Of a stretch of 64,000 nt of DNA, positions 1 through 64,000 are shown piece after piece. Position numbers and translations under genes: made by a program. The DNA comes from Promethearchaeia archaeon (GTDB lineage Archaea > Asgardarchaeota > Lokiarchaeia > Sigyniarchaeales > SOKP01). Positions within the stretch are counted from its first letter, which is position 1, and each line of letters begins with the position of its first letter. The DNA lies in contig JAHQWK010000026.1 in the NCBI GenBank assembly GCA_029856145.1, positions 1 through 64,000 of the forward strand, in the 5' to 3' direction. The notes under the pieces are model-generated. The model searched no databases and was not told the DNA's origin. It saw only the letters and a program-made list of their open reading frames with translations.

Positions 1-28
1 TACAAGAAGTACCAAGTAATGATCAATT

Positions 29-340
29 ATGAGCATACTCCTTATAAATAAACATCATCAACCACATACAACTATAGCTGTTGCTAAAATGCTTATAAAA
101 CAGCCAAGAGCAATCCCACATGTTACACAATGGCGTCTTTATAATACTGCTGCAGGGAAGGATGGAATGAAGCAATACCACTTAATTTATACAGAAAGAG
201 GAAAGTTAGAAGAGGCATCAATGGCTGTTTATAAATATTTTTTTCCTTTTACAACCCAAGTTGAGGGGTATAATATGATAGTCGAAACTCTAATTGGAGT
301 TTCAGATTCCTATAAGATGATAGGAATGAAATGGGAGTAA
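29..340 (+). CDS. hypothetical protein
   Basis: 103-aa ORF with an in-frame stop just upstream, followed by a T-rich tract; no motif recognised. Confidence 0.6.
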   Translation: MSILLINKHHQPHTTIAVAKMLIKQPRAIPHVTQWRLYNTAAGKDGMKQYHLIYTERGKLEEASMAVYKYFFPFTTQVEGYNMIVETLIGVSDSYKMIGMKWE

Positions 341-373
341 TTTAATTTATAATTTAATTTTTTTTTATTTTAT

Positions 374-1120
374 TTATTTTGCTTTCCCTTGGCTAGCAAC
401 GGCTTCTATTGCCTTTTCAATTTCTTCTTGGTCACCTAGATAATAATGAGTGATTGGTTTCAAGTCATCATCTAACTCATATATTAAAGGTACTCCTGTA
501 GGAATATTTAATTTCACTACTTCTTCATCGGGTATGTTATCAAGATACTTCACGAGTGCTCTTAAGCTATTCCCATGGGCCGAAATCAAAATCTTCTTGC
601 CAGATTTTATAGTTGGAGTAATAACATCATGCCAATAAGGTAATACTCTGGCAACTGTGTCTTTTAAACATTCAGTTAAAGGAATCTCATCAGGACTTAA
701 ATCTGCATATTTTGCTTCATTTCCAGGATATCTTGGATCGCTAGTCTTTAGAGCAGGTGGGGGTATATCATAGCTTCTTCTCCAGATTAACACCTGTTCT
801 TCACCCACTTCAGTGGCCATTTTTGCTTTGAAAAATCCTTGTAAAGCACCATAGTGCCTTTCATTTAAACGCCAAGATCGATAGATAGGAATCCACATTA
901 AGTCCATTTCATCTAACACAATCCATAATGTCCGAATTCCTCTCTTTAATACTGATGTGAAAGCAATATCAAACGTATATCCTCCTTCTTTTAATAATTT
1001 TGCAGCTTCTGTCGCTTCTTGAATTCCTTTTTCTGAAAGGTCTACGTCAGTCCAACCAGTAAATCTATTCTCTTTGTTCCACGTACTTTCCCCATGTCTT
1101 AAAAGTACTACTTTATACAT
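374..1120 (-). CDS. gpmA: 2,3-bisphosphoglycerate-dependent phosphoglycerate mutase
   Basis: [40 protein letters not shown] and AHGNSLR motifs. Confidence 0.97.
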
Positions 1121-1244
1121 ATTTAATCATATTCTTAAATTATATTAGTTATGTTATGTAATAATTTTAAAACTTAATATATATCTTTACTTTTTATATC
1201 ATAGAATTATAATTCACATATGATTTACACGAGAGAGAGATAAA

Positions 1245-1931
1245 TTGAGAGAAAGTGGAATTTTAAAAGGTGCATCGAGGAAAGAAGAAAACTGGAAGAA
1301 AGTTAAGTTTGGTGAGCCTTTTGAGCAAGCTTTAGATCGATTCAGAGAAAATGTTCAGAATCGAAATGATTTTGATCCAACTTCATTGCTTCAATTTGGT
1401 TTGTTTATGTCTATGGCTGTTATTAATATATTAAAAGAAAATGAAGCAATATTTGGAATTGAAGGTCAAAAAGTAGTTAACGATGCCTTAATAAAAACGG
1501 TATATGAAGTGGGAAAACAAATTGTCGAAAATGTTGAAATTCCCCCCGATGTTTCTGACATAGAATTAATGAGTTTCTTAGCAACAATAATTAACACTCA
1601 AGCATGGACATCTATAGAAGAACCTAAGATAGATAATGAAGATAGATGTTCCTTTAATATTTTATGGTGTCCACTCCAAGATATTTATTCTGCTTTTGAT
1701 TGCAGGGTGCAAAGATATTTAGTCCAAGGGATCATCAATTATTTTCAAGAAAATCTTCTTAAAGCAGAATTTCAAGTAGAGTTTAAACACACAATTCCCG
1801 CTGGTGCTGAATGTTGCCGATTTGTTATAGATAGGAAAAATCCAGGAGAACAAAATAAATGGGAGACATATTCACGATTGTTAGAGCGTAAAGCACTAGA
1901 GAGATTAAATGAAAGAAAGAAAAAGGATTGA
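1245..1931 (+). CDS. V4R/ATC-hydrolase-like ligand-binding protein
   Basis: WCP...DC...TIPAGAECCRF cysteine pattern. Confidence 0.6.
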   Translation: MRESGILKGASRKEENWKKVKFGEPFEQALDRFRENVQNRNDFDPTSLLQFGLFMSMAVINILKENEAIFGIEGQKVVNDALIKTVYEVGKQIVENVEIPPDVSDIELMSFLATIINTQAWTSIEEPKIDNEDRCSFNILWCPLQDIYSAFDCRVQRYLVQGIINYFQENLLKAEFQVEFKHTIPAGAECCRFVIDRKNPGEQNKWETYSRLLERKALERLNERKKKD

Positions 1932-1965
1932 AATTATATAAAGAATTTATAACTAATTTAGGACT

Positions 1966-2175
1966 TTGAAAAATATGTCAATAAAATTCAATATAGAGGA
2001 AATAGAATACAAAATTAATGAATTTTTGATAATTAACAAAAGTAAAAAATTTTCTGTTAGCGATATTATGTCAAAAATTCGAGAATGGTATCCATTTGAA
2101 TTTGATGTTGGGGGGCAAATGGGTATTTTACAGATGTTAATGAAAATGGTGGAAGACGGCCGAATAATAAAGTAA
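1966..2175 (+). CDS. small hypothetical protein, possible winged helix
   Basis: 69-aa ORF; FSVSDIMSKI...LMKMVEDGRI resembles a wHTH. Confidence 0.4.
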   Translation: MKNMSIKFNIEEIEYKINEFLIINKSKKFSVSDIMSKIREWYPFEFDVGGQMGILQMLMKMVEDGRIIK

Positions 2176-2527
2176 AGAATAATAATTAATATTACTGAAA
2201 TATATCATCTATTACTTCACAGTTAGAATTATTCTATGTGAACCGTCAATTTTAGTCAATAAAAACTTAGAAAATCAAGAATTTCTTGAGATAAATAATA
2301 GAGAGTTAAAAAGAGGAGTCCTCAAGAAATGAAGGAGAAATAAAAAATGAAATACAATGCGAGATTTAAGGAAGAAATTAAAAAAAAAAATTAACTCAAC
2401 AAACAACAGTTTGGGTATTTAATTCTATTGCATACACTCATCCTGAAATATTGACAATCCATTTCTTTCAATTAATTGCCGTTTAAAACCATTAAATTTT
2501 TAAAAGAAGTAATATAGGGAAAAAAAT

Positions 2528-3184
2528 ATGTCAGTAGAATATAAAGGTAAAGAATATAAAGTGAAAGGAAAAGAAGGGAAGAGATCTCTAGATTTAAAAG
2601 GAATTAAAATAACTGATATAACCGAAATTAAAGGACTTAATGCTTTAACTGACTTAAACAAATTAAAACTTAATAAAAATCAGATCTCGGAGATTAAAGG
2701 CCTTGAGAATTTAACAAACCTAAAAAAATTAAATCTTTCGGATAATCAAATTACAGAGATTAAAGGCCTTGGAAACTTGACGAATCTGCAAGAATTGTAT
2801 TTATCACACAATAAAATTACCGAGATTAAAGGCTTGGAGAACTTGACGAATTTAAAAGTAATATGGCTTGATCATAATCAAATCTCGAAAATTAGAGGAT
2901 TAGATACTTTAACAAAATTATATCTACTATACTTGGGTTCTAACAAAATTATTACAATAGATGGAATTGGAAATTTAAAAAGTTTAACTGCTTTGCATTT
3001 TTACGGAAATCCTGTTCAAAAATGGCTTGAAAAGAATTCTCACGTTACAAAATTTGGTTATGTTAAAAAACCTCAAAAACTGGTAGAGTATTGTCACTTA
3101 AAAGATGTATCAAAATCGGGAGTAGTCAAAAAAGTTGAACAACCTGACGTAAAAAAGTTGCATGAACTATTTAAAAAAGATTAA
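2528..3184 (+). CDS. leucine-rich repeat protein (SDS22-like)
   Basis: About six 22-aa repeats LxxLxLxxNxIxEIKGLENLTN. Confidence 0.93.
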   Translation: MSVEYKGKEYKVKGKEGKRSLDLKGIKITDITEIKGLNALTDLNKLKLNKNQISEIKGLENLTNLKKLNLSDNQITEIKGLGNLTNLQELYLSHNKITEIKGLENLTNLKVIWLDHNQISKIRGLDTLTKLYLLYLGSNKIITIDGIGNLKSLTALHFYGNPVQKWLEKNSHVTKFGYVKKPQKLVEYCHLKDVSKSGVVKKVEQPDVKKLHELFKKD

Positions 3185-3451
3185 ATTTTAACATAAAACC
3201 TTATCAAACTGCATAATATCAATTACTAGCCTAAAAATATTATTAAGATTGGATTTAACCCATTATCTAAAATTTTTACTTTATATTATTATTCATTAAA
3301 CCATCCTTAGAATATGCAGTACGAGAGCGACTATTAAGTTTATTTTTAAGATAAAAATCATAATAAATTTTTTACATATCTTCCAATATTTCAATTAGAA
3401 TTTTGAAGGCTCGTGCTTTCATGTTTTCAAGTTTGTATCTGAATATTTTAT

Positions 3452-3628
3452 CTAGATGAATTTCGGGCTGTTCCACAAGAGGATGGGATATTAACGGCAA
3501 GAAAATATAATCCAGCCTCATATATTGAATTGTCTTCAAAAACAGGGTAAAATGTAGAAAAAGCATTTGATATAATAACAGAACTTTAGTTTGAAAGATA
3601 TTCAAAGGAACAAAAAACCATTGTTTAG
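3452..3628 (+). pseudogene. remnant of a Rab-like small GTPase, C-terminal part only
   Basis: Manual translation LDEFRAVPQEDGILTARKYNPASYIELSSKTG*NVEKAFDIITEL*FERY: G5/alpha5 region with two in-frame stops and no N-terminal half. Confidence 0.75.
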
Positions 3629-3711
3629 TTTAGTACTTTCTGCTAATCTATAATATTTTAATAAAACTGTATCTTAATTACTTTTATTAACTTAATTACA
3701 CTTAATTTGAG

Positions 3712-4092
3712 GTGCATTTTATGATAGAGGTATTTAATAAAAAAGATAAGCTTGAAGGATATATTGATGGAAAAAAGTATTTAAATAAAAAAAAGAAATT
3801 ATTTGGGTTCATTGAAAACAATGAGTTTAAGGATAAATCCGGCTATACTCTATTAATTCTTAAAGATAATGGAGTTATTACATGGAATGAGGGAGAAAAA
3901 AAAGGATATATAAAGGATGGAAAGATTTATTCTTCTTTTGATGATAGACTTCTATATGAGTTTAAGAAAGATAAAGGCGAAATTCTAGATTCTGATGGAA
4001 AAGTAGTTTTTTATTTTAAAGGAGATTTTGAAAAATTGGAAAATGTAGATTTTTTTGGAATTGCAGGACAATTCCTTGAGTTATTTGCTTAA
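3712..4092 (+). CDS. hypothetical beta-rich repeat protein
   Basis: 126-aa ORF with GAGGTG RBS; repeated GYI-x-D-G-K-type units. Confidence 0.6.
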   Translation: MHFMIEVFNKKDKLEGYIDGKKYLNKKKKLFGFIENNEFKDKSGYTLLILKDNGVITWNEGEKKGYIKDGKIYSSFDDRLLYEFKKDKGEILDSDGKVVFYFKGDFEKLENVDFFGIAGQFLELFA

Positions 4093-4417
4093 AATTTTTC
4101 AATCTTATGCCAGACTTGCATTTTATTTGGTCCACGATTCCCCCAAGCTTAATAACAAGGTTGAAATATTTAAAGAAAGGGTTTTATAAAGTTAGAGGCA
4201 AAATATAAAGGATCATTCGTCGTTCCTGTAGACGATGGTAGTATTTGTGATGTAAACCAGGCTATTGAACGATGGATGGATAACTTTTAAATTGAATCTT
4301 GTTAATAATTTTTTTAAAAGAATTTTTTTTAATGCGAGTTCTAATAAATTGACGTATTCTTAAAGGTGGACTTGCGAAGAAATACGACCTATTCGTAGGA
4401 TTTTGTATCAAAAAAAC

Positions 4418-4441
4418 AATCTTCTTTTTAAAAAGAAGATT
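4418..4441. promoter_or_regulatory. perfect 24-bp palindrome (operator or hairpin)
   Basis: AATCTTCTTTTT|AAAAAGAAGATT, 75 bp upstream of the acyl-CoA dehydrogenase start. Confidence 0.5.
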
Positions 4442-4516
4442 AAAATTCTATTTACAACTAATCCAAATAATATTAAAATAATTATAAAAAAACAAATCAA
4501 ATAAGGATTATAAAAA

Positions 4517-6049
4517 ATGAGTGAACCATTTTTTTGGTGGACTGAAGATCAACTCAAAATTTCTGAGAAAGTACGAGAGTTTGTTGATAAGAATCTTGAA
4601 GAAGCTGAATATTATTTTTGGAAAAAGAAATTTCCTTGGCCGCTAGTAAAAAAAGTTGCAAAAGAAGGATTTTTTGGTACAGGTATTCCTAAGGAATATG
4701 ACGGTTTGGAATTAGGCGCTACTGGAAGCGCTATTGTGGCTGAGCAATTAGGACGTCTCTATTCTGTTGGTCATGTTTTCACTGTAAGCATGTTGGCGGG
4801 ATTGGAACAAATTTTAAGATATGCTACAGAAGAACAAAAAAGATTGTGGCTTCCAAAACTAGCTAAAGGTGAAGAATTAGGTGCTGTCTGCATAACTGAG
4901 CCATTTGCGGGCTCTGATGCTGCTAATGTTTTCACCTCCGCTAAAAAGGAAGGAGATGAATGGATAATTAATGGAAAAAAACGATATATAACTGGTGCTG
5001 GTGTTTCTGATAGATATTTTATTTATGCTAAAACAAGTGATGACCCTGCTATTCGTAAGCAATATGGGCATATAACTTCATTTATTGTTGAAAAAGGTAC
5101 TCCTGGTTTTACATTGGAGCAGATAAATCCGTTAATAGGACTTGATAATGTTCCAAATGGTTATTTAGATTTTGATCATGTAAGAATTCCTGATAAAAAT
5201 CGTATAGGAGCAGTAGGAAAAGGATGGAATGTTATGATGGCAGGATTGAATTTTGAAAGATTAATTGGATCTGCTGTTTTTGGAGGAATGTTTGAAGATA
5301 CTATTAAATTACTTTTTCATTTCACTCAAAGAAGAGTTCAATTCAATCGAACAACAAACCAATTTCCCGGTGTTCAAGCTGGAATTGCTGAAATAATTTC
5401 TAAGTATAAGGTTGCTAGAACATTTTCCTATTATTGTACTAAATTATTAGATGAGGGAAAAGAACCTATGATTGAAGCCTCAATTGCCAAATTGATGAGC
5501 ACTGAATTTGGGCGAGATTGTGCTTTAAAAGCTATTCAAATTTTAGGAGGAGATGGTTTAACAAGATTTCTTCCTACAGAACGCTTTTTACGTGACGCAA
5601 AAATCGGTGAGATAGTAGCAGGGACAACTGAAATACAAAAAATGATAATTTATCGCTTCAGTGCTATGCTTCCCAGATATAACAGTTCTATAAGATTTAG
5701 GTGGGATGAGGAGGTCAATGCTCCATTAATATCAATGAAAGATTCTAAATTCAAAGGTCTAGAATTAAATGAGGAAAATATTTTAAAAATAATTGCTCAT
5801 GACTATAAAATTAATCCTGGCTTATACATGACTCCGGATGATGTAAGAGAAGATATTGGCGGGGGAAGTCGATCTACAATCAGAAAGATTTTTGAAATTT
5901 TAGAGAGTCAAAAATCAATTGTATGCCATAGAGATAGACAAGGAAAGATAGTGTTAGTAAAAGCGACTTACGAAGGTTTACAAAAAGCTTTTCCAAAAGA
6001 GCACTATCAATGGTTTCCTGAATGGTATGATGATTCAGATAAATTTTAA
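4517..6049 (+). CDS. acyl-CoA dehydrogenase with C-terminal winged-helix-like extension
   Basis: ITEPFAGSDA, NGKKRYIT, RVQFN, IQILGGDG, EIVAGTTEIQK; about 125 extra C-terminal aa. Confidence 0.92.
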   Translation: MSEPFFWWTEDQLKISEKVREFVDKNLEEAEYYFWKKKFPWPLVKKVAKEGFFGTGIPKEYDGLELGATGSAIVAEQLGRLYSVGHVFTVSMLAGLEQILRYATEEQKRLWLPKLAKGEELGAVCITEPFAGSDAANVFTSAKKEGDEWIINGKKRYITGAGVSDRYFIYAKTSDDPAIRKQYGHITSFIVEKGTPGFTLEQINPLIGLDNVPNGYLDFDHVRIPDKNRIGAVGKGWNVMMAGLNFERLIGSAVFGGMFEDTIKLLFHFTQRRVQFNRTTNQFPGVQAGIAEIISKYKVARTFSYYCTKLLDEGKEPMIEASIAKLMSTEFGRDCALKAIQILGGDGLTRFLPTERFLRDAKIGEIVAGTTEIQKMIIYRFSAMLPRYNSSIRFRWDEEVNAPLISMKDSKFKGLELNEENILKIIAHDYKINPGLYMTPDDVREDIGGGSRSTIRKIFEILESQKSIVCHRDRQGKIVLVKATYEGLQKAFPKEHYQWFPEWYDDSDKF

Positions 6050-6202
6050 ATAATATCCTTTACCTAATTTTTCCTTTTTCAATTTTTTTATTTGAAATAT
6101 AGTTAATTTTTAAAAAAAATTACAGAGAATGATTTAATCTTGTTTCAATTTAAAATTATTAAATTATTTTAGCTTTTTACAAAGTAGATTAGAAATTATA
6201 AG

Positions 6203-6559
6203 CTACTCTATTTTAAAATCTTCAATCATTGAAATTTTTTTATTAGTATCAATTGTAATAGCATTCAGTTTTATTTCCTCATCAGTGCTATCATCTTCAT
6301 CGATCATAACAAAATAAAAAGCTTCTCCTTCTGTATCATAACCAACTTCCATTTCTCCACAGGTCTCGGGTAAAATCTCTTTAATGTTTTCTGGAGCATT
6401 CTCTTTTAGGATTTCGTAGATAGTATCTTCAATCTTATTCTGACTTTCTCTAATTTTCTTGATATTTGCAAAATCAAAATTTCCCATGGACTCCTGGGTT
6501 TTAGAATTAAGTTCATTCCATTCTTGAAACATATTTTTCAAATTAGGTTTTGAAGCCAT
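6203..6559 (-). CDS. hypothetical acidic protein
   Basis: 118-aa ORF filling the intergenic space; no motif recognised. Confidence 0.65.
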   Translation of the reverse strand: MASKPNLKNMFQEWNELNSKTQESMGNFDFANIKKIRESQNKIEDTIYEILKENAPENIKEILPETCGEMEVGYDTEGEAFYFVMIDEDDSTDEEIKLNAITIDTNKKISMIEDFKIE

Positions 6560-6670
6560 ACGAATGCATTATTATTATTTAAAAATAAAGGTTCTTATTA
6601 TCACAAAAATAAAGTCTAACAGAACATTATCTAAAATAATATAATATATCAATAAAAATTAGGTGAAATA

Positions 6671-7246
6671 ATGAGCATCTCACTTCCAAAACCAGAATTA
6701 AAAGGAGAAAAAAGCCTTGAAGAATGTATTTATGAACGTGAAAGTATAAGAAACTTTAAAGATAAAATTATAGAGGTAGAGAAAATCTCACAAATATTAT
6801 GGGCTACACAAGGGAGAAAAGGTGAAAAACGAACCGTACCTTCAGCAGGAGCAACATACCCATTAGAGATATATGTTACTCTCAAAGATAAGGGGTTTTT
6901 TCATTATAATATTAAGACCCATTCATTACAATTGATTACGGAAGACGATTTGAGTAAAAATCTAGCTAGAGCTTCATTAGATCAATATTTTATTGCTGAA
7001 GCGTATCTAAATGTAATAATCTGTGCGGAATTCTCGAGAACAACTAATAGATATGGACAAAGGGGTGTGCGTTACGTATTTATTGAAGTTGGACATTCAG
7101 CACAAAATATTCACTTAGAGGTTGTCGCTTTAGGCTTAGTTTCAGTCCCAATTGGTGCTTTTGATGATGATATGGTAAAAGAAGCACTTGATCTTCCAAA
7201 AAAAATTGAACCTCTTTATATTATACCTATTGGATATTCTACATAA
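6671..7246 (+). CDS. SagB/ThcOx-family nitroreductase-fold flavoprotein
   Basis: RESIRNF, RTVPSAGATYPLE, EVGHSAQNIHL, IGAFDD. Confidence 0.92.
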   Translation: MSISLPKPELKGEKSLEECIYERESIRNFKDKIIEVEKISQILWATQGRKGEKRTVPSAGATYPLEIYVTLKDKGFFHYNIKTHSLQLITEDDLSKNLARASLDQYFIAEAYLNVIICAEFSRTTNRYGQRGVRYVFIEVGHSAQNIHLEVVALGLVSVPIGAFDDDMVKEALDLPKKIEPLYIIPIGYST

Positions 7247-7384
7247 TTTGCTGAGCGTCAAATCTCGATAGTATTGGGAAGATCCATCTTAATATTTGAA
7301 CTTATAAAATATATGTTATTAAGTTTTTAAGATGAATTAATATGTATAATTTCAATTTAATTACAAATAATCACTATTATTTAA

Positions 7385-8203
7385 ATGTCATACGACGAGA
7401 ATCTTGTAAAAAACAGAATAAAAAACAGCATAATCTACAATTCAATTATCTTTTTGTTTTTTATATACTGGTTTTTCTACTCTTCAATTGACAATATTTT
7501 AATGCCTATTGCGATATGTGTGGCAATTTTTTTAATTATAATTGCTAAATTAATAACGGAACGTAAAAATGGATTTAATAGAAAAGAAATACTTTTATAT
7601 ATATTACTTTTTTTCATCCCTTTTTCTTTATATGCAAATGTTATCTTATTTTATAATACTTCAATTACTTTTTTTATTCCATTTGATAGTTTAGTAGGAA
7701 TAAACCATAACCATAATATTATTCTGTTTTTACTTTATTTCTCAATAATCTTACTAAAATTAATAGGCATTAAGATCTATTTCTCAAGAAATGTAAAAAT
7801 CCTTGAAGAGGGAAGAGGAGATGAAATATTTCAATTTTTTACAAAGAATTTGAATTATAAAAAGATAATCCTTTTAATAATTCTCTTTCCATTGGTAGCT
7901 TTCATTGAGGAATTGATTTATAGAACTCTTCTACTTAGTGTTTTAACATATTATCTTAATTGGGAATACTTTTTAAGTATTATCTTCATTTCAATTATTT
8001 TTGGATTAGTTCATTTCTCTACTTCAAAGAACTGGGGGCATGTAATTTCCACTTTTATATCATCTATTATTTATTCTCTTGCTCTAATTCAATTAGGTTT
8101 ATTATATCCCTGGATATTTCACTTATCAACTAACTTATTTGTTCTATTATTCTATTATCAAGGAAAGAAAAAATACGTTACTCATAAAATATCTGAAAAT
8201 TAA
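7385..8203 (+). CDS. CPBP/Abi (CAAX-type) intramembrane metalloprotease
   Basis: Multi-TM; EELIYR, FGLVH and H-x3-N (HLSTN) motifs. Confidence 0.88.
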   Translation: MSYDENLVKNRIKNSIIYNSIIFLFFIYWFFYSSIDNILMPIAICVAIFLIIIAKLITERKNGFNRKEILLYILLFFIPFSLYANVILFYNTSITFFIPFDSLVGINHNHNIILFLLYFSIILLKLIGIKIYFSRNVKILEEGRGDEIFQFFTKNLNYKKIILLIILFPLVAFIEELIYRTLLLSVLTYYLNWEYFLSIIFISIIFGLVHFSTSKNWGHVISTFISSIIYSLALIQLGLLYPWIFHLSTNLFVLLFYYQGKKKYVTHKISEN

Positions 8204-8271
8204 CTGAAATAATATGAATGGATCTCTATTCCATTAACAAATTTTTTAAACTTATTATCAGAAGTGATATT

Positions 8272-8916
8272 ATGACTCAAAAAATACTAATATTAACAGG
8301 AGATTTTGTTGATGATTATGAATTAATGGTGCCTTATTCTGTTCTTACTATGTTTGGGTGTGAGGTTAAAATAATTTGTCCTGGTAGAGGAAAGGGTGAG
8401 TTTATTAAAACAGCGATTCATTACATTTCAATAGAAGATTGGGAGTTAGCTTTGAAGAGAAAACCTATTACATATTCGGAATCACTTGGGCACCCTTATA
8501 GATTAAATGATGATTTTGATTGGGAAAATGTAGAGAAAGAAGTGGGGAACTATGACGGACTTATTATTCCTGGTGGAAGAGCTCCAGAATACTTATCTTT
8601 AGTTCCTGAAGTTCAAAAACTTGTCTCTCATTTTATGGAGAATAATAAACCAATCGGTGCTATTTGCCATGGTCCTCAAGTTTTAGCTTATGCTGATGCT
8701 GCTCTTAAAGAAATTGAATTTTTAAAAGATAAGAAAATTTATCCTTATCCATCTGTAGCTCTTTCTTGTACTCTACAAGGAGCAATAATAGAGGATGAAT
8801 ATCCTGCTAATATTGCCTATACACAAGATAAATTAGTAACAGCTCCATCTTGGGATGCATTACCTGATTTTATGAAACAATTTCTTAAACTGCTTAATTT
8901 AACTACATTACCTTAA
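8272..8916 (+). CDS. DJ-1/PfpI family protein
   Basis: GDFVDDYE, IIPGGRAPEYL, AICHGPQ; start moved to MTQKILIL at 8272. Confidence 0.92.
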   Translation: MTQKILILTGDFVDDYELMVPYSVLTMFGCEVKIICPGRGKGEFIKTAIHYISIEDWELALKRKPITYSESLGHPYRLNDDFDWENVEKEVGNYDGLIIPGGRAPEYLSLVPEVQKLVSHFMENNKPIGAICHGPQVLAYADAALKEIEFLKDKKIYPYPSVALSCTLQGAIIEDEYPANIAYTQDKLVTAPSWDALPDFMKQFLKLLNLTTLP

Positions 8917-8983
8917 AAAATAAATTATTGAATTAAATTTTAAAAGTAATAAAGACGCCTGAGTTTGATAGAGATTAAAAAAA

Positions 8984-9799
8984 ATGAAAATCAATTTTCG
9001 AGAAGCTAAAAGCATTATCACTAAGAGCAAGATTCCTTCAATCGATTACGTTATAAATCCCTATACTGGTTGTCAACATGGTTGTGTTTATTGTTATGCT
9101 GAATTTATGATAAGATTTACAGGACATAAGGGAGATAAATGGGGACAGTTTTTAGATATAAAAACTTTTGATTTGAATAAAATTAAGCCTCAGAGATATA
9201 ATGGAAAAGTAATTTTGTTAAGTTCAGTAACAGATCCGTATTTACCCTTAGAAAAGAAATATCAGAATACTCGAAAAATACTGGAAAGTCTAGTTGGAAC
9301 TGAAGCTGAAATTTCTATTCTAACAAAATCGAAATTAGTTGTTAGAGATATTGATTTATTTAAGACGTTTAAAAATATTAGAGTTGGCATTTCAATTAGT
9401 ACTTTAGATGAGAATTTCGCAAGAGTTATTGAACGAGCGGCATCAAAACCTTTAGATCGATTGGAAGCGATTAAACAAATTTCTAAAGCGGGCATTGAAA
9501 CATATACATTTATATCACCTTTTTTTCCAGAAATTACTAATTTTAAAGCAATTATTGAGGAGAGTAGAGAATATACCAATCGTTTCAGCTTTGAGAATTT
9601 AAACTTCAGGCCTCACAATGTCCCTAGGATAATGAAAATAATTAAAGAGTATTATCCAGAATTGCTTCCGAAATATAAAGAAATCCAAAAAGATCGAAGT
9701 TATTGGGAGATACTTGAGCATGAGATTAAAGATTATTGTGAACAAAAGAATCTTAATTATGAGATTGAATTCCATCATGGAGGATTTTCAAAAAGTTAA
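8984..9799 (+). CDS. radical SAM protein (SplB-like/Rv2578c-type)
   Basis: NPYTGCQHGCVYCYA (CxxxCxxC), SSVTDPY, ILTKS. Confidence 0.9.
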   Translation: MKINFREAKSIITKSKIPSIDYVINPYTGCQHGCVYCYAEFMIRFTGHKGDKWGQFLDIKTFDLNKIKPQRYNGKVILLSSVTDPYLPLEKKYQNTRKILESLVGTEAEISILTKSKLVVRDIDLFKTFKNIRVGISISTLDENFARVIERAASKPLDRLEAIKQISKAGIETYTFISPFFPEITNFKAIIEESREYTNRFSFENLNFRPHNVPRIMKIIKEYYPELLPKYKEIQKDRSYWEILEHEIKDYCEQKNLNYEIEFHHGGFSKS

Positions 9800-9844
9800 A
9801 AATCAATTTAAAATATATAATAATAAAAGGAGATTTTTAGCCAG

Positions 9845-10507
9845 ATGCCAAGCAGTATATTTTCTCACCAAGCACCCGGATTGTTATTAAAAATAAAATA
9901 TCCAAGAAAGTTTGATGGAACAGCTTTATGCATCAGTACATTAGTTCCTGATTTTAATTTACTTGTTAACCCCTTTTTAACATTTGATTTTAGAAATATT
10001 ACTCATAGTCTATTAGGGCTATTAATATTTACTATACCTTTGACCATAATCTTAACAATGCTATTTTCCAGATATATTGGTCCATTTATCGCTAATATTG
10101 CGAAAAGAGGTAGTAGAATATATAAGCCGTTGAGATATTATGGTTTAGATGAATGGGATCATTTAAAGAAAAAAAAATATAATAGAAGATATTTTGTTGT
10201 TGCGTCTTATTCTGCTTTTATTGGAGGTTTAACACATCTTTTACTCGATCTTCCTGCTCATAAATATAATTTAATGTTTTTCCCTTTAGTAATGCTAAAC
10301 CCGGATTTCTTATTATATTCTATTAAAGATTTTGGTATTATCACTATTGGCCCAATACAATATAATGCTAATTTAACTGTATATCAACTTATATGGTTTA
10401 TTGAAACATTAATTACGTTTGTTATAGCTTTATATCTACTTAGATATATGAAAAAACGTAATTTAATTAAGAATTGGTATGAAGAAATACCAGAAGTGAG
10501 TCGATAG
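9845..10507 (+). CDS. DUF4184-like membrane-bound metal-dependent hydrolase, copy 1
   Basis: SHQAP, VPD, THS and THLLLD motifs; multi-TM. Confidence 0.75.
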   Translation: MPSSIFSHQAPGLLLKIKYPRKFDGTALCISTLVPDFNLLVNPFLTFDFRNITHSLLGLLIFTIPLTIILTMLFSRYIGPFIANIAKRGSRIYKPLRYYGLDEWDHLKKKKYNRRYFVVASYSAFIGGLTHLLLDLPAHKYNLMFFPLVMLNPDFLLYSIKDFGIITIGPIQYNANLTVYQLIWFIETLITFVIALYLLRYMKKRNLIKNWYEEIPEVSR

Positions 10508-10773
10508 TAAACTCATGATCAAATATTAAGAGAATACAGGCACCGTGGAGGCTTTTTAAAAAGCTAAAATTGTCTAATAATAATAAGTTCTTTTACTGAT
10601 GTAATGATTAGGGTAAGAATGTGGTGCAGAAGCATGTGATTTTTGTTCATGGAGAAAGAGCAAATAATGCAAAAGGATATAGTTTTATCGGATTAGTAAA
10701 CATAATAACCATAATATATATTTTGTTTTAACTATTAAGAAAATTACGTGATCAAAAAGAGGTTGATATTCAG

Positions 10774-11424
10774 ATGCCAAACGGTGTAATTTCTCACCAA
10801 GCACCCGGATTGTTATTAAAAATAAAATACCCAAAAAAGTTTGATGGAACAGCATTATGTATCAGTACATTAGTTCCTGATTTAAGTATACTTGTAGACT
10901 TCTTTTTACCCTTTTCAGTTAGGAATATTACCCATAGTCTATTAGGGCTATTTATATATACTATTCCATTGACTCTAATCTTGACAATATTATTTTGTAC
11001 TTATATAGGTCCATTTATCGCTAACATTGTAAAAAGAGAGAGTAGAATATATAAACCATTGAAATATTTTGGCATTGATGAATGGGATAACCTAAACAAA
11101 AAAAAATATAATAAAAGGTTCTTTATTGTCGCATCTTATTCTGCCTTGATTGGAGGTTTGACGCATCTTTTGCTCGATCTTCCAGCCCACGGCCAAATAC
11201 CGATGTTTTTTCCAATAATACTGCAAAATCCCGACATACTATTATACTCTTTAATAGATTTTGGTCCTATTTATATTGGTCCAATAAAAATCGACCGCTT
11301 AACAGTATATGGATTAATATGGATTATTGAAGACACAATTACCTTAGTTCTATCTCTCTATCTTCTTAGATATATTAAGAAGCATAATTTGATTAGCAAA
11401 TGGTATGATGAACTCCAGAGGTGA
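10774..11424 (+). CDS. DUF4184-like membrane-bound metal-dependent hydrolase, copy 2
   Basis: Close paralog of 9845..10507 with long near-identical DNA stretches. Confidence 0.75.
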   Translation: MPNGVISHQAPGLLLKIKYPKKFDGTALCISTLVPDLSILVDFFLPFSVRNITHSLLGLFIYTIPLTLILTILFCTYIGPFIANIVKRESRIYKPLKYFGIDEWDNLNKKKYNKRFFIVASYSALIGGLTHLLLDLPAHGQIPMFFPIILQNPDILLYSLIDFGPIYIGPIKIDRLTVYGLIWIIEDTITLVLSLYLLRYIKKHNLISKWYDELQR

Positions 11425-11425
11425 T

Positions 11426-12448
11426 ATGATAGTAAACTCATCATCAAATGCTAATAGAAAACAGGAAATCATTGCTTATATATTATTAATCGTTACTATG
11501 GTTATCTGGGGAGGTACTTGGCCAATAGGGCGATGGTTAGTATCTGAAGAAGTAGGAGGTGCAACAATTCCCCCATTCATGATAGCAGTGATCCGTTATT
11601 TTATGGCATTAATTTGCTTTTTTCTCATTCTTAGATTTAAAGAAGGAAAGCTAAATTGGCAATTTGCTAAGGAAAATTGGAAAATTTTAGCATTAATGGG
11701 GTTATTGTCTGTAACAATTTATCAAGCAGGTTATCTTATAGGTGAAATCTTCACAGCGGCAAGTGATGCTAGTATCATGGTTGCAACAAATGCTATTTGG
11801 GTAGTAATTCTTTCCAGTATATTTTTAAAATCAGAATTTTTCACTTGGAAAAAAATGATTGGAACCCTAATGGCCTTTATTGCTGTTATAATTGTCGTTG
11901 GATTTTCTCCAAATGTTGGTGTCTCAAATCGATTACTTGGAGATATTTTGATTTTAATTGCAGCATTTGCTTATGCGACCTATACCGTTACTTCCCGTTA
12001 TTTCTTGAATAAAATCAATAATAATCCTGAATTACCTAAACCAAGCTCTTTATGGATAATCACTTGGGTATCGTTTTTTGGTTTTTTAACAACCATTCCT
12101 ATAGCTTTTATTATTAGTCCAGAATTTCTTAACCCGGTGGAATATTTAAACATTCCACCTCGAATATGGATTGGGATTCTATATTTAGCATTCCTATCTA
12201 CAGTAGGCGCATATACTTTCTATTTAGAGGGAGTTAAACGCTTAAATGCTAGCAGAGCAGCCATATTTCAAACATTAGTACCATTATTTGGAGTTATTCT
12301 CTCAGCGTTATTTTTACATGAACAATTCGATGTTTTTATCTACCCCTTTTCCTTACTATCAGTAATACTAGGAATTATTCTCGTTAATCTTAAAGTCTCT
12401 AATAATAAAGGAGAAAAACTAAGTAAAAGGAAAAAAAATATTATTTAA
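11426..12448 (+). CDS. EamA/DMT family transporter
   Basis: About 10 TM in two EamA repeats; GAGGTGA RBS before the ATG at 11426. Confidence 0.9.
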   Translation: MIVNSSSNANRKQEIIAYILLIVTMVIWGGTWPIGRWLVSEEVGGATIPPFMIAVIRYFMALICFFLILRFKEGKLNWQFAKENWKILALMGLLSVTIYQAGYLIGEIFTAASDASIMVATNAIWVVILSSIFLKSEFFTWKKMIGTLMAFIAVIIVVGFSPNVGVSNRLLGDILILIAAFAYATYTVTSRYFLNKINNNPELPKPSSLWIITWVSFFGFLTTIPIAFIISPEFLNPVEYLNIPPRIWIGILYLAFLSTVGAYTFYLEGVKRLNASRAAIFQTLVPLFGVILSALFLHEQFDVFIYPFSLLSVILGIILVNLKVSNNKGEKLSKRKKNII

Positions 12449-13605
12449 TTTGTCTTTCCGCCAATATATTTTGTCATCAGTTTCATCATATTGTTTACTG
12501 GTACTTTATCATACTTTTTTACCATTGTTAAAGCTTCCTCAGGACAATTGAATGCACAAACTCCACATCCGATACATCTATCAAAATCAATTGAAATTCG
12601 CTGTTCTTCACTTTCTTCATCAATAAGTTCAATGACTTGCATAGGGCAAAGATCTATACATGTTAGACAAAATACACAATTTGATTTATCATATTCAGGT
12701 AAGAAATTCGAAGTCGCAACAACGTTTGGATCATTAAATTGCCGAATACCTCGTAACATTACACAACAATCACGATCACAGTTACATATAAATGTTGTTT
12801 TGTCAGTTACATTCTGGGTAGTATGTACTAAACCTGCTTTAGCTGCAGCAGTTAAAGTTTTAAGGGCTTCATCTTTTTTCAACTCTCTTCCAAATCCATT
12901 TTCTAGTGCATAATCCGCAAAAGTGTTAAAAGTCATACAAACATTTATAGGATAATCATTTACAGGAATTCCATCATTATGTAGTTTCATATGAGTCCTG
13001 CAGGCACAATCCATTACCGAAATCCGACGTGATTTCTCCACTAGATTTTTAACTTGTTCAAATGGTAATATTCTGTTTTTTATAGGTTCAACTTCTTGAT
13101 CAACCTCAACGAGTTTTCCTTTACCTCTACTAATCGTCTCATCTATTGCATCTTGCTCTACAAATACTCTCATGAATGGATAGGAGGACCTGAATGTATT
13201 TACAATATTCCCTTCATTATAGTATTTCTCATATTCCTCAGTAAATATTCTTAGAACGTCTTTTTCCTCTTTTAAAGCTCTCTCATGATTAGAAAAATAT
13301 AGTTCAAAAAGACCTGGAAGTAAAGGAAACATTGAGTAGGTAGTTACTTCGTCTCTAGTAGCAGAAAATACTCTTTGAGTACGTGCCATCTCTATTAACT
13401 TTTGCTCAATCTCATCAATAGGGCGTTTGAGTTTTTTAGCAATTTTTTGCGCTGTGAATCTATCCAAGTATGGTCCGTTAAAAACCAATAAAATCTGAGC
13501 TTCCTCATCTGAATATAGAGCCTTTAGAATCTTCTCTATTTCTTCCGACCAAGGAACTCCCATCTTCTTCGCTATTAATTCATAATTTCCAGCCATATTT
13601 ATCAC
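12445..13605 (-). CDS. Fe-S protein with N-terminal HTH-like region, Cys-rich core and 2x[4Fe-4S] ferredoxin domain
   Basis: DCACR, CMTF, GLVH, ICNCDRDCC, CVFCLTCIDLCP, CIGCGVCAFNCP. Confidence 0.8.
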   Translation of the reverse strand: MINMAGNYELIAKKMGVPWSEEIEKILKALYSDEEAQILLVFNGPYLDRFTAQKIAKKLKRPIDEIEQKLIEMARTQRVFSATRDEVTTYSMFPLLPGLFELYFSNHERALKEEKDVLRIFTEEYEKYYNEGNIVNTFRSSYPFMRVFVEQDAIDETISRGKGKLVEVDQEVEPIKNRILPFEQVKNLVEKSRRISVMDCACRTHMKLHNDGIPVNDYPINVCMTFNTFADYALENGFGRELKKDEALKTLTAAAKAGLVHTTQNVTDKTTFICNCDRDCCVMLRGIRQFNDPNVVATSNFLPEYDKSNCVFCLTCIDLCPMQVIELIDEESEEQRISIDFDRCIGCGVCAFNCPEEALTMVKKYDKVPVNNMMKLMTKYIGGKTN

Positions 13606-13783
13606 GAATTTAATCTTATGATGTAAATTATTTCTATTATATAAATATTACAATTATACTATAATAGTTAAATAAAAGATTATAATTTGAATTTTGTTTG
13701 TTGAAAGTTTCAATAAGACCCATAGAAGCTCCAGGAATGTATATCTAAATTATTAGCTATATTCCGATAACTTTTTCTATAGA

Positions 13784-13798
13784 GTTTAGTTACTAAAC
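13784..13798. promoter_or_regulatory. predicted MarR operator 1
   Basis: GTTTAG-TTA-CTAAAC, 5 bp upstream of the marR ATG; the same motif recurs at 14320. Confidence 0.7.
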
Positions 13799-13803
13799 AT
13801 AAC

Positions 13804-14253
13804 ATGGTAAATAATTTGAAGCTTGTAAACAAAATCTTAGAAACTCTTAGTAAATTAACATTTTTAGATAAAAGAAGAAAAATCACCCACAAAGATATCA
13901 AACTTTATCCTTCAGAAATTCATCTTTTACTATTTATTTATCATATTCAAGATACAAATATAACCAAAATTGCTGAACACCTTGGCTTGACCAAGGGAGC
14001 AATTTCTCAAACTCTCTCACGTCTTAATAGGAAGGGAATAATTATAAAAAGAACTGAACCATCCAAAAAAAACCAATTACAAATTCAATTTACGAATAAA
14101 GGAAAGGTGTTGATGGAACATGTAATTGAATTTAGAAATTCTCTTGAAACTAAATATTTAAATTATTTGGAAACGAAATCAGATGAAGAAAAACAGACAA
14201 TTTCAGATTTTCTTGATACAGTAGTTTCAGTAATGCATAAATCCAAAAATTAA
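13804..14253 (+). CDS. MarR family transcriptional regulator
   Basis: LYPSEIHLL, NITKIAEHLGLTKGAISQTLSRL wHTH. Confidence 0.93.
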   Translation: MVNNLKLVNKILETLSKLTFLDKRRKITHKDIKLYPSEIHLLLFIYHIQDTNITKIAEHLGLTKGAISQTLSRLNRKGIIIKRTEPSKKNQLQIQFTNKGKVLMEHVIEFRNSLETKYLNYLETKSDEEKQTISDFLDTVVSVMHKSKN

Positions 14254-14319
14254 ACTTTATACGATATTGTCTAAATTGAACAGAAAGGTTTTTAAACAAT
14301 TATTATCTTATTCTTCTTA

Positions 14320-14338
14320 GTGTTTAGATACTAAACAC
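14320..14338. promoter_or_regulatory. predicted MarR operator 2
   Basis: Perfect GTGTTTAG-ATA-CTAAACAC about 24 bp downstream of a BRE/TATA-like GAAAGGTTTTTAAA. Confidence 0.72.
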
Positions 14339-14376
14339 AGGCAAATTTATGTTAGAAACATTTAGAGGTAAAAAAT

Positions 14377-14919
14377 ATGGATACGTCAAAATCAGAAAGG
14401 ATAGTACAAAAGTTCTTACAAGAAGAACCAAAGTATAAAAGAAAGATACAAGAATTTTCAGGAACTTTTGAAACGACTCTAGAAAGGATCTTTCCTCTTT
14501 TATGTCCTGCTCGTGAAGCTGATTGGATCCCTGGATGGGATTCGGAGTTAATTTATACTAAATCTGGTTATGCAGAAGACAAGTGTGTATTTCGCACTAA
14601 TAAATCAAATTCTGCAGGTGAAGGTTTATGGACTTTCACGGGGTTCAAGTTAAATGAATATGTTGAATTTGTAAGATTCCAACGAGATATGTTGTTACAT
14701 TGTAAAATATGCTTAACTCAAAATAAAGATGGAACAACTACGACAACTTGGAAAACCATTTCAACATCATTATCTGAAAAAGGAAATAAAGAAATTGAAA
14801 GAATGTCTGTTGATAAAAAACACAATCCCGTTATTCAATTGATGGATTATTACTTGAAAAATGGAAAGATGATTTCAAAACTTTCACTTATGAAGAATAA
14901 GATACATGGTCAGCATTAA
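14377..14919 (+). CDS. SRPBCC/START-like ligand-binding protein
   Basis: IFPLLCPAREADWIPGW motif; helix-grip-like pattern. Confidence 0.65.
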   Translation: MDTSKSERIVQKFLQEEPKYKRKIQEFSGTFETTLERIFPLLCPAREADWIPGWDSELIYTKSGYAEDKCVFRTNKSNSAGEGLWTFTGFKLNEYVEFVRFQRDMLLHCKICLTQNKDGTTTTTWKTISTSLSEKGNKEIERMSVDKKHNPVIQLMDYYLKNGKMISKLSLMKNKIHGQH

Positions 14920-14963
14920 TAATTCGAAGGTCTAAAGAAATATTTTTTCAATTCTTTTTTTTA

Positions 14964-15458
14964 TTATTCAGGAATAATAATTGAATGATCTTCTTTTATT
15001 CGGTCTAAAACAATTTCAGTTTTGACTTCTTCTACTCCTGGAAGATTACGAAGTTTTTCAATAAGACCCATAGAATCTGAATGATTCAAACATTTTGCCA
15101 TAATAAATAAAGGATATTCACCAGTAACTACATAAGCATACTTGATTTTTTCCATTCCCTCGATCTCTTGTTTCACATGCTCTAATGGTTTTGTAGCATT
15201 TACTCTTAAAGACGCCATAACCATTTCTCTATAACCTAACTGGCGGCAGTCTATTAACGCAACATATTTTTTAATTAAATCCTTTTCTAATCTTTGAATA
15301 CGAGATCTAATAGCTGTCTGGCTTTTCTCTTCTTCTAAATTTTCTTTAATTTTTACTTTTATTTGGTTAATAGTTATTTTTGCATCTTCTTGTAAAAGTT
15401 CAAGAATCTGTTTGTCTACTTCATCGATTATCTTATTTGCTGAATTTGTAGTAACCAT
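14964..15458 (-). CDS. Lrp/AsnC family regulator
   Basis: IDEVDKQILELLQEDAK HTH; VTGEYP RAM domain; divergent from the sulfur/Hdr cluster. Confidence 0.93.
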   Translation of the reverse strand: MVTTNSANKIIDEVDKQILELLQEDAKITINQIKVKIKENLEEEKSQTAIRSRIQRLEKDLIKKYVALIDCRQLGYREMVMASLRVNATKPLEHVKQEIEGMEKIKYAYVVTGEYPLFIMAKCLNHSDSMGLIEKLRNLPGVEEVKTEIVLDRIKEDHSIIIPE

Positions 15459-15733
15459 TTTTTAATCCCTTATCTATTTTTTTCAATATTTAATAATTAC
15501 TTGATTGGTTATTTAAGTTTCAAGTAATTATAAGAAGTCTTGATTTATAATTTTTTTCACTAAAATTACATATTAATTTAGTAATATTTTCTAAATAAAT
15601 CATTCTTTTATAAATAAAAAAACTATTATTTAAATATGAATTAGTATTTTTTACTAATAAAGCTATCATAATTAAATTAAAGTGATAGTGAAATAAAAAA
15701 AAATAGTAGAAAAAACTAAAAAAAGTGAAAAAA

Positions 15734-15958
15734 ATGGCTGATAAAACATTTGACTATACTGGTTTAAAATGTCCGATGCCAGTTTTGAAAACTAAAAAGG
15801 AATTAAAAAACTTAACTTCTGGACAAGTTATAGAAGTAATCTCTGATGATGTCGGGGCAAAAAAGGATATTCCAGCGCTTCTTAATAAAATTGGCGATGA
15901 ATTAGTAGAACTTAGAGAAGATAATGGCAACTTAATTTTCGTCATTAAGAAGGCTTAA
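15734..15958 (+). CDS. tusA: TusA/SirA sulfur carrier
   Basis: FDYTGLKCPMP (CPxP); DDVGAKKDIP. Confidence 0.93.
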   Translation: MADKTFDYTGLKCPMPVLKTKKELKNLTSGQVIEVISDDVGAKKDIPALLNKIGDELVELREDNGNLIFVIKKA

Positions 15959-15987
15959 AACACATTATACGGAGTAAGGATATTAAT

Positions 15988-16356
15988 ATGTCTAAATATG
16001 TTTTCTTTATTAGCACGGAACCTTACAAATATCAAGCTGTAGATTCTCTGATAGAAATAGGAAAAGCTGCACTAAGAAAGGGGCATGAAATAACGGGTAT
16101 ATTCTTCTTTGGAACTGGTGTTTACAATCTTAAAAAGGAGATTAATTGTGGAACTACTATAAGAAACATCCCAGAGAAAATTGAGAAATTTTCCTATGAG
16201 AATAAAATTCCAGTTGCAGGTTGTAGTACATGGGTTAGTTTAACAGGACTTAAAGAACCTGAATTCATTGAAGGTGCGTCTGAAGAGGGATTAGGGGATT
16301 TTTCAAACTGGACAATTAAAGCTGACAAATTAATTGTATTTGGAGCTGGTGGTTAA
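15988..16356 (+). CDS. dsrE: DsrE/TusD-like sulfurtransferase subunit
   Basis: GHEITGIFFFGTGVYN; conserved Cys in VAGCSTW; ADKLIVF. Confidence 0.85.
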   Translation: MSKYVFFISTEPYKYQAVDSLIEIGKAALRKGHEITGIFFFGTGVYNLKKEINCGTTIRNIPEKIEKFSYENKIPVAGCSTWVSLTGLKEPEFIEGASEEGLGDFSNWTIKADKLIVFGAGG

Positions 16357-16361
16357 AAATT

Positions 16362-16730
16362 ATGGTAGAATCTGTGGTAATAATAAGTGATCAATCGCCT
16401 ATTGGAAGAAATTCGGCAGTTGAGGCTATTAGAATCGGATCGGGATTCACTGCTCTTGGAGAATTTATTGACTGCAAAATTGTATTTATGGGAGATGCTG
16501 TGTATCTATTTAATAAAAATTGCGACCCTGAAGCTGTGGGAATGGACCCTCTTGCTGAAGTATTAGAAATGGCTGATTTATCTGATTTAGAAGTATTTAT
16601 GATTGATTCTTCTTTAACTGACGCGGGATTAACCAAAGCTGATATGATTGACTATGAAAACTTGAAAATCATTGGATATGATGAATTAACAGATTTAATT
16701 GCTAATGCTGATACGTGTTTTAGATATTAA
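16362..16730 (+). CDS. dsrF: DsrF/TusC-like subunit
   Basis: SPIGRNSAVEAIR, VFMGDAVY, DSSL..AGL; lies between dsrE and dsrH. Confidence 0.8.
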   Translation: MVESVVIISDQSPIGRNSAVEAIRIGSGFTALGEFIDCKIVFMGDAVYLFNKNCDPEAVGMDPLAEVLEMADLSDLEVFMIDSSLTDAGLTKADMIDYENLKIIGYDELTDLIANADTCFRY

Positions 16731-16746
16731 GGGAGGATAGAAAAAG

Positions 16747-17088
16747 ATGTCAGAAAATCTTGATATGATATATTTGTTTGGATTTAGTGGGTTAACGGGA
16801 AATCAATTACAGAGATTAATACCTATTTTAAAAAGCCAGATTAAAAAGAATACGAGACTTGGATTAGTTTTAATTCACGATGGCGTAATAGGCATAACAA
16901 CAAAGGGAAAAATACCAAAACAAATGGAAGAACTTCTCAGTTTAGATGTGGCTGTGTTTGCTATGAGATCAGATATGAGAGCTCGCGGTATTGCTCCAGA
17001 ATATGTACATGACAAAATTAAGTTTATAGAATATGATGATCTAATAGATGTTATAGATGCTACGCCAAAAGTTATTTCTTGGATGTAG
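16747..17088 (+). CDS. dsrH: DsrH/TusB-like subunit
   Basis: LIHDGV, DMRARGI, IEYDDLIDVI, terminal VISWM. Confidence 0.85.
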   Translation: MSENLDMIYLFGFSGLTGNQLQRLIPILKSQIKKNTRLGLVLIHDGVIGITTKGKIPKQMEELLSLDVAVFAMRSDMRARGIAPEYVHDKIKFIEYDDLIDVIDATPKVISWM

Positions 17089-17207
17089 CAAGGTAAGAAA
17101 ATTAAATTCGCAAAATTTTTTGAAAAATTCTGGCTAAAACCAGAAAATATAGAGTATTAAACAAACAAAAAGGAAATTTTTAAAAAAAACAAAAAAAGGT
17201 GGTATAT

Positions 17208-17630
17208 GTGGCTGAAACTGAAACAATAAATTTTATAGTAAAGGATAAGTCATTTGAGAAGTTTGCGATGATGGCTATCCTTGGTTCAACAGGCGACGCG
17301 ATGGATGTGAAAATGAACTTTTTCTTTACCTTTTGGGGTTTGAATTTATTAACAAAAAAATTTAAGCCAAAAGTTGCTGGAATGCCTACTCCTATGAAAG
17401 GCATGGGAGCAAAAATATTTAGAAAAAGGATGAAAAAGTTTGGGATAGAAGATCCATGGGCTTTAATTAAAGACGGTGTCGAAAGCGGTAATTTGAAGTT
17501 ATATCCATGTCAAATGACCATGGATTTAATGAAAATTAAGCATGAAAATATAATCGATTTTGCTGAAGAACCTGTTGGTGCTGCTTCATTTTTAGAAATG
17601 AGTAATGGCGGCAGAATAGTTTCATTATAA
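17208..17630 (+). CDS. DsrE2/YrkE-like sulfur carrier
   Basis: FFTFWGL, LYPCQMTMDLM, VGAASFLE; GTG start after an AGGTGG RBS. Confidence 0.88.
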   Translation: MAETETINFIVKDKSFEKFAMMAILGSTGDAMDVKMNFFFTFWGLNLLTKKFKPKVAGMPTPMKGMGAKIFRKRMKKFGIEDPWALIKDGVESGNLKLYPCQMTMDLMKIKHENIIDFAEEPVGAASFLEMSNGGRIVSL

Positions 17631-17681
17631 ATTAAAATAAATTTTTTTTTTTATTTTTTATATTAAAAAAGGTGATGATAA

Positions 17682-18239
17682 ACGTCTGATGTAGAAGAAC
17701 AAGCAAGGGAATATAAAACAGACGAAGATTTTAATAAAGATTTTTTTAAAGATATTGAAAGAAAATCAAATATTTGGCAGTGCATTCAATGTGGTACATG
17801 CACAGCGAGCTGTGAAAGTGGTAGATGGACTGCTTTAAAGACTCGTTCAATTATTAGAAAAGTTATTTTAGGAGATTTATCGGTATTAAATGATCCTGAT
17901 ATATGGTTGTGTACTACATGTTATCAGTGCTATGAACGATGTCCGCGTGATGTAAGACCTACAGATGTTATTATGGAGTTGCGAAATTATGCTACTAAAT
18001 TAGGGAATATTTCTCCTAATCATAGGGCTGTTGTAGGGTATTTAAAAAACTTTGGACATGCCGTACCGATAAATGAAGAAGTAAAAAAACGAAGAGTCGA
18101 ATTAGGATTAGAAGAATTACCTCCTACTGCGTTTAAGTTTAAACAGGAGGGGGATGATAAAGATTTAAAAAATTTTGAAGAACATATGTTCGATTTACCT
18201 CCAGTTAAGGAGGAAAAAAAGGAAGAAGAGGAGACGTAA
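17682..18239 (+). CDS. hdrC: heterodisulfide reductase subunit C, apparent ACG start
   Basis: Frame is open from an ACG at 17682, preceded by an in-frame TAA and an AAGGTGA RBS; CIQCGTCTASC and WLCTTCYQCYERCPR. The ORF track only calls it from 17907. Confidence 0.9.
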   Translation, partial: TSDVEEQAREYKTDEDFNKDFFKDIERKSNIWQCIQCGTCTASCESGRWTALKTRSIIRKVILGDLSVLNDPDIWLCTTCYQCYERCPRDVRPTDVIMELRNYATKLGNISPNHRAVVGYLKNFGHAVPINEEVKKRRVELGLEELPPTAFKFKQEGDDKDLKNFEEHMFDLPPVKEEKKEEEET

Positions 18240-18242
18240 AAA

Positions 18243-19163
18243 ATGGTAAAAGAAAACATATTTGCTTTCTTTTTAGGTTGTTTGATGCCAAATCGATATC
18301 CTGCTATTGAAAAATCAACGAAATTTGTAATGGAAAAACTAGGATACGAAATTTTAGATATGGAAAGAGCAACATGTTGTCCTGCGCCAGGAGTCTTCAG
18401 ATCATTTAATAAAATTGATTGGATGGTTGCTGCGGCAAGAAATTTATGTATAGCAGAACAATTAGATGCTGACATATTGACTGTTTGTAATGGATGTTTC
18501 GGAACACTCCAAGAGGTTAATAAACACTTGAAAACAAATGAAGAGCATCGTGAAATGGTAAATGAAAAATTAAAACTCATCGGAGATTATGAGTTTAAGG
18601 GAACGATAGATGTTCGACATATTGCTGAAGTGTTAGGTTATGAGATAGGTCCATGGGGGATTGAAGATCATATAGTTCGAAAAGTTAATGCTAGAGCTGC
18701 AATACATTATGGTTGTCATTTTCTGAAACCTACTAGAATTAGAGAGATTGAAAGCTCAGAAGGACCAACAATTGTAGAAGAATTCGTTGAAGCTTTAGGA
18801 ATTCAATCTGTACGATTCAATGAACAATTAACTTGCTGTGGTGCTGGAGGAGGTGTTAAAGCCTATGATGGTAATGCAAGTATGACTATATTTGCAGAGA
18901 AGATGAAAAATATTGATGATGTAAAGCCAGATTTTATATTAGATATTTGCCCCTTCTGTCATCTCCAATATGAAACGGGACAAGATTACTTGAATAAAAA
19001 TAAGAACTGTAATTACGATTATCCTGTAATTCATCTTTCTCAATTAACTGCCTATTGTATGGGGATGGATAAAGAATTTGTTGGTTTACATTATCAACTA
19101 ATGGGGAAAGATTATATCTTTGGGGGAGAAGAAATAAGAAAAGAAATAAAGGAGGCAATTTAA
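18243..19163 (+). CDS. hdrB: heterodisulfide reductase subunit B
   Basis: FFLGC, TCCPAPG, CNGC, HYGCH, TCCGAGGG, CPFC (two CCG domains). Confidence 0.95.
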   Translation: MVKENIFAFFLGCLMPNRYPAIEKSTKFVMEKLGYEILDMERATCCPAPGVFRSFNKIDWMVAAARNLCIAEQLDADILTVCNGCFGTLQEVNKHLKTNEEHREMVNEKLKLIGDYEFKGTIDVRHIAEVLGYEIGPWGIEDHIVRKVNARAAIHYGCHFLKPTRIREIESSEGPTIVEEFVEALGIQSVRFNEQLTCCGAGGGVKAYDGNASMTIFAEKMKNIDDVKPDFILDICPFCHLQYETGQDYLNKNKNCNYDYPVIHLSQLTAYCMGMDKEFVGLHYQLMGKDYIFGGEEIRKEIKEAI

Positions 19164-19211
19164 TTGACAGTAAAAAATCAGAATATAAAAGAAACAGAAG
19201 AGGTTGAGAGT

Positions 19212-21194
19212 ATGGCAACATCTGAAGATTCTGAAGAACCTAGAATTGGTGTTTTTGTTTGTCATTGTGGTCATAATATAGCTGGAACAGTTGATGTGGC
19301 TGAAGTTGCTGAGTATGCTAAAACTTTACCGAATGTTGTTAAATCTGAACATTATATGTTTATGTGTTCCAAACCAGGAGTTCAAATGGTTAAAGATTCT
19401 ATAAAAGAATTAGGTGTTAATCGAACAGTGGTAGCTTCTTGTTCTAAAAATCAACATGGCAAGACCTTTGCTAGAGCAATTGAAGAAGTGGGATTAAATA
19501 AACACCGTCATCAACAAGTTAACGTAAGAGAATATAATAGTTGGGTTCATAAGAAAGAAAAAGAAAAAGCAACTCAAAAAGCTATGAAATTGGTTGAAGC
19601 AGGGGTAAATCGAGCTAGAAAGTTAGAAGATGTAGAAACAAGAAGAATTCCAACAACAAAAGCGGCATTAGTTATAGGAGCTGGAATTGCTGGACTTCGA
19701 TCGGCTTATGATATGGCAGAATTAGGTATTCCTGTATATCTAGTGGAAAAGGAATCAACTATTGGAGGCCATATGACACGATTAAATAAAACATTCCCTA
19801 CTTTAGAATGCCCACAATGTTCAATATCCCCTCTCACGAATGGAGTAGCTAATCATCCTTTAATAGAACTTTATACTAATGCTCAAATCAAGAATGTTGA
19901 GGGATCGTTAGGAAACTTTGAAATTGAGATTGAAATTAAACCTAGGTATGTTAAGGATAATTGTACTTCTTGTGGCGAATGTGCTACTCATTGTCCAGTC
20001 GAATTACCGAGCGAATGGGATATGGGGATGTCTATGAGGAATGCAATTTATAAAGCATATCCACAAGCAATACCCGCTACTTATGTAAGAGATAAGAAAA
20101 ATTGTATTGAATGTAATACATGTATTAATATTTGTCCTGTTCAAGCTATTGATTTTTCAATGAAACCAGAAACAAAAACTGTGAAAGTTGGATCCATCAT
20201 TGTTGCTGCTGGATATGCTGAATATAATCCATCTGAAATTGAACCCTATCATTATGAACAAGAAGGATATGAAGATGTTATTACTCAGTTAAAATTAGAA
20301 CGAATGATGTCTCCAACATCGCTTACTAATAGTGAAGTTCTACGACCCTCTGATGGAAAAATCCCAAAAAGTGTAGTCATGATCCAATGTGTAGGGAGTA
20401 GAAATGATCAAGTTGGAAATCAATATTGTACTGGTGTATGTTGTAAATTTGCAATAAAAAATGCAAGAATTATTAAAGAAAAGTATCCTGATACTGAGGT
20501 ATCGATATGTTATATAGATATCAGAACACCAGGATTAAATTTTGAAGAATTGTATAAATCTGCTCAGGAGATTGGAGTGAGATTTATACGAGGAAGACCG
20601 TCCGAAATCATAAAAGATCCTATTTCAGGAGAATTATATGTAATTGTTGAAGATACATTAAGTCAGACACCTTTGAAACTAAAAGCAGATATTGTAGTAT
20701 TGAGTGCCGCAATGGTGCCACCTGAGGGTATTGGTCCTTTAGGATCTAAACTTCATGTCTTGCGTTCAAAAGAAGGATTTCTAAAAGAATTTCATATTAA
20801 AATGAATCCAACCTTAAGTAGTAAGGGAGGAGTTTTCTTAGCGGGAACAATTCAAGGCCCAAAGGATATTACAGAAACTGTTGCTCATGCGGGAAATGCT
20901 GCTGCTTTAGCTGCAGCTCCTTTAGTTAAAGGTTATATCGAAAGGGAAATGTTAGTTCCTTCAATTAATTATGATTTATGTGTAAATTGCGGATTATGTA
21001 AAACTGTATGCGCTCCTGCAGCAATAGATATTGATGAAAATGGTGCTCCAGTTGTAAATGAAATTGCGTGTAAATCTTGTGGCATGTGTATGCCAGTGTG
21101 TCCTACAGGAGCTATTCAATTAATTAATTTTAGAGATGATCAACTATTAGATGAAATTATTGCCGTATCTGGCGGAGGTGCTGTTTGCGAATGA
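19212..21194 (+). CDS. hdrA: heterodisulfide reductase subunit A
   Basis: IGVFVCHCGHNI, GAGIAG, KTFPTLECPQC, inserted and C-terminal ferredoxins, IQCVGSR, QGPKDI; ATG at 19212 has a GAGG RBS (alternative TTG at 19164). Confidence 0.96.
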   Translation: MATSEDSEEPRIGVFVCHCGHNIAGTVDVAEVAEYAKTLPNVVKSEHYMFMCSKPGVQMVKDSIKELGVNRTVVASCSKNQHGKTFARAIEEVGLNKHRHQQVNVREYNSWVHKKEKEKATQKAMKLVEAGVNRARKLEDVETRRIPTTKAALVIGAGIAGLRSAYDMAELGIPVYLVEKESTIGGHMTRLNKTFPTLECPQCSISPLTNGVANHPLIELYTNAQIKNVEGSLGNFEIEIEIKPRYVKDNCTSCGECATHCPVELPSEWDMGMSMRNAIYKAYPQAIPATYVRDKKNCIECNTCINICPVQAIDFSMKPETKTVKVGSIIVAAGYAEYNPSEIEPYHYEQEGYEDVITQLKLERMMSPTSLTNSEVLRPSDGKIPKSVVMIQCVGSRNDQVGNQYCTGVCCKFAIKNARIIKEKYPDTEVSICYIDIRTPGLNFEELYKSAQEIGVRFIRGRPSEIIKDPISGELYVIVEDTLSQTPLKLKADIVVLSAAMVPPEGIGPLGSKLHVLRSKEGFLKEFHIKMNPTLSSKGGVFLAGTIQGPKDITETVAHAGNAAALAAAPLVKGYIEREMLVPSINYDLCVNCGLCKTVCAPAAIDIDENGAPVVNEIACKSCGMCMPVCPTGAIQLINFRDDQLLDEIIAVSGGGAVCE

Positions 21195-21643
21195 GTGAAT
21201 GTGAAACCACTGACGAATTGATAAAAGAAAAGATTCAAGATGTTGTTGTTTTTATGTGTAACGAATGTGGTCAAGGATCTGCTAATACTGCTGGTGTTGC
21301 ACGAATAAATTATGATCCCGCAATAAGAATAATCAGAATTCAATGTACAGGTCAAATTGGTCCTATTCAAATTATGGATGCATTAAATAATGGGGCAGAT
21401 GCTGTTGCTTGCGTTGGATGCTGTTTAGGAGCTTGTCATTTTTTTAATGGAAATGTACTTTCAATGCATAGAATTAAACTGATGAAGAAGTTATTTAAAG
21501 AGTTAGGATATAGTGATCAATTTGTAAACCAATATACTTCTCGAGCAGCAGAAGGCGAAACCGCTGTAGGCGATTTTGAAGATATTATAGATAGATTATC
21601 AACTGCAATTAAAGATGAGGGGACGATTAAAGATGGATGTTAA
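21191..21643 (+). CDS. mvhD: MvhD/FlpD [2Fe-2S] subunit
   Basis: FMCNEC, RIQCTGQI, GADAV..GCCLGACHF..GN; ATGA overlap with hdrA. Confidence 0.9.
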   Translation: MSECETTDELIKEKIQDVVVFMCNECGQGSANTAGVARINYDPAIRIIRIQCTGQIGPIQIMDALNNGADAVACVGCCLGACHFFNGNVLSMHRIKLMKKLFKELGYSDQFVNQYTSRAAEGETAVGDFEDIIDRLSTAIKDEGTIKDGC

Positions 21644-22868
21644 AGTGTTTCAATTCAATGGTTGTAATAAATGTTTTAACGAAACATTACTCCTAAAGTT
21701 GGATTCTAATTATAAAGTACGGTTTATAGAAGAACCACAAAAATGGAAAGGAGAAAATACAGAAGTTGCGGTAATCACGGGATATCTATTACCAAATGAT
21801 AAAGAACATCTCGAGAGAATTAAAGTAAACTCAGAACGAGTTATTGCATATGGAGATTGTACAACCATGGGAGGTGTATTTGCATTAGCAAATCAACATG
21901 GTTATGAAATTACTCCTTTAAAAGATTTAATTGATAATCAAATAAATGTTAATGGTTGTTTAGGGGAAATTGAAGAATTAAAAGCGGTGATTGACAGAGA
22001 AGAACCATCAAAACTAAGGCCTCTCTGTGAGGTGTGTGCACGTAGGGCAACTTGTGAATACTTAGATGCTGTACAACGTCAGATTGAATCAGATGATAAC
22101 GAAACGTGTTACAATGATTTAGGATTTCTGTGTAATGGATTTATAGCTAAAGAATGTAAAGAACGATGTATCAATTACAACACACCTTGCAGAGGTTGCC
22201 AACCAATGGTGGAAAGATCTGGTATTAGAATGTTAGGAATGTTCGGCACTCTTATGGGAAATATTGAAGTTGCTACTGAGCACTCTGAAAAGGGTGCAAC
22301 TGATAAACTTGGAGATGAAGAAGATGATGTAACAAGAAGTTTGCCAGATATTCTTGGTAACTTCTTTAGATTCACACTACCTACCTCTGGTTTGCCTAAA
22401 GGAAGAGTAAAATCTTCAGGTACAATATTAGAAGATGTATTTACAGGAAGATTAATTGAAGAATTGCCGTTAATTTCTGGATTATTAGGAGGAAGTAAGT
22501 CAATTTCATTAACTCTAAAAATTATTGAATCCTATGAAGAAGCGAATCAAATTGAAGTAAGCGAGAAAACAAAGAAATATCGTGAAGAATTATTGAAATT
22601 AGAAACAGATCTAAAGAAAGCTTTAGAAAATGAGGATCCAAAACAGTATAAAGAAATAACTAGTAAAATTCGAAAAATTGCTGGTAATATGAATTTATCT
22701 AACATCTTCTTTGGTGGATTTAAATCCCAAATTAATGAAAATGACAATTTTGATGATTACAAAACCCACGTTTTTGAAGTGATTGAAGGAACCTATAAGA
22801 ACGGTTCAGTTGAATATACCATAGATCCTAATGGGATAGTTAAAGAAATTAAGATAAAAGGGGGATAA
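21633..22868 (+). CDS. MvhG/FrhG-like Fe-S subunit with long C-terminal extension
   Basis: GCNKC, YGDCTTMGG, NGC, CEVC, C..C..C..C..PCRGC; about 190-aa tail not typical of MvhG. Confidence 0.78.
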   Translation: MDVKVFQFNGCNKCFNETLLLKLDSNYKVRFIEEPQKWKGENTEVAVITGYLLPNDKEHLERIKVNSERVIAYGDCTTMGGVFALANQHGYEITPLKDLIDNQINVNGCLGEIEELKAVIDREEPSKLRPLCEVCARRATCEYLDAVQRQIESDDNETCYNDLGFLCNGFIAKECKERCINYNTPCRGCQPMVERSGIRMLGMFGTLMGNIEVATEHSEKGATDKLGDEEDDVTRSLPDILGNFFRFTLPTSGLPKGRVKSSGTILEDVFTGRLIEELPLISGLLGGSKSISLTLKIIESYEEANQIEVSEKTKKYREELLKLETDLKKALENEDPKQYKEITSKIRKIAGNMNLSNIFFGGFKSQINENDNFDDYKTHVFEVIEGTYKNGSVEYTIDPNGIVKEIKIKGG

Positions 22869-22870
22869 AT

Positions 22871-25342
22871 ATGAGTTTTGAACTATTGAAAAAAGAAATT
22901 ATTGATGTTGGATTATGCCAAGGTTGTGGATTATGTGTCGGCTTCTGTAAGCATATTGAGATGGAAATATTACGGCCTACATTAAAGGATTATTGTATAC
23001 TTGAAAGAAATGGACAAGATTGCGGTAAATGTTATCAAAGTTGTCCTCAAGTTATCCAGAAAAAGTTTAAACAAAAACTACCTATAGCAATTTATTCTTT
23101 AAGAAGTAAAAATCCTGAAATTTTGGCAAAAGCTGCTAATGGTGGTGTAGTTACAACCCTAGCTAAAAATCTATTAGATAGTCAAACACTTGCTGAAATA
23201 ATTATGGTCCAAGATATAGATGAAAAACCTCAAGCAGATATTGTAACTGATCCTGATGAAGTTGTAAAAAAGGCTGGAGTAGTATACGGACGTTCAGGAG
23301 TTTTAGAAAAATTAGTAGAAGTTGTTGGAGAGACTTTCGAACCCGTAGGAATTGTTGGCGTTCCTTGTGAGATGAGAGGTGCTGCTGAATTGGAGGAAGA
23401 AATGAATAGAGAAATCTTAAAAATTGGTTTATTTTGTAATTCTCACATGCGAACAGAACAAACTGACAAAGGAATAGTATGTTCTCCTTGCTGTAGTGGT
23501 TGTCCATCAGGGGTAAATGCACAAGGATATATTTCCTTAATTAGACAAGGTCAATATCAAGACGCTGTTGAGTTAATCCGTGAAAGTAACCCACTCCCTT
23601 CCATATGTGGAAGAATTTGTACTAATGAATGTGAACATAGTTGTACTTTAATTGGAGATGACCATCCAGTAGCAATCCGAGAACTTAAGAAATTTGTTAC
23701 TGAATGGGAGATAAAACAAGATAAAAAGAATAGTATGAAAGGTAAAAGAAATATTAAAAAAGGTGCTAAAAAGGTGGCAATTATTGGTTCTGGACCAGCA
23801 GGGTTAACTGCGGGATATTTTTTAAGAAGAATGGGTTATGCACCAACTATTTTTGAAAAATCAGATCAAACAGGAGGAATGTTAAGATTCGGTGTACCGC
23901 AATTTAGATTACCAAATTATGTATTAGATTACGATGTACAAAATATTAAAAATTCAGGGGTCGAAATAATTCTAAATAAGCCATTAGGACCCGAAATGAC
24001 GATTGAAGACTTAAAAAATAATGGATTTGAAGCTATTTTCATAGCTACTGGCCAATACAAACCTCGAACACTTCATTTAGAAGGAGAAGACCTTCCTAAT
24101 GTTCATGTAGCAATTACTTTTTTAATGGATAGAAAATACCGCTATTGGGAAAATAAAGAAGAGTTTAAAGGAAAAACTCTGGGGATAATTGGTGGTGGTC
24201 CTGTAGCAATTGATGTTGCTCAAACTGCCCTTCGATTAGGTGCAGCCAAAGTTCATCTTGTTGATATAATGTCAGAAGAGCAACTTAAACTAGTTTTAAA
24301 GGATATTCCTAAAAATGAAATGGATTATATGAAATATCATTTTACTACATCAACTTCTAGAATTACTCAGAACAATGAAGGGAAACTGGTGTTAAATTGC
24401 TATAAAATTGAATGGGGAACTCCCGATGAAAATGGAAAAAGACCGTTAAATAAGATTGAAGATTCCGATTATGAAATTCAAATTGATTCAATTATAATTG
24501 CTGTTGGTCAAGCTGTTGATTTTGAACAGATTGATATTGCTACTGATAATAAGTTAGAAAAAGAGCGAAATAAGATTAAAATAAATGAAGTTACCTTTGA
24601 AACTAACATTCCTGGAGTATTTGCAGGTGGAGACATAATTAGCAATTCAAAAGCAGTAGCAATTGCGGCAATAGCCCATGGTAAAGAAGCTGCCTTTTCA
24701 ATAGATAGATTCCTAAAAGGAGAGGATTTAAAAACAGGACGATATAAACAAGATAAAATGTTTTTCACAGGACCTAAAAAATCTCCAAAAGATTATTCTC
24801 CTAAACCAGGAAATCTAGAAGAAGCTACTGAAGAAATTCAGTGGAGTTTTGAAGAGATTGATCAAATGTTTAATGAAGATATGGCATTACAAGAAGCTCG
24901 CAGATGTTTAAGTTGTAATCATTTTTGCTCTCATTGTCAAGATTTTCCAGCAATTTATTCAGATTTAACTGCTGGTGAAGTTGGTTCTCAAAAAGGGTAC
25001 ACAACAATTGTAGTCTGGACTGATAGAGGTAAAGAAATTGTAGAGACTGCAATTAGAAACGGTTTATTTGAAGAAGGCGAAGTGAACGAAGTCGAATTAA
25101 ACAAAGCAATTAACCTTAAGTCAAAACGAGAACTTTTGACTTTTGAAAAAACTCCAAGGCAACGAATTTTAGATTATATCACCCTTCAAGGATCAAGTAC
25201 TATAAGTGACCTGACAAAACAATTAGATTTAGAACCAAAAAAGGTCAGATATGAAGCACTTCGACTAGCTCAATTAAAGCAAATTGAAATGAAAGTTGAT
25301 CCTGAAATGGATGAGCCATTATTTACTTTAATATGTGATTAA
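22871..25342 (+). CDS. ferredoxin-FrhB/FdhB-like protein with inserted GltD/SudA-type flavoprotein module and C-terminal wHTH
   Basis: AANGGVVTTL, GVPC, GLFC | PCCSGCP, ICGRIC, GSGPAG, GGGPVA, FAGGD, RRCLSC | CSHCQDF..DLTAGEVGS..GYTTIVVWTDRG | wHTH. Confidence 0.85.
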   Translation: MSFELLKKEIIDVGLCQGCGLCVGFCKHIEMEILRPTLKDYCILERNGQDCGKCYQSCPQVIQKKFKQKLPIAIYSLRSKNPEILAKAANGGVVTTLAKNLLDSQTLAEIIMVQDIDEKPQADIVTDPDEVVKKAGVVYGRSGVLEKLVEVVGETFEPVGIVGVPCEMRGAAELEEEMNREILKIGLFCNSHMRTEQTDKGIVCSPCCSGCPSGVNAQGYISLIRQGQYQDAVELIRESNPLPSICGRICTNECEHSCTLIGDDHPVAIRELKKFVTEWEIKQDKKNSMKGKRNIKKGAKKVAIIGSGPAGLTAGYFLRRMGYAPTIFEKSDQTGGMLRFGVPQFRLPNYVLDYDVQNIKNSGVEIILNKPLGPEMTIEDLKNNGFEAIFIATGQYKPRTLHLEGEDLPNVHVAITFLMDRKYRYWENKEEFKGKTLGIIGGGPVAIDVAQTALRLGAAKVHLVDIMSEEQLKLVLKDIPKNEMDYMKYHFTTSTSRITQNNEGKLVLNCYKIEWGTPDENGKRPLNKIEDSDYEIQIDSIIIAVGQAVDFEQIDIATDNKLEKERNKIKINEVTFETNIPGVFAGGDIISNSKAVAIAAIAHGKEAAFSIDRFLKGEDLKTGRYKQDKMFFTGPKKSPKDYSPKPGNLEEATEEIQWSFEEIDQMFNEDMALQEARRCLSCNHFCSHCQDFPAIYSDLTAGEVGSQKGYTTIVVWTDRGKEIVETAIRNGLFEEGEVNEVELNKAINLKSKRELLTFEKTPRQRILDYITLQGSSTISDLTKQLDLEPKKVRYEALRLAQLKQIEMKVDPEMDEPLFTLICD

Positions 25343-25376
25343 AACTAAAACTAATAAATATTAAGAGGTAAAGAAT

Positions 25377-25613
25377 ATGAAATTTGATATGGAATTAAAT
25401 GTCTGCGGGTCAGTATGCCCTGTTCCTGCTTTAAAAACTAAAAAACAACTTATGAAAATGAGGCCTGGAACTGTTTTAAAAGTAATAACAGATTACAAAC
25501 CTGCTAGTGAATCTGTTCCACGTGATTTAGCAAAAACAAAGCATAAACATTTAGGAACAGACTTCATAGAAGACGATGAGCAATGGAATATGTATTTTGA
25601 AGCAGTAAAGTAA
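25377..25613 (+). CDS. tusA: second TusA/SirA sulfur carrier
   Basis: LNVCGSVCPVP (CPxP), TDYKPASESVP. Confidence 0.9.
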   Translation: MKFDMELNVCGSVCPVPALKTKKQLMKMRPGTVLKVITDYKPASESVPRDLAKTKHKHLGTDFIEDDEQWNMYFEAVK

Positions 25614-25624
25614 ATATATTATTA

Positions 25625-25645
25625 ATTTTTTTCTTTCTTTTTTCT
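25625..25645 (+). terminator. oligo-T terminator closing the tusA-hdr cluster
   Basis: T-rich tract directly after the stop codon of the second tusA. Confidence 0.55.
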
Positions 25646-25697
25646 ATAAATAATTAATTGAGCAATTTTTTATAGTTTAATTTACTTTGTAATAAGC

Positions 25698-26225
25698 ATG
25701 AGAGACTATAATTATTATAATAATAATTATATAAGATATAAATTGGATGTCGAAAAGTATAATAAAAGAGCACAAACAGGCCCTTGTTTTATATGTGAAA
25801 TTCTAAAGAGCAATCCAAACTATCCCGCTCATATAGTCTATCAAGATGAGGAAATTATTTCATTTCTTGATGCTTATCCTCGATTATATGGTTGGACAAT
25901 AGTAGCACCAAAAAAGCATAAAGAAAGCGTAATTCTTGATTTTACTCAAGAAGAGTATCTCTCGATTCAATACAAAATTTATAATATTACGAAAGCGATT
26001 ATAGAATTATTAAAACCTGAGAGAGTTTATATTTTATCTCTTGGAAGTCATCAAGGTAATTCACACGTTCATTGGCATATTGCCCCTTTACCTTCAGGCA
26101 TGCCCTATAATGATCAACAAAATGGAGTATTCAAATTAGACATTTTGAAGATACCTGAAGAGGAACAAATGAAATTAACTTCAAAATTAAACAATAGTAT
26201 TCAGATATTGAATAAACATAGATAA
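25698..26225 (+). CDS. HIT family hydrolase
   Basis: CFIC, FLDAYP, HVHWH histidine triad. Confidence 0.9.
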   Translation: MRDYNYYNNNYIRYKLDVEKYNKRAQTGPCFICEILKSNPNYPAHIVYQDEEIISFLDAYPRLYGWTIVAPKKHKESVILDFTQEEYLSIQYKIYNITKAIIELLKPERVYILSLGSHQGNSHVHWHIAPLPSGMPYNDQQNGVFKLDILKIPEEEQMKLTSKLNNSIQILNKHR

Positions 26226-26251
26226 TAAAAAAAAGGGTGTAAAAATTTTAA

Positions 26252-28447
26252 TTACTTCTTGGATACTTGCTTCTTCTTGATTATTACTAAAGATACTAGA
26301 CTTATACAGACAAAGATTGAAATAACCACTATAACAGTATCATACCCAGGAATTCCACCACTGACAGCGGGATGAATCTTATTCCACATAAATGCCACTT
26401 CATTTATCCAGAGCTCAACACTGTCAATGTAAGTCGAATCATCATCATCGGTTGAAAATTCAGCAAGTAAATAGCCATTGAAAAGTGTTTTCCCATCATT
26501 TCTTAAAACAATAATAGCATTATCTGCTGTTTCTGATGCGGTGTACCCTGCTAAAGCAGTAGCATTTGGATATACAGTTAATCTATCACCATCATCAGAC
26601 CAACTATTATCAGAGGTAAATTGAGAACCCGTAAAATCTATTGGATTTGTAAAAATGTCATGAGAATCATCCCAAATATACACAGGTTCTCCACTAGTGA
26701 TATCTCCAGCAGAAGCGACACCAAATTGTAACCAGAGATCATTTCCTGAATACATATCCACCGTATAAGTAGACATAATGCAATATCCCCCAGATTCAAT
26801 ATACTCTGCTAATTCACTATAATATGCATTTATATTAGAAGAAGGTTCATCAACAATTACTAGATTCCAATCTTTTAGATTCAATGATAAATTGAAATAA
26901 TCATCATCTTGAGTGAGATAAAATGGAATTTCAAGTTCATTCAAAGCAGTTGCTACGGAAGCTGAATAATAATTAGGGGCACTACTGTCACTTGTGTATA
27001 AAAGAACTTCCGCGTTCCATGAGACTAACCAATTAGCAACATTAATAGCATATTGAGAGTTGCTTAAACTACCGATGTCTGCATCTCTAAATGGACCTAC
27101 GTCTCCCATTAAAAGAACTCGACCATTTCCATATTCTTGTCCAGCGACATATATTTCTGATGCATCGTAACCCCAGATTGGATATGCATCTCCAGAATAA
27201 ACAATTGTTCCAGGAGAAATAGCAGTTATCGCACTACAATCCTCTGTAGTAGGATGTTCCACAAAATAAGTAGCACCATTAGTGCCAGTTACAGTTAATT
27301 CTAAATCGAAGTTACTATAAAGATAATTAACATTACTATTCTCATCACCAAAACCTCCATGTTCTCCAATAGCAACAACCCCTCCACCATTTTGTACCCA
27401 TTGAGTTACTGCTGTTACTTCACTAGACGTGAAGTTAATGTATGGTAGACAAATAAATAGCATATCGTAAGGACTTAGATTATTTGTAGTGAGGTTACCC
27501 ATAACTGAAGGATATAATTTATCGAGGGTATAACCTCTACTGACGAGAGTATTCCTCCAAGTATCATAATGAGCACCAGATACATAATCATCCCAAGGAT
27601 CTATCCCATAATATGGAAGGTGAGATAAGTCAAATAAGATTCTTCCTTTTGGCCTAGGACATAACCATTGAACGGCTTCACTAATCACGGAACTCATATT
27701 TACACCAATAGCATTTCCCAAACCGGGGAGATGTACTACACGCCCTCCCATATCTAGAGGATCTCGTGCGACAGCAGTCGCATAATTATTATTTCCGTCT
27801 CGATTAGCTAATTTTATCGTATCTGCTCCAGCAGAAGTACCAAGTAAAATATCCCAATATAAAAAATCCATCCAAGTACCTGCAGAAGAGAATTTATCTC
27901 CAACATCATAATATTTAGTTATAGGATGCCGAAAAGAAACATTATGACTTGTTCCCGATAGATAGGCAAAATAAGTCCCCCACCCGTGATCTCCTAATGA
28001 TTCAGGAATGAGAATGCCTTCATAGCAAAGATAAGGTAGAGCACTGTCAAAACTTAATAATCCCCCTCCACCTAACCAAAACTCTTTTACATGTTTTGTT
28101 ATATTTTCCCTAGGTAAATTATCGACCATAATAAAGAGATCAAAGTCTGCTGTCATTAATTCATGATTGTATATATCTGTGCATGTTAATTCTGTTACCT
28201 GATGTCCTTCAGATTGTAAAAATCCCATCAATTCGTTATAATCATTTGTGTATGTTCCACCCGCAGAGTATGATGTTTCTGTTGTATTCGGTTCATTATA
28301 TATAGCAATACGAATTGTATTAACTGCAATTTGGGAAGTTTTTAGATTAGTAGTCACTGGTTTCTCCGAAATAGTCTTTGGTACAAATACAAATTGTAGT
28401 ATCAATAGACTAATGAAAATTGTTAAACAAAAATTCATTTTTTTCAT
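26252..28447 (-). CDS. secreted cell-surface protein with GATase-like (DUF4350-type) domains and a Loki-CTERM-type anchor
   Basis: Signal peptide; repeated W/Y..GGG domains; ILFDLSH; C-terminal IPGY plus TM plus KKK. Confidence 0.75.
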   Translation of the reverse strand: MKKMNFCLTIFISLLILQFVFVPKTISEKPVTTNLKTSQIAVNTIRIAIYNEPNTTETSYSAGGTYTNDYNELMGFLQSEGHQVTELTCTDIYNHELMTADFDLFIMVDNLPRENITKHVKEFWLGGGGLLSFDSALPYLCYEGILIPESLGDHGWGTYFAYLSGTSHNVSFRHPITKYYDVGDKFSSAGTWMDFLYWDILLGTSAGADTIKLANRDGNNNYATAVARDPLDMGGRVVHLPGLGNAIGVNMSSVISEAVQWLCPRPKGRILFDLSHLPYYGIDPWDDYVSGAHYDTWRNTLVSRGYTLDKLYPSVMGNLTTNNLSPYDMLFICLPYINFTSSEVTAVTQWVQNGGGVVAIGEHGGFGDENSNVNYLYSNFDLELTVTGTNGATYFVEHPTTEDCSAITAISPGTIVYSGDAYPIWGYDASEIYVAGQEYGNGRVLLMGDVGPFRDADIGSLSNSQYAINVANWLVSWNAEVLLYTSDSSAPNYYSASVATALNELEIPFYLTQDDDYFNLSLNLKDWNLVIVDEPSSNINAYYSELAEYIESGGYCIMSTYTVDMYSGNDLWLQFGVASAGDITSGEPVYIWDDSHDIFTNPIDFTGSQFTSDNSWSDDGDRLTVYPNATALAGYTASETADNAIIVLRNDGKTLFNGYLLAEFSTDDDDSTYIDSVELWINEVAFMWNKIHPAVSGGIPGYDTVIVVISIFVCISLVSLVIIKKKQVSKK

Positions 28448-28667
28448 TGGTTTTCACATTTTTTCTAAAAGTTTTTTATCAGATAAATATGTATGACATA
28501 GAAGATTATTTCTCTATTTAATATTAATGTTATTCGTTACAGATTTGTTAAAAGTTTTTTTACGGATTATTCTTGATTTAGTATGGATTGAATTGGGGGA
28601 AATTTATGATTTAAAGATTATATTTAAAATTAACAAAAAAAATATAGAATATGAACAATTATATTAT

Positions 28668-29402
28668 ATGGAGTTTTTTAGCCAAAGATTTGATGATATT
28701 AAAAAATCAAAAAATCCCGAAGTAATAAATGATTTTTTAATAAAATTGAGTAAAAGCCCAAATATTGAATATTTTTCGATTTTAGACTATTTTATAGACG
28801 AGATAGATATCCAAATATTAGAGAAAGTTAAACTTAACCTTGTATTTTTAATAGGTGAAATTGGTAAGGGCTCAGTTATAGACACTAAATATTTAGAGTT
28901 TTTATCTAAGACCTATTATTCATCAGATAGATGGATTCGGAATGAGATTATCCAAGCGTTTGGAAAAATTTTAAAGAAGACTGAAATATCGCAAGATGCC
29001 ATTGAATTAATTGGATATGCTATAAATGATGAATATCCGCCAATTAAAGTTAATGCTCTTAGAATCTTGTTAAATTTAGATGATATTCCTCTTTTTGTAA
29101 GAAGAAATCTTTTTTTTACACTAAATTTAAAAAATTCAGAATTAGAAGAATTATGTGTGAAAATTTTTGAAAAATTTCTTCCAGACTTTAATAAATTGTT
29201 TAACTCACTGAACTATTCAGATAACTATTTAATCTTAAAACCAAAAGCAATTAGGAGTTTGCTAATAATATATTTTAAATCTCCTATTAATTTAGAATCA
29301 TTTCGGAAAAAGATTTCATCCTCAAATTGGGAAATTGAGCATAGAGAGAGATATCTCAAAGAGATTGATACTTATGAAAAAATTCTATTAAAAAAAATAT
29401 AA
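28668..29402 (+). CDS. HEAT/ARM-repeat protein
   Basis: SSDRWIRNEIIQAFGKI, DEYPPIKVNALRIL; start probably MEFFSQ at 28668. Confidence 0.7.
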   Translation: MEFFSQRFDDIKKSKNPEVINDFLIKLSKSPNIEYFSILDYFIDEIDIQILEKVKLNLVFLIGEIGKGSVIDTKYLEFLSKTYYSSDRWIRNEIIQAFGKILKKTEISQDAIELIGYAINDEYPPIKVNALRILLNLDDIPLFVRRNLFFTLNLKNSELEELCVKIFEKFLPDFNKLFNSLNYSDNYLILKPKAIRSLLIIYFKSPINLESFRKKISSSNWEIEHRERYLKEIDTYEKILLKKI

Positions 29403-29412
29403 AGAATACGAT

Positions 29413-30633
29413 TTATTGATATCTTTTAAGAATCTCATTCAAATCTTCATTAGATAATACTATTTCATTAAAAATTTTAATTAATATTTTTATAATTTCT
29501 CTAGGATTGCCTTTAGAACGGTTATAAATATATTTTAGTACTATTTCGTTAAGTGGATAATAAGAATCTGAAAAATCCCTGAAATAATCAAAATAGTTAA
29601 TATTTCCGAAAAAAAATTCTAAATTTTTCTTATAAAATGTAGAAAGGTCCTTTTCTATAAAGTTCGATAAAATAATAGGTTCCTTCAATACATTTAAGAG
29701 ATGGCTATTTTTATCTTCAAATTTATCTTTAATTTCCTTATAATAATCAACTGATTTCAGAGTAATAATTATTCTTAGACCTTTAATTTTATTTAAATTA
29801 AGAATTTTGTCTAATAATTTCTCCGCTGTATGCTTTTCTGGCGATTCTCTGCTCCCATAAAGCCAGCTTCGATCAAAAACTTCTTCTTTTTCTTCTCCTA
29901 TAGATATAGGTTTCATCATAGAAATAATTTTTTCGAAATCATCGATAAATAATACACTATTTACTATTGAATTTTCAACTAATACTTTCAGCATTGTATA
30001 GGAGTGATTCCTTCCCCTTAAGTCATGATTTAAATTTAGTCTTGAAAGTTCTCTTATATCTATAACTTCTCCTAAAAACCATCTCTCAGCTTCTATTTTT
30101 TTATATGGATCAAGTTGATGAGCTGTTAATGCATTTATTATATCCATTATTGCTGTTTTATGCTCAAAGTTTGGTGCCCAACTATCAAAAGCAACCTTTC
30201 TCACCTTCTCGATATCAGCTAAATGAAAAAAACCATACTTTCGCTCTAAAGCACCCCATTTATTACATAATCTTCTCGCAATATTCCTTAAAACTTCAAT
30301 ACCCATACTTTCAATAAACTCTGAGTATGTATAATAATAAAACTTCTTAATAACATTCTCTAATGAAACATAGATGATATTATAGTAATATAATTCATGT
30401 TTTAAGGCCCAAAATAAATGTGTTTTCCCATTACCTACACCTCCTATTATAGGTAGAATAAAATTTTCATCTTTTTCAATTACATCAATAATAGAATATA
30501 AGAAGTCTTGCCTTGATTGAACTAATCCAATATCCTCTTCAATTTCTCCTGTAGACACAAATTTTTTAAAGGGAGAACCTGTGAATTTTAAGAGATTAAG
30601 CAGTTTTTGTTGTTTATTTTCAAAAAGGAGCAT
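29413..30633 (-). CDS. P-loop/AAA+-type ATPase
   Basis: Walker A GGVGNGKT, Walker B VLFIDDFE, C-terminal GNPRE sensor. Confidence 0.82.
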   Translation of the reverse strand: MLLFENKQQKLLNLLKFTGSPFKKFVSTGEIEEDIGLVQSRQDFLYSIIDVIEKDENFILPIIGGVGNGKTHLFWALKHELYYYNIIYVSLENVIKKFYYYTYSEFIESMGIEVLRNIARRLCNKWGALERKYGFFHLADIEKVRKVAFDSWAPNFEHKTAIMDIINALTAHQLDPYKKIEAERWFLGEVIDIRELSRLNLNHDLRGRNHSYTMLKVLVENSIVNSVLFIDDFEKIISMMKPISIGEEKEEVFDRSWLYGSRESPEKHTAEKLLDKILNLNKIKGLRIIITLKSVDYYKEIKDKFEDKNSHLLNVLKEPIILSNFIEKDLSTFYKKNLEFFFGNINYFDYFRDFSDSYYPLNEIVLKYIYNRSKGNPREIIKILIKIFNEIVLSNEDLNEILKRYQ

Positions 30634-30650
30634 TTTTAAATCGGTTTACT

Positions 30651-31274
30651 TTAAGATTTTAATTCTTCAATTCCTAAAATTATAATATATTCAACTACTT
30701 TATCATCCACGTTGATAATTGATTCGTAACTTATATTAAGTTCGTCATTTTTATCTCTTCCAACAATCAAGCAATCGTAAAAAACTGGATCACCATTATC
30801 ATCAATAACTACTCTATCAGCAATAATAATACCATTCCGGATCATTGAAATAGGATTTTTTAGTATCTCACCTTTAAAAAAATCTAAATGATTAAGTCTA
30901 AATTTGGGATCGTCTAAAAGTAAGCCTGCTGTGTGAAGTAAATTAATAGTAAAAGGGAAATCGTTCGAAAATTGACCTTGATCATATTGTTCCATAGTAT
31001 TTTCGGGTATTAAAATAGAATATTCCAAAGGGATCTCATTTAAATTCCATTTAAAATTCATACTTCTTGAAAATGGGTTAATATTTTTTTCGACTTTTTC
31101 GAACCCTACAAGTAAGCCTTCAGATATACTGATTCCTTCTAATTCTGATACAATGATGTTATCAGAAAAGATTATTTTATCTTGCCATTTTGATATAATT
31201 GAACCCGTAAATTTTCCATTGGTTTGTATCCCTTTAAAAGAATCATATAAGATAAAATTGGGTGAATTTGTCAT
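30651..31274 (-). CDS. hypothetical protein
   Basis: 207-aa ORF co-oriented with the ATPase. Confidence 0.65.
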   Translation of the reverse strand: MTNSPNFILYDSFKGIQTNGKFTGSIISKWQDKIIFSDNIIVSELEGISISEGLLVGFEKVEKNINPFSRSMNFKWNLNEIPLEYSILIPENTMEQYDQGQFSNDFPFTINLLHTAGLLLDDPKFRLNHLDFFKGEILKNPISMIRNGIIIADRVVIDDNGDPVFYDCLIVGRDKNDELNISYESIINVDDKVVEYIIILGIEELKS

Positions 31275-31409
31275 GGTAACTATTTTTTCTTCAGTATTAG
31301 CGACTCTTTTTAAGCAATTATTTCACATTTATATCATTAATCTTATATATAAATACTTTCCATATATTTTTTGGTAGAATATACAATAGATATTAACTGA
31401 TAATAAAAA

Positions 31410-32657
31410 ATGGGTTCTTCCATCCTTTCTCAGAAAATTTCAGAGCTATCTAAATCAGAGTTATTAGATAGAGCGAGTCAGTTCATTTTTTCAACTGGTT
31501 TAAATGATGGAACATCAAAATTATGTAAGGCAAATATGAAATACGGCTTAGCTTCATTCCAGCTTATCCAAGAAAAATATGGATTTGAACCAAAGGCAAC
31601 TTTTATATCTTCTCCTGATGAAACCATCTCTAGAAATAAGTTTAGATGGAATTCAGGGATAGGATATGGTGGAAAATTAAATTGGGGGCATGGAAATGAT
31701 AAAATAATTTTTCTTAACACAAAACCGAACTGTTGTGGTATTTTAGTTGGGGGGTTAGAAGAATTACCAGATCCGTACAATTTAATCAAAAAAGTTGATA
31801 AAATTAAATCAGAAGAGCTATACTATGATCAGATTAGAATTAATTGGGATTATGGAATATCTAATCATTTCATTAATTGCCTTGAAACTAAGAACTTATC
31901 TGACTTGGATCTTCCTCCATACGTATTTCTTATTCATGGTTCCGCTCCTGAATTTAGAGACGATAGAGACGATGGTTTTGGACTTTATATTGACAAGTCA
32001 AAAAAACTAAGAGATATTGCGATTGAAGAAAAAAGTAAGTTTGGTATACAATACATATTATTGGATTCTAATGCTAAAGAATATCTTGAATTAAACAAAA
32101 GAGCTTTAGAATTTTCAAATTTAAAAAGGAAAATTATCGCCGATAATCTTTTTGATTATGGATATGAAATTATTTGTAATCAAGCACACCAATTTTTAAA
32201 GGATTACAATAATATGTATTTAGGAAGCAATTGTACGGATAAAAATTGTGAACTGATTAAATCAAATATTTTTCCGACAACTCTTAGAGCAGATATTGCA
32301 GCTTATTTATTTAAGGGAAAAAAAAATTTATCTGAAAGAACACTTAAAAATCAAAACCTCTTAGAAAGGGGAGAAAAATTAGAACTCTTAGACTTATTAT
32401 TAAATGCTAATATACTTCCACATGGTGGAGGCTATAAATTTACAGATACGGAAAATGTGCTAGATATATTAGAATATAAAGACCAGAGATACTTTGTTAC
32501 ATCTTTAAAATCAAATGTTAGTAGATTAAAAATAATTAGAAATGTAAGTGATTTACAATTTGAATATCGAGGACGTGATATTATTCTTAAAACTATTCAA
32601 TTAGATCTTGGAGATATAATTGCTAGACTGAATCCGTTGTTTTCATTAAAACTATAA
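31410..32657 (+). CDS. highly divergent RtcB-fold protein, putative RNA ligase
   Basis: Motifs in RtcB order: SPD, PNCCG, SNHF, IHGS, HQ, PHGGG. Confidence 0.65.
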   Translation: MGSSILSQKISELSKSELLDRASQFIFSTGLNDGTSKLCKANMKYGLASFQLIQEKYGFEPKATFISSPDETISRNKFRWNSGIGYGGKLNWGHGNDKIIFLNTKPNCCGILVGGLEELPDPYNLIKKVDKIKSEELYYDQIRINWDYGISNHFINCLETKNLSDLDLPPYVFLIHGSAPEFRDDRDDGFGLYIDKSKKLRDIAIEEKSKFGIQYILLDSNAKEYLELNKRALEFSNLKRKIIADNLFDYGYEIICNQAHQFLKDYNNMYLGSNCTDKNCELIKSNIFPTTLRADIAAYLFKGKKNLSERTLKNQNLLERGEKLELLDLLLNANILPHGGGYKFTDTENVLDILEYKDQRYFVTSLKSNVSRLKIIRNVSDLQFEYRGRDIILKTIQLDLGDIIARLNPLFSLKL

Positions 32658-32658
32658 T

Positions 32659-34740
32659 TTATTCTATTCTTGCTCCAAGTGGAAGATCTTTGTCAGGCAC
32701 TAAAATTGATACATTATCACCTTCAACAGCCGCTAGAAGCATTCCATGACTCAATATTCCTCTTAATTTCCTTGGTTCTAAATTCGTTAAAACTATAATT
32801 TTTTTTCCTTTTAAATCTTCAACTTTATAATGCTCAGCTAAACCAGCTACCAAAATTCTTTTTTCAGTTCCCAAATTAATTGATATTTTGTAGAGTTTAT
32901 CTGCTTTTGGAACTTTTTCAACATTTTCAACCAAAGCAACTCGAATATCTAATTTTTTAAAATCTTCATATGAAATCAGGTCTTTCTCACCTTCTTCTGG
33001 TTTTTTTTCTTTTAATTTTTTATATTCTTTTTTAATATCCTCAATCTCTAATTTTTGAAAAAGAGGTTTAGGTTTCTTAATACCTATTCCTGCTTTTATA
33101 GAATTTTCATTAATGCTATCCCAAGTTAACTCTTTTAATTTAGGAGCATTTAGATAAGATAAAATCTTTTCGGAAGTTTCTGGTATAAATGGACCTAATA
33201 ATACTGCTAAAGCGTATACTGCTTGAGAACATATATTAAATATATGTCCAGCAGCTTTTTTATCTTCTTTAATTAAATGCCATGGGGCCTTTTGATTTAA
33301 AAATATGTTCCCTTCTTTTCCAAAATTGACTATATCTCTTATTGCTTTTCTTATTTTAAAATTAAGTAGACTTTCTCCTACTTCGGCACTAATATTATTT
33401 ATCCTTTCTATAAACTTTTTATCAGTTTCGTCATATTCTATTTTTTCCGGGATTTTACTGTTAAATTGCTTTTCTATAAAGGTTAAAGTCCGATGGACAA
33501 AATTACCGATATTATCATTAAGGGTTTTTATATTATTTTCAAATTCAGACCATAGAAAAGAAGTATCACCTGTTTCTGGGCGATTAAATATCAAATTAAA
33601 TCTCCAGTAATCGAGAGGAGCTAATTTTAATGCGTCATCAATCCATATCCCAACTCCTCTTGATTTAGAAAACTTTTCATTCTCATACAATAACCATTCG
33701 GTTGATGAAACGTTATATGGTAATACAAGTTTATCACTTTCTTTTTTGTCTTTATTATACGCAATTAATAATCCTGGAAATACAATTAAGTGAAATATAA
33801 TATTATCTTTCCCTATAAAGTAGACCGTTTTTGTATTAGGATCTTTCCAAAAATAATCAAATTTATCGGGTTCATTAATCAGCTTATCTGCCCATTCTTT
33901 TACAGCAGTTATGTAGCCTAATACGGCCTCGAACCATACATATATAGTTTTATCTTCAGCACCCTTGAAAGGTGCAGCAATTCCCCAATCTAGATCTCTT
34001 GTAATTGCTCTTTCATGTAAGCCCTCTGCAATCCAGCTTAAACACATTTGTCGAGCATTAGACGGTAGAATTTCATTTTCTTCAATTAACTTTTTTAACT
34101 GATCCTGTAATTGAGATAGATCTAAATACCAATGTTTTGTTTTTCTAATTACTGGAGTATTTCCACATATTGCACATCTAGGTTCAAGAAGTTCTAATGG
34201 AGTTAACAGTTTTTGGCATTTATCACATTGATCTCCTCTAGCACCATCATCCTTACAGTTAGGACAAGTTCCTTCTACAAATCTATCAGGTAAGAATAAA
34301 TCATTATTTTCACAGTAGAGTGATTCTATTTCTTTTTCTATTATAAATCCATTTTTCTCGATATCCAAGTATATCTTTTTCACAAGTTCAATATGAGTAG
34401 GATTATGAGTTATAGTATAATTATCAAAAGAAATAAGCCATTTTTCATGCAAATCTTTAATAATTTTATGGTATTTAAACGCTAGTTGTTCAGCAGAGAT
34501 ATGTTCTCCAGTAGAAGCGTTTATCTTTTTTGCTTCCACAGAAATGGGTGTTCCATGAGAATCTGATCCAGAAACAAACACTACTTCTTCTCCTTTCATT
34601 CTCAGAAATCTTGCAAATACATCTGCGGATAGTGTACTTCCAATTAAATTCCCTAGATGTGGAGTAGCATTCACATAGGGCCATCCTGATGTTACTACCC
34701 ATTTACCTTTCTTTATGTTAACTAATTTAATCGACCTCAA
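32659..34740 (-). CDS. metG: methionyl-tRNA synthetase with C-terminal tRNA-binding domain
   Basis: PYVNATPHLGN, Zn knuckles, YVWFEA, GKDNIIFH, KFSKS, C-terminal OB/Trbp111 domain; exact start uncertain. Confidence 0.97.
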   Translation of the reverse strand: MRSIKLVNIKKGKWVVTSGWPYVNATPHLGNLIGSTLSADVFARFLRMKGEEVVFVSGSDSHGTPISVEAKKINASTGEHISAEQLAFKYHKIIKDLHEKWLISFDNYTITHNPTHIELVKKIYLDIEKNGFIIEKEIESLYCENNDLFLPDRFVEGTCPNCKDDGARGDQCDKCQKLLTPLELLEPRCAICGNTPVIRKTKHWYLDLSQLQDQLKKLIEENEILPSNARQMCLSWIAEGLHERAITRDLDWGIAAPFKGAEDKTIYVWFEAVLGYITAVKEWADKLINEPDKFDYFWKDPNTKTVYFIGKDNIIFHLIVFPGLLIAYNKDKKESDKLVLPYNVSSTEWLLYENEKFSKSRGVGIWIDDALKLAPLDYWRFNLIFNRPETGDTSFLWSEFENNIKTLNDNIGNFVHRTLTFIEKQFNSKIPEKIEYDETDKKFIERINNISAEVGESLLNFKIRKAIRDIVNFGKEGNIFLNQKAPWHLIKEDKKAAGHIFNICSQAVYALAVLLGPFIPETSEKILSYLNAPKLKELTWDSINENSIKAGIGIKKPKPLFQKLEIEDIKKEYKKLKEKKPEEGEKDLISYEDFKKLDIRVALVENVEKVPKADKLYKISINLGTEKRILVAGLAEHYKVEDLKGKKIIVLTNLEPRKLRGILSHGMLLAAVEGDNVSILVPDKDLPLGARIE

Positions 34741-34809
34741 TACTTGAATTTATTAATAAAAAGAATCCTAAGCTTAAATAATTTAAACAAAGTAAGTATA
34801 AATAATTGG

Positions 34810-35991
34810 TTATTCAAAGATTATTTTTGCTCCACAATATCGGCAAGCTTTAATTTCCTTGTACATCTTTTGAAAACAAGGTTCATGATAATAGGCAGTA
34901 CAATTTTCACATTTATAAACTTTAAAATCACCTAGGAAAATACTATGACAATAAGAACAAGATGCATCAATTTGATCGATTTCATCATCAGGTACTAATG
35001 TCACCTCCGTCTCCAGAATTTCATCTTCTTCTGCAATCTTTATTTCTGGGAGTTTTTCTGTTTTCTCTTTTACTAGTTTTAATGCTGCTCTCGGCAATTC
35101 TAACAAAAAGAAACAAAAAGGGCATCGAAACACATTTTCTGTGTATTCACTTTTCTTAGCCCACATAGCAGCACAAGAGAGATGCATTGCTCGATCGCAA
35201 CTAGGGCAATAGCGTCCCTCACCTAAGAAATCAGACCCAGTAACTGCAGCTTTAACAGAGTGACAAATCTGACATTTCTCTTGTCCTCTACCTCCTCCTT
35301 TCATCATTAACTTAATATCTGGTAATGAGGGCCTTCTTAATGGAAGTGCGATCTCACTGATTAAGGGTGCAATTTTATCATTTTTATCCGGGGAGAAATA
35401 ATCTGTAGTTTCTCTCACTTCTTTTTTGGAAGCAAATTCATTTCCTGCATTAATAATTGCTTTAGAATTATTAAAATATTCAAAGTCTCCTCCAGTTGAT
35501 TGTGTTATTCTTTTTAATGAGTCTTCACCATGATCCTGTACACCACCTAATTGACAAGCATCAATAAATACACCTAAACCCTTAGCAATGTTGACTATTT
35601 TTCTTAATTTACTGATGTCATTATTTAGTTTATTATCTGTAATAATAAATATACGAGCAGTTTTTCCTCCCACTTTACGCATCTCTTCAACAAGAATTTG
35701 AAGTGCAAAAGCAATACCTTCGTGTAATAATCCTTGACCTGAAATTTGAACTTTCTTCAAGGATTTAATTAACTTCTCTTCTTCGTATGCAAAATCAATT
35801 AATTTCCTTGTTATATTCCCAAATGTAATTATTGATATTCGGTCTTTCAAATCAATAGATAATTTTGATTGAATGAAATTCTTTGTTGCTTGTAATTCAA
35901 TAGCTAATCTACTCGGTTTAAAATCTTTTCTTAACATCGACCTAGATGCGTCTAAAAGAATAACTGTATCTTCAATTTTCTGTACAGGCAA
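34810..35991 (-). CDS. vWA-domain protein with two C-terminal RING/PHD-like zinc fingers (Ssl1/p44- or Rpn10-like vWA)
   Basis: LLDASRSMLRKDFKPSRL; CQIC..CPSC..H..C..CPFC and CSYC..CENC..H..C..CRYC. Confidence 0.82.
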   Translation of the reverse strand: MPVQKIEDTVILLDASRSMLRKDFKPSRLAIELQATKNFIQSKLSIDLKDRISIITFGNITRKLIDFAYEEEKLIKSLKKVQISGQGLLHEGIAFALQILVEEMRKVGGKTARIFIITDNKLNNDISKLRKIVNIAKGLGVFIDACQLGGVQDHGEDSLKRITQSTGGDFEYFNNSKAIINAGNEFASKKEVRETTDYFSPDKNDKIAPLISEIALPLRRPSLPDIKLMMKGGGRGQEKCQICHSVKAAVTGSDFLGEGRYCPSCDRAMHLSCAAMWAKKSEYTENVFRCPFCFFLLELPRAALKLVKEKTEKLPEIKIAEEDEILETEVTLVPDDEIDQIDASCSYCHSIFLGDFKVYKCENCTAYYHEPCFQKMYKEIKACRYCGAKIIFE

Positions 35992-36081
35992 TTTATCCCA
36001 AAATTATCTTATTTATGAAAAATTAATTAAATAATAGTAGTAGAATCTTATAAATTTCTATATCTGATTTAAAGTACTTTA

Positions 36082-37434
36082 TTATTTTAAATAATTATAA
36101 GCAAATAAAGTATAGACTTTAATGGCATTAATATAATCTTTTATTTCTATATATTCATCAGTTGAATGAGCACTTGCACCACTTCCAGGTCCAAACATTA
36201 TTGTTTTAACACAATAACCCGTATTACGGAAATGAGATGCATCAGCACTAGCAGGAAATAGGAGGTAAAATGGTTTTTTATTATACGCTTCTTCGATTAT
36301 CTTATAAAAACTTTTCAAAATAGAAGATTTTTTCCAGTCTTTCCAGTATGATGGTTCAGAATATTGAATATTTTCTATATATACAAAAACTTCTTTTGGT
36401 TCACCTACAGGTTCACTTTTTAAAATATATCCTAGATCTTCTTCAATCAACTTTTTTAATGCATTAAAAATAGGATCTATATTTTGGCCAGGCAATAATC
36501 TAAAATCTATGATAGCTTCACATCTATCGGGTACAACATTATCTTTTATTCCTCCCTTAATGATTGTTAAGCTTTTCGTAAACTGGGTGAGTGATTTTAA
36601 AACACTATTTAAAATTGGTTGTTCATTTAGAATTTTTTCTAGAACTTCTGGACGGGGAAGGGCATCACTTATTAGCTTTTTTAATTCTTCTAATGAAAGT
36701 GGTGGTTTAATTTTTGGAAGATATTCATCTATTTTATCCAAATTATGAATAATTTCACTCATCATATAGATTGCATTTTTTCCCATAAATGGCCATGAAG
36801 AATGAGTGGAAATTCCATTTGTGATTATCTTTATGATAAGACGTCCTCTTTCACCGATACTTATAACGTGAGGCAAAGGTTTAAGCCTTGTTGGTTCAGC
36901 AACAATGCTAAAATTAGGCTTAATTAATTTTAATTTATTTTCAATGCACCATTTAGCACCATATACACCCCCAGTTTCCTCATCTGCAACTGCATTCACT
37001 ATTAAGTTTCCAGAGAGTTTGATTCCTAGTTTTTTTAGGATTTTTAGAGCGATAACAATTCCCGCTAATCCACCTTTCATATCTGTTGTACCTCTCCCAT
37101 AAATATACTTATTTCTTTTGATAGTAGCAGATAATGGCGGATATTTCCATTCCTCTACATTTCCAGGGGGAACAACATCCATATGTCCATTATATAATAA
37201 ATTTTTTCCTTCAAAATTATCATTTAAATATGCAATTAAGTTAGCACGGTTATCACCAAAGGAAAAAATTTCAGATTTTATATTAGAATATTTTAAATAT
37301 TTGTCAATTATTAGAGCTACATTCTTCTCATTCCCAGGAGGATTGTAAGACTCAGCTTGAATTAATTCTTGGAAAAAAGTGATATATTCCTCTTGATTCT
37401 GTTCAATTTCTTTTAATATCTGATCCTCACTCAT
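36082..37434 (-). CDS. M20 family metallopeptidase/deacylase (ArgE/DapE-like)
   Basis: NGHMDVVP, GRGTTDMKGG, DEETGG, AHSTDE. Confidence 0.93.
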   Translation of the reverse strand: MSEDQILKEIEQNQEEYITFFQELIQAESYNPPGNEKNVALIIDKYLKYSNIKSEIFSFGDNRANLIAYLNDNFEGKNLLYNGHMDVVPPGNVEEWKYPPLSATIKRNKYIYGRGTTDMKGGLAGIVIALKILKKLGIKLSGNLIVNAVADEETGGVYGAKWCIENKLKLIKPNFSIVAEPTRLKPLPHVISIGERGRLIIKIITNGISTHSSWPFMGKNAIYMMSEIIHNLDKIDEYLPKIKPPLSLEELKKLISDALPRPEVLEKILNEQPILNSVLKSLTQFTKSLTIIKGGIKDNVVPDRCEAIIDFRLLPGQNIDPIFNALKKLIEEDLGYILKSEPVGEPKEVFVYIENIQYSEPSYWKDWKKSSILKSFYKIIEEAYNKKPFYLLFPASADASHFRNTGYCVKTIMFGPGSGASAHSTDEYIEIKDYINAIKVYTLFAYNYLK

Positions 37435-37600
37435 TTAAATTTTCCTTTAAGTTAGTTTTTATTATAGATATTAAGAAAGATTTAGAATTTTATAAAATTT
37501 TTTTAAATCGGGAATTTCCTTAATAAAATTAAAAAATTTAGGAAATTTTAATACTTTTAAATTATTTTATAAACAAAAATTAGATATTACGGTAATTTTA

Positions 37601-40600
37601 TTGATTCGACGAAAAAAAGAGATAAAACGAATATTTATTACCGCACTTTTCATTGTTACAATTTGTTTGTCTAATGTGCAGATATTAAATAATTTTATTG
37701 TATTTCAAGATGATAAAATAAATAATAATCTTGATGACGAACTCATAGATGAGAATCTTCAAAGTTCTAACCGTAATATTGATGAAGTATTTGCAAATTC
37801 TGGTGTAAATCAAGATGTTAGAATTTATACAAGTAATACATCAGTAAATTTACAAAATAATGAAAAATTCTTTGAAATTCCTTCACTTGCTTCTCGAGAT
37901 ATGTCTCTTGTTTATGGAAATTTTAATTTTACATTTCAAAATAACTTTACCACAGATTATGTTATAGAGGATTATGATGCTCTCTACGCAAATGATTTTA
38001 TCGCTTTTGATTATGATACAGATTATTCAGGTATTACTTACAATAATGGTACGCGACTTGATGGAGGTTGGGATTATTTATGGGACGATTTAAATTCTAC
38101 ATCTATTTATTTTGATGCTGAAAATGGTTTACTAAATTTTACCATTTCGGCTAATTTCACAGGCACTTCATATACTTCTGGAGTCATTAATGGTAGAGTT
38201 CAGTTTAACCGGTTAAAAATTCTTGGTTTCATCACTTCATTAGTTTTTAGACTTTATGCAGATGCAGATCTCACAGTGAGGATATATGATAATTCACATT
38301 CTACTTGGATAGATGTGATATCTGGGCTCCCTATTAACAGTAGTTTTGGTAGACAAAGAATAAATGAGCATATCATTAATGAAAATTTAAATTTCATCGA
38401 TTTAACAGACACTTGTCATTTACAGTTTATTTTTGAAAGATCTGATCAAACCCAATTTGAGGCAAGGATACATGGATTTGAGATGCAATCTACTTATGCT
38501 TTTGATATTCCTATCACTAGTCAAGAGTATGTGGCATTAGAATTTGATTTAAGAGGAGAAGAATCAACAGTTAACGGGTTTTATGCCTGGATAAGAACCC
38601 TCGATCTAGTAGAAGCTGCTACCACGGAATTAAATATATCTCTATATCGAGCGGATAGAACGGTTATAAGAACCCCCAGTAATTTAAGAAATATTGATTT
38701 AGAGCCAAATTATAATGAGATGATAGATTCTGTGTTAGTAAATGGATATAATGGGGATAGTTTAACGCATTTTAAATTTGACATAAGTAATACAGGAAAA
38801 TTGAACCTTTATAATTATTTTATCGTTATCAAATCTAATAATCTTAATGAAGTTTATAGTTTGGTAACATTGCCTCATTACTATTTTGGAGATGAAACAA
38901 CCGACCATCAATTAAAAACAACTCTAGATGATGGAAACAATTGGAGTAATGCTGAACAGGTAATTCCCACTACCACATCAACATATTTATCAGGACAGTT
39001 AGACGCCAGCTCATTTAAGTTAAATGTAACAAGAGGATATATGCCATCAGATTTCATTGTGAATGATAACCATACTTTAAGAATTCAAGATATACCATTA
39101 GAAAATTTCGAGGATGATGCATTCCCTTATAATGAAAGTTCATACTTAACATGGGGTTTAGGTCAATGGAAACATGATTTTCCAACAGCTATCGAGGATG
39201 ACCCTTCAAATCATTTTCGAGTGGATCTTACTTGGAATAAATCTATTACTAAAGGATTTAAATTCAATGTATCATCATGCTCTGTGAATGCTTACTGGAT
39301 TGAACCTGCGGTAAGCACATACACCGCATACTATAATATTGATCCTGAATGGTTATTTACTTACGATTTGGATAAAAATGATCCATCTTTCACATATTGG
39401 GAATTTCTTGAGTTTTGGTATGTCTTTCATGATTATTTTACTGCTTATAATGTAACAAATCCTATTAATGAAAAGATCCTTCCGCAAGGAGAAGAACAAA
39501 GTATAATAACTGAAGACCCAAGTAAAAATAAAATAATTGTTCAAAATGATATTATAACGCAGAGCGGATTTTATACTCTTAATTTAACTTCACATAATTT
39601 TATCTATGATATGCATAGTTATATTAATTATAAAGGAATATTATGGGAATCAAACGGTTTTATGAATGGAGATAATATATCTCTTCGTGCTGATATACAA
39701 GATCATAAAAATAATGCACCTAAGAGCGATGATTTAAATGTAATTCTTTTTTACCCAAACGGAACAGAATTTATTGAACTGAATTCTTCAAATGGTCTTA
39801 TTGATGATTCTATATTATTTTACGATTTTAATAACCAAACAATTCTAGATGTTACAAAAGATCTCACAATTTTTGGAGAATATCATTTAGGTTTCTTTTG
39901 CTTTAATGGTTCTGCTATAGGATGTAAAAAATTAACGCTTTACATTGATGTATATGATATTGAATTATACAATCTTGAATATTATTCATTTTTAAACGCG
40001 AATATACTTGATGGAGAAATAAAAAATAAGGTTTTCCAGAATTATACTATGTTAGTAGCTTCTATAAACGATACAACAGGAGTTTCTATGCCAAACTTCT
40101 ATCCAATCAATAAGACTGATTTAAATGAAGTATTTTCTTATGAGGTTGGTGGACAAGATTTAGAAATTATGATCACATCTTTTTTACAGAGTGAAAATAT
40201 TATAAATCCCGGTGAAACGATAAATATAAACATAACACTCCAAAATCTACATGAATTTATTTCCTTTGAAGTGATGGTTGAAGTAAAATTAGTTTCCTTC
40301 ATAAATGAAGAATGGATTATCGCAGAAGATACATCTAATTCCGTTCTATTAGAGTTTTCAGGACATCCAAATGATAATAAAGAATTTAGCTTGGATCTTA
40401 CAATTCCCAATTTAGACGGGGGTACTCATATCTGGAAAGGTGTTAATGCTCCAATCAGATTAGGTGGTGCAAAAACAATAGTAGAGATTTATATAGATGA
40501 TCCAACCCTTGTTGGTGTATTTGAAAGTCTGGATTACTCATTGGTGAGTAATGAAACTTCTGATAATTTTGAAGGTTACATTCTTGGAATGAGGGTAGCA

Positions 40601-41704
40601 GAAGAAGCAACAAGTAGGTCTATCTTATATGATTTTGAAAGAGATGAATGTATTTATTTTCCTGATGCTTCAAAATTCCTAGTTAATATAATCGATCAAA
40701 ATTATGTAAGTAGCTATGAACAATTTGCAGATGAATTTTTCTTAAATCTCAATAGTAAATTTATGAATATTACTATAGATCCTATCAATCCTATTAAAGG
40801 ACAAACATTCAATTTAAGCTCCATCTTAACCACTGAGTTTGGAGATACCTTATCCGGAAAAAATATATCATGTCAATATTTTAATGATAATGATATCTGG
40901 ATTGACAAAGGTTCAGATATTACTGATTCAAGTGGTTATACTAATTTTTTTATAGACACTCAGACAATTGATTTTGGAGATGAATTATTGCTTAGATTAA
41001 ATTGGGTTGGTGATACCATAAATGGGATTACAAAAAATATCTCAGTAAATATTATCAGTGAACAAAATAATCTTTCCATATCAATAAACCAAAACGATGT
41101 TGCTATTTATCAAGGAAAAACCACATCTTTTAATATTAGACTTGATAATATTGGAGATTCAAATTTAAGAATCACCAATATCACTATCGAGCTAAACAAA
41201 GATCAACAATATTCGATCGTCGAAATAGACTATATTACATTAAGTTGGTTTCGAGCAGGAGAAAGTTCTTTATTGATTGTAGAAGTCTCAGTTAAAGATG
41301 TTAATAGGGTTATAATTTCAATATCAATAACCGCACAAAATATTCTTACAAACGAAAGTATCATCGTTTCTAAAGAGAAGACATATAACACTTTTCAAAT
41401 ACCTATTTTTGATTATCTAATTCAATATTTTATGGGAATGATTGTAGGTCTTATTGCCTTAATTTGGATCATTACTTTATTATATGCGAGGCATACTAAA
41501 AAACAAATTGAAACTCCAATTGAGGAGAAGCCTGCAAAGAAACCACGAAGAGGATACGTCCCTGTAGCTGAATTAAAAAAGCCTAAGCCAGTCAAAAAAA
41601 TAGTAAAAAAGAAAGAAGAACCTAAGGAAGAAGAAAAAACGGATTTAGATTCTCTTCTGGAAGAAAGAGGACTAGCTGATAAAAAGAAGAAATCTGAAAA
41701 ATAA
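37601..41704 (+). CDS. large single-pass cell-surface glycoprotein with beta-sandwich domains
   Basis: N-terminal hydrophobic segment, Asn/Asp/Thr-rich beta-strand ectodomain with many N-x-S/T sequons, C-terminal TM and Lys/Glu-rich tail. Confidence 0.72.
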   Translation: MIRRKKEIKRIFITALFIVTICLSNVQILNNFIVFQDDKINNNLDDELIDENLQSSNRNIDEVFANSGVNQDVRIYTSNTSVNLQNNEKFFEIPSLASRDMSLVYGNFNFTFQNNFTTDYVIEDYDALYANDFIAFDYDTDYSGITYNNGTRLDGGWDYLWDDLNSTSIYFDAENGLLNFTISANFTGTSYTSGVINGRVQFNRLKILGFITSLVFRLYADADLTVRIYDNSHSTWIDVISGLPINSSFGRQRINEHIINENLNFIDLTDTCHLQFIFERSDQTQFEARIHGFEMQSTYAFDIPITSQEYVALEFDLRGEESTVNGFYAWIRTLDLVEAATTELNISLYRADRTVIRTPSNLRNIDLEPNYNEMIDSVLVNGYNGDSLTHFKFDISNTGKLNLYNYFIVIKSNNLNEVYSLVTLPHYYFGDETTDHQLKTTLDDGNNWSNAEQVIPTTTSTYLSGQLDASSFKLNVTRGYMPSDFIVNDNHTLRIQDIPLENFEDDAFPYNESSYLTWGLGQWKHDFPTAIEDDPSNHFRVDLTWNKSITKGFKFNVSSCSVNAYWIEPAVSTYTAYYNIDPEWLFTYDLDKNDPSFTYWEFLEFWYVFHDYFTAYNVTNPINEKILPQGEEQSIITEDPSKNKIIVQNDIITQSGFYTLNLTSHNFIYDMHSYINYKGILWESNGFMNGDNISLRADIQDHKNNAPKSDDLNVILFYPNGTEFIELNSSNGLIDDSILFYDFNNQTILDVTKDLTIFGEYHLGFFCFNGSAIGCKKLTLYIDVYDIELYNLEYYSFLNANILDGEIKNKVFQNYTMLVASINDTTGVSMPNFYPINKTDLNEVFSYEVGGQDLEIMITSFLQSENIINPGETININITLQNLHEFISFEVMVEVKLVSFINEEWIIAEDTSNSVLLEFSGHPNDNKEFSLDLTIPNLDGGTHIWKGVNAPIRLGGAKTIVEIYIDDPTLVGVFESLDYSLVSNETSDNFEGYILGMRVAEEATSRSILYDFERDECIYFPDASKFLVNIIDQNYVSSYEQFADEFFLNLNSKFMNITIDPINPIKGQTFNLSSILTTEFGDTLSGKNISCQYFNDNDIWIDKGSDITDSSGYTNFFIDTQTIDFGDELLLRLNWVGDTINGITKNISVNIISEQNNLSISINQNDVAIYQGKTTSFNIRLDNIGDSNLRITNITIELNKDQQYSIVEIDYITLSWFRAGESSLLIVEVSVKDVNRVIISISITAQNILTNESIIVSKEKTYNTFQIPIFDYLIQYFMGMIVGLIALIWIITLLYARHTKKQIETPIEEKPAKKPRRGYVPVAELKKPKPVKKIVKKKEEPKEEEKTDLDSLLEERGLADKKKKSEK

Positions 41705-41755
41705 AAATTTCCACTTTTCTTTTATTCAAATCTTTTAAAAAAAAGAGAATATAAT

Positions 41756-42109
41756 TTAAAGATTACTTATTGAAATCAAGTTTCTTTTTAAGAGTCCAAG
41801 GGAACTCCTTCCATCAACTCCAGCTAAAGCGATTAACACATTTTTCTCTGAACCCACTAAAACAGCATACCCATTGTCAAGTTCTATTGTTGTGGTTTTT
41901 AAAGAACCTTTTCCAATATCATTACCTAAAGTGTTAGAATCTTTAACAATTTTAGCACAAGCTTTTGCAATTTTCGAATGATCCATATCAGTAATTGTTT
42001 GACCTATGATAACTTTCCCGTTCGCGTCAGCAGCTATTAATCCCTCTGTTTCGGGTACGATATCCATCAGTTCCGCCAATTTCTTTTCAAGAGTCTTTTT
42101 ATCAACCAT
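41756..42109 (-). CDS. Roadblock/LC7 (MglB-like) protein
   Basis: VPETEGLIAADANGKVI...SSLGLL pattern, 117 aa. Confidence 0.85.
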   Translation of the reverse strand: MVDKKTLEKKLAELMDIVPETEGLIAADANGKVIIGQTITDMDHSKIAKACAKIVKDSNTLGNDIGKGSLKTTTIELDNGYAVLVGSEKNVLIALAGVDGRSSLGLLKRNLISISNL

Positions 42110-42256
42110 GGTATTTTTCCCTTATATAATCATTTCAATAGATTAGAATTCTGACATTGGTTAAGAAATTATCTTAAATAAATATATAGTTAAATATATC
42201 GTTTAAGGAATTTAAATTTATCAAATATAAAAAAGGAAAAGTGAAAAAATAACTTT

Positions 42257-42553
42257 TTATTTTAGAATGATTAAAATCAAATTCTCTTCTAATGCTATCA
42301 TTGTTTCTCTTGATTCTCCGCCTACTGATGTTTCTAATCTTATAAAACTAAGATCTCCTTCATTTAACGCATCTACAACTTGACGTCCTTTCCCGATGAG
42401 TGAAGTAACATAGGCTGCAATTTCTTCTGAAATATTTATTTCCATATTTGAGTCTATTGGTAAGCCTGATGAATCACAGATAATAACGCCACGAATTCCC
42501 TCACGCTCCTCAAAGCGCCTTATGATAGCTTTGACCTCTGCTCGATTTATAAT
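42257..42553 (-). CDS. dynein light chain roadblock (DYNLRB)-like protein, apparent ATT start
   Basis: Extended frame (I/M)INRAEVKAIIRRFEEREGIRGVIICDSSGLPIDSNM...DLSFIRLE...ETMIA aligns by eye with DYNLRB; AGGTG RBS 8 nt upstream of ATT; no in-frame ATG/GTG/TTG in the extension. Confidence 0.8.
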   Translation of the reverse strand: MINRAEVKAIIRRFEEREGIRGVIICDSSGLPIDSNMEINISEEIAAYVTSLIGKGRQVVDALNEGDLSFIRLETSVGGESRETMIALEENLILIILK

Positions 42554-42680
42554 CTTAACTACACCTTTAAAAAAAAATATTCTAAATTTTTAGATATTAT
42601 AATAATAAGATTATAGGTTTTTAATAATTTATATGACTTTTCAATAAATTAATTTTTTTACATGAGTTATCTAAGTATCA

Positions 42681-43316
42681 TTAATTCAAAAAATAATTTC
42701 TAAACATATTTAATTCTCTCTCTTCTCTAACAGATGTAATACCCATATGTCCTGGAAATATAAGAAAATTGTCTGAAATTTCTGGATTATACATAATCTT
42801 ATTTTTTATACTTGAAAATAAAACCCGCGGATCTCCTCCTCCAAGATCAGACCTCCCAATACTTCGACGAAAAATTAAATCACCGGTAAAAATTACTCCA
42901 TCTATATTTTTGCCATCGTATTCTTTTGGGTCTTTTGAATAATATGATAATGAACCTGGAGAATGTCCGGGAGTTTCTAATACAATAAGTGTCAATTCTC
43001 CAATCTTAATAGTGTCCCCTTCAGAAAGCCATCGATTAGCTTCTTTATGTCTATAAATACCAGAATCAAATTCCTTTTTATTGAACATTAATGGAATATT
43101 AAAATATCTCAGAATTTTCCCAAGTTTTAATGTATGATCATAGTGTCCATGCGTTAATAACAGACTAATAGGATTTACATTTAATTCTTCGATAACTTTA
43201 ATAATAGTATTAGGTTCACCACCGACATCAATAATGACTACTTCTTTAGTTTCGCTTGAACCAAAAATGTAGGAGTTAGTGCCAAGAGGCCCCAAAATTA
43301 GTCTTTTTAATATCAA
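42681..43316 (-). CDS. metallo-beta-lactamase-fold hydrolase (glyoxalase II/YcbL-like)
   Basis: THGHYDH, TPGHSPG, FTGD, PGH. Confidence 0.92.
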   Translation of the reverse strand: MILKRLILGPLGTNSYIFGSSETKEVVIIDVGGEPNTIIKVIEELNVNPISLLLTHGHYDHTLKLGKILRYFNIPLMFNKKEFDSGIYRHKEANRWLSEGDTIKIGELTLIVLETPGHSPGSLSYYSKDPKEYDGKNIDGVIFTGDLIFRRSIGRSDLGGGDPRVLFSSIKNKIMYNPEISDNFLIFPGHMGITSVREERELNMFRNYFLN

Positions 43317-43363
43317 AAAATATACACTTCTTTAGGTATTAAAGGTAAAAAAAAATTGAGATG

Positions 43364-43648
43364 TTATTTTTTCAGCATTTGGTTGAGATCATTTAATTTA
43401 TTATAGAGTTCCAAACCCTTCTCTGTAAGTTTAATATACTTTACTTTGCTTGTATTTTCAATCTCTATTAAGCCTTTCTTGATTAATTCCTCTTTCACTC
43501 GAAAAAACGAATTATAGTATGAAAATTTATTTAATTCGTTGTAAAATGTATGCTTATCTGCCCGATAGTCTTTTTGGTTAATAAGAACCTGGTACGTGTC
43601 CTTAAAACCTTTCTTTTTCATTAATCCTATTAAATCTTTAAATATCAT
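43364..43648 (-). CDS. small winged-helix DNA-binding protein
   Basis: LIKKGLIEIE...KYIKLTEKG wing motif. Confidence 0.75.
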   Translation of the reverse strand: MIFKDLIGLMKKKGFKDTYQVLINQKDYRADKHTFYNELNKFSYYNSFFRVKEELIKKGLIEIENTSKVKYIKLTEKGLELYNKLNDLNQMLKK

Positions 43649-43867
43649 AATAAGTCCTATACCTAATTAAAATGTCTAGAATATCTTACTAATTTGTAAT
43701 GGGAAATTAAAAAACATTAAAAAATCTTTTGATTAGAAATTATTCATTCGAAAAGATTAAATTTGAAGTTTTATAACAAAAATTTTTGTTAATTTAACTA
43801 TTATATTGAAAATTGTTCACTTGCAGATTTGATGCGCTCCCTTTGTCTATGGATATTTTAAGAGATA

Positions 43868-43889
43868 GTGGGAAAAATGTGGGAAAAAT
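43868..43889. repeat. tandem 11-bp direct repeat in a divergent promoter region
   Basis: GTGGGAAAAAT twice, immediately upstream of TTAAATA. Confidence 0.55.
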
Positions 43890-43985
43890 TTAAATAAGAT
43901 CAATATAATATAATAAATAATTGATTAAAAAATTAAAAAAAAATTAAAAAAAATTTAGGAGGAAAAAGAAAAAAAGTAAACAAAA

Positions 43986-44144
43986 ATGTTAAAAAAGATC
44001 AGTTCAGATATTATTAAAAGTGTTGAAAGAAGCAATAAGCAAGTGAATAAGATTCCTTCCTTAGATCATTCTAAAATAACGGAGAGAATTTTAGAAAGCT
44101 TTATCGAGGGTATAAACAAAAATAAGAAAATTGATAACCCATAG
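43986..44144 (+). CDS. putative small protein (52 aa), not in the ORF track
   Basis: MLKKISSDIIKSVERSNKQVNKIPSLDHSKITERILESFIEGINKNKKIDNP*; AGGAGG upstream but distant; T-rich tract downstream. Confidence 0.45.
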   Translation: MLKKISSDIIKSVERSNKQVNKIPSLDHSKITERILESFIEGINKNKKIDNP

Positions 44145-44229
44145 TAAATATAGTTTTTTCTTAAATCTTAATTTTTTGTATTTCTAAACAATAATTTCTT
44201 AATTCTTTATTTATTTTAGTATTATATCT

Positions 44230-45123
44230 ATGAATACAGAATCAGCAGACATAGTTATTTTAGGACATTTAGCTAAAGATATTATTGAAATTGATGGAAC
44301 AAGCTATACAAGTCTAGGAGGAGCAGTTTATTATGGGGGAATGGCTGGATCTCATATGGGCCTAAAGATTACAGTTATTACAAGATTAAAAGAAGATGAT
44401 TTTTCACTTTTAGAAGTTTTTAAAAAAAATGGAATAAAATATTTCGCATATCCTTCTGAGGAAACTTCGGGTCTACGAAATATTTATTCGTCAAAAAATA
44501 TGGAATTTAGGGATTATAAACCGCTTGGGTTTGCCGGTTTGTTTAAAAGGGAAGAGATTCCTGAGTTTAATCCTCCTCCAAAATTTTTTATTATTAGTCC
44601 TATTGTTGCGGGAGAAATTAATTTAGAATTATTGGAACATATAAAAAAGAAATACAATAACGTATGTCTTGATATACAAGGTTTTATTCGATTAATAGAC
44701 CATGGAAAAGTGTTTTATTCTACCCTTTCTCTAAAAGAAAAGAAACAAATAATTTCTAATATAGAAGTATTAAAGCTTGACCAAACTGAAGCAGAAATTT
44801 TAACATGTCATCAAAATATCAATCAAGCAGCCAAAAAATTAGCCAAATTTGGACCAAATGAAATTTTAATCACCCATGAAAAGGGGATTTCTTTATATAC
44901 TTCTAATTCAAAATTTACTTTCCCTTGGAAAAATAAGAATTCAGTAGGAAGGACTGGAAGAGGGGATACTGTTTTTATTAGTTATTTGGGGTCGAGGTTA
45001 GATAAGAAGCCTGAAGAATCCTTAAAATTTGCCGCAGCTCTTACATCTCTTAAATTAGAATCTCCAGGGCCATTTAATCTACCATTATATCAAGTTGAAA
45101 GTTTAATTAAAAAAGAGTATTAG
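44230..45123 (+). CDS. PfkB/ribokinase family carbohydrate kinase
   Basis: GHLAKD, LGGAVYY, DIQG, GRTGRGDT anion hole. Confidence 0.88.
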   Translation: MNTESADIVILGHLAKDIIEIDGTSYTSLGGAVYYGGMAGSHMGLKITVITRLKEDDFSLLEVFKKNGIKYFAYPSEETSGLRNIYSSKNMEFRDYKPLGFAGLFKREEIPEFNPPPKFFIISPIVAGEINLELLEHIKKKYNNVCLDIQGFIRLIDHGKVFYSTLSLKEKKQIISNIEVLKLDQTEAEILTCHQNINQAAKKLAKFGPNEILITHEKGISLYTSNSKFTFPWKNKNSVGRTGRGDTVFISYLGSRLDKKPEESLKFAAALTSLKLESPGPFNLPLYQVESLIKKEY

Positions 45124-45130
45124 TTCAAAC

Positions 45131-45874
45131 ATGAGACTTGGAGGAATAGTCGATATTTCAACAAAGGATATTCCGGGAAGATCCAGTATGGTCCTTTTCA
45201 CTGTAGGGTGTAATTTTAAATGTGAGTTTTGTTATAATAAATATCTTTTACAGCCTAATATTGGGAGAGAATATGAAATTAAAGAAATAATTGATAAAAT
45301 AGCCACTAATTCATTAGTAAGCGGAGTAAGCATTACTGGGGGTGAACCAACTCTACAAAAAGATTTACTTGATCTATGTAAACAAATTCAAAAAATTGAT
45401 AAATATATAAGTATAGATACTAATGGTTCAAATCCAGATGTCATAATAAAAATTGTTCCATTCATTAATAGAGTCGCTATGGATTTAAAAGGTCCACTAA
45501 TTCCAGGAAAACTTGAAAAAATCGCAGGTGTTAAAGTAGAATTAGATAAAATTTTAGAAACTATAAAATTTTTGAATGACCAAAAGCAGATTGATTTTGA
45601 AATACGTACTACTTACATAGGAAAATTATTAGATGCTGCTGATATTGACGAAATTATAACCTTTCTTAACAATGTAGGATTCAGTGGTAATTTCGTATTG
45701 ACACAATATCAATTTCTTGAAGGTGTAGGTGATGAATACAAGAAGATTTTTTCAAAACCAGAGCATGATATTTTAGTAAAATTAATAGAACTATATAAGC
45801 ATAAAGATTTGTTTTTTAAAATATTTTTACGGGATGATGTTGTAGGATATTGTAGCATCAATGAATTAAAATAG
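45131..45874 (+). CDS. radical SAM glycyl-radical activating enzyme (NrdG2-like)
   Basis: FTVGCNFKCEFCYN, ITGGEPT, DTNGS, AMDLK, EIRTT. Confidence 0.88.
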   Translation: MRLGGIVDISTKDIPGRSSMVLFTVGCNFKCEFCYNKYLLQPNIGREYEIKEIIDKIATNSLVSGVSITGGEPTLQKDLLDLCKQIQKIDKYISIDTNGSNPDVIIKIVPFINRVAMDLKGPLIPGKLEKIAGVKVELDKILETIKFLNDQKQIDFEIRTTYIGKLLDAADIDEIITFLNNVGFSGNFVLTQYQFLEGVGDEYKKIFSKPEHDILVKLIELYKHKDLFFKIFLRDDVVGYCSINELK

Positions 45875-45882
45875 AGTAATAA

Positions 45883-47211
45883 TTACTTTTTTAGGGTTTT
45901 TGTTTCAATTTTCGATTTCATCGCATAGAACACTATAATTCCACAGACAATTATTATTGATTGAATTATTATAGTAAGCAATTTAAAAGTAAATAATAAT
46001 CCAATACATGTAATTGCCCCTAATAAAGCAATTATTGGCACCCACTTGATATTTGGTTTAAGTTTAAAGGGTCTTTTCACATCTGGTTTAGATTTTCTCA
46101 ATGCGATTAAACTAATATTAACCAAGATAAAAGTTATGAGAACACCAAAAACAGTAGCATCTGCTACAATTGAAATATCAACAAGGAAAACTGGAATTAT
46201 TGTAAAAACCATGGTAAATAATATGGCTAGTATAGGTGTTCTGTGTTTAGGTGAAATCTTTTTCAACCCTTTTGGAAGAGCTTTATCTCTTGCCATACCA
46301 TACATCATACGAGAAGTAACGATTAACATGATAAGGACTGTATTAGCTGTAGCAAATAGAGCAATTAGCGACAAAAGTATGCCTCCAAATGGTCCCAGAA
46401 TTGTCTCAGCAACATCCTTTAAAGGAGCGTCGGAAGCAGCAATTGTGGAATAATCCAAGATACTCACTATTGAAATTGCAGTAAAGCAATATAGAATTGT
46501 GGTAATAATAATTGAATATATAATAGCTTTAGGAAGATTTTTATGAGGTTCTTTTACTTCTTCAGCTATGTTAGCAATATCTTCAAACCCTATATAAGCG
46601 AAAAAGATTAACGCAACTGCGGAAAAGATTACTGTAAAAGATGAACCCGTGGGAAGGGTGAAATAATTTGGTTCTTCTGTCCCAAAAAAACCAATTATTA
46701 TAATAATAATTAAGCCTGATGCTTCAATTAAAGTAAATAAGATATTAGTTCTGGTTGATGTTTTAATCCCTACAAAATTAATTATGCTTAATATAATAAT
46801 AAGTAAAATTGCGAAAATAATAGTTAAAAAGACTGAGGAAATTCCAAATAAAGTTGATAGATAATTAGCGAAACCTAGAGCAACCGTAGCTGCAGAAAAA
46901 ATACCTGAAAAAATAATAATCCATCCTAAAATAAATGATAGATCCCTTTTCTTAAATGCCTCTTCTGTATAGACAAATTCAGCAGCACTTTTAGGATACA
47001 TTGCGGAAAGTTCAGCATATGACAAACCAGTAAAAGCGCCAGTTATAGATGCCAATATAAATGCTAGCCATGATAGATTCCCGGTAGTTCCTACAACGTC
47101 ACCTATTAAAGCATATATTCCTGCTCCTAAAACATTTCCCACTCCATATGCAGTAAGTGCAAATAGGGAAACTCTGCGTTTTAATTTAGGTTTCTTTTTT
47201 ACTTCTTCCAT
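45883..47211 (-). CDS. APC family amino acid permease
   Basis: GNVLGAGIY, YAELSAMYP, FFAYIGFE, SRMMYGMARD. Confidence 0.93.
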   Translation of the reverse strand: MEEVKKKPKLKRRVSLFALTAYGVGNVLGAGIYALIGDVVGTTGNLSWLAFILASITGAFTGLSYAELSAMYPKSAAEFVYTEEAFKKRDLSFILGWIIIFSGIFSAATVALGFANYLSTLFGISSVFLTIIFAILLIIILSIINFVGIKTSTRTNILFTLIEASGLIIIIIIGFFGTEEPNYFTLPTGSSFTVIFSAVALIFFAYIGFEDIANIAEEVKEPHKNLPKAIIYSIIITTILYCFTAISIVSILDYSTIAASDAPLKDVAETILGPFGGILLSLIALFATANTVLIMLIVTSRMMYGMARDKALPKGLKKISPKHRTPILAILFTMVFTIIPVFLVDISIVADATVFGVLITFILVNISLIALRKSKPDVKRPFKLKPNIKWVPIIALLGAITCIGLLFTFKLLTIIIQSIIIVCGIIVFYAMKSKIETKTLKK

Positions 47212-47318
47212 GGTTAGTCCCTTTTTGAATATAAATAATTATTATTTCAATTTTATAAAAAATGTAGTTTTTTTTAGTAGTGATTTTTTGCATGTTTTAT
47301 AGAAAAATTAGAATTTAT

Positions 47319-47834
47319 TTACTTCAATTTCTCAGGTCTTACTATGCATGGTTGCTGTACATGTCTATGTTTTTTTGTTTGTTGTAATCTTATTTCTCTC
47401 TTTCCCTTCGCATCTTCATAGCGACGCTTTTCTTCTTCTGTCTCTGGAATTATTTGAGGAATCTCCGTTGGTTTATCATTCTCATCAAGAGCAACAAAAG
47501 TAAGATACGCCGATCCTACATGGGTATGTGTTCCTGTTCTCAAACATTCTGCTTCTATTCTAACTCCAATCTCCATGGATGTCTTTCCAGTGTAATTAAT
47601 TGATGCTTTCGCGAATACTAAATTTCCAATATATACAGGCGAGATAAAATCCATCCTATCGAGTGAGGCTGTTACGCAATTAAGATGCGTGTGTCTTGCT
47701 GCTACAATGGCACTAGCCTGATCAACAAGCTTTAAGATATAACCACCGTGGACATTACCTGCGACATTAGAATGCTCAGGCATCATAACTTGTGCTAATT
47801 CTACTTTAGAACCTGATACTTTTTTATCTTTCAT
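47319..47834 (-). CDS. acyl-CoA thioesterase (YciA-type hotdog fold)
   Basis: NVAGNVHGGYILKLVD, TGKTSMEIGV, TFVALD. Confidence 0.93.
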   Translation of the reverse strand: MKDKKVSGSKVELAQVMMPEHSNVAGNVHGGYILKLVDQASAIVAARHTHLNCVTASLDRMDFISPVYIGNLVFAKASINYTGKTSMEIGVRIEAECLRTGTHTHVGSAYLTFVALDENDKPTEIPQIIPETEEEKRRYEDAKGKREIRLQQTKKHRHVQQPCIVRPEKLK

Positions 47835-47882
47835 AATTTAATCAATTTAACTGAAAATTTTTAAAATTAGAAAAATCCATTA

Positions 47883-48143
47883 TTACCCAAAAGGTATAAT
47901 GGTACTTAAATAAATTATTAAAATGATAGAGGCGATAATGAGTATTGGTATAATTATTAAACTATATTTTCGTACTTTTCTTGGAAATTTCTGTTGACAA
48001 TTTGCACAATTTGCAGCAGGAGCGTTTGTTCTCTTAGAAAATCCATGTGTTATGTGATCTTGGCATAAAGGCTTTCCACATATAGCGCAATTGGAAACCG
48101 CTTCTTTTCCACATTCAGTACAAGTTTCCATTTTAATACTCAT
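47883..48143 (-). CDS. small B-box-like zinc-finger membrane protein
   Basis: CTEC..CAICGKPLCQDH..CANC plus C-terminal TM. Confidence 0.7.
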   Translation of the reverse strand: MSIKMETCTECGKEAVSNCAICGKPLCQDHITHGFSKRTNAPAANCANCQQKFPRKVRKYSLIIIPILIIASIILIIYLSTIIPFG

Positions 48144-48249
48144 TTTATATCAAATATATGTTTAATTATTCATTTAGGATTATAAAAACTTGGTTAATAA
48201 TCAATAAGGATTTGGTTTTTATAATACTCCAACTGTGTTTATATTATAA

Positions 48250-48606
48250 ATGAAGTTATTGAAAAGGATAGGGAAAGAAAATCTATATAAATATATAGGA
48301 ATTGCTCTTATCAGCTCGAGTTTAATTTTAACAATAATCTCCATTTCATATGCCTTTTTTTTAAGTAACCAAAAAATTTCTTATTTCGATAATGAAAATA
48401 TTGATGTAGAATCAATTTCAGTAGAGATGCACGATGGAGTAATTATTAAAGGTATAATTTATGTTGATAAAGATCTCAAAGAAAATGACACAAACTCAAT
48501 CCCAACAATTCTATTACTTCATGGCATTAATGGAAGAAAAGAACATAAACTAGATATAGTGTATCAATATGTAAAAATAGGTTTGCTGTTATTTCTGTAG
48601 AACTAA
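48250..48606 (+). pseudogene. truncated membrane-anchored alpha/beta hydrolase
   Basis: TM then PTILLLHG; the expected G-F-AVISVE continues in a shifted frame and then ends; no GxSxG nucleophile elbow. Confidence 0.65.
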
Positions 48607-48708
48607 CGTTTTGTTGTATTCTACATGAAAGTATTCTTTAGAATAATTTAATATTTTTCTTAATAATAAGGAAAGATTGTAAAAATCTCTTATCCCTCCT
48701 CTTAATTT

Positions 48709-49554
48709 TTATCTTAATGGATATTTTGGCTTTCTCTTTCCAAAGAAAGCGTTAGCAGCTTCATTTACATCTTTAGAGGAGAAAGTTAAAACTATTGAGC
48801 TATTTTCATATTGTAGCATGTTATTTAAACTTGGAGAATCTAGTGATAAATTAAGGGCTTCTTTCGTCATACGTAAACCTAAAGGGCTTTTAGTCAATAA
48901 TTCTTCTGCCAATTTTAAAGCCTCATCCAATAAATTTTCTTTCTCTACAACTTTTAGGATAAATCCTATTTTCTCAGCTTCTTTTCCAGAAACACCCCTA
49001 CCGCTATAGATTATTTCAACTGCTCTGGAAAGATTAATTAGACGTGGAAGGAAGTAGCTACTTCCCATATCCGCCCCGGTTAAACCAATATTAATAGAAG
49101 CATTTATAAAATTAACATCATCACTGGCAATTCTAATGTCAGAAGCCATTGCAAATCCAAATCCACCTCCTGCTACTGAACCGTGAACAGCCGCTATAAT
49201 TGGTTGAGGAATTTTCCTCATTTTCATGATGATCTGAGTTATACGCCATTGATGATACATTTTTCTTTTTATTGGCTCTGACGTATTCAAGTAATAAAAT
49301 TTTTCATATCCTTTTGGATTTCTCTTCATATTTAAGATTAAACCTTCTTGTAAATCTGTTCCTGCTGAAAATGATCTTCCTTCCCCTCTTAAAATTAATA
49401 CTCTAATTGATAAATTCATCATTAATTGATCCAATACGTGATGGATTTCTTCTTCCATTTGAAATGAGATTGCATTTAATTTCTCAGGTCTGTTTAATGT
49501 TAAAATTCCGATGCCATTTTCTCTCAATTCAAATTTAATGGTTTTATATTCCAT
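48709..49554 (-). CDS. enoyl-CoA hydratase/isomerase family protein
   Basis: LNRPEKLNA, FSAGTDL, PQPIIAAVHG..AGGG, GADMGSSY.LPRL. Confidence 0.93.
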   Translation of the reverse strand: MEYKTIKFELRENGIGILTLNRPEKLNAISFQMEEEIHHVLDQLMMNLSIRVLILRGEGRSFSAGTDLQEGLILNMKRNPKGYEKFYYLNTSEPIKRKMYHQWRITQIIMKMRKIPQPIIAAVHGSVAGGGFGFAMASDIRIASDDVNFINASINIGLTGADMGSSYFLPRLINLSRAVEIIYSGRGVSGKEAEKIGFILKVVEKENLLDEALKLAEELLTKSPLGLRMTKEALNLSLDSPSLNNMLQYENSSIVLTFSSKDVNEAANAFFGKRKPKYPLR

Positions 49555-49579
49555 ATATTTTCACATTTTTTTCAATTAT

Positions 49580-50440
49580 TCATGATTTTGGATATTTTGG
49601 TTTTCTTTTTTCGAAAAATGCATTAACTCCTTCTAAAAGATCCATAGATGTTGAACAGAGCATCTGTGAGCGGTTTTCTATTTGCATGATTGTTTCCAAA
49701 CTAGGGGAGTCAAGTGATATATTAATAGCTTCTTTTGTCATTCTAAGCCCGAGTGGACTTTTAGTAAGTAAATTTTCTGCTATTTCCATTGCAGCTTCTT
49801 ATAATTTAGTCTCATCACCTATAATTACTTTCATGACAAGTCCAATTCTTTCAGCTTCATTAGCATCTATGAATCGACCTGTATATAATATTTCAGCAGC
49901 TCTAGACATGCCAATTAGTCGAGGCAAATGATAGCTACTCGCTAAGTCAGCACCAGAAAATCCAATATTTATGAACGAATTCGCTAATTTTGCATTTTCT
50001 CCCGCAATTCTTATATCTGCTGCTAAACCTAATGTAAAGCCTGCTCCTGTGGCAGGTCCTTGTATAATGGCAATAATTGGTTGACTTATTTTCCTCATTT
50101 TAACAATTAGTTGGCTAGCTCTAGCTTGTGCATATATCTTAGCTTTGATTAAATCTTTATCTGGGGCTCTCATGAAGAAAAATTTCTCTTTCAGTTCCTC
50201 TGGCTTTTTTTTTGATTGAAGAACTGTAGACTCTTTTAAATCTAATCCAGCGCAAAAGGCTCTACCGTCAGCTTTTAGAATGAGAACACGACAATCTAAA
50301 TTTGTCATTAATTGATCGAGTAATGTGTGTAAATCTTCAATCATTTGAAAATTCAAAGCATTTAATTTATTTGGACGGTTAAGGGTTAATATTCCAATAC
50401 CGTCCTCTCTCAATTCAAACTTTATTGTCTCAAAATTCAA
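49580..50440 (-). pseudogene. enoyl-CoA hydratase paralog interrupted by an in-frame TAA
   Basis: ORFs 49799..50440 and 49580..49789 share one frame: GDETKL*EAAMEIAENLLTKSPLG; colinear with the neighbouring paralog. Confidence 0.85.
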
Positions 50441-50583
50441 TTTTTAAACCTCAAGAATAAATAATTATTTTAACTAGATATCTTAGATAGGGTTGAATTA
50501 CTTAAAAATCCATAAAAAGTAAGTTAATATCAAATGATTAAATAAATATAGTAAACCTTTTAGATACGATTTAAAATTCAATA

Positions 50584-52989
50584 ATGATTTCAATAACTAA
50601 TAGCTCATCAAGAAGAACTCTCAAGTTAAAACAGAAATTACTTTCAAGCAAGTATGAATTATGCATTGAAAGGATGAGATATTTTACTGAGATTTATAAA
50701 AAATATCCCAATGATCCAGAAATTATTAAAAGAGCTAAAGCAGTTGCTCATACTCTAAAAAATATGACAATTTTCATCAGAGATAATGAATTACTAGTTG
50801 GAAATGAAACGAGTAAAAATTTAGGTGAAAAAATTAATCTTGATTTATACTCGTATGATGGAACTTTGAATAATCATCGGATAATTAAAAAATATGAAAA
50901 AAGAAAATTACATCCTTTTTTTATAGGAGAAAATGAAATTAATGAATTATTAGATATTATTCCTTTTTGGAAAGGTAAAGCTTTATATAGCGATATTATC
51001 TCGCAAAAAGTTTATGATGAAAAGTTAATTAAAGGAATGGACAGAATTAGTTTAGCAGCTCCTAATATTGCTATAGCAAATGGGACTAATGAAGGCCATA
51101 TATGTGTTGGATATGAAAAACTACTAAAATTAGGGTATAAAGGAATTATTAAAGAAGCTGAATCATATCAATCAAAAATAAAAAATGACGACATCAAACA
51201 TAAAGAAAAATTTAATTTCTATGAAGCTGTAAAAATTTATTATAATGCAGCTATTCAATTTTCAAGGAGATATTCTGATTTTGCCTATAACTTGGCTTTA
51301 AATGAAAAAAATGAGCAAAGAAGGAAAGAACTTGAAATTATTGGAGCAATGATGGAGAAATTTACCAAGGAAACTGCTAATTCGTTCTATGAGGCAATTC
51401 AATTTATACACTTCACTCAAAATATCATAAATATAATTTACCAAAGAAGTGTCGTCGCTTTAGGTAGGTTAGATCAAATTCTATGGCCATATTATAAGAG
51501 AGATAAAGAAAAAAATAAAATTACACAAGAATTTGCGTTAGGATTAATTGAAGAATTAAATTTGAAGTTAACTTGGAATGTGACATTATTACCAACAGAT
51601 TATACTACTATCTCAAATGCGATTGGGTTAAATACACAAACAATTACCATTTCAGGTGTAGATAAAGAAGGAAAAGATAATACAAATGAACTTTCTTATC
51701 TTTTTCTTTATGCTTATAAAAATCTAAAAGTATTTTCAACGGATTTATCTATTAGAGTTCATAAGAACAGTCCTAAAAAATTTATAAAAGAAGCAATAAA
51801 AGTTTTTCGATCAACATCAGGAATGGCTTTTTATAATGATGAAGTGCTCATCCCAGCCCTAGTAAAAGCGGGTTATAGTTTAGAAGATGCGCGTACTTAC
51901 GTTATTATCGGATGTGTTGAACCAACAGGTCAAGGTAATAGTTTTGCTGCAACTGCGCGTATGTTTATGAATTTACCCGGAATTTTGGAATTGGTTTTAA
52001 ACAATGGATATAGTAATTTATCGAAAATGGTGGACGGCTTACAAACTGGAGATCCTGGTTCTTTTAAAACCTATAAGAGTTTCTATGATGCATACAAGCG
52101 ACAATTAAGGTATAATATTAAAAAATCTGTAAAAATTGCGCAAATAGGAGATAAAGAAGCAATGAAGTTCTTCCAACATCCATTTCTATCAGCTACCATA
52201 GAAAGATGTATGGAAAATGGAACTGATTATGTATGTGGGGGAGCGAAGTACAATTTTTCTTCTATTACTGCTTATGGTTTTGCTACTTTAGTTGATTCAC
52301 TCTATAATATCAAAAAGGTTGTTTATGAAGAAAAGTTAATGCCTTTGTCAGAACTTATCGATATATTAAATTCAAATTTTGAGAGTCAAGAAACTTTTCG
52401 GCAAAGGTTAATAAATAAATATGAAAAATGGGGAAACGATAAGCAAGAGATTGATTCATTAGCTAATGAATTATGGGATTTGTTTTGTATTGAGGTAATA
52501 AAACATCAACCAATTAGAGGTGGACGATATAGTGCTGGTGCTTATTCAATGGGAATTCATGTAATGGAAGGAATTTTTACACAACCAACGGCAGACGGTA
52601 GAAAAGCTATGGAGGCAATCTCAAATAGTTTATCTCCGGTAAATAATGTGGAAAAAAATGGACTTACAGCAATTCTAAACTCAGTAGCAAAACTAAATTA
52701 TGATTATGCTACTAATGGTATCGCCCTAAATATTCGAATCCATCCTCAAAATCTTATGAGTGAGGAAAATATAGAGAAGTTTTATTTTCTTTTAAAGGGA
52801 TATTTTGACAAGGGGGGGATGCAGATACAACCAACCGCAGTTTCAACTGAAACACTTAGGGATGCTCAGAAACATCCTGAAAAATACCCTGATTTAATCG
52901 TAAAAGTGGGAGGGTATAATGCCACTTTTATTGATCTGGGAACTCCAATTCAAAATGATATCATTGATAGATTAGAGCATATTTTATAA
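50584..52989 (+). CDS. glycyl radical enzyme (PFL2/eliminase-like), substrate unknown
   Basis: LGRLDQ.LWPYY, IIGCVEP Cys loop, HPEKYPDLIVKVGGYNATF Gly loop. Confidence 0.92.
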   Translation: MISITNSSSRRTLKLKQKLLSSKYELCIERMRYFTEIYKKYPNDPEIIKRAKAVAHTLKNMTIFIRDNELLVGNETSKNLGEKINLDLYSYDGTLNNHRIIKKYEKRKLHPFFIGENEINELLDIIPFWKGKALYSDIISQKVYDEKLIKGMDRISLAAPNIAIANGTNEGHICVGYEKLLKLGYKGIIKEAESYQSKIKNDDIKHKEKFNFYEAVKIYYNAAIQFSRRYSDFAYNLALNEKNEQRRKELEIIGAMMEKFTKETANSFYEAIQFIHFTQNIINIIYQRSVVALGRLDQILWPYYKRDKEKNKITQEFALGLIEELNLKLTWNVTLLPTDYTTISNAIGLNTQTITISGVDKEGKDNTNELSYLFLYAYKNLKVFSTDLSIRVHKNSPKKFIKEAIKVFRSTSGMAFYNDEVLIPALVKAGYSLEDARTYVIIGCVEPTGQGNSFAATARMFMNLPGILELVLNNGYSNLSKMVDGLQTGDPGSFKTYKSFYDAYKRQLRYNIKKSVKIAQIGDKEAMKFFQHPFLSATIERCMENGTDYVCGGAKYNFSSITAYGFATLVDSLYNIKKVVYEEKLMPLSELIDILNSNFESQETFRQRLINKYEKWGNDKQEIDSLANELWDLFCIEVIKHQPIRGGRYSAGAYSMGIHVMEGIFTQPTADGRKAMEAISNSLSPVNNVEKNGLTAILNSVAKLNYDYATNGIALNIRIHPQNLMSEENIEKFYFLLKGYFDKGGMQIQPTAVSTETLRDAQKHPEKYPDLIVKVGGYNATFIDLGTPIQNDIIDRLEHIL

Positions 52990-53061
52990 TTTTTTGTAGA
53001 AGTTTTAAATGAAACTATCCTACAAGATATTAGAATAGAAAAACCATTTGTTATTTTCACC

Positions 53062-53565
53062 TTGTCAAATTGTTATCTCTGTAATGTTGAAATAAAGGAT
53101 CTCCCATACAGATGTAAATTTTGTGGTATGATTTTCTGTAATAAGCACAGATTACCAGAAAATCATGATTGTCCTTTTGATTTAAGACAAAAAAATAAAG
53201 ATTTTAACTCTTTGGATAAACCACTCTATCAAGATGCACTTGATTTTATGGATAAAGACATAACTGTAGCTAAAATTTATGATTACGTAACAACAAATCA
53301 GATGACTAAATTAGAAGCAATAGAATTGTTGAATTATTTCCTAGAAAGAATTGATAATAAAGAAATTAGAAGGGTAAGCATACTTGCTTTCAAAATTTTA
53401 GAACTTAGAAGTGATAAAGCCTATAGTGTTCTAGAAAATTGTCTTCTTTCAGATGAAGATCCTAGCGTGATAAAAAACGCAGCAGATATTTTAAGATATC
53501 TGTTCCCTAAGAAGAGTAAAGAATTATTAAATTGGATAAGTAAAAATGATAAGAATTTGAAATAA
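53062..53565 (+). CDS. AN1-type zinc finger plus HEAT-repeat protein
   Basis: CYLC..PYRCKFCGMIFCNKHRLPENHDC; helical repeat C-terminus. Confidence 0.85.
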   Translation: MSNCYLCNVEIKDLPYRCKFCGMIFCNKHRLPENHDCPFDLRQKNKDFNSLDKPLYQDALDFMDKDITVAKIYDYVTTNQMTKLEAIELLNYFLERIDNKEIRRVSILAFKILELRSDKAYSVLENCLLSDEDPSVIKNAADILRYLFPKKSKELLNWISKNDKNLK

Positions 53566-53578
53566 TAACTAAAATAAA

Positions 53579-54889
53579 TTAAAATAAATTATTTTTTCTT
53601 TTTAGAATTAGACTTTCAATCTCTTCACTAAGTTCTTCAACTTCCTTCTTATTATAATATTTTTTTACTCGAGTGTGCGCAATCCACCATAATATTAAAG
53701 TAACGGTCATTCCTATAATAGAACTAGAAAGAAATAAGTTGGTTACTCCAATTGTCTCAGATAATGGTCCAGTTATTATAGATGCAATAGGAACTATAGC
53801 AGATGAGATGGCCCAATCAAGAGAAGACAACCTTCCCATTTTATCTGCTGGAACTTTTAATTGCATTATAGTTAAATAAATAGTATTAAGGATAGGAATA
53901 GTAATACCAGTAATACTGACTACAATACCCATCATTAGAAATAATTGATAAGGAGTTAAGGCAATAATACCACTATTCATCATTAAGAGGAATTCAAGTC
54001 CAAAGTAGATGAAAAGAGCATGTTTCCACTCTTTCTTTATGGAAGTTAACAGTGCACCTAACAGCATACCCCCATTCATGAAAACCATAAGAAATGCCAA
54101 ATTTGATATATCACCTGAATGGCTATATTTAATGAAATGCGGCATCAATATATTAACTGGAACTAATAGAAAGTTAATAAACATGGATATGAGAAGCATC
54201 ATAAGAAGATCTGGAATTGATTTCAATGTACGGATTCCACTTTTAAATTCTTCTAGAAATGATATCTTTTCAACAGTCGTAACTTCCTTCTTTAATTTAG
54301 GAATTTTAATTACTAACAAAGGAATAATAGCTATGATAAATGTAAGTGGATCAATCCAAAGTATGATTTCAAACGGAATTAACGAGAATAACAAAGCGCC
54401 AATTACAGGTCCTAAGATTTGAATGAAACTTCTAAAGAAAAAATTAACCCCATTCATTCTACTTAATTTTTCCTTGGGTACCATCGTCGGAACAATAGCA
54501 CTTACTGTAGGGATATGAAAACCTTGGAAGATTCCTAGCAAACTCATTATTCCAACTATTAATATTGGGTTCACCACTCCAAAGTTGAAGATAATAATTA
54601 CAAGAAGCATTACATATGCTTGGAGGGAATCAACTACTACTATAATTGTCTTCCGATTCCATTTATCAATTACCACACCAGATATTGCAACTACGATTGT
54701 CATTGGTAATATATAAAGAAAAGATGCTAATGAAAGAAGCATCGTGCTCCCTGTAGAGTCAGTTATCCACCAAATTATCGCAAAATGTGAAATTGATGAT
54801 CCTAACACAGTAAATAACTGTCCTATCCAAAAAAATATATAATTTTTAAAAGTTTTTTGATTTGCTAAATTTTCTATTATGTATATCAC
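53579..54889 (-). CDS. MFS exporter (MefA/DHA3-like), copy 2
   Basis: FWIGQLFTVLGS, GVVIDKWNRK, VPADKMGR; 12 TM. Confidence 0.9.
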   Translation of the reverse strand: MIYIIENLANQKTFKNYIFFWIGQLFTVLGSSISHFAIIWWITDSTGSTMLLSLASFLYILPMTIVVAISGVVIDKWNRKTIIVVVDSLQAYVMLLVIIIFNFGVVNPILIVGIMSLLGIFQGFHIPTVSAIVPTMVPKEKLSRMNGVNFFFRSFIQILGPVIGALLFSLIPFEIILWIDPLTFIIAIIPLLVIKIPKLKKEVTTVEKISFLEEFKSGIRTLKSIPDLLMMLLISMFINFLLVPVNILMPHFIKYSHSGDISNLAFLMVFMNGGMLLGALLTSIKKEWKHALFIYFGLEFLLMMNSGIIALTPYQLFLMMGIVVSITGITIPILNTIYLTIMQLKVPADKMGRLSSLDWAISSAIVPIASIITGPLSETIGVTNLFLSSSIIGMTVTLILWWIAHTRVKKYYNKKEVEELSEEIESLILKRKNNLF

Positions 54890-54924
54890 CTTATTTTTTG
54901 CATTTTGAAAAAAAAAGAAAAAAA

Positions 54925-56211
54925 TTAGATTGAAATATTTTCTATTTGACTATTGATTTCTTCGAGTGCACTTTTACTATCAATATCAACTTTTCTAATA
55001 CCTGTGAAACTCCAAAAGCCAAGTGTACAAATTACACCGAGGAATCCACTATAGAAAAACAACGACGGAATACCTAAAATTAAGGCCATTGGCCCTGCAA
55101 GTAATGCGCCTATTGGTGATATCGCTGAAGATAAGGCATGATCAATTGAAGTTACTCTTCCCATTTTATCAATAGGTACTGTAGTTTGTAAAAACGTTTG
55201 ATAGAGAGCATTTATTATTGGTAAATTAAACCCTAAAATAGCCCCCCCTAAACCTATAATATAATAGTTACCTATAGGTGCTATCGCAAATATCATGTAT
55301 CCTATCAAAGCAATTATAATACTAATAAAAATCACTCTGAGTTTATTTTTCCAATTCTTCTTAATTGAAGTAACTAACGCTCCAGCAATCATACCACCTG
55401 TGAAAGTAATTTCAGCTAATGCTAAATGCCCGACGCCCCCTCCATGATTATCAATGATGAATAAAGACATAAGTGCGTTAACAGGTTGGATTAAGAAATT
55501 TAATAACATCGATAGGATTACCATAATCACTAATCCAGGAATAATTTTTAATGTTTTTAGACCTAATCTAAATTCTTTGAAAAATGAGCTTTTTGCCTTT
55601 TTTTCTTCAGTATGATTGACTTGTCTCACAGAAGGGATGTTTATCAGTAATAGTGGTATCAATGCAATAAAAAATGTAATAACGTCCACCCAGAGAATCA
55701 TATATACTGATAAAAAAACTAACATCATTGCCCCTATAAATGGTGCTAAAAGCTGAACTACACCTGTAAACAAAAAGTTAACCCCATTAATTCTTGATAG
55801 CTTATCTTTCGGAACCATTGTTGGAATGATTGCATTAACAGTAGGTACATGGAATGCTTGAAATACACTGCGAAGGCTGATAAAGAGATAAACAATCCAA
55901 ATATCTGGACTCCCAAAATAAAAGATAATTATCAAGAGAATCGTAATATATGCTTGTAATGAATCTACAACTATAATAAGTACCTTTCGATTAATTCTAT
56001 CTGCAATTACCCCTGCAAAAGGCATACAAATAGTCATCATTAGTATATATAAAAATGAAGCAAAAGCACTTATTATGGGATCGTTGTAAATATCTGCGAT
56101 CCAAAACGTTATTACAAAAAATACCACCATCGAACCAAGCAAAGAAAATAATTGGCCACTCCAAAAAAATAAATAACTCTTAAATGTTCCCTTATTCGCA
56201 ATTTCTTCCAT
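54925..56211 (-). CDS. MFS exporter (MefA/DHA3-like), copy 1
   Basis: FWSGQLFSLLGS, GVIADRINRK, VPIDKMGRV; paralog of the adjacent gene. Confidence 0.9.
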   Translation of the reverse strand: MEEIANKGTFKSYLFFWSGQLFSLLGSMVVFFVITFWIADIYNDPIISAFASFLYILMMTICMPFAGVIADRINRKVLIIVVDSLQAYITILLIIIFYFGSPDIWIVYLFISLRSVFQAFHVPTVNAIIPTMVPKDKLSRINGVNFLFTGVVQLLAPFIGAMMLVFLSVYMILWVDVITFFIALIPLLLINIPSVRQVNHTEEKKAKSSFFKEFRLGLKTLKIIPGLVIMVILSMLLNFLIQPVNALMSLFIIDNHGGGVGHLALAEITFTGGMIAGALVTSIKKNWKNKLRVIFISIIIALIGYMIFAIAPIGNYYIIGLGGAILGFNLPIINALYQTFLQTTVPIDKMGRVTSIDHALSSAISPIGALLAGPMALILGIPSLFFYSGFLGVICTLGFWSFTGIRKVDIDSKSALEEINSQIENISI

Positions 56212-56280
56212 TCTTTATCCCCTAATTTCCTAATTTTTTTTTAATATATTTAATTAAATTTTTTTCTTAAATTATTCATT

Positions 56281-57390
56281 TTAGATTTTCCACTTTCCTT
56301 CTTCATAAATTATATTACTATCGGCTACAATTTTTGAACCTGGGACTTTCATATCTTTTAGTAGATCCCAATGAATTGAAGAGACATTTTTTGAGCCAGT
56401 CCATTCGAAACCTAAACCTAAAGCACAATGTAGTGTACCACCCATTTTCTCATCAAATAACATATTCTTAGTAAATTTCGTAACCCCATAATTCGTTCCG
56501 ATAGCAAATTCACCTATTCTATTAGCATTCTCTATTTTTAATATTTCTTCGAGGATTTCTTCACCTTTTTGAGCTGCCGCTTTAATTACTATTCCATCTT
56601 TAAACTCTAAATAGATATTTTCGACTTCTTTCCCCATATATATCCCGGGATATGTAAACCTAATATGCCCATTAACAGAATCTTCTACAGGACCAGTATA
56701 AATTTCACCATCAGGTAAATTTCTCTGACCACTGCAATTTATCCATTTTCGACCCTTAACTGACAATAATAAGTCTGTATCTTCTCCAATAACGTGAATT
56801 TCTTTAACACCATTTAAATAATCAACAAAAACTTCTTGTTGCCTTTGCATTTTGCGCCATTCCTCAATAGGATTCTCTTTATCTAGGAACAAACTCTTGG
56901 TTATAAAATCGGAATATGAAAATAAATCCATATTTGCTTCTTGGGCATAAGCGTTACAAGCATAGGGAAGTACCATCCACTTTAATTCTCCTTTAGAAGT
57001 CCTTTGCTCATAAATCTTCATCAATTCTTTCCTTTCGGGAGCACTCCTATATTTAGATAATATTTCGGGATTAATGTTACTATATTTGCGTGAATTATAA
57101 TCTGCTCGTATTTCTATTATATGATCAGCTTCTTTAGATGCAAATTCTTCAATTTTATTAACATATAACAACTGTTCTTCTGAAGCAAATTTATAAAAAG
57201 TTTCTCTTATTCCTTCAATACTAGGCTTAATTATTGGATGAGCCCCAACTTTAATAACTTCTAGGTTTAAAACTTGAAATAAATCTTGTGCAAATGCAGG
57301 TCCACCTATATAAACCGTATGCCCCTTCTTTATCTCAAGTGAATATTCTACCACAATCTTAGCCAGTTTTTCATAAATTGGATTAATCAT
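56281..57390 (-). CDS. M29 family aminopeptidase (AmpS/AmpT)
   Basis: NLPDGEIYTGP, IGEFAIG, LFDEK, HCALG, SSIHWD. Confidence 0.94.
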   Translation of the reverse strand: MINPIYEKLAKIVVEYSLEIKKGHTVYIGGPAFAQDLFQVLNLEVIKVGAHPIIKPSIEGIRETFYKFASEEQLLYVNKIEEFASKEADHIIEIRADYNSRKYSNINPEILSKYRSAPERKELMKIYEQRTSKGELKWMVLPYACNAYAQEANMDLFSYSDFITKSLFLDKENPIEEWRKMQRQQEVFVDYLNGVKEIHVIGEDTDLLLSVKGRKWINCSGQRNLPDGEIYTGPVEDSVNGHIRFTYPGIYMGKEVENIYLEFKDGIVIKAAAQKGEEILEEILKIENANRIGEFAIGTNYGVTKFTKNMLFDEKMGGTLHCALGLGFEWTGSKNVSSIHWDLLKDMKVPGSKIVADSNIIYEEGKWKI

Positions 57391-57412
57391 TTTATATAAT
57401 CACCTTTATTTA

Positions 57413-58342
57413 TTACATTTTATCAATTAATTCATTCAGCTTTGAAATAACTTCTTCTGAAGAGCTCGTGAATTTGAAAACACCTTCCTCAAGAGTACCC
57501 TCAATTCCATCCGCAACTATCTCATAAACCATATTCTCAGCATCTTCATTTGATTTATCTAACGCTTGGGCAAATTTATCAATTGGTAAATTATTAAGGA
57601 GCTTGATTAAACCACTTACTCTCTTTTTAATCTTTTCCTTTTTATCAGGTTCCAAGATAATTGCTGTCTTAATTTTTGGCCTTCCTTTCTTTTTTCCAAA
57701 TTGCTTTCCAAGTTTTTCACCTATTTCCTCTATACCCGAGTCTTTTACCACTTGCTCAATATCTTCTCCCATTAACTCCAAATTGCGCCCCAATTTTTCC
57801 AATTTTGCTAAATCTCCAATGTTATTTTTAACAAATTTCATAGACTTTCGAACCAACTCTGAAACTGAAGCACCTAAACCATCTGCCCAATCTCTCCACT
57901 CATCACTCATTTCAGGATCAACAGAAATGTTTATCCTTGATACTTTCTTTTTTATGTTTTCTATTCTTTTTCTCACTTTTTCATCAAATTTCGCTTCATG
58001 TTTTTCAAATTTCTCTTTCAGACGTTCAAGCTTGTCTTTCGCATCTTCAATATGATCTTTGGCATCATCTCCATATTGCTCTAATTCTCCTTTTATATTT
58101 CCAACTTCATTAAGTAAACTTTCTCGTTCTTCCATAAGTTCATCCAATTCATCCCTCAAATCGTCTTTTATATCTTCAGCCTCATCTTTTAAATCTTCAA
58201 TGACATCCTTTAATTCATCATGCAAGTCGTCTAATTCAAAATTCAATTTGTCCTTTAAGTCATTTAATTCCCATTTTACTTTACTTCTCTCTCTTTCCTC
58301 TTCATTTAATTCTTTTTCATTCCATCCTTCATCATTCGACAT
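57413..58342 (-). CDS. coiled-coil plus ribbon-helix-helix plus winged-helix/PCI-like protein
   Basis: Acidic heptads at aa 1-130; RINISVDPEMSDEWRDWADGLGASVSELVRKSM (RHH); LPIDKFAQALDKSNEDAENMVYEIV (wH). Confidence 0.68.
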   Translation of the reverse strand: MSNDEGWNEKELNEEERERSKVKWELNDLKDKLNFELDDLHDELKDVIEDLKDEAEDIKDDLRDELDELMEERESLLNEVGNIKGELEQYGDDAKDHIEDAKDKLERLKEKFEKHEAKFDEKVRKRIENIKKKVSRINISVDPEMSDEWRDWADGLGASVSELVRKSMKFVKNNIGDLAKLEKLGRNLELMGEDIEQVVKDSGIEEIGEKLGKQFGKKKGRPKIKTAIILEPDKKEKIKKRVSGLIKLLNNLPIDKFAQALDKSNEDAENMVYEIVADGIEGTLEEGVFKFTSSSEEVISKLNELIDKM

Positions 58343-58411
58343 TTTAATTCCTCCTAATTTCTTTTATTTTTTTTTCATTATTTTTTAATTTTAATTCATA
58401 TATACTTAATT

Positions 58412-59095
58412 CTAATATAACAAATCTCTTTCTGTAATTTGAATAGGTTCATTAGCCAAGGTTGCTTTTTTGTGAACCTCAATACTGTCAACATAATAAA
58501 GGTTTCCTGAAATCTCCGTTCCCTCACCAATATAGACATTTCGCCCTCTAACATCTCCTACAACAAAAGATCTTATAAGATCAACATTGTTTTTAGCGAA
58601 AATGCTTCCATGCACTTTACTAAGATGTTTATAAATACTTTTACCCAACGAACGTTCACGACCTAGAGTTACATCATTTCCAGATACATCTCCATGAATT
58701 GTTGATGATCCTGTAATTTTAATCAGTTTCTGAGATGAGATTCCACCTTTGACACTTGCAGAACCTGAAATATTAATTCCCTGAAGAGCCTCAACTCTAT
58801 CTCCTACCCTTAATGAACCTGAGTTTACTAATGTTCCTTTAACTAATATCTCCCCTCCAACTGTCATTGAACCAGAAGATTTTGCATTACCATCTCCATG
58901 AAGGGATCCTATAAGCCTAAACGAGCCAGAACTTTTGACATCACCATGAACAGTCAAACTCCCTTCCCCCCTCAATGAACCAGAGGATTGAAAGCCATTA
59001 CACTCAAAATTTCCCTTTATTTTAGCAGAGCCCGAAATATGTATCTCATCATCAATTTTTCCCCCCGAAAGGGTTCCTGATCCAGAAATTTTCAT
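58412..59095 (-). CDS. bactofilin-like beta-helical polymer-forming protein (YhbE/YhbF type)
   Basis: Repeats of [IV]xxSGSxxxxG; C-terminal VRGRNVYIGEGTEI..Y. Confidence 0.8.
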   Translation of the reverse strand: MKISGSGTLSGGKIDDEIHISGSAKIKGNFECNGFQSSGSLRGEGSLTVHGDVKSSGSFRLIGSLHGDGNAKSSGSMTVGGEILVKGTLVNSGSLRVGDRVEALQGINISGSASVKGGISSQKLIKITGSSTIHGDVSGNDVTLGRERSLGKSIYKHLSKVHGSIFAKNNVDLIRSFVVGDVRGRNVYIGEGTEISGNLYYVDSIEVHKKATLANEPIQITERDLLY

Positions 59096-59157
59096 TTTTC
59101 TTACCTCCCTCTTTATTTTTTTTTTTTTTCTAATTTTATTTTTAAATTAATTTTTTA

Positions 59158-59886
59158 TTATATTTTCCCAACTGGTGCCAGATAAAGAGTGATTTCGTTC
59201 TCTCCATCGACACCAATAAATTTATCAAGTTCATCTTGCTTATATGCAACAATGGCACATGTACCAGTACTTATTGCCTCACACGCAAGATAAAGGTTTT
59301 GGCAAATATGACCAACTCCCATTAAAATATCTTTAAGAGAATCTTCTCCATATCGCCACTCCAATCTATATGGTCTAGCAGTCCAGATAAAAACAACAGA
59401 TGCTTTTCCAATAAAGGCTTGCCCATGGCACACTTCGACTAATTTCTCAGATAGACCAGTTTTATTAGTGTCTAAAACCAATAATTTATGTTCTACTGCT
59501 AAATATCGATATAATCCAGGCGCTAACCCTTCAATATTATTTACTACTAAATATGTTTCATATGGATGCATTGCTCCACCAGAAGGAACTGTTCGTTTAG
59601 TTACCAACCCACCACGAGCAAGTTCCTTTACTCCTTGTGTAGCCCATAGCAAAAAAGATAATTCCTCTATAGTTAATTCAGCTTCAAGATACTTTCGACG
59701 ACTTTCTCGATTATTTATTGCCTGCATTAAGGAAATATCATCTAATTTAATAGAATCATGTGATATTAAGTCAATTAATCTAGCATCTTCAGGATACGGC
59801 TTTTGGATTGGAGGGATAGGAAAACCCTTCATTTGATCTGTTTCATCTTCCAAAACCGGATTTTTAAGATATTTTCGATATTCCAT
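59158..59886 (-). CDS. SagB/ThcOx-family nitroreductase-fold dehydrogenase
   Basis: RESRRKY, LLWATQG, RTVPSGGAMHPYE, GHICQNLYL. Confidence 0.92.
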   Translation of the reverse strand: MEYRKYLKNPVLEDETDQMKGFPIPPIQKPYPEDARLIDLISHDSIKLDDISLMQAINNRESRRKYLEAELTIEELSFLLWATQGVKELARGGLVTKRTVPSGGAMHPYETYLVVNNIEGLAPGLYRYLAVEHKLLVLDTNKTGLSEKLVEVCHGQAFIGKASVVFIWTARPYRLEWRYGEDSLKDILMGVGHICQNLYLACEAISTGTCAIVAYKQDELDKFIGVDGENEITLYLAPVGKI

Positions 59887-59907
59887 GTTATAATTCCTCC
59901 TAGTTAA

Positions 59908-60003
59908 TTAATAATATCGTTTAGCACGAATTTGAGCATCCAACTTAGCTTTTAGATCCTTATAATACTCATATCCAATTTCTTTTCTTTCTATTCTTTT
60001 CAT
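59908..60003 (-). CDS. Tyr-rich micropeptide B (31 aa), not in the ORF track
   Basis: MKRIERKEIGYEYYKDLKAKLDAQIRAKRYY*; GAGGT RBS upstream; paralog of micropeptide A. Confidence 0.75.
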   Translation of the reverse strand: MKRIERKEIGYEYYKDLKAKLDAQIRAKRYY

Positions 60004-60095
60004 TTTTTTAACCTCTAATTCATATTTATTTCTTTTCTTTATGATGTTTTAATAATTTTGATGATCATGATAAAAAAAAATAAAAAAAATTGTAT

Positions 60096-60179
60096 TTAAT
60101 AATACATTTTATCAACAAACGCTCTTTTAGCGTCAAACTGGGCTTTAACATTTTTGTAATATTCATAACTATTTTCCAT
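60096..60179 (-). CDS. Tyr-rich micropeptide A (27 aa), not in the ORF track
   Basis: MENSYEYYKNVKAQFDAKRAFVDKMYY*; GGTGA RBS upstream; shares YEYYKxxKAxxDA and terminal YY with peptide B. Confidence 0.75.
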   Translation of the reverse strand: MENSYEYYKNVKAQFDAKRAFVDKMYY

Positions 60180-60223
60180 TTTTTTTTTCACCATTTTTTT
60201 ATTTTTTTTTTAATTTTTTTTTG

Positions 60224-60299
60224 AGTGTGTATAATTTTTTATTCTCTGATCATGAAGTGTGTATTATCATATTTAAATGTTGTGTATTGAAGTGTGTAT
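60224..60299 (-). promoter_or_regulatory. promoter with four direct repeats flanking a TATA-like box
   Basis: AGTGTGTAT at 60224, 60256 and 60291, TGTGTAT at 60281; ATTTAAAT at 60271-60278. Confidence 0.62.
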
Positions 60300-60436
60300 T
60301 TTTGATCGTAAAAAGTATGAATATTAAGGGGAAGAGACGTTCTATTCATGCTTTAGTGAATTGCATGGGGGGGTGTACTAAAAAATTCAATACACAAAAA
60401 AAATTTAAAAAAAAAATAAAAAGATTAAATAGAATT

Positions 60437-60769
60437 TTATCCAGCAGTACTAGCAGGGATTAATAGAATATCGTCACCATTATTTACGTCATAGTCTTTT
60501 AATGAGCTATTTTCATCCATTGTAACGCCACCAGATGATAAATGAAAATCATTAGGATCAAGTCCATATAAATTTCCTAATGTATGTTTAATATCATTCA
60601 CATTATTACTGTCATTCACAGTTAATTTTTCTTTCTTTTCACCAGGACCAATTGTTGACATGAAGTATAAAGTTAATTTCTTTCCTGCTGAAGGGGTTTT
60701 AGACGCGGGAGTTTTAGATTTTACTGGTTCTTCTCCACCCAAATTTTCATCAAATTCATCAAAACTCAT
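60437..60769 (-). CDS. ubiquitin-like (beta-grasp) protein with flexible N-terminal extension
   Basis: LTV..SNNVNDIK..L..LYGLDP.DFHLSSGG.TMDENSSLKDYDVNNGD.ILL; ends in STAG. Confidence 0.82.
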   Translation of the reverse strand: MSFDEFDENLGGEEPVKSKTPASKTPSAGKKLTLYFMSTIGPGEKKEKLTVNDSNNVNDIKHTLGNLYGLDPNDFHLSSGGVTMDENSSLKDYDVNNGDDILLIPASTAG

Positions 60770-61085
60770 TCATATCACTTCCAAATTTTTTATTAATTTT
60801 GTTTTTTTTATTTTAAATTTACTTATACTTAATAAAATGGCATTAAAAATTTATTATAAAACCCTTTGGAATGATTTTGAAGTTTTTTAAGATTAGTAAA
60901 GGAGATCGCATTATACTTGATAGTTAAATAAAAAAAGAGGGAAATTAAAATTGGATTTCAGTCTAAAGTGCTGATGATCAATCCGAAAAGTTGTTTCCGG
61001 AAATGATCTTCAAATTTTCTGATTTTCATTCATAAATGGACAATAACATCATATCTTATAATTATTTTTCTAATTCCTTTTCCTC

Positions 61086-61259
61086 TCATTTTTTTAAACC
61101 CCTAGTTAATAAATTATCAACACACTCAATATGTGTTTTCAGATCTTCCATGAAAAATATAGACTTCAAAACCTTTTTGTTTGTTGATTCCTGAAGCCTG
61201 TTTATATGACCAGAAATCATTCTAACTTCTTCTAAAAATATATAATATTCTACTGACAT
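61086..61259 (-). CDS. putative small protein (57 aa), not in the ORF track
   Basis: MSVEYYIFLEEVRMISGHINRLQESTNKK...LLTRGLKK*; starts 2 nt after the upstream stop codon. Confidence 0.45.
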   Translation of the reverse strand: MSVEYYIFLEEVRMISGHINRLQESTNKKVLKSIFFMEDLKTHIECVDNLLTRGLKK

Positions 61260-61261
61260 TT

Positions 61262-61543
61262 CTAATCACTTAATTTGCTTATTAGGTAATTTATTTTGAT
61301 TAAATGTTGATGTATTTCAAATAGGTCCCCATCAGCAAATTCATTCTTCAAAATTGCTTGGTAGAGAAGATCTCTTTCGGAAAAGGGGATTTTTTCTGTT
61401 CCTGCATATAAGTCTGGACTCCTTTTTGATTCTCCAAATTCAGAAAATGAAACTATGATATCAGCAAAATTGATTGGCTCTATCCTCAGAATTTCCTGAT
61501 TAATGACTATCTTATATTTTTTACCTATAGATTTAAAGCTCAT
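61262..61543 (-). CDS. hypothetical protein
   Basis: 93-aa ORF; no motif recognised. Confidence 0.55.
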   Translation of the reverse strand: MSFKSIGKKYKIVINQEILRIEPINFADIIVSFSEFGESKRSPDLYAGTEKIPFSERDLLYQAILKNEFADGDLFEIHQHLIKINYLISKLSD

Positions 61544-61774
61544 AATTTTAATATAGACAAGCTTCGATATATAGTTTTTATTGCGGAACTTTCTGCGAAG
61601 TTCGAACTAAAGAAAAAGAATTAAAAACAAACCTAACTTTTTTTAATAAATTTTAGGTGTTTAACTGATTAAAATTAGTAATTTCTATTATTGTATCAAT
61701 CATAGGAAAAACTACATGACTCTAACGCTTTTAAATTAAAAAGATAAATTTGTATCTACTAATCGATATAAAAA

Positions 61775-62023
61775 TTGAATATTAGAATGACCAGAGAAGT
61801 TCCACAGAATAAAATATGTGTGGATTGCGGAAAATTAATATCTTATTCAGAGTTTTTAAGGGATAATCCTTCTATTTCAGAATTAAGAGCTAAGGATTTA
61901 TGGAATGATTCTATGATTACTATTTTTTGCCCCGATTGTTATTTCAATCGGCCTGAAAGGCCATTTAAAGTAAAACGGGGTTATTTTAATTATTATGGTA
62001 AGTCTCGATCATACCATAAATAG
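61775..62023 (+). CDS. small C4 zinc-finger protein
   Basis: CVDCG...LWND...FCPDCY. Confidence 0.7.
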   Translation: MNIRMTREVPQNKICVDCGKLISYSEFLRDNPSISELRAKDLWNDSMITIFCPDCYFNRPERPFKVKRGYFNYYGKSRSYHK

Positions 62024-62169
62024 AAGGAACTCAATTAATAATATCTTTTCGTCTGACATATTAATTTGACATATTACGTATATTCCAACTTCCACTTTTT
62101 GTTGTATCTATCTTTATTAATGCAAAGTTTCATTGAGAAATCATGTATCAAAGGTGTATAAGTGAAAAA

Positions 62170-62379
62170 ATGGATTATTCAGAAACATTTTTAGAAATGC
62201 TTCAATTTCTCCAACTTACTTATAAAAAATTCCCTAAATTCATGATAGAAATCATGGCTGAGAATTATGGCATTCCCCTTAATGAGATTAAACCATTAAT
62301 GATAAAATTCAGAAAACAAGGAATTTTACTAATATTAAAAGAAGAAGGTTATACTTTTACATTAAATAATAATTTCTAG
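62170..62379 (+). CDS. small winged-helix-like protein
   Basis: MAENYGIPLNEIKPLMIKFRKQGIL...GYTF; alternative start at 62143. Confidence 0.6.
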   Translation: MDYSETFLEMLQFLQLTYKKFPKFMIEIMAENYGIPLNEIKPLMIKFRKQGILLILKEEGYTFTLNNNF

Positions 62380-62530
62380 TTTTAAATAGAAACTTTCCCT
62401 ACTTATACGACTTTTTTGATGACTTCAAATAACATAGATGAATTTTAAATAGTTAATTCTCATATTAATATTCAAACTCATAATTAAATCAAGAAATCAA
62501 AAACAACAATAATTTCTTAGAGAATAGAAA

Positions 62531-62740
62531 TTGCGAAAAAAAACTGATCTTAATTTAATCATTGGAATTGTAATATTTTCAATTGGATTGGTTTCGGCTG
62601 CGTACAGCATTATAACATTAATTATAAGCTTATTGGTTTGGTACACGGGAATTATTGTATACGTGAAAGATCTACTATTTGAATTGGTGTTTATACTTCT
62701 TGGATTCCTTATAATTAGAAATCGCAAGATTAAGCAATAA
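62531..62740 (+). CDS. small membrane protein
   Basis: Two hydrophobic helices with basic ends. Confidence 0.5.
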   Translation: MRKKTDLNLIIGIVIFSIGLVSAAYSIITLIISLLVWYTGIIVYVKDLLFELVFILLGFLIIRNRKIKQ

Positions 62741-62884
62741 CAAAGTAAAAATCGTGTAATAAAAAGAAAATTGAAATCCACTTAATTTTTTAATACTTCT
62801 TTTTTTTTATTTTCCTAGATTCTTGACACTGGATTTATAATTCTAAACTATTATATGATTATTAATAAACGCAAAATAAAATCG

Positions 62885-64000
62885 ATGAAAAATTCTCATA
62901 TAGGAAATCTATTAAGTCAATATGGAGAAAATGTTAAGGGGATCTTAGCTGTTTTAGTTTATAAGAGGAGAGAATCGGCTCTTATAGAAGAAATTATAAA
63001 TCCTCATATTGATGAGCCCCAAGTTCATGTAAATTATAGTTTTATTAATGAATTAATTAAGAATCTTAAAAATGAATTTGGAGATGATAAAGACTTCCTG
63101 ATAATTAGAGAACTATCCAGAAAAAAAGTGGTTTCATGTTCACTAGGGTTCAATTACATTCTAATAACAATAGCATCGAAAAAAACTTCTGATATCGAAT
63201 TAAAAATATATTCCACTCACATTGCTGATGAAATTGAGCGGTTAGAGGAAGAGACAGAACTAGAAAGTCTTAGTTTGAAGATCCCTGGTATTATAAAAGT
63301 ATTTTCAAAAATAAAAAACGCTAAAATTTCTACAAATAAACTCTCTTTAAAGGTTATAGTTCTTGGAGATTACCAAGTGGGTAAGACATCATTAATTAAT
63401 GCATTCACTGATAAAAAATTTAAAGTCAGTTGGAATCCTACTGTCGGTTTTAATGTATACAAAAAGATTTTAAATATTGATGATACTGTTGTAATGAATT
63501 TAGCAATATGGGATACTGGAGGTTTTTCAAGCCAAATTTCTCCAACAAAAGAAAAGATTTTCAATTTCGCTGATGCTGCAATTATTGTTGTAGATAAAAC
63601 ACATCAAAATATTTTAAAAAGTATATTAAAATGGTATAATGAAATTAAAAACTCTTTAAATCAAGAAATACCAATTTTTTTAGCAATAACTAAGAATGAT
63701 CTTAATGTAGAAGAGGGTCATTTAGATTTAAAAAAAATTGAAGATTTTACAACAAATTATCAAATTGAGTATTTTTTAGTTTCAGCTAAAAATAGAGAGA
63801 ATATGGATGAATTATTTTTTGAAATAATTTATAAGATTATCAGTTTAAGAACAGAACAAAATTCTTATGGAGTATTTGAAGAAATTGATAAATATAAAGG
63901 TAATTATTTAACCCCCATAGAGATCAATGCTTTGAAAGATTTAGAACACCTAATAATAGAAAGCTTAAATATTCAGGGTGGATACTTACAACAAATAGGA
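62885..64000 (+). CDS. Roadblock-like domain fused to a Rab-like small GTPase; runs off the window and is not in the ORF track
   Basis: Manual translation: N-terminal ENVKGILAVLV roadblock-like domain; G1 GDYQVGKT, G2 PTVG, G3 WDTGG, G4 TKND, G5 SAK; frame open to base 64000. Confidence 0.88.
   Translation, partial: MKNSHIGNLLSQYGENVKGILAVLVYKRRESALIEEIINPHIDEPQVHVNYSFINELIKNLKNEFGDDKDFLIIRELSRKKVVSCSLGFNYILITIASKKTSDIELKIYSTHIADEIERLEEETELESLSLKIPGIIKVFSKIKNAKISTNKLSLKVIVLGDYQVGKTSLINAFTDKKFKVSWNPTVGFNVYKKILNIDDTVVMNLAIWDTGGFSSQISPTKEKIFNFADAAIIVVDKTHQNILKSILKWYNEIKNSLNQEIPIFLAITKNDLNVEEGHLDLKKIEDFTTNYQIEYFLVSAKNRENMDELFFEIIYKIISLRTEQNSYGVFEEIDKYKGNYLTPIEINALKDLEHLIIESLNIQGGYLQQIG

Follow-up and report, generated by a model that had tools for sequence, protein, structure and literature searches.

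A conserved cluster of 13 sulfur-carrier, hdr, and associated genes was identified in a window of 64,000 nucleotides (the whole stretch of DNA analyzed) from a Promethearchaeia archaeon, and we give about an even chance to its product reducing carrier-bound sulfane sulfur with electrons from NADH or F420H2, in a reaction coupled to ferredoxin. The cluster would encode a soluble, hydrogenase-independent HdrABC-MvhD complex, in which an MvhG-like Fe-S protein, its [NiFe] partner lost, would act as a wire or scaffold and an FrhB-type flavoprotein with an inserted complete GltD/NfnB-type NAD(H) module would be the electron input. One electron path would lead to ferredoxin reduction. With CoM-S-S-CoB and DsrC lacking, the sulfur that HdrB reduces would be that carried by the co-encoded TusA2 and/or DsrE2, in the form of a persulfide, polysulfide, thiosulfonate, or mixed disulfide; TusA1-DsrEFH would supply this sulfur, and H2S and free carrier thiol would be released. 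We infer the single complex, the identity of its substrate, the direction of the reaction, and the coupling to ferredoxin. As described below, this reading is favored by the canonical Hdr core, the close spacing of its genes, the missing classical partners, the replaced CoB arginines, the carrier linkage, the loss of tusA2 together with the Hdr block, the second Hdr-carrier locus, the input module, and the precedents of Elp-Hdr, sHdr, and the Nerearchaeum model. If true, this would provide a cytoplasmic electron sink that needs no hydrogen-consuming partner to a Loki archaeon living by fermentation in sulfidic sediment. Against it, the S0 or polysulfide/H2S couple, at ~-270 mV, accepts electrons far less readily than CoM-S-S-CoB (~-140 mV). 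With NADH at -320 mV, the thermodynamics of bifurcation from NADH to ferredoxin would thus be tight and the reaction marginal. In its favor, sulfidic layers of a sediment contained Loki HdrABC and frhB-like transcripts without MvhADG transcripts in a metatranscriptome study (10.1101/826495).

As seen in Table 1, the 12 genes in one orientation and the Lrp gene divergent from them, as listed in the original prediction, were each confirmed by Pfam, and the predicted carrier cysteines of both TusA proteins, DsrE, and DsrE2 are all present. In hdrC, ATG, GTG, and TTG are absent before position 17907, and the ACG start codon is preceded by a GGTGAT Shine-Dalgarno sequence. Among species-level loci, ACG occurs in 6 and ATG at the same position in 7, with the Shine-Dalgarno sequence conserved and called lengths of 183 to 187 amino acids for the ATG-type orthologues. 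The start of the MvhG-like gene was set at 21633, many orthologues having a stop just upstream. Translational coupling extends from hdrC to the fusion gene, the spacings counted from the called ORF starts being 3, 0, -10, -11, and 2 nt; tusA2 follows after 34 nt.

Table 1. Genes and sequence elements of the carrier-Hdr cluster (positions in the window).
Feature	Position	Strand	Basis or remark
Lrp/AsnC-family regulator	14964..15458	-	Pfam AsnC_trans_reg + HTH_AsnC; divergent from cluster
tusA1, single-Cys TusA (CPMP)	15734..15958	+	Pfam TusA E 4e-24
dsrE (TusD-like), Cys79 in AGCST	15988..16356	+	Pfam DsrE
dsrF	16362..16730	+	Pfam DsrE/DsrF family; 5-nt gap to dsrE
dsrH (Cys-free)	16747..17088	+	Pfam DsrH
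dsrE2-like carrier, Cys104 in YPCQMT	17199..17630	+	Pfam PF13686 (DrsE_2 family) E 1e-21
T-tract, 11 T, in 51-nt dsrE2-hdrC spacer	17642..17652	+	sequence; candidate archaeal terminator/promoter element
hdrC, two CX2CX2CX3C motifs, 8 Cys, ACG start	17682..18239	+	translation
hdrB, two CCG domains (non-cubane [4Fe-4S] sites)	18243..19163	+	Pfam CCG x2
hdrA, full-length five-domain type with FAD and Fe-S clusters	19164..21194	+	E 4e-194 to 5ODC_A
mvhD, [2Fe-2S] connector	21191..21643	+	Pfam FlpD E 6e-31; overlaps hdrA and MvhG-like gene
MvhG-like Fe-S protein, 411 aa	21633..22868	+	Oxidored_q6
FrhB_N - GltD/NfnB-like - FrhB_C - winged-helix-like tail, 823 aa	22871..25342	+	Pfam + PDB matches
tusA2, Cys14 (CPVP) and second Cys	25377..25613	+	Pfam TusA

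By its sequence, the HdrABC core is canonical and methanogen-type, not sHdr-type, as had been predicted for HdrCBA-MvhD. HdrA matched 5ODC far better than the sHdrA-like 6TJR (E 4e-194 versus 2.5e-36), and HdrB aligned with methanogen HdrB (5ODC_B) at E 2e-89 (~55% identity by hand count), scoring 364 bits against TIGR03288, the NCBI CoB-CoM HdrB equivalog with a cut-off of 345. HdrA keeps the equivalents of E356 and K409 (LERM, AIKN) and has Cys, not Sec, at its ECPQC site, and the full set of cluster ligands is found in HdrA, HdrB, HdrC, and MvhD. A paralogous HdrA on another contig (C25) carries TGA at its CSIC cysteine; selenocysteine is used by Loki archaea. Three HdrB arginines hold CoB in methanogens (PMC13261682). 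In 16/16 orthologues of the cluster's HdrB, Arg201 is replaced by Lys and Arg240 by Thr or Ser, with Arg14 kept, such that both the phosphate and the carboxylate anchor of CoB differ in all of them. The CoM-side glycines and Phe233 are retained, and both CCG motifs and the substrate-side residues are strongly conserved (75 to 92% identity).

The original prediction called for a genome search for the partners of such systems. DsrC/TusE, ComA, McrA, and NIR_SIR sulfite reductase are all absent from the whole genome, which is 97% complete, and no pathway for a sulfite product was found in it. No LbpA is linked to the cluster, GcvH-like genes occurring only elsewhere in the genome, and no sulfur importer lies within the cluster.

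The cluster order is identical in every related locus with enough flank, and the Lrp gene adjoins the cluster in each of these (in locus L032, it is co-oriented and lies between dsrE2 and hdrC). Of the 135 family genomes, 55 carry both DsrE2 and the MvhG-like gene; in 48 of the 54 apart from the genome of the window, the two markers lie 4.15 to 4.8 kb apart (~4.4 kb) on one contig and strand. Given the same order in all flanked loci and this close spacing, the arrangement is far beyond chance. Unlinked carriers in related genomes had been named beforehand as grounds for refutation; the linkage is there, and it is retained in forms only 47 to 57% identical. The range of the cluster covers one Lokiarchaeial family (about half its species) and rare relatives, and the cluster is thus an accessory of one family rather than an Asgard-wide trait. 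The block from hdrC to tusA2 was deleted as a unit in at least 3 lineages, with the upstream carriers staying; the deletion scars of genomes G351 and G307 retain only the 3' part of tusA2. TusA1-DsrEFH-DsrE2 is intact in G351 after this loss; these carriers can thus exist without the cluster's Hdr and therefore also have an Hdr-independent role. A run of 8 to 14 T was found at the same place between dsrE2 and hdrC in 13/13 aligned loci. Because of this conserved tract and the block-wise loss, the cluster probably comprises two or three transcription units.

We infer that HdrB acts on carrier-bound persulfides; nevertheless, a small-molecule heterodisulfide is a possible substrate, because HdrB is very close to CoM-S-S-CoB reductases and scores above the equivalog cut-off. 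In that case, which we regard as unlikely, the Hdr would be an NADH/F420H2-dependent version of the methanogen enzyme that reduces a low-molecular-weight (hetero)disulfide, and the carriers would be only co-regulated neighbors serving general trafficking or the hydrogenase-linked Hdr. The missing ComA and McrA argue against this, as do the changed CoB anchors, the linkage kept at 47% identity, and the location of tusA2 inside the Hdr unit, of which it is the most conserved small gene and with which it is deleted. On its side are the similarity of HdrB to 5ODC_B, the retention of Arg14 and of the pocket residues on the CoM side, the T-tract that parts hdrC from dsrE2, and the upstream carriers outlasting the Hdr block.

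The electron-input arm is hydrogenase-less, as predicted: the cluster encodes no hydrogenase catalytic subunit, and the [NiFe] large subunit is missing from the window, one occurring elsewhere in the genome (contig C13). Residues ~99 to 267 of the MvhG-like protein (numbered from an ORF start at 21615) align to MvhG of 5ODC/9SW2, and ~150 additional residues are found at the C terminus. Twelve of its 13 cysteines are invariant among 14 orthologues, and its AF2 model is poor (pLDDT 52). Both modules of the predicted FrhB::GltD fusion are present, not end to end but with GltD inserted inside FrhB, followed by a tail of ~75 amino acids with weak winged-helix matches. The PDB matches of this protein were NfnA/NfnB/GltD and FrhB/Fsr, those best for the insert being Nfn/Bfu-type enzymes, and it has FAD and dinucleotide folds (motifs GSGPAG at 306 and GGGPVA at 441), as well as two clusters of the GltD type and that of FrhB. 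Where NADPH enzymes have YRR, this protein has DIM, and its dinucleotide site therefore looks NADH-type rather than NADPH-type. The donors originally considered were NAD(P)H or F420H2; F420 synthesis genes (CofD and CofH) were found in the genome. Together, the MvhG-like and fusion proteins are a lineage-specific input pair, the latter a unique NADH/F420-type input protein. Overall, the core type, the lack of hydrogenase, the linkage, and the absent partners stand as first interpreted, with the donor, the range, and the transcription unit revised.

Two flavins could potentially bifurcate electrons, the FAD of HdrA and the NfnB-like one in the GltD module; they would also suit a complex that is mainly an NADH/F420/ferredoxin transhydrogenase-type bifurcating enzyme, with HdrBC lacking a disulfide substrate and TusA2 as an assembly or regulatory accessory. 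Whether HdrBC lacks such a substrate is also a matter of debate in the MetFV-HdrABC-MvhD complexes of acetogens. The Nfn/Bfu-type matches and F420 synthesis agree with such an enzyme, but it leaves five carrier genes and a second Hdr-carrier locus unexplained, and the strong conservation of the HdrB CCG motifs and substrate-side residues speaks against it; we consider it improbable.

Among the carriers, TusA1 has Cys16 as its sole cysteine (orthologues 57 to 95% identical), and the active-site cysteine of DsrE, which matches the NCBIfam TusD/DsrE model with a score below the cut-off, is conserved in every orthologue. DsrH, without a cysteine in its translated sequence, is the fastest-evolving cluster member (30 to 88% identity). 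dsrE2 is a single copy in the genome and is always upstream of hdrC, L032 included. TusA2 is the most conserved carrier (72 to 96% identity), and its gene always adjoins the fusion gene: it is directly upstream in L020 and directly downstream in every other locus. Its second cysteine is Cys10 in family loci, with Ser10 and Cys75 in the divergent L032 and L033; L020 has Cys75, position 10 lying beyond the contig end. The position of this cysteine is thus not fixed, which counts against the carrier-sulfur reductase we favor, as do the conserved T-tract, the upstream carriers that outlast the Hdr block, and the lack of a sulfur importer in the cluster.

A second Hdr-carrier locus of the same genome, with a [NiFe] hydrogenase, lies on contig C13, where HdrB-HdrC-MvhA-MvhG is divergent from TusA-TsuA(YeeE)-DsrE-DsrF-DsrH-HypE; its transporter scores highest for thiosulfate TsuA. 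Three DsrEFH sets occur in the genome, two of them adjoining Hdr modules. The top scores of TusA2 and the C13 TusA were against YedF-type selenium-metabolism models, below cut-off. These scores, the TusA-TusBCD composition of the E. coli s2U relay, and Loki selenocysteine use (the C25 paralogue with TGA) could suggest that the carriers work in biosynthetic thiolation (tRNA s2U, Fe-S clusters, Moco) or deliver selenium, and lie beside hdr by accident or shared regulation. We regard this as very improbable, in view of the missing TusE/DsrC, an MnmA search that gave weak PP-loop matches only, the Hdr-adjoining DsrEFH sets, the synteny invariant in 48 genomes, and the TsuA match. The host group consists of strict anaerobic fermenters, which counts against an oxidative direction as in sHdr, with carrier-bound sulfane sulfur oxidized and electrons passed to NAD+ or ferredoxin. 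Although sHdr systems also come with TusA and DsrE-family carriers (PMC11094781, PMC4175335), the single HdrCB pair, an HdrA that is full length rather than the short sHdrA (by the E values above), the absence of a linked LbpA, and the lack of a sulfite-product pathway leave this direction an equally slim chance.

The cluster has a methanogen-type core and no hydrogenase catalytic subunit and, as originally noted, fits neither the sHdr nor the Mvh-Hdr pattern. HdrA, HdrB, HdrC, and MvhD are close homologues of those in MvhADG-HdrABC (PDB 5ODC) and Elp-HdrABC/FdhAB-MvhD-HdrABC (8RVU, 7BKB). In Elp-Hdr, a catalytically dead scaffold and an FdhB-type F420 flavoprotein replace Mvh (PMC12350162), and here too an FrhB/FdhB-family flavoprotein and a catalytically disabled scaffold subunit stand in for the hydrogenase. 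However, in place of a truncated FdhA, an MvhG relative extended by a C-terminal domain forms the scaffold, and the FrhB-type protein carries the inserted GltD/NfnB NAD(H) module and the winged-helix-like tail. Other differences are that MCR and ComA are missing from the organism, that its HdrB has altered CoB anchors, and that five sulfur-carrier genes are attached. The sHdr-LbpA systems with TusA/DsrE3/DsrE2 (PMC11094781, PMC4175335, PMC6067878) likewise combine an Hdr-type CCG enzyme with TusA/DsrE-family transferases, and protein-bound sulfur is the presumed substrate in both, but the present cluster lacks the shdrC1B1-A-H-C2B2 duplication and a linked lipoate-binding protein and has a long bifurcating HdrA, MvhD, and an NADH/F420 input arm, its direction being probably reductive. 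Like FlxABCD-HdrABC of Desulfovibrio, it is NADH-linked and hydrogenase-free, with an MvhD-type connector and a proposed protein-bound sulfur substrate (DsrC for Flx); its input proteins, however, are not FlxABC homologues, and TusA/DsrE carriers stand in place of the absent DsrC. Reduction of TusA/DsrE-bound sulfur by a cytosolic Hdr in a Loki archaeon was already proposed in a 2025 preprint, in which a group 3c [NiFe] hydrogenase-Hdr of Nerearchaeum marumarumayae acts with TusA/DsrE/TsuA (10.1101/2025.07.22.663070). The C13 locus is of that hydrogenase-linked kind, and the host is Loki-type too. In contrast to that H2-dependent model via MvhAG, the cluster described here, which does not appear in the preprint, forms a separate operon that lacks a hydrogenase and brings an HdrABC, a donor arm, and carriers of its own.

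Open reading frame listing and Pfam scans of the window upheld the predicted gene list of the cluster, which lies on contig C26 of a Loki-type Asgard genome (G000) of 3.55 Mb that is 97% complete and has a G+C content of ~30%. By Pfam, the carriers comprise two TusA proteins, DsrEFH, and one DrsE_2-family protein, and their cysteines match those of the original prediction. Four details had to be corrected: the start of hdrC, the start of the MvhG-like gene, the position of the GltD unit, which is nested in FrhB, and DsrH, which contains zero cysteines. From hdrC to the fusion gene encoding the FrhB/GltD protein, the genes abut or overlap (gaps of 3, 0, -10, -11, and 2 nucleotides by the ORF starts used), and a spacer of 34 nucleotides separates the fusion gene from the second tusA (tusA2). 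A promoter and terminator scan gave sites not above those of shuffled sequences, the models used being bacterial and inapplicable to an archaeon. Upstream of Lrp, the window also encodes a protein with a C-terminal 2x[4Fe-4S] domain, a MarR regulator, and an ORF without family; the latter two adjoin Lrp also in the closed genome G324 (75 to 77% identity), whereas in most other loci they are not conserved at that place.

Coordinates of the cluster, its neighbors, and the loci compared with it
Feature	Location	Coordinates	Strand	Remarks
386-aa protein	window	12445-13605	-	C-terminal 2x[4Fe-4S] domain; N-terminal part without Pfam match
MarR regulator	window	13804-14253
180-aa ORF	window	14377-14919
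Whole cluster	window	14964-25613
Lrp/AsnC regulator	window		-	Pfam
TusA, DsrE, DsrF, DsrH, DsrE2-like (DrsE_2 family), HdrC, HdrB, HdrA, MvhD, MvhG-like, FrhB/GltD, second TusA	window		+	Pfam; in this order
hdrC start	window	17682	+	ACG (region 17671-17700)
MvhG-like gene start	window	21633	+
Fusion gene	window	22871-25342	+	823 aa
TusA2	window	25377-25613	+	second Cys at position 10
TusA2	L032	8637-8870		Ser10; second Cys at 75 (FECVK)
TusA2	L033	4030-4263		Ser10; second Cys at 75 (FECVK)
TusA2-like	L020	5871-6074		Cys75; position 10 lost to contig end
Deletion derivative	G351, L041	12809-14886		TusA1-DsrEFH-DsrE2 intact, then only the 3' third of tusA2, directly after dsrE2
Deletion derivative	G307, L042	4959-8402		same scar as G351; dsrEFH decayed, fragmentary
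Deletion derivative	G324, L039	5346-7316		ends in dsrE2 with altered C terminus
Second DsrEFH set	L015	20642-21739		divergent (39 to 47% identity)
Hydrogenase and sulfur carrier locus	C13 of G000, L026	3529-11963
HdrC-GltD-CCG protein and HdrA locus	C25 of G000, L028	2269-5031 / 8446-10158

No canonical start of hdrC lies upstream of 17907, and starting there would remove the first cluster motif. Among 13 aligned loci, the start position is occupied by ATG in seven and by ACG in six (the window, L003, L005, L010, L011, and L017, which are species-level genomes), and a GGTGA Shine-Dalgarno sequence stands six bases upstream with identical spacing in all 13. Gene callers shorten the ACG-type gene to 146 aa, versus 183 to 187 aa. 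Since either ATG or ACG is found at one position behind the same Shine-Dalgarno sequence, the ACG is not an error, and a frameshifted or broken hdrC was rejected because six species share ACG at the exact start position and seven have ATG. The ACG is thus probably a conserved near-cognate start, a possible alternative being that translation begins at an ATG-ATA-A further upstream and shifts by +1.

The Hdr core of the cluster is canonical and methanogen type. HdrA residues 24 to 665 align end to end with chain A of the methanogen MvhADG-HdrABC structure (5ODC_A; E value, 4e-194), versus an E value of only 2.5e-36 for the sHdrA-like structure 6TJR. This 676-aa protein is of the long type, with FAD and N-terminal, inserted, and C-terminal ferredoxin domains, and it retains the equivalents of the bifurcation residues E356 and K409 (LERM and AIKN). 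HdrB has two Pfam CCG domains, with the two CCG motifs typical of noncubane [4Fe-4S] clusters; its CCPAPG, CNGC, CCGAGGG, and CPFC motifs align to 5ODC_B, and it scores above the NCBI equivalog cutoff for CoB-CoM HdrB (TIGR03288, 364 bits versus 345). E values against methanogen HdrB structures are 2e-89 to 4e-90. Pairwise, it reaches 303 to 306 bits with methanogen HdrB versus 168 to 214 bits with five paralogues of G000, which encodes at least five further HdrB proteins just 31 to 39% identical to that of the cluster. Moreover, the eight cysteines of HdrC form two CX2CX2CX3C motifs ([4Fe-4S]), and MvhD carries an FlpD domain (E value, 6e-31) with a [2Fe-2S] cysteine cluster.

The residues of HdrB that contact CoM and CoB, including the CoB-anchoring Arg14, Arg201, and Arg240, have been described in a 2026 structure-activity paper (PMC13261682). 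The cluster HdrB retains Arg14, Phe233, and the glycines on the CoM side, while in all 16 orthologues Arg201 is replaced by Lys and Arg240 by Thr or Ser. The pocket therefore keeps its small anionic side and has lost the CoB phosphate anchor. Searches of the 97% complete genome recovered neither McrA nor ComA, ComA-independent routes to CoM being possible; NIR_SIR sulfite reductase was not found either, and DsrC/TusE (PF04358) had zero matches in the whole of G000. The combination that would mark a CoM-S-S-CoB substrate (MCR, CoM synthesis, and three CoB-anchoring arginines in HdrB) is absent. Reduction of a small-molecule disulfide by HdrB nevertheless stays a live rival to a carrier substrate because the protein so closely resembles its methanogen counterpart.

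On the electron-input side, the MvhG-like protein aligns to MvhG across the proximal, medial, and distal cluster regions and has ~150 extra residues; a 14-sequence alignment shows 12 of the 13 cysteines to be invariant. An AlphaFold2 model built from that alignment had a mean pLDDT of 52.5 and was confident in an N-terminal flavodoxin-like part only. For the extra C-terminal domain, Pfam gave no meaningful match, and the sole ESM Atlas result was the Promethearchaeota cluster to which it belongs. No [NiFe] large subunit (NiFeSe_Hases ORF) was found in the cluster or in any related locus, and the sole MvhA of G000 lies on another contig, C13, beside a separate MvhG that shares 22% identity with the MvhG-like protein.

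The fusion protein consists of a 2x[4Fe-4S] N terminus, the two FrhB halves, and an NfnB/GltD-like unit: FrhB_N spans residues 75 to 146, GltD ~190 to 620, and FrhB_C ~668 to 739, followed by a winged-helix-like tail, so that an insert of ~480 aa separates the FrhB_FdhB_N and _C domains. The GltD unit (Fer4_20 plus Pyr_redox_2 in Pfam) has two [4Fe-4S] clusters and FAD and dinucleotide folds with GSGPAG and GGGPVA motifs, and the best matches of the fusion in the PDB are Nfn, Bfu-type, and GltD enzymes (E values, 1e-66 to 1e-85). After the second beta strand, all five aligned NADPH enzyme structures carry the NADPH-selecting YRR, where the fusion has DIM. The Asp that DIM places at the end of the second Rossmann strand is the classical NADH signature, and the substitution therefore points to a dinucleotide site of NADH type. 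The fusion may also contain an F420 site, given that the F420 synthesis genes CofD and CofH score above their cutoffs in G000.

The predicted linkage of sulfur carriers to hdr held in the relatives, the order Lrp, TusA1-DsrEFH-DsrE2-HdrCBA-MvhD-MvhG-like-fusion-TusA2 being found at all loci with enough flank. In the most divergent form (47%), the order is DsrE2-Lrp-HdrCBA-MvhD-MvhG-like-fusion-TusA. Immediately downstream of the fusion gene comes TusA2 in all loci except L020, where a TusA2-like gene lies directly 5' of the fusion gene. TusA2 is the most conserved small gene (72 to 96% identical), whereas TusA1 and DsrEFH evolve faster (30 to 95%). Three genomes are deletion derivatives that lack the entire hdrC-to-tusA2 block. 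Their scars, together with the synteny, indicate that hdrC to tusA2 is one unit gained or lost together, and that the upstream carriers are a separate unit able to persist without the Hdr block. A T-tract between dsrE2 and hdrC (17642-17652 in the window) is conserved, and the carrier and Hdr genes probably belong to separate transcripts. L015 harbors another DsrEFH set 8 kb downstream of its cluster, beside a gene for an NMT1-type substrate-binding protein.

TusA1 has a single cysteine, while every TusA2 orthologue has a second one besides the CPVP cysteine, at position 10 (CG[SL]VCP) in the loci of the window's family (f1). The idea, drawn from that motif, that TusA2 acts as a DsrC-like two-cysteine substrate was weakened by the divergent forms, which have Ser10, although Cys75 is present instead.

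A search of 1.84 billion representative proteins yielded just two further clusters with the full-length fusion architecture (57 and 47% identity), the remaining matches being to the GltD part alone. Under genome taxonomy, full-length copies among 301 Asgard genomes are found in f1, in two members of its sister family f2, and in one f24 bin (G295, contig C137) with 9% contamination. Of 135 f1 genomes, 64 have the MvhG-like gene, 73 have DsrE2, and 55 have both; in 48 of the 54 others with both, the two share a contig and a strand at a distance of 4.15 to 4.8 kb, and contig ends explain seven of the nine module-only genomes. The cluster also occurs at 76 to 86% protein identity in MAGs labeled Odin-, Heimdall-, Thor-, and Hermodarchaeota in NCBI (L014, L015, L017, and L004). 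An Asgard-wide distribution, first read from these names on copies of 76 to 83% identity, was rejected in view of the confinement to f1, f2, and the contaminated f24 bin; for the same reason, the labels look wrong and likely reflect mislabeled MAGs or misbinned contigs. The reach of the finding is limited, since the cluster is a frequently lost accessory feature within a single family.

Other loci of G000 bear on the same link. On C13, HdrB, HdrC, the [NiFe] large subunit MvhA, and a 437-aa MvhG lie on one strand, divergent from TusA, a TsuA/YeeE-type transporter, DsrE, DsrF, DsrH, and HypE. The third DsrEFH set is isolated on C1, so two of the three sets of this DsrC-less genome adjoin Hdr modules, and C13 provides independent support from the same genome for the association of Hdr with sulfur carriers. 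The sulfur relay genes of C13 are flanked by the structural genes of the hydrogenase on one side and by a gene for its maturation on the other, and the AIR-synthase-like gene, once a candidate SelD under a selenium reading, proved to be HypE (384 bits versus a cutoff of 252). A 920-aa protein on C25 joins an HdrC-like ferredoxin, a GltD module, and two HdrB-like CCG domains, an arrangement that would make it an NAD(P)H-to-CCG reductase in a single chain. Its gene adjoins an aldehyde:ferredoxin oxidoreductase, and a nearby HdrA has an in-frame TGA at the second Cys of the canonical CSIC, probably encoding selenocysteine.

Overall, the best-supported reading is a hydrogenase-independent HdrABC-MvhD complex, fed by NADH and/or F420H2, with HdrB acting on TusA2- and/or DsrE2-bound sulfur. 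The sequence data show the gene anatomy, the motifs, the synteny, the joint losses, and the lack of the classical partners; we infer a single complex, of seven or eight soluble proteins, along with its substrate, its direction, and its coupling to ferredoxin. In the full form of this reading, which we consider rather doubtful, a persulfide or thiosulfonate on TusA2 or DsrE2, not a coenzyme disulfide, would be the high-potential acceptor of HdrB, ferredoxin would be reduced simultaneously, and the bifurcating complex would carry out a new energy-conserving cytoplasmic sulfur reduction. Acceptors at the S0 level have too low a potential for NADH to drive bifurcation comfortably. Many nonmethanogens carry soluble Hdr genes, most of which have no known substrate. 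This cluster poses the question of the substrate cleanly, with a near-methanogen HdrABC, no CoM/CoB pathway, MCR, or DsrC, altered CoB anchors, a unique NADH/F420-type donor in place of the hydrogenase, and sulfur carrier genes firmly tied to the operon. Were the carriers its substrate, flavin-based bifurcation would extend to protein-bound sulfane sulfur; Loki-type Asgard archaea in sulfidic sediments would then have a partner-independent electron sink, and hydrogen-sulfur syntrophy scenarios of eukaryogenesis would gain a possible biochemical basis.

Compared with known systems, the cluster differs from MvhADG-HdrABC, where MvhA is bound to MvhG, in having no [NiFe] large subunit. An Nfn-like transhydrogenase was considered; the fusion shares two [4Fe-4S] clusters and the FAD/dinucleotide folds with the NADPH flavoprotein NfnB/GltD but lacks YRR. 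An sHdr-like oxidation was also considered, and the cluster resembles sHdr in having TusA and DsrE-family sulfur transferases alongside. However, sHdr has shdrC1B1-A-H-C2B2, a short sHdrA, and a linked LbpA, whereas the cluster has one hdrC, one hdrB, and the long HdrA; there is no LbpA in the window, and the two GcvH-family genes of G000 are on contigs C9 and C14. As for biosynthetic or selenium trafficking by the carriers, G000 lacks the TusE of the TusA-TusBCD-TusE-MnmA relay and has only 21- to 25-bit partial PP-loop matches to MnmA (PF03054). FlxABCD-HdrABC uses FlxABC as input and DsrC as acceptor, whereas the cluster input is the MvhG-like protein plus FrhB/GltD and DsrC is absent. A Loki metatranscriptome from sulfidic sediment contained HdrABC and frhB-like transcripts and no MvhADG transcripts, for which a Flx-like donor was suggested (10.1101/826495). 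In the cultured Loki archaeon Nerearchaeum, an arrangement of the C13 type was read in a 2025 preprint as H2-driven reduction of TusA/DsrE-bound sulfur; the present hydrogenase-free operon is not described there (10.1101/2025.07.22.663070). Full-text literature searches found no description of the present operon. Its closest mechanistic precedent is Elp-Hdr, where the role of the hydrogenase is taken over by an FdhB flavoprotein together with a catalytically dead FdhA that serves as scaffold (PMC12350162). Already known, then, are sHdr with TusA/DsrE neighbors, the hydrogenase-free Hdr donors Elp, Fdh, and Flx, and the sulfur carrier idea for a Loki archaeon; new are a canonical HdrABC of the methanogen type in which the CoB anchors are altered, an MvhG-like orphan subunit, a GltD-in-FrhB-winged-helix donor found almost nowhere else, and a dedicated TusA lost or gained with the operon.

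Follow-up and report, generated by a model that had tools for sequence, protein, structure and literature searches.

An FrhB-fold protein with a nested GltD-type flavoprotein in a hydrogenase-less Hdr operon of Loki-order Asgard archaea

Results

A conserved Hdr operon that lacks a hydrogenase large subunit

In the 64,000-nt stretch of contig JAHQWK010000026.1 (Promethearchaeia archaeon, assembly GCA_029856145.1) that we analyzed, referred to here as the window, we identified an operon with the gene order dsrE-dsrE-dsrH-dsrE2-hdrCBA-mvhD-mvhG-like-nested gene-tusA, in which the genes abut or overlap (Table 1). No hydrogenase large-subunit gene is present in this operon, and the only match to PF00374 in this 97%-complete genome is located on another contig. 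The arrangement is strictly conserved: the MvhG-like gene is directly upstream of the nested gene in 55 of 56 loci, tusA is directly downstream in 57 of 60, and all nine upstream genes are present in each of the 37 loci with enough flanking sequence. This supports the link to HdrA that was proposed in the initial annotation of this DNA.

Full-length genomic copies of the nested gene (n = 61) occur in Loki-order genomes, including that of the cultured Lokiarchaeum ossiferum, and more than 120 sequence clusters match over the full length at 72-93% identity. An assembly chimera is ruled out, since the 61 full-length copies come from independent assemblies.

Table 1. Genes of the operon and domains of the nested protein (positions are those of the window)
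Feature	Position	Strand	Remarks
dsrE-like	15988-16356	+	Operon head
dsrE/F-like	16362-16730	+	Operon head
dsrH-like	16747-17088	+	Operon head
DsrE2-type	17199-17630	+	Operon head
hdrC	17682-18239	+	Apparent ACG start
hdrB	18243-19163	+	
hdrA	19164-21194	+	Ordinary 676-aa form, no GltD match
mvhD	21185-21643	+	
Hydrogenase small-subunit-like (MvhG-like)	21633-22868	+	No large-subunit partner; ends 2 nt before the nested gene
Nested gene, whole, 823 aa (P0001)	22871..25342	+	Ferredoxin domain, FrhB N-half, GltD/NfnB-type cassette, FrhB C-half, winged helix
Ferredoxin-like N-terminal domain, aa 1-70	22871..23080	+	C16, 19, 22, 26, 42, 51, 54 and 58 invariant
FrhB N-half, aa 71-203	23081..23479	+	GG(V/F)VTT FAD loop; ligands C166, C189
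Inserted GltD/NfnB(StnC/NfnA)-type cassette, aa 204-683	23480..24919	+	Fer4_20, two Rossmann motifs, permuted C-terminal EARRCLSC
LVDI, aa 463-466, beta2 end of nucleotide Rossmann fold	24257..24268	+	In place of xxYR(R)
FrhB C-half, aa 684-745	24920..25105	+	Ligands C686, C689; SDLTAGEVGS loop; TIVVWTDRG
Linker and C-terminal winged helix-turn-helix	25106..25339	+	Helices 762-773, 778-785, 789-801; wing 805-820
tusA	25377..25613	+	35 nt downstream of the nested gene; last in operon, T-rich runs after

An FrhB fold is split by a complete GltD-type module

Our analysis confirmed the observation of an FrhB fold that nests a complete GltD-type flavoprotein, i.e., that two flavin folds, the FrhB fold and a Fer4_20/Pyr_redox_2 module, are present in a single chain. 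All of the motifs quoted in the initial annotation are found in the 823-aa protein at the places given for them, namely GGVVTTL (91-97), GVPC (ending at C166), GLFC (ending at C189), LVDI, CSHC (686-689), DLTAGEVGS (698-706) and TIVVWTDRG (712-720). Using Pfam, we identified PF04422 (FrhB_FdhB_N) at aa 75-146 (50.1 bits, gathering cut-off 22), Fer4_20 at aa 192-283 (85.9 bits) and Pyr_redox_2 at aa 300-604 (93.4 bits), and a whole-genome scan demonstrated that the match to PF04432 (FrhB_FdhB_C) is broken in two, with aa 158-202 covering profile positions 3-50 and aa 668-740 covering positions 79-149. There is therefore no contiguous, complete FrhB C-terminal domain: profile positions 51-78 have no match in the nested protein, meaning that the cassette occupies this gap. 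In our alignment, the ~55-residue segment between GLFC and CxxC of six FrhB paralogs from the same genome likewise has no counterpart in the nested protein.

The split point is located after the second cluster cysteine, C189. The four ligands of the FrhB cluster (C166, C189, C686 and C689) align with the cysteines of the family, are invariant in 30 sequences, and straddle the insertion as had been noticed, with the cassette between the second and third ligand. We ruled out that all four Cys of C679-x2-C682-x3-C686-x2-C689 serve FrhB, because RCLxC is characteristic of cassette-type modules; the alignments assign C679 and C682 to the cassette, and not to FrhB. The eight invariant Cys of the N-terminal domain suit two [4Fe-4S] clusters, and this domain resembles the two-cluster ferredoxin domain of FpoF, Fsr and the F420 reductase subunits 8rja/8riu; the domain logic of this part is taken from PMC10229431. 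Across the 30 sequences compared, with identity down to 46%, the nested protein contains 20 invariant Cys, the ligand count for five [4Fe-4S] clusters, and we infer that these five clusters would be accompanied by two FAD-type sites.

In a full-length AF2 model of moderate confidence (pLDDT 69, pTM 0.51), the FrhB halves come together, as was expected if the split fold is genuine. The reassembled part superposes on FrhB 9r51_B with a Z of 22.4 and an rmsd of 3.1 Å over 204 of 282 residues (model residues 66..759 and chain residues 1..276), and its other neighbors include ElpB 8rvu_E (Z 21.5, rmsd 3.2 Å, 194 residues) and 8rja_K (Z 21.2). The fold is thus like that of FrhB (4OMF/9R51) and of the N-terminal half of FpoF/Fsr (7NP8, Z 16.3), with which the nested protein shares the four-Cys cluster and the FAD loops. 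The conserved FAD-binding loops comprise G91, G92, Y139-G140-R141 and D698..G705-S706. Such conservation is unexpected for a flavin that has no substrate.

The cassette is of the permuted StnC/NfnA type

The inserted cassette contains an FAD Rossmann motif (GSGPAG, 306-311), an NAD(P) Rossmann motif (GGGPVA, 441-446) and eight invariant Cys (C207, C211, C246, C250, C254, C258, C679 and C682) that suit two [4Fe-4S] clusters and line up with those in the NfnB and StnC motifs. With the closest NCBIfam model, PRK12771, the score is 388.3 bits, below the cut-off of 516. Relatives of the cassette are NfnA 9n5u, 9bov, StnC 8oh5_C and NfnB, with the best matches being StnC of S. ovata StnABC (8OH5) and NfnA of Bfu-type NfnABC (9BOV, 9N5U), at E values from 6e-85 (9n5u) to 5e-76 and a Z of 28-29; superposed on solved relatives, the cassette in the AF2 model gives a Z of 24-29 but an rmsd of about 12 Å. 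The GltD-like modules of StnC and Bfu-type NfnA bind NADPH, and the flavobicluster site of Bfu enzymes lies outside the GltD-like module.

An NFxEV..EA.RCLxC element is N-terminal in NfnB 4ylf_B (residues 10-47), whereas in the nested protein (650-686) it is C-terminal, as it is in 9bov, 8oh5 and 9n5u. By this sequence criterion we class the cassette as the permuted StnC/NfnA type. Both of its ends fall in its own iron-sulfur sub-domain, and since C682, a cassette ligand, is followed four residues later by the FrhB ligand C686, the cassette clusters must adjoin the FrhB cluster. The circular permutation, which puts EA.RCLxC at the C-terminal end, is common to the cassette and to the StnC and NfnA modules. 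Those modules, however, are joined end to end to formate-dehydrogenase-like domains, whereas the cassette described here lies nested within its host and carries Asp instead of YRR.

Homology to NfnB/NfnL, whose FAD bifurcates, raises a second bifurcation site, i.e., two bifurcating flavins, one in the cassette and one in HdrA, and the same idea has been raised for the HdrA-NfnB fusions of ANME-1 (PMC9012536). We regard this as very unlikely for the nested protein, because the operon contains no NfnA/NfnS-like partner ([2Fe-2S] and FAD, the high-potential branch) and because the nearest relatives are StnC/NfnA of Bfu enzymes, for which published work places bifurcation at a flavobicluster site.

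The nucleotide site has an NAD-type fingerprint

The initial annotation had pointed to VDI instead of YRR at the end of the beta2 strand of the second Rossmann fold, and our comparison bears this out: xxYR occupies this position in most of the 143 representative GltD-type relatives compared, and LVDI occurs in none of those listed. Asp465 of LVDI is located where NADPH enzymes have YRR, i.e., at the site of the NADPH 2'-phosphate. Every operon copy retains an acidic residue here (E in P0122, otherwise D), and LVDI is also present in a 920-aa paralog encoded by the same genome, while a divergent paralog (P0123) retains VIYRR. Read from this one motif, the cassette site appears to be of the NAD(H) rather than the NADPH type, with NADH as its putative substrate.

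The cassette replaces a wall of the F420 channel

In M. marburgensis FrhB (residues 128-188) and in Fsr (the 'lid', 204-253), a sub-domain walls the putative F420 access channel on one side (PMC3930138, PMC10229431). This sub-domain consists of a helix and three strands, and its place in the nested protein is taken by the cassette. Because the channel wall is swapped in this way, our main interpretation of the protein is an entry point for NADH into an Hdr complex that lacks a hydrogenase, and F420 reactivity, and hence a role as an F420:NAD transhydrogenase, appears doubtful. The first reading, which had assumed an intact F420 site and suggested a transhydrogenase, was not supported on this point, but was supported for the architecture, the ligands, the NAD-type end, the HdrA link and the fold of the tail.

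The same genome encodes CofH and CofE, both above cut-offs, and Mtd, so that F420 should be available in an organism that makes and uses it. The FrhB flavin could then trade hydride with F420, with the cassette acting as a new channel wall, and the protein would be a dual-donor arm or an F420:NAD transhydrogenase, in which F420H2 and NADH both feed Hdr or are interconverted via the shared FrhB cluster. The FAD loops of the FrhB part do not vary, nor do any of its four cluster ligands, and in the AF2 model this part is closer to F420-dependent enzymes (Z 19-22) than to the ferredoxin-dependent HCAR (Z 17), both observations being consistent with such a function. We nevertheless consider either version unlikely, since the part exchanged for the cassette is the channel-wall sub-domain, since the QDGG conserved in FrhB is A/S-N/S-GG (AN/SS-GG) in the nested protein family, and since the scores for the NCBIfam equivalogs frhB (TIGR03289, 76.6 bits, cut-off 331.5) and FpoF (NF040616, 68.6 bits, cut-off 475) are far under their cut-offs. 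The absent lid, the altered QDGG and scores below all equivalog cut-offs separate the nested protein from FrhB, FpoF and Fsr. It is similarly improbable that the FrhB cluster is a three-way junction between the NADH flavin, a second flavin that reacts with F420 or a different carrier of hydride, and the wire leading to bifurcating HdrA. If it were, the operon would encode a hydrogenase-free bifurcating enzyme, driven by NADH or F420H2 and reducing a TusA/DsrE-bound persulfide, and the Loki-order relatives of eukaryotes would have in it a core energy module that has not been described before.

The winged-helix tail carries no specific family signature

The winged-helix tail that had been suspected is real: it is modeled as an H-H-H-beta-beta fold with a pLDDT of 84.5, and R793, L797, L799, P816 and F818 are invariant even where tails are only 36-45% identical. 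Structural comparison gave no specific family signature: in VIA, winged helices of many types tied at Z scores of 8.4-10. The tail superposes on Zalpha 4lb5 with an rmsd of 1.0 Å (57 residues, 33% identity, E 6e-4), and its alignment profile matches PKZ Zalpha with an E of 1e-4. The Z-DNA contacts of ADAR1/PKZ Zalpha are an Asn and a Tyr of the recognition helix and a Trp of the wing; in the HMMER alignment, these PKZ positions are R793, L797 and F818. We therefore ruled out Zalpha-type Z-DNA binding as a family assignment, as the fold is close but the key residues are missing.

A conserved terminal winged helix, with invariant positions in such divergent tails, could also indicate a trigger enzyme, i.e., a free-standing NADH-dependent oxidoreductase and regulator that does not dock to Hdr, with the tail binding DNA or RNA and coupling redox state to expression. 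This we hold to be highly improbable: in 55 of 56 loci, translational coupling ties the gene into the hdr operon, the tail has no family signature and has R and L at Z-DNA-contact positions, and winged helices also act as protein-protein modules.

Discussion

A candidate NADH arm of the Hdr complex

On balance, we lean toward the nested protein being the pyridine-nucleotide arm of a hydrogenase-less HdrABC/MvhD/MvhG-like complex that is typical of one Asgard order. It probably lets this heterodisulfide-reductase complex draw electrons straight from NADH. In the proposed scheme, a scaffold of the FpoF/FrhB type (a two-cluster ferredoxin domain and a one-cluster FrhB fold) would host a StnC/NfnA-type cassette holding FAD, an NAD(H) site and two [4Fe-4S] clusters. 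Electrons would enter from NADH at the cassette FAD and pass via the two cassette clusters to the FrhB cluster, and then via the two N-terminal ferredoxin clusters, the MvhG-like subunit and MvhD to HdrA's bifurcating FAD; reverse flow through the same path would make NADH. HdrBC would act on a disulfide or persulfide, possibly borne by the co-encoded TusA/DsrE proteins. The nested protein would associate physically with the Hdr complex. A complex prediction for P0001 (1-760) with the MvhG-like subunit (1-235), using custom alignments and without controls, gave an ipSAE of 0.00 in 2 of 2 runs, a result that we count on neither side.

The closest precedents are the ElpB/FdhB input arms and the GltD module inserted in type III HdrA. 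FrhB-type arms feed Hdr through MvhD in Fdh-Hdr and Elp-Hdr, where FdhB (M. hungatei, 7BKB-E) and ElpB (M. marburgensis, 8RVU) are likewise of the FrhB fold and encoded with mvhD and hdrABC (PMC12350162). In Elp-Hdr the iron-sulfur 'wire' is ElpA, an FdhA that lacks molybdopterin, and its counterpart here is a hydrogenase small subunit with no large subunit to pair with; each has thus lost its catalytic partner. ElpB and FdhB, in which the F420 channel is intact, work with F420H2, whereas in the nested protein the wall of this channel is exchanged for a ~480-aa NAD(H)-type cassette, and a winged helix is added. In type III HdrA (HdrA9-11 of ANME-1 and Bathyarchaeia), an NfnB/GltD module is located within HdrA's ferredoxin domain (PMC9012536, PMC12054007), i.e., a ~500-aa GltD/NfnB cassette is likewise found within an iron-sulfur domain of an Hdr system, and in silico work has put it forward as a direct port for NAD(P)H. 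There the host is HdrA, whereas here it is FrhB, with an ordinary HdrA, in Loki-order Asgard archaea. In keeping with the initial annotation, which knew of no characterised protein with this architecture, we found no description of an FrhB-nested cassette in the literature that we searched, the coverage of which is incomplete.

Significance for Asgard archaea

Loki-type Asgard archaea in sediments express their Hdr genes without mvhADG, and what donates the electrons has only been guessed at, for example as 'FlxABCD-like' (bioRxiv 10.1101/826495; 10.1101/726976). A permuted GltD cassette has both termini side by side in its iron-sulfur sub-domain and can be fitted into more than one kind of iron-sulfur host, these being HdrA in ANME-1 and Bathyarchaeia and FrhB in Loki-order Asgard archaea. 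Among the products of the strictly conserved, hydrogenase-less Hdr operon of the Loki order, the nested protein is the only plausible subunit to bind the substrate. It is found in the cultured L. ossiferum too, and knowledge of its donor would therefore pin down one leg of energy metabolism in Asgard archaea, which bears on syntrophy models of eukaryogenesis.

Domain architecture of the nested protein

The open reading frame of the nested protein encodes 823 residues, within which every motif quoted in the initial annotation was found at its place. Its main observation, that a GltD module is nested in a split FrhB protein, was confirmed by Pfam, NCBIfam, and a scan across the genome of this organism: FrhB_FdhB_C is interrupted, since its two stretches match profile positions 3-50 and 79-149 and positions 51-78 are absent, and the gap is occupied by a complete GltD-type module (the cassette). 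Using NCBIfam, aa ~200-690 are covered by PRK12771, gltA, and NfnB-like models and the flanks by frhB/FpoF models, with none of these matches reaching its curated cut-off.

Features of the nested protein, its operon, and related loci, with structural matches to the AF2 model
Feature	Position	Strand	Source or remark
Operon gene 1, dsrE-like
Operon gene 2, dsrE/F-like
Operon gene 3, dsrH-like
Operon gene 4, DsrE2-type
Operon gene 5, hdrC	start, 17670-17700
Operon gene 6, hdrB
Operon gene 7, hdrA
Operon gene 8, mvhD
Operon gene 9, hydrogenase small-subunit-like (MvhG-like)			Oxidored_q6; no large-subunit gene
Operon gene 10, nested protein	22871..25342	+
Operon gene 11, tusA	25377-25613		Pfam, 65.5 bits
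Lrp/AsnC-like regulator	14964-15458	-
Regulator plus intergenic region	14964-15987
Fer4 (short match)	aa 10-26		Pfam
FrhB_FdhB_N	aa 75-146		Pfam
FrhB_FdhB_C, first stretch	aa 158-202		Pfam; own-genome scan
Fer4_20	aa 192-283		Pfam
Pyr_redox_2	aa 300-604		Pfam
FrhB_FdhB_C, second stretch	aa 668-740		Pfam; own-genome scan
9r51_B (FrhB)	model 66..759, chain 1..276		Z 22.4; rmsd 3.1 A; 204 residues
8rvu_E (ElpB)	model 72..758, chain 1..264		Z 21.5; rmsd 3.2 A; 194 residues
8rja_K	model 37..758, chain 12..350		Z 21.2; rmsd 3.1 A; 202 residues
~920-aa protein	C25:72268-75027 (own genome, outside the window); L072 599-3376		GltD part 55% identical to cassette
Second nested copy (Promethearchaeum sp.)	L058 8106-10549; L066 265-2709		46-47% identity; NADPH-type VIYRR

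Ahead of the flavin domain lies a ferredoxin domain with two clusters and eight invariant Cys, an arrangement also seen in FpoF and in the N-terminal half of Fsr. The top sequence matches of the FrhB part are Fsr (7np8) and 8riu and 8rja, which are F420-reductase subunits from the CODH and Fwd complexes of Ethanoperedens (PMC11493965), and mapping to M. marburgensis FrhB (3zfs_C) pairs query 74-175 with FrhB 9-113 and query 685-744 with FrhB 191-250. In the AF2 model (pLDDT 69, pTM 0.51), both halves form one FrhB fold, with 9r51_B as a match, i.e., the reassembly that the initial annotation had proposed as its own test. This organism, a non-methanogen, encodes nine further FrhB-family paralogs, several of them paired (contigs C7 and C30).

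The best solved relatives of the cassette are NfnA of the Bfu-type NfnABC (9n5u, 9bov), StnC (8oh5_C), and NfnB/NfnL (4ylf_B, 5jca_L). Whereas the "NFEEV...EEA.RCLQC" element of classical NfnB is N-terminal (10-47), immediately ahead of "HPCxxGCP", in StnC and NfnA, as in the cassette, it is found after the flavin domain (query 650-686; 9bov 535-569). Since this element is C-terminal and the cassette begins with "SPCCSGCP", the cassette is a circular permutant with both ends in its own iron-sulfur sub-domain, which makes splicing into a loop possible. The permutation assigns C679 and C682 to the cassette and C686 and C689 to FrhB as ligands, and because an eleven-residue stretch is common to the cassette and FrhB clusters, these clusters must be neighbours. 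Twenty Cys are invariant among 30 sequences (down to 46% identity), a number that fits five [4Fe-4S] clusters, of which the ferredoxin domain and the cassette would each hold two and FrhB one.

The tail (aa 746-823) is a predicted winged helix (pLDDT 84.5) and is present in all members of the nested family, including the paralog. Its nearest solved domains are PKZ Zalpha (rmsd 1.0 A over 57 residues, 33% identity, E 6e-4; profile E 1e-4), with many MarR/ArsR-type winged helices tying with Zalpha (Z 8.4-10, VIA). At the PKZ Asn, Tyr, and Trp positions, which we take to be the Z-DNA-contacting residues of Zalpha, the tail carries R793, L797, and F818.

F420 reactivity and nucleotide specificity

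FrhB paralogs of the same genome contain ~55 residues between GLFC and CxxC, a segment without counterpart in the nested protein. The C189 loop is retained, and C189 matches FrhB Cys134, a cluster ligand in the cryo-EM study of Frh that also described a putative F420 access channel (PMC3930138); the Fsr stretch equivalent to the channel element, 204-253, has been named the lid (PMC10229431). Mapping by our own alignments, checked against both papers, indicates that the cassette replaces exactly the helix-plus-sheet element of this putative channel. The interpretation first offered, of a two-flavin protein that may link F420H2 and NAD(H) to HdrA, is supported in part. With the channel element replaced, F420 reactivity cannot be assumed. 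Nor is it to be written off, since the FAD loops of the FrhB part are invariant and genes for CofH (466 bits), CofE (271 bits), and Mtd (351 bits) are present in the genome. The QDGG motif has become AN/SS-GG.

The beta2 strand of the cassette nucleotide fold ends in LVDI; most of 143 representative relatives have xxYR here, and LVDI occurs in none of those listed. Every operon copy carries an acid residue at this position (D, or E in the homolog P0122), and P0123, a divergent second copy located after tusA in Promethearchaeum sp. (loci L066 and L058), has VIYRR. Such toggling between Asp/Glu and YRR is as would be expected of a working NAD-versus-NADP site. In L058, this second copy seems to be broken up into two ORFs, one of 145 aa and one of 639 aa.

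With 55-57% identity, a ~920-aa protein in the same genomes is the nearest relative of the cassette. It too has LVDI, and its GltD module is combined with a dicluster domain resembling HdrC and two CCG domains resembling HdrB, so that an NAD-type GltD clade has repeatedly been coupled to chemistry of the Hdr type in these archaea. An FrhB paralog lies ~6 kb downstream of its gene on the same contig.

Operon conservation

The nested-protein gene stands tenth in a run of eleven genes that share one orientation and abut or overlap one another. Using the 61 loci with a full-length copy as a base, the MvhG-like gene is directly upstream in 55 of 56 loci, tusA is located within 200 nt downstream in 57 of 60, and all nine upstream genes are present in 37 of 37 loci with sufficient flank. 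The sole match to a NiFe large subunit in this 97%-complete genome sits on a different contig from the operon.

An Lrp/AsnC-like regulator gene is divergent to the operon, and the 530-bp intergenic region between them may be the control region of the entire cluster. At the start of hdrC, the first HdrC ferredoxin motif lies upstream of the first ATG/GTG/TTG, and the frame opens with ACG at 17682, 7 nt past GGTGATGATAA. ACG TCT GAT GTA is common to at least 12 other species, with ATG TCT GAT at the same spot in others, which suggests either an ACG initiation codon or an hdrC truncated by gene callers.

Distribution

More than 120 full-length relatives (72-93% identity) were found in numerous assemblies that carry an Asgard (Promethearchaeota) MAG label, and the nested architecture occurs in only three clusters at 50% clustering, i.e., its own, P0122 (57% identity), and P0123 (47% identity). 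Our scan of species-representative genomes gave 76 loci, all but two in records labelled Promethearchaeota/Asgard or "uncultured archaeon", and including Promethearchaeum spp., Sigynarchaeum, and the complete genome of Lokiarchaeum ossiferum. Full-length copies in so many assemblies, this complete genome among them, exclude an assembly chimera, a possibility that the initial annotation had asked to be checked.

Among 301 genomes sampled from the phylum (E <= 1e-100), full-length copies are confined to the window's own family, 2 of 7 genomes of a sister family of the same order, and one outlier, with no match at this threshold in more than 200 other genomes of the sample. The outlier copy (G295, a different Asgard family) is full length with 86% identity, and its contig is probably mis-binned, with transfer as the alternative. 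Similarly, an Asgard-type GltD fusion gene (L074) lies on a contig assigned to an actinobacterial bin (record labelled Nanopelagicaceae bacterium), a placement that is probably a binning error, or else the result of transfer.

Proposed role

Our best reading is that the nested protein is a putative NADH port of an Hdr complex that lacks a hydrogenase, in which NADH would reduce the cassette FAD and electrons would pass to the two cassette clusters and from these to the FrhB cluster. The TusA and DsrE proteins are candidate disulfide/persulfide substrates. A parallel logic is seen in Elp-Hdr, where the MvhD-type ElpC and HdrA are supplied by an FdhB-like flavoprotein together with a catalytically inactive remnant of FdhA (PMC12350162), and in HdrA of "type III", whose ferredoxin domain houses a GltD cassette (PMC9012536, PMC12054007), although the host there is HdrA rather than FrhB. 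The nested protein is a previously uncharacterised protein conserved across one Asgard order, and its proposed role is open to direct testing in existing cultures.
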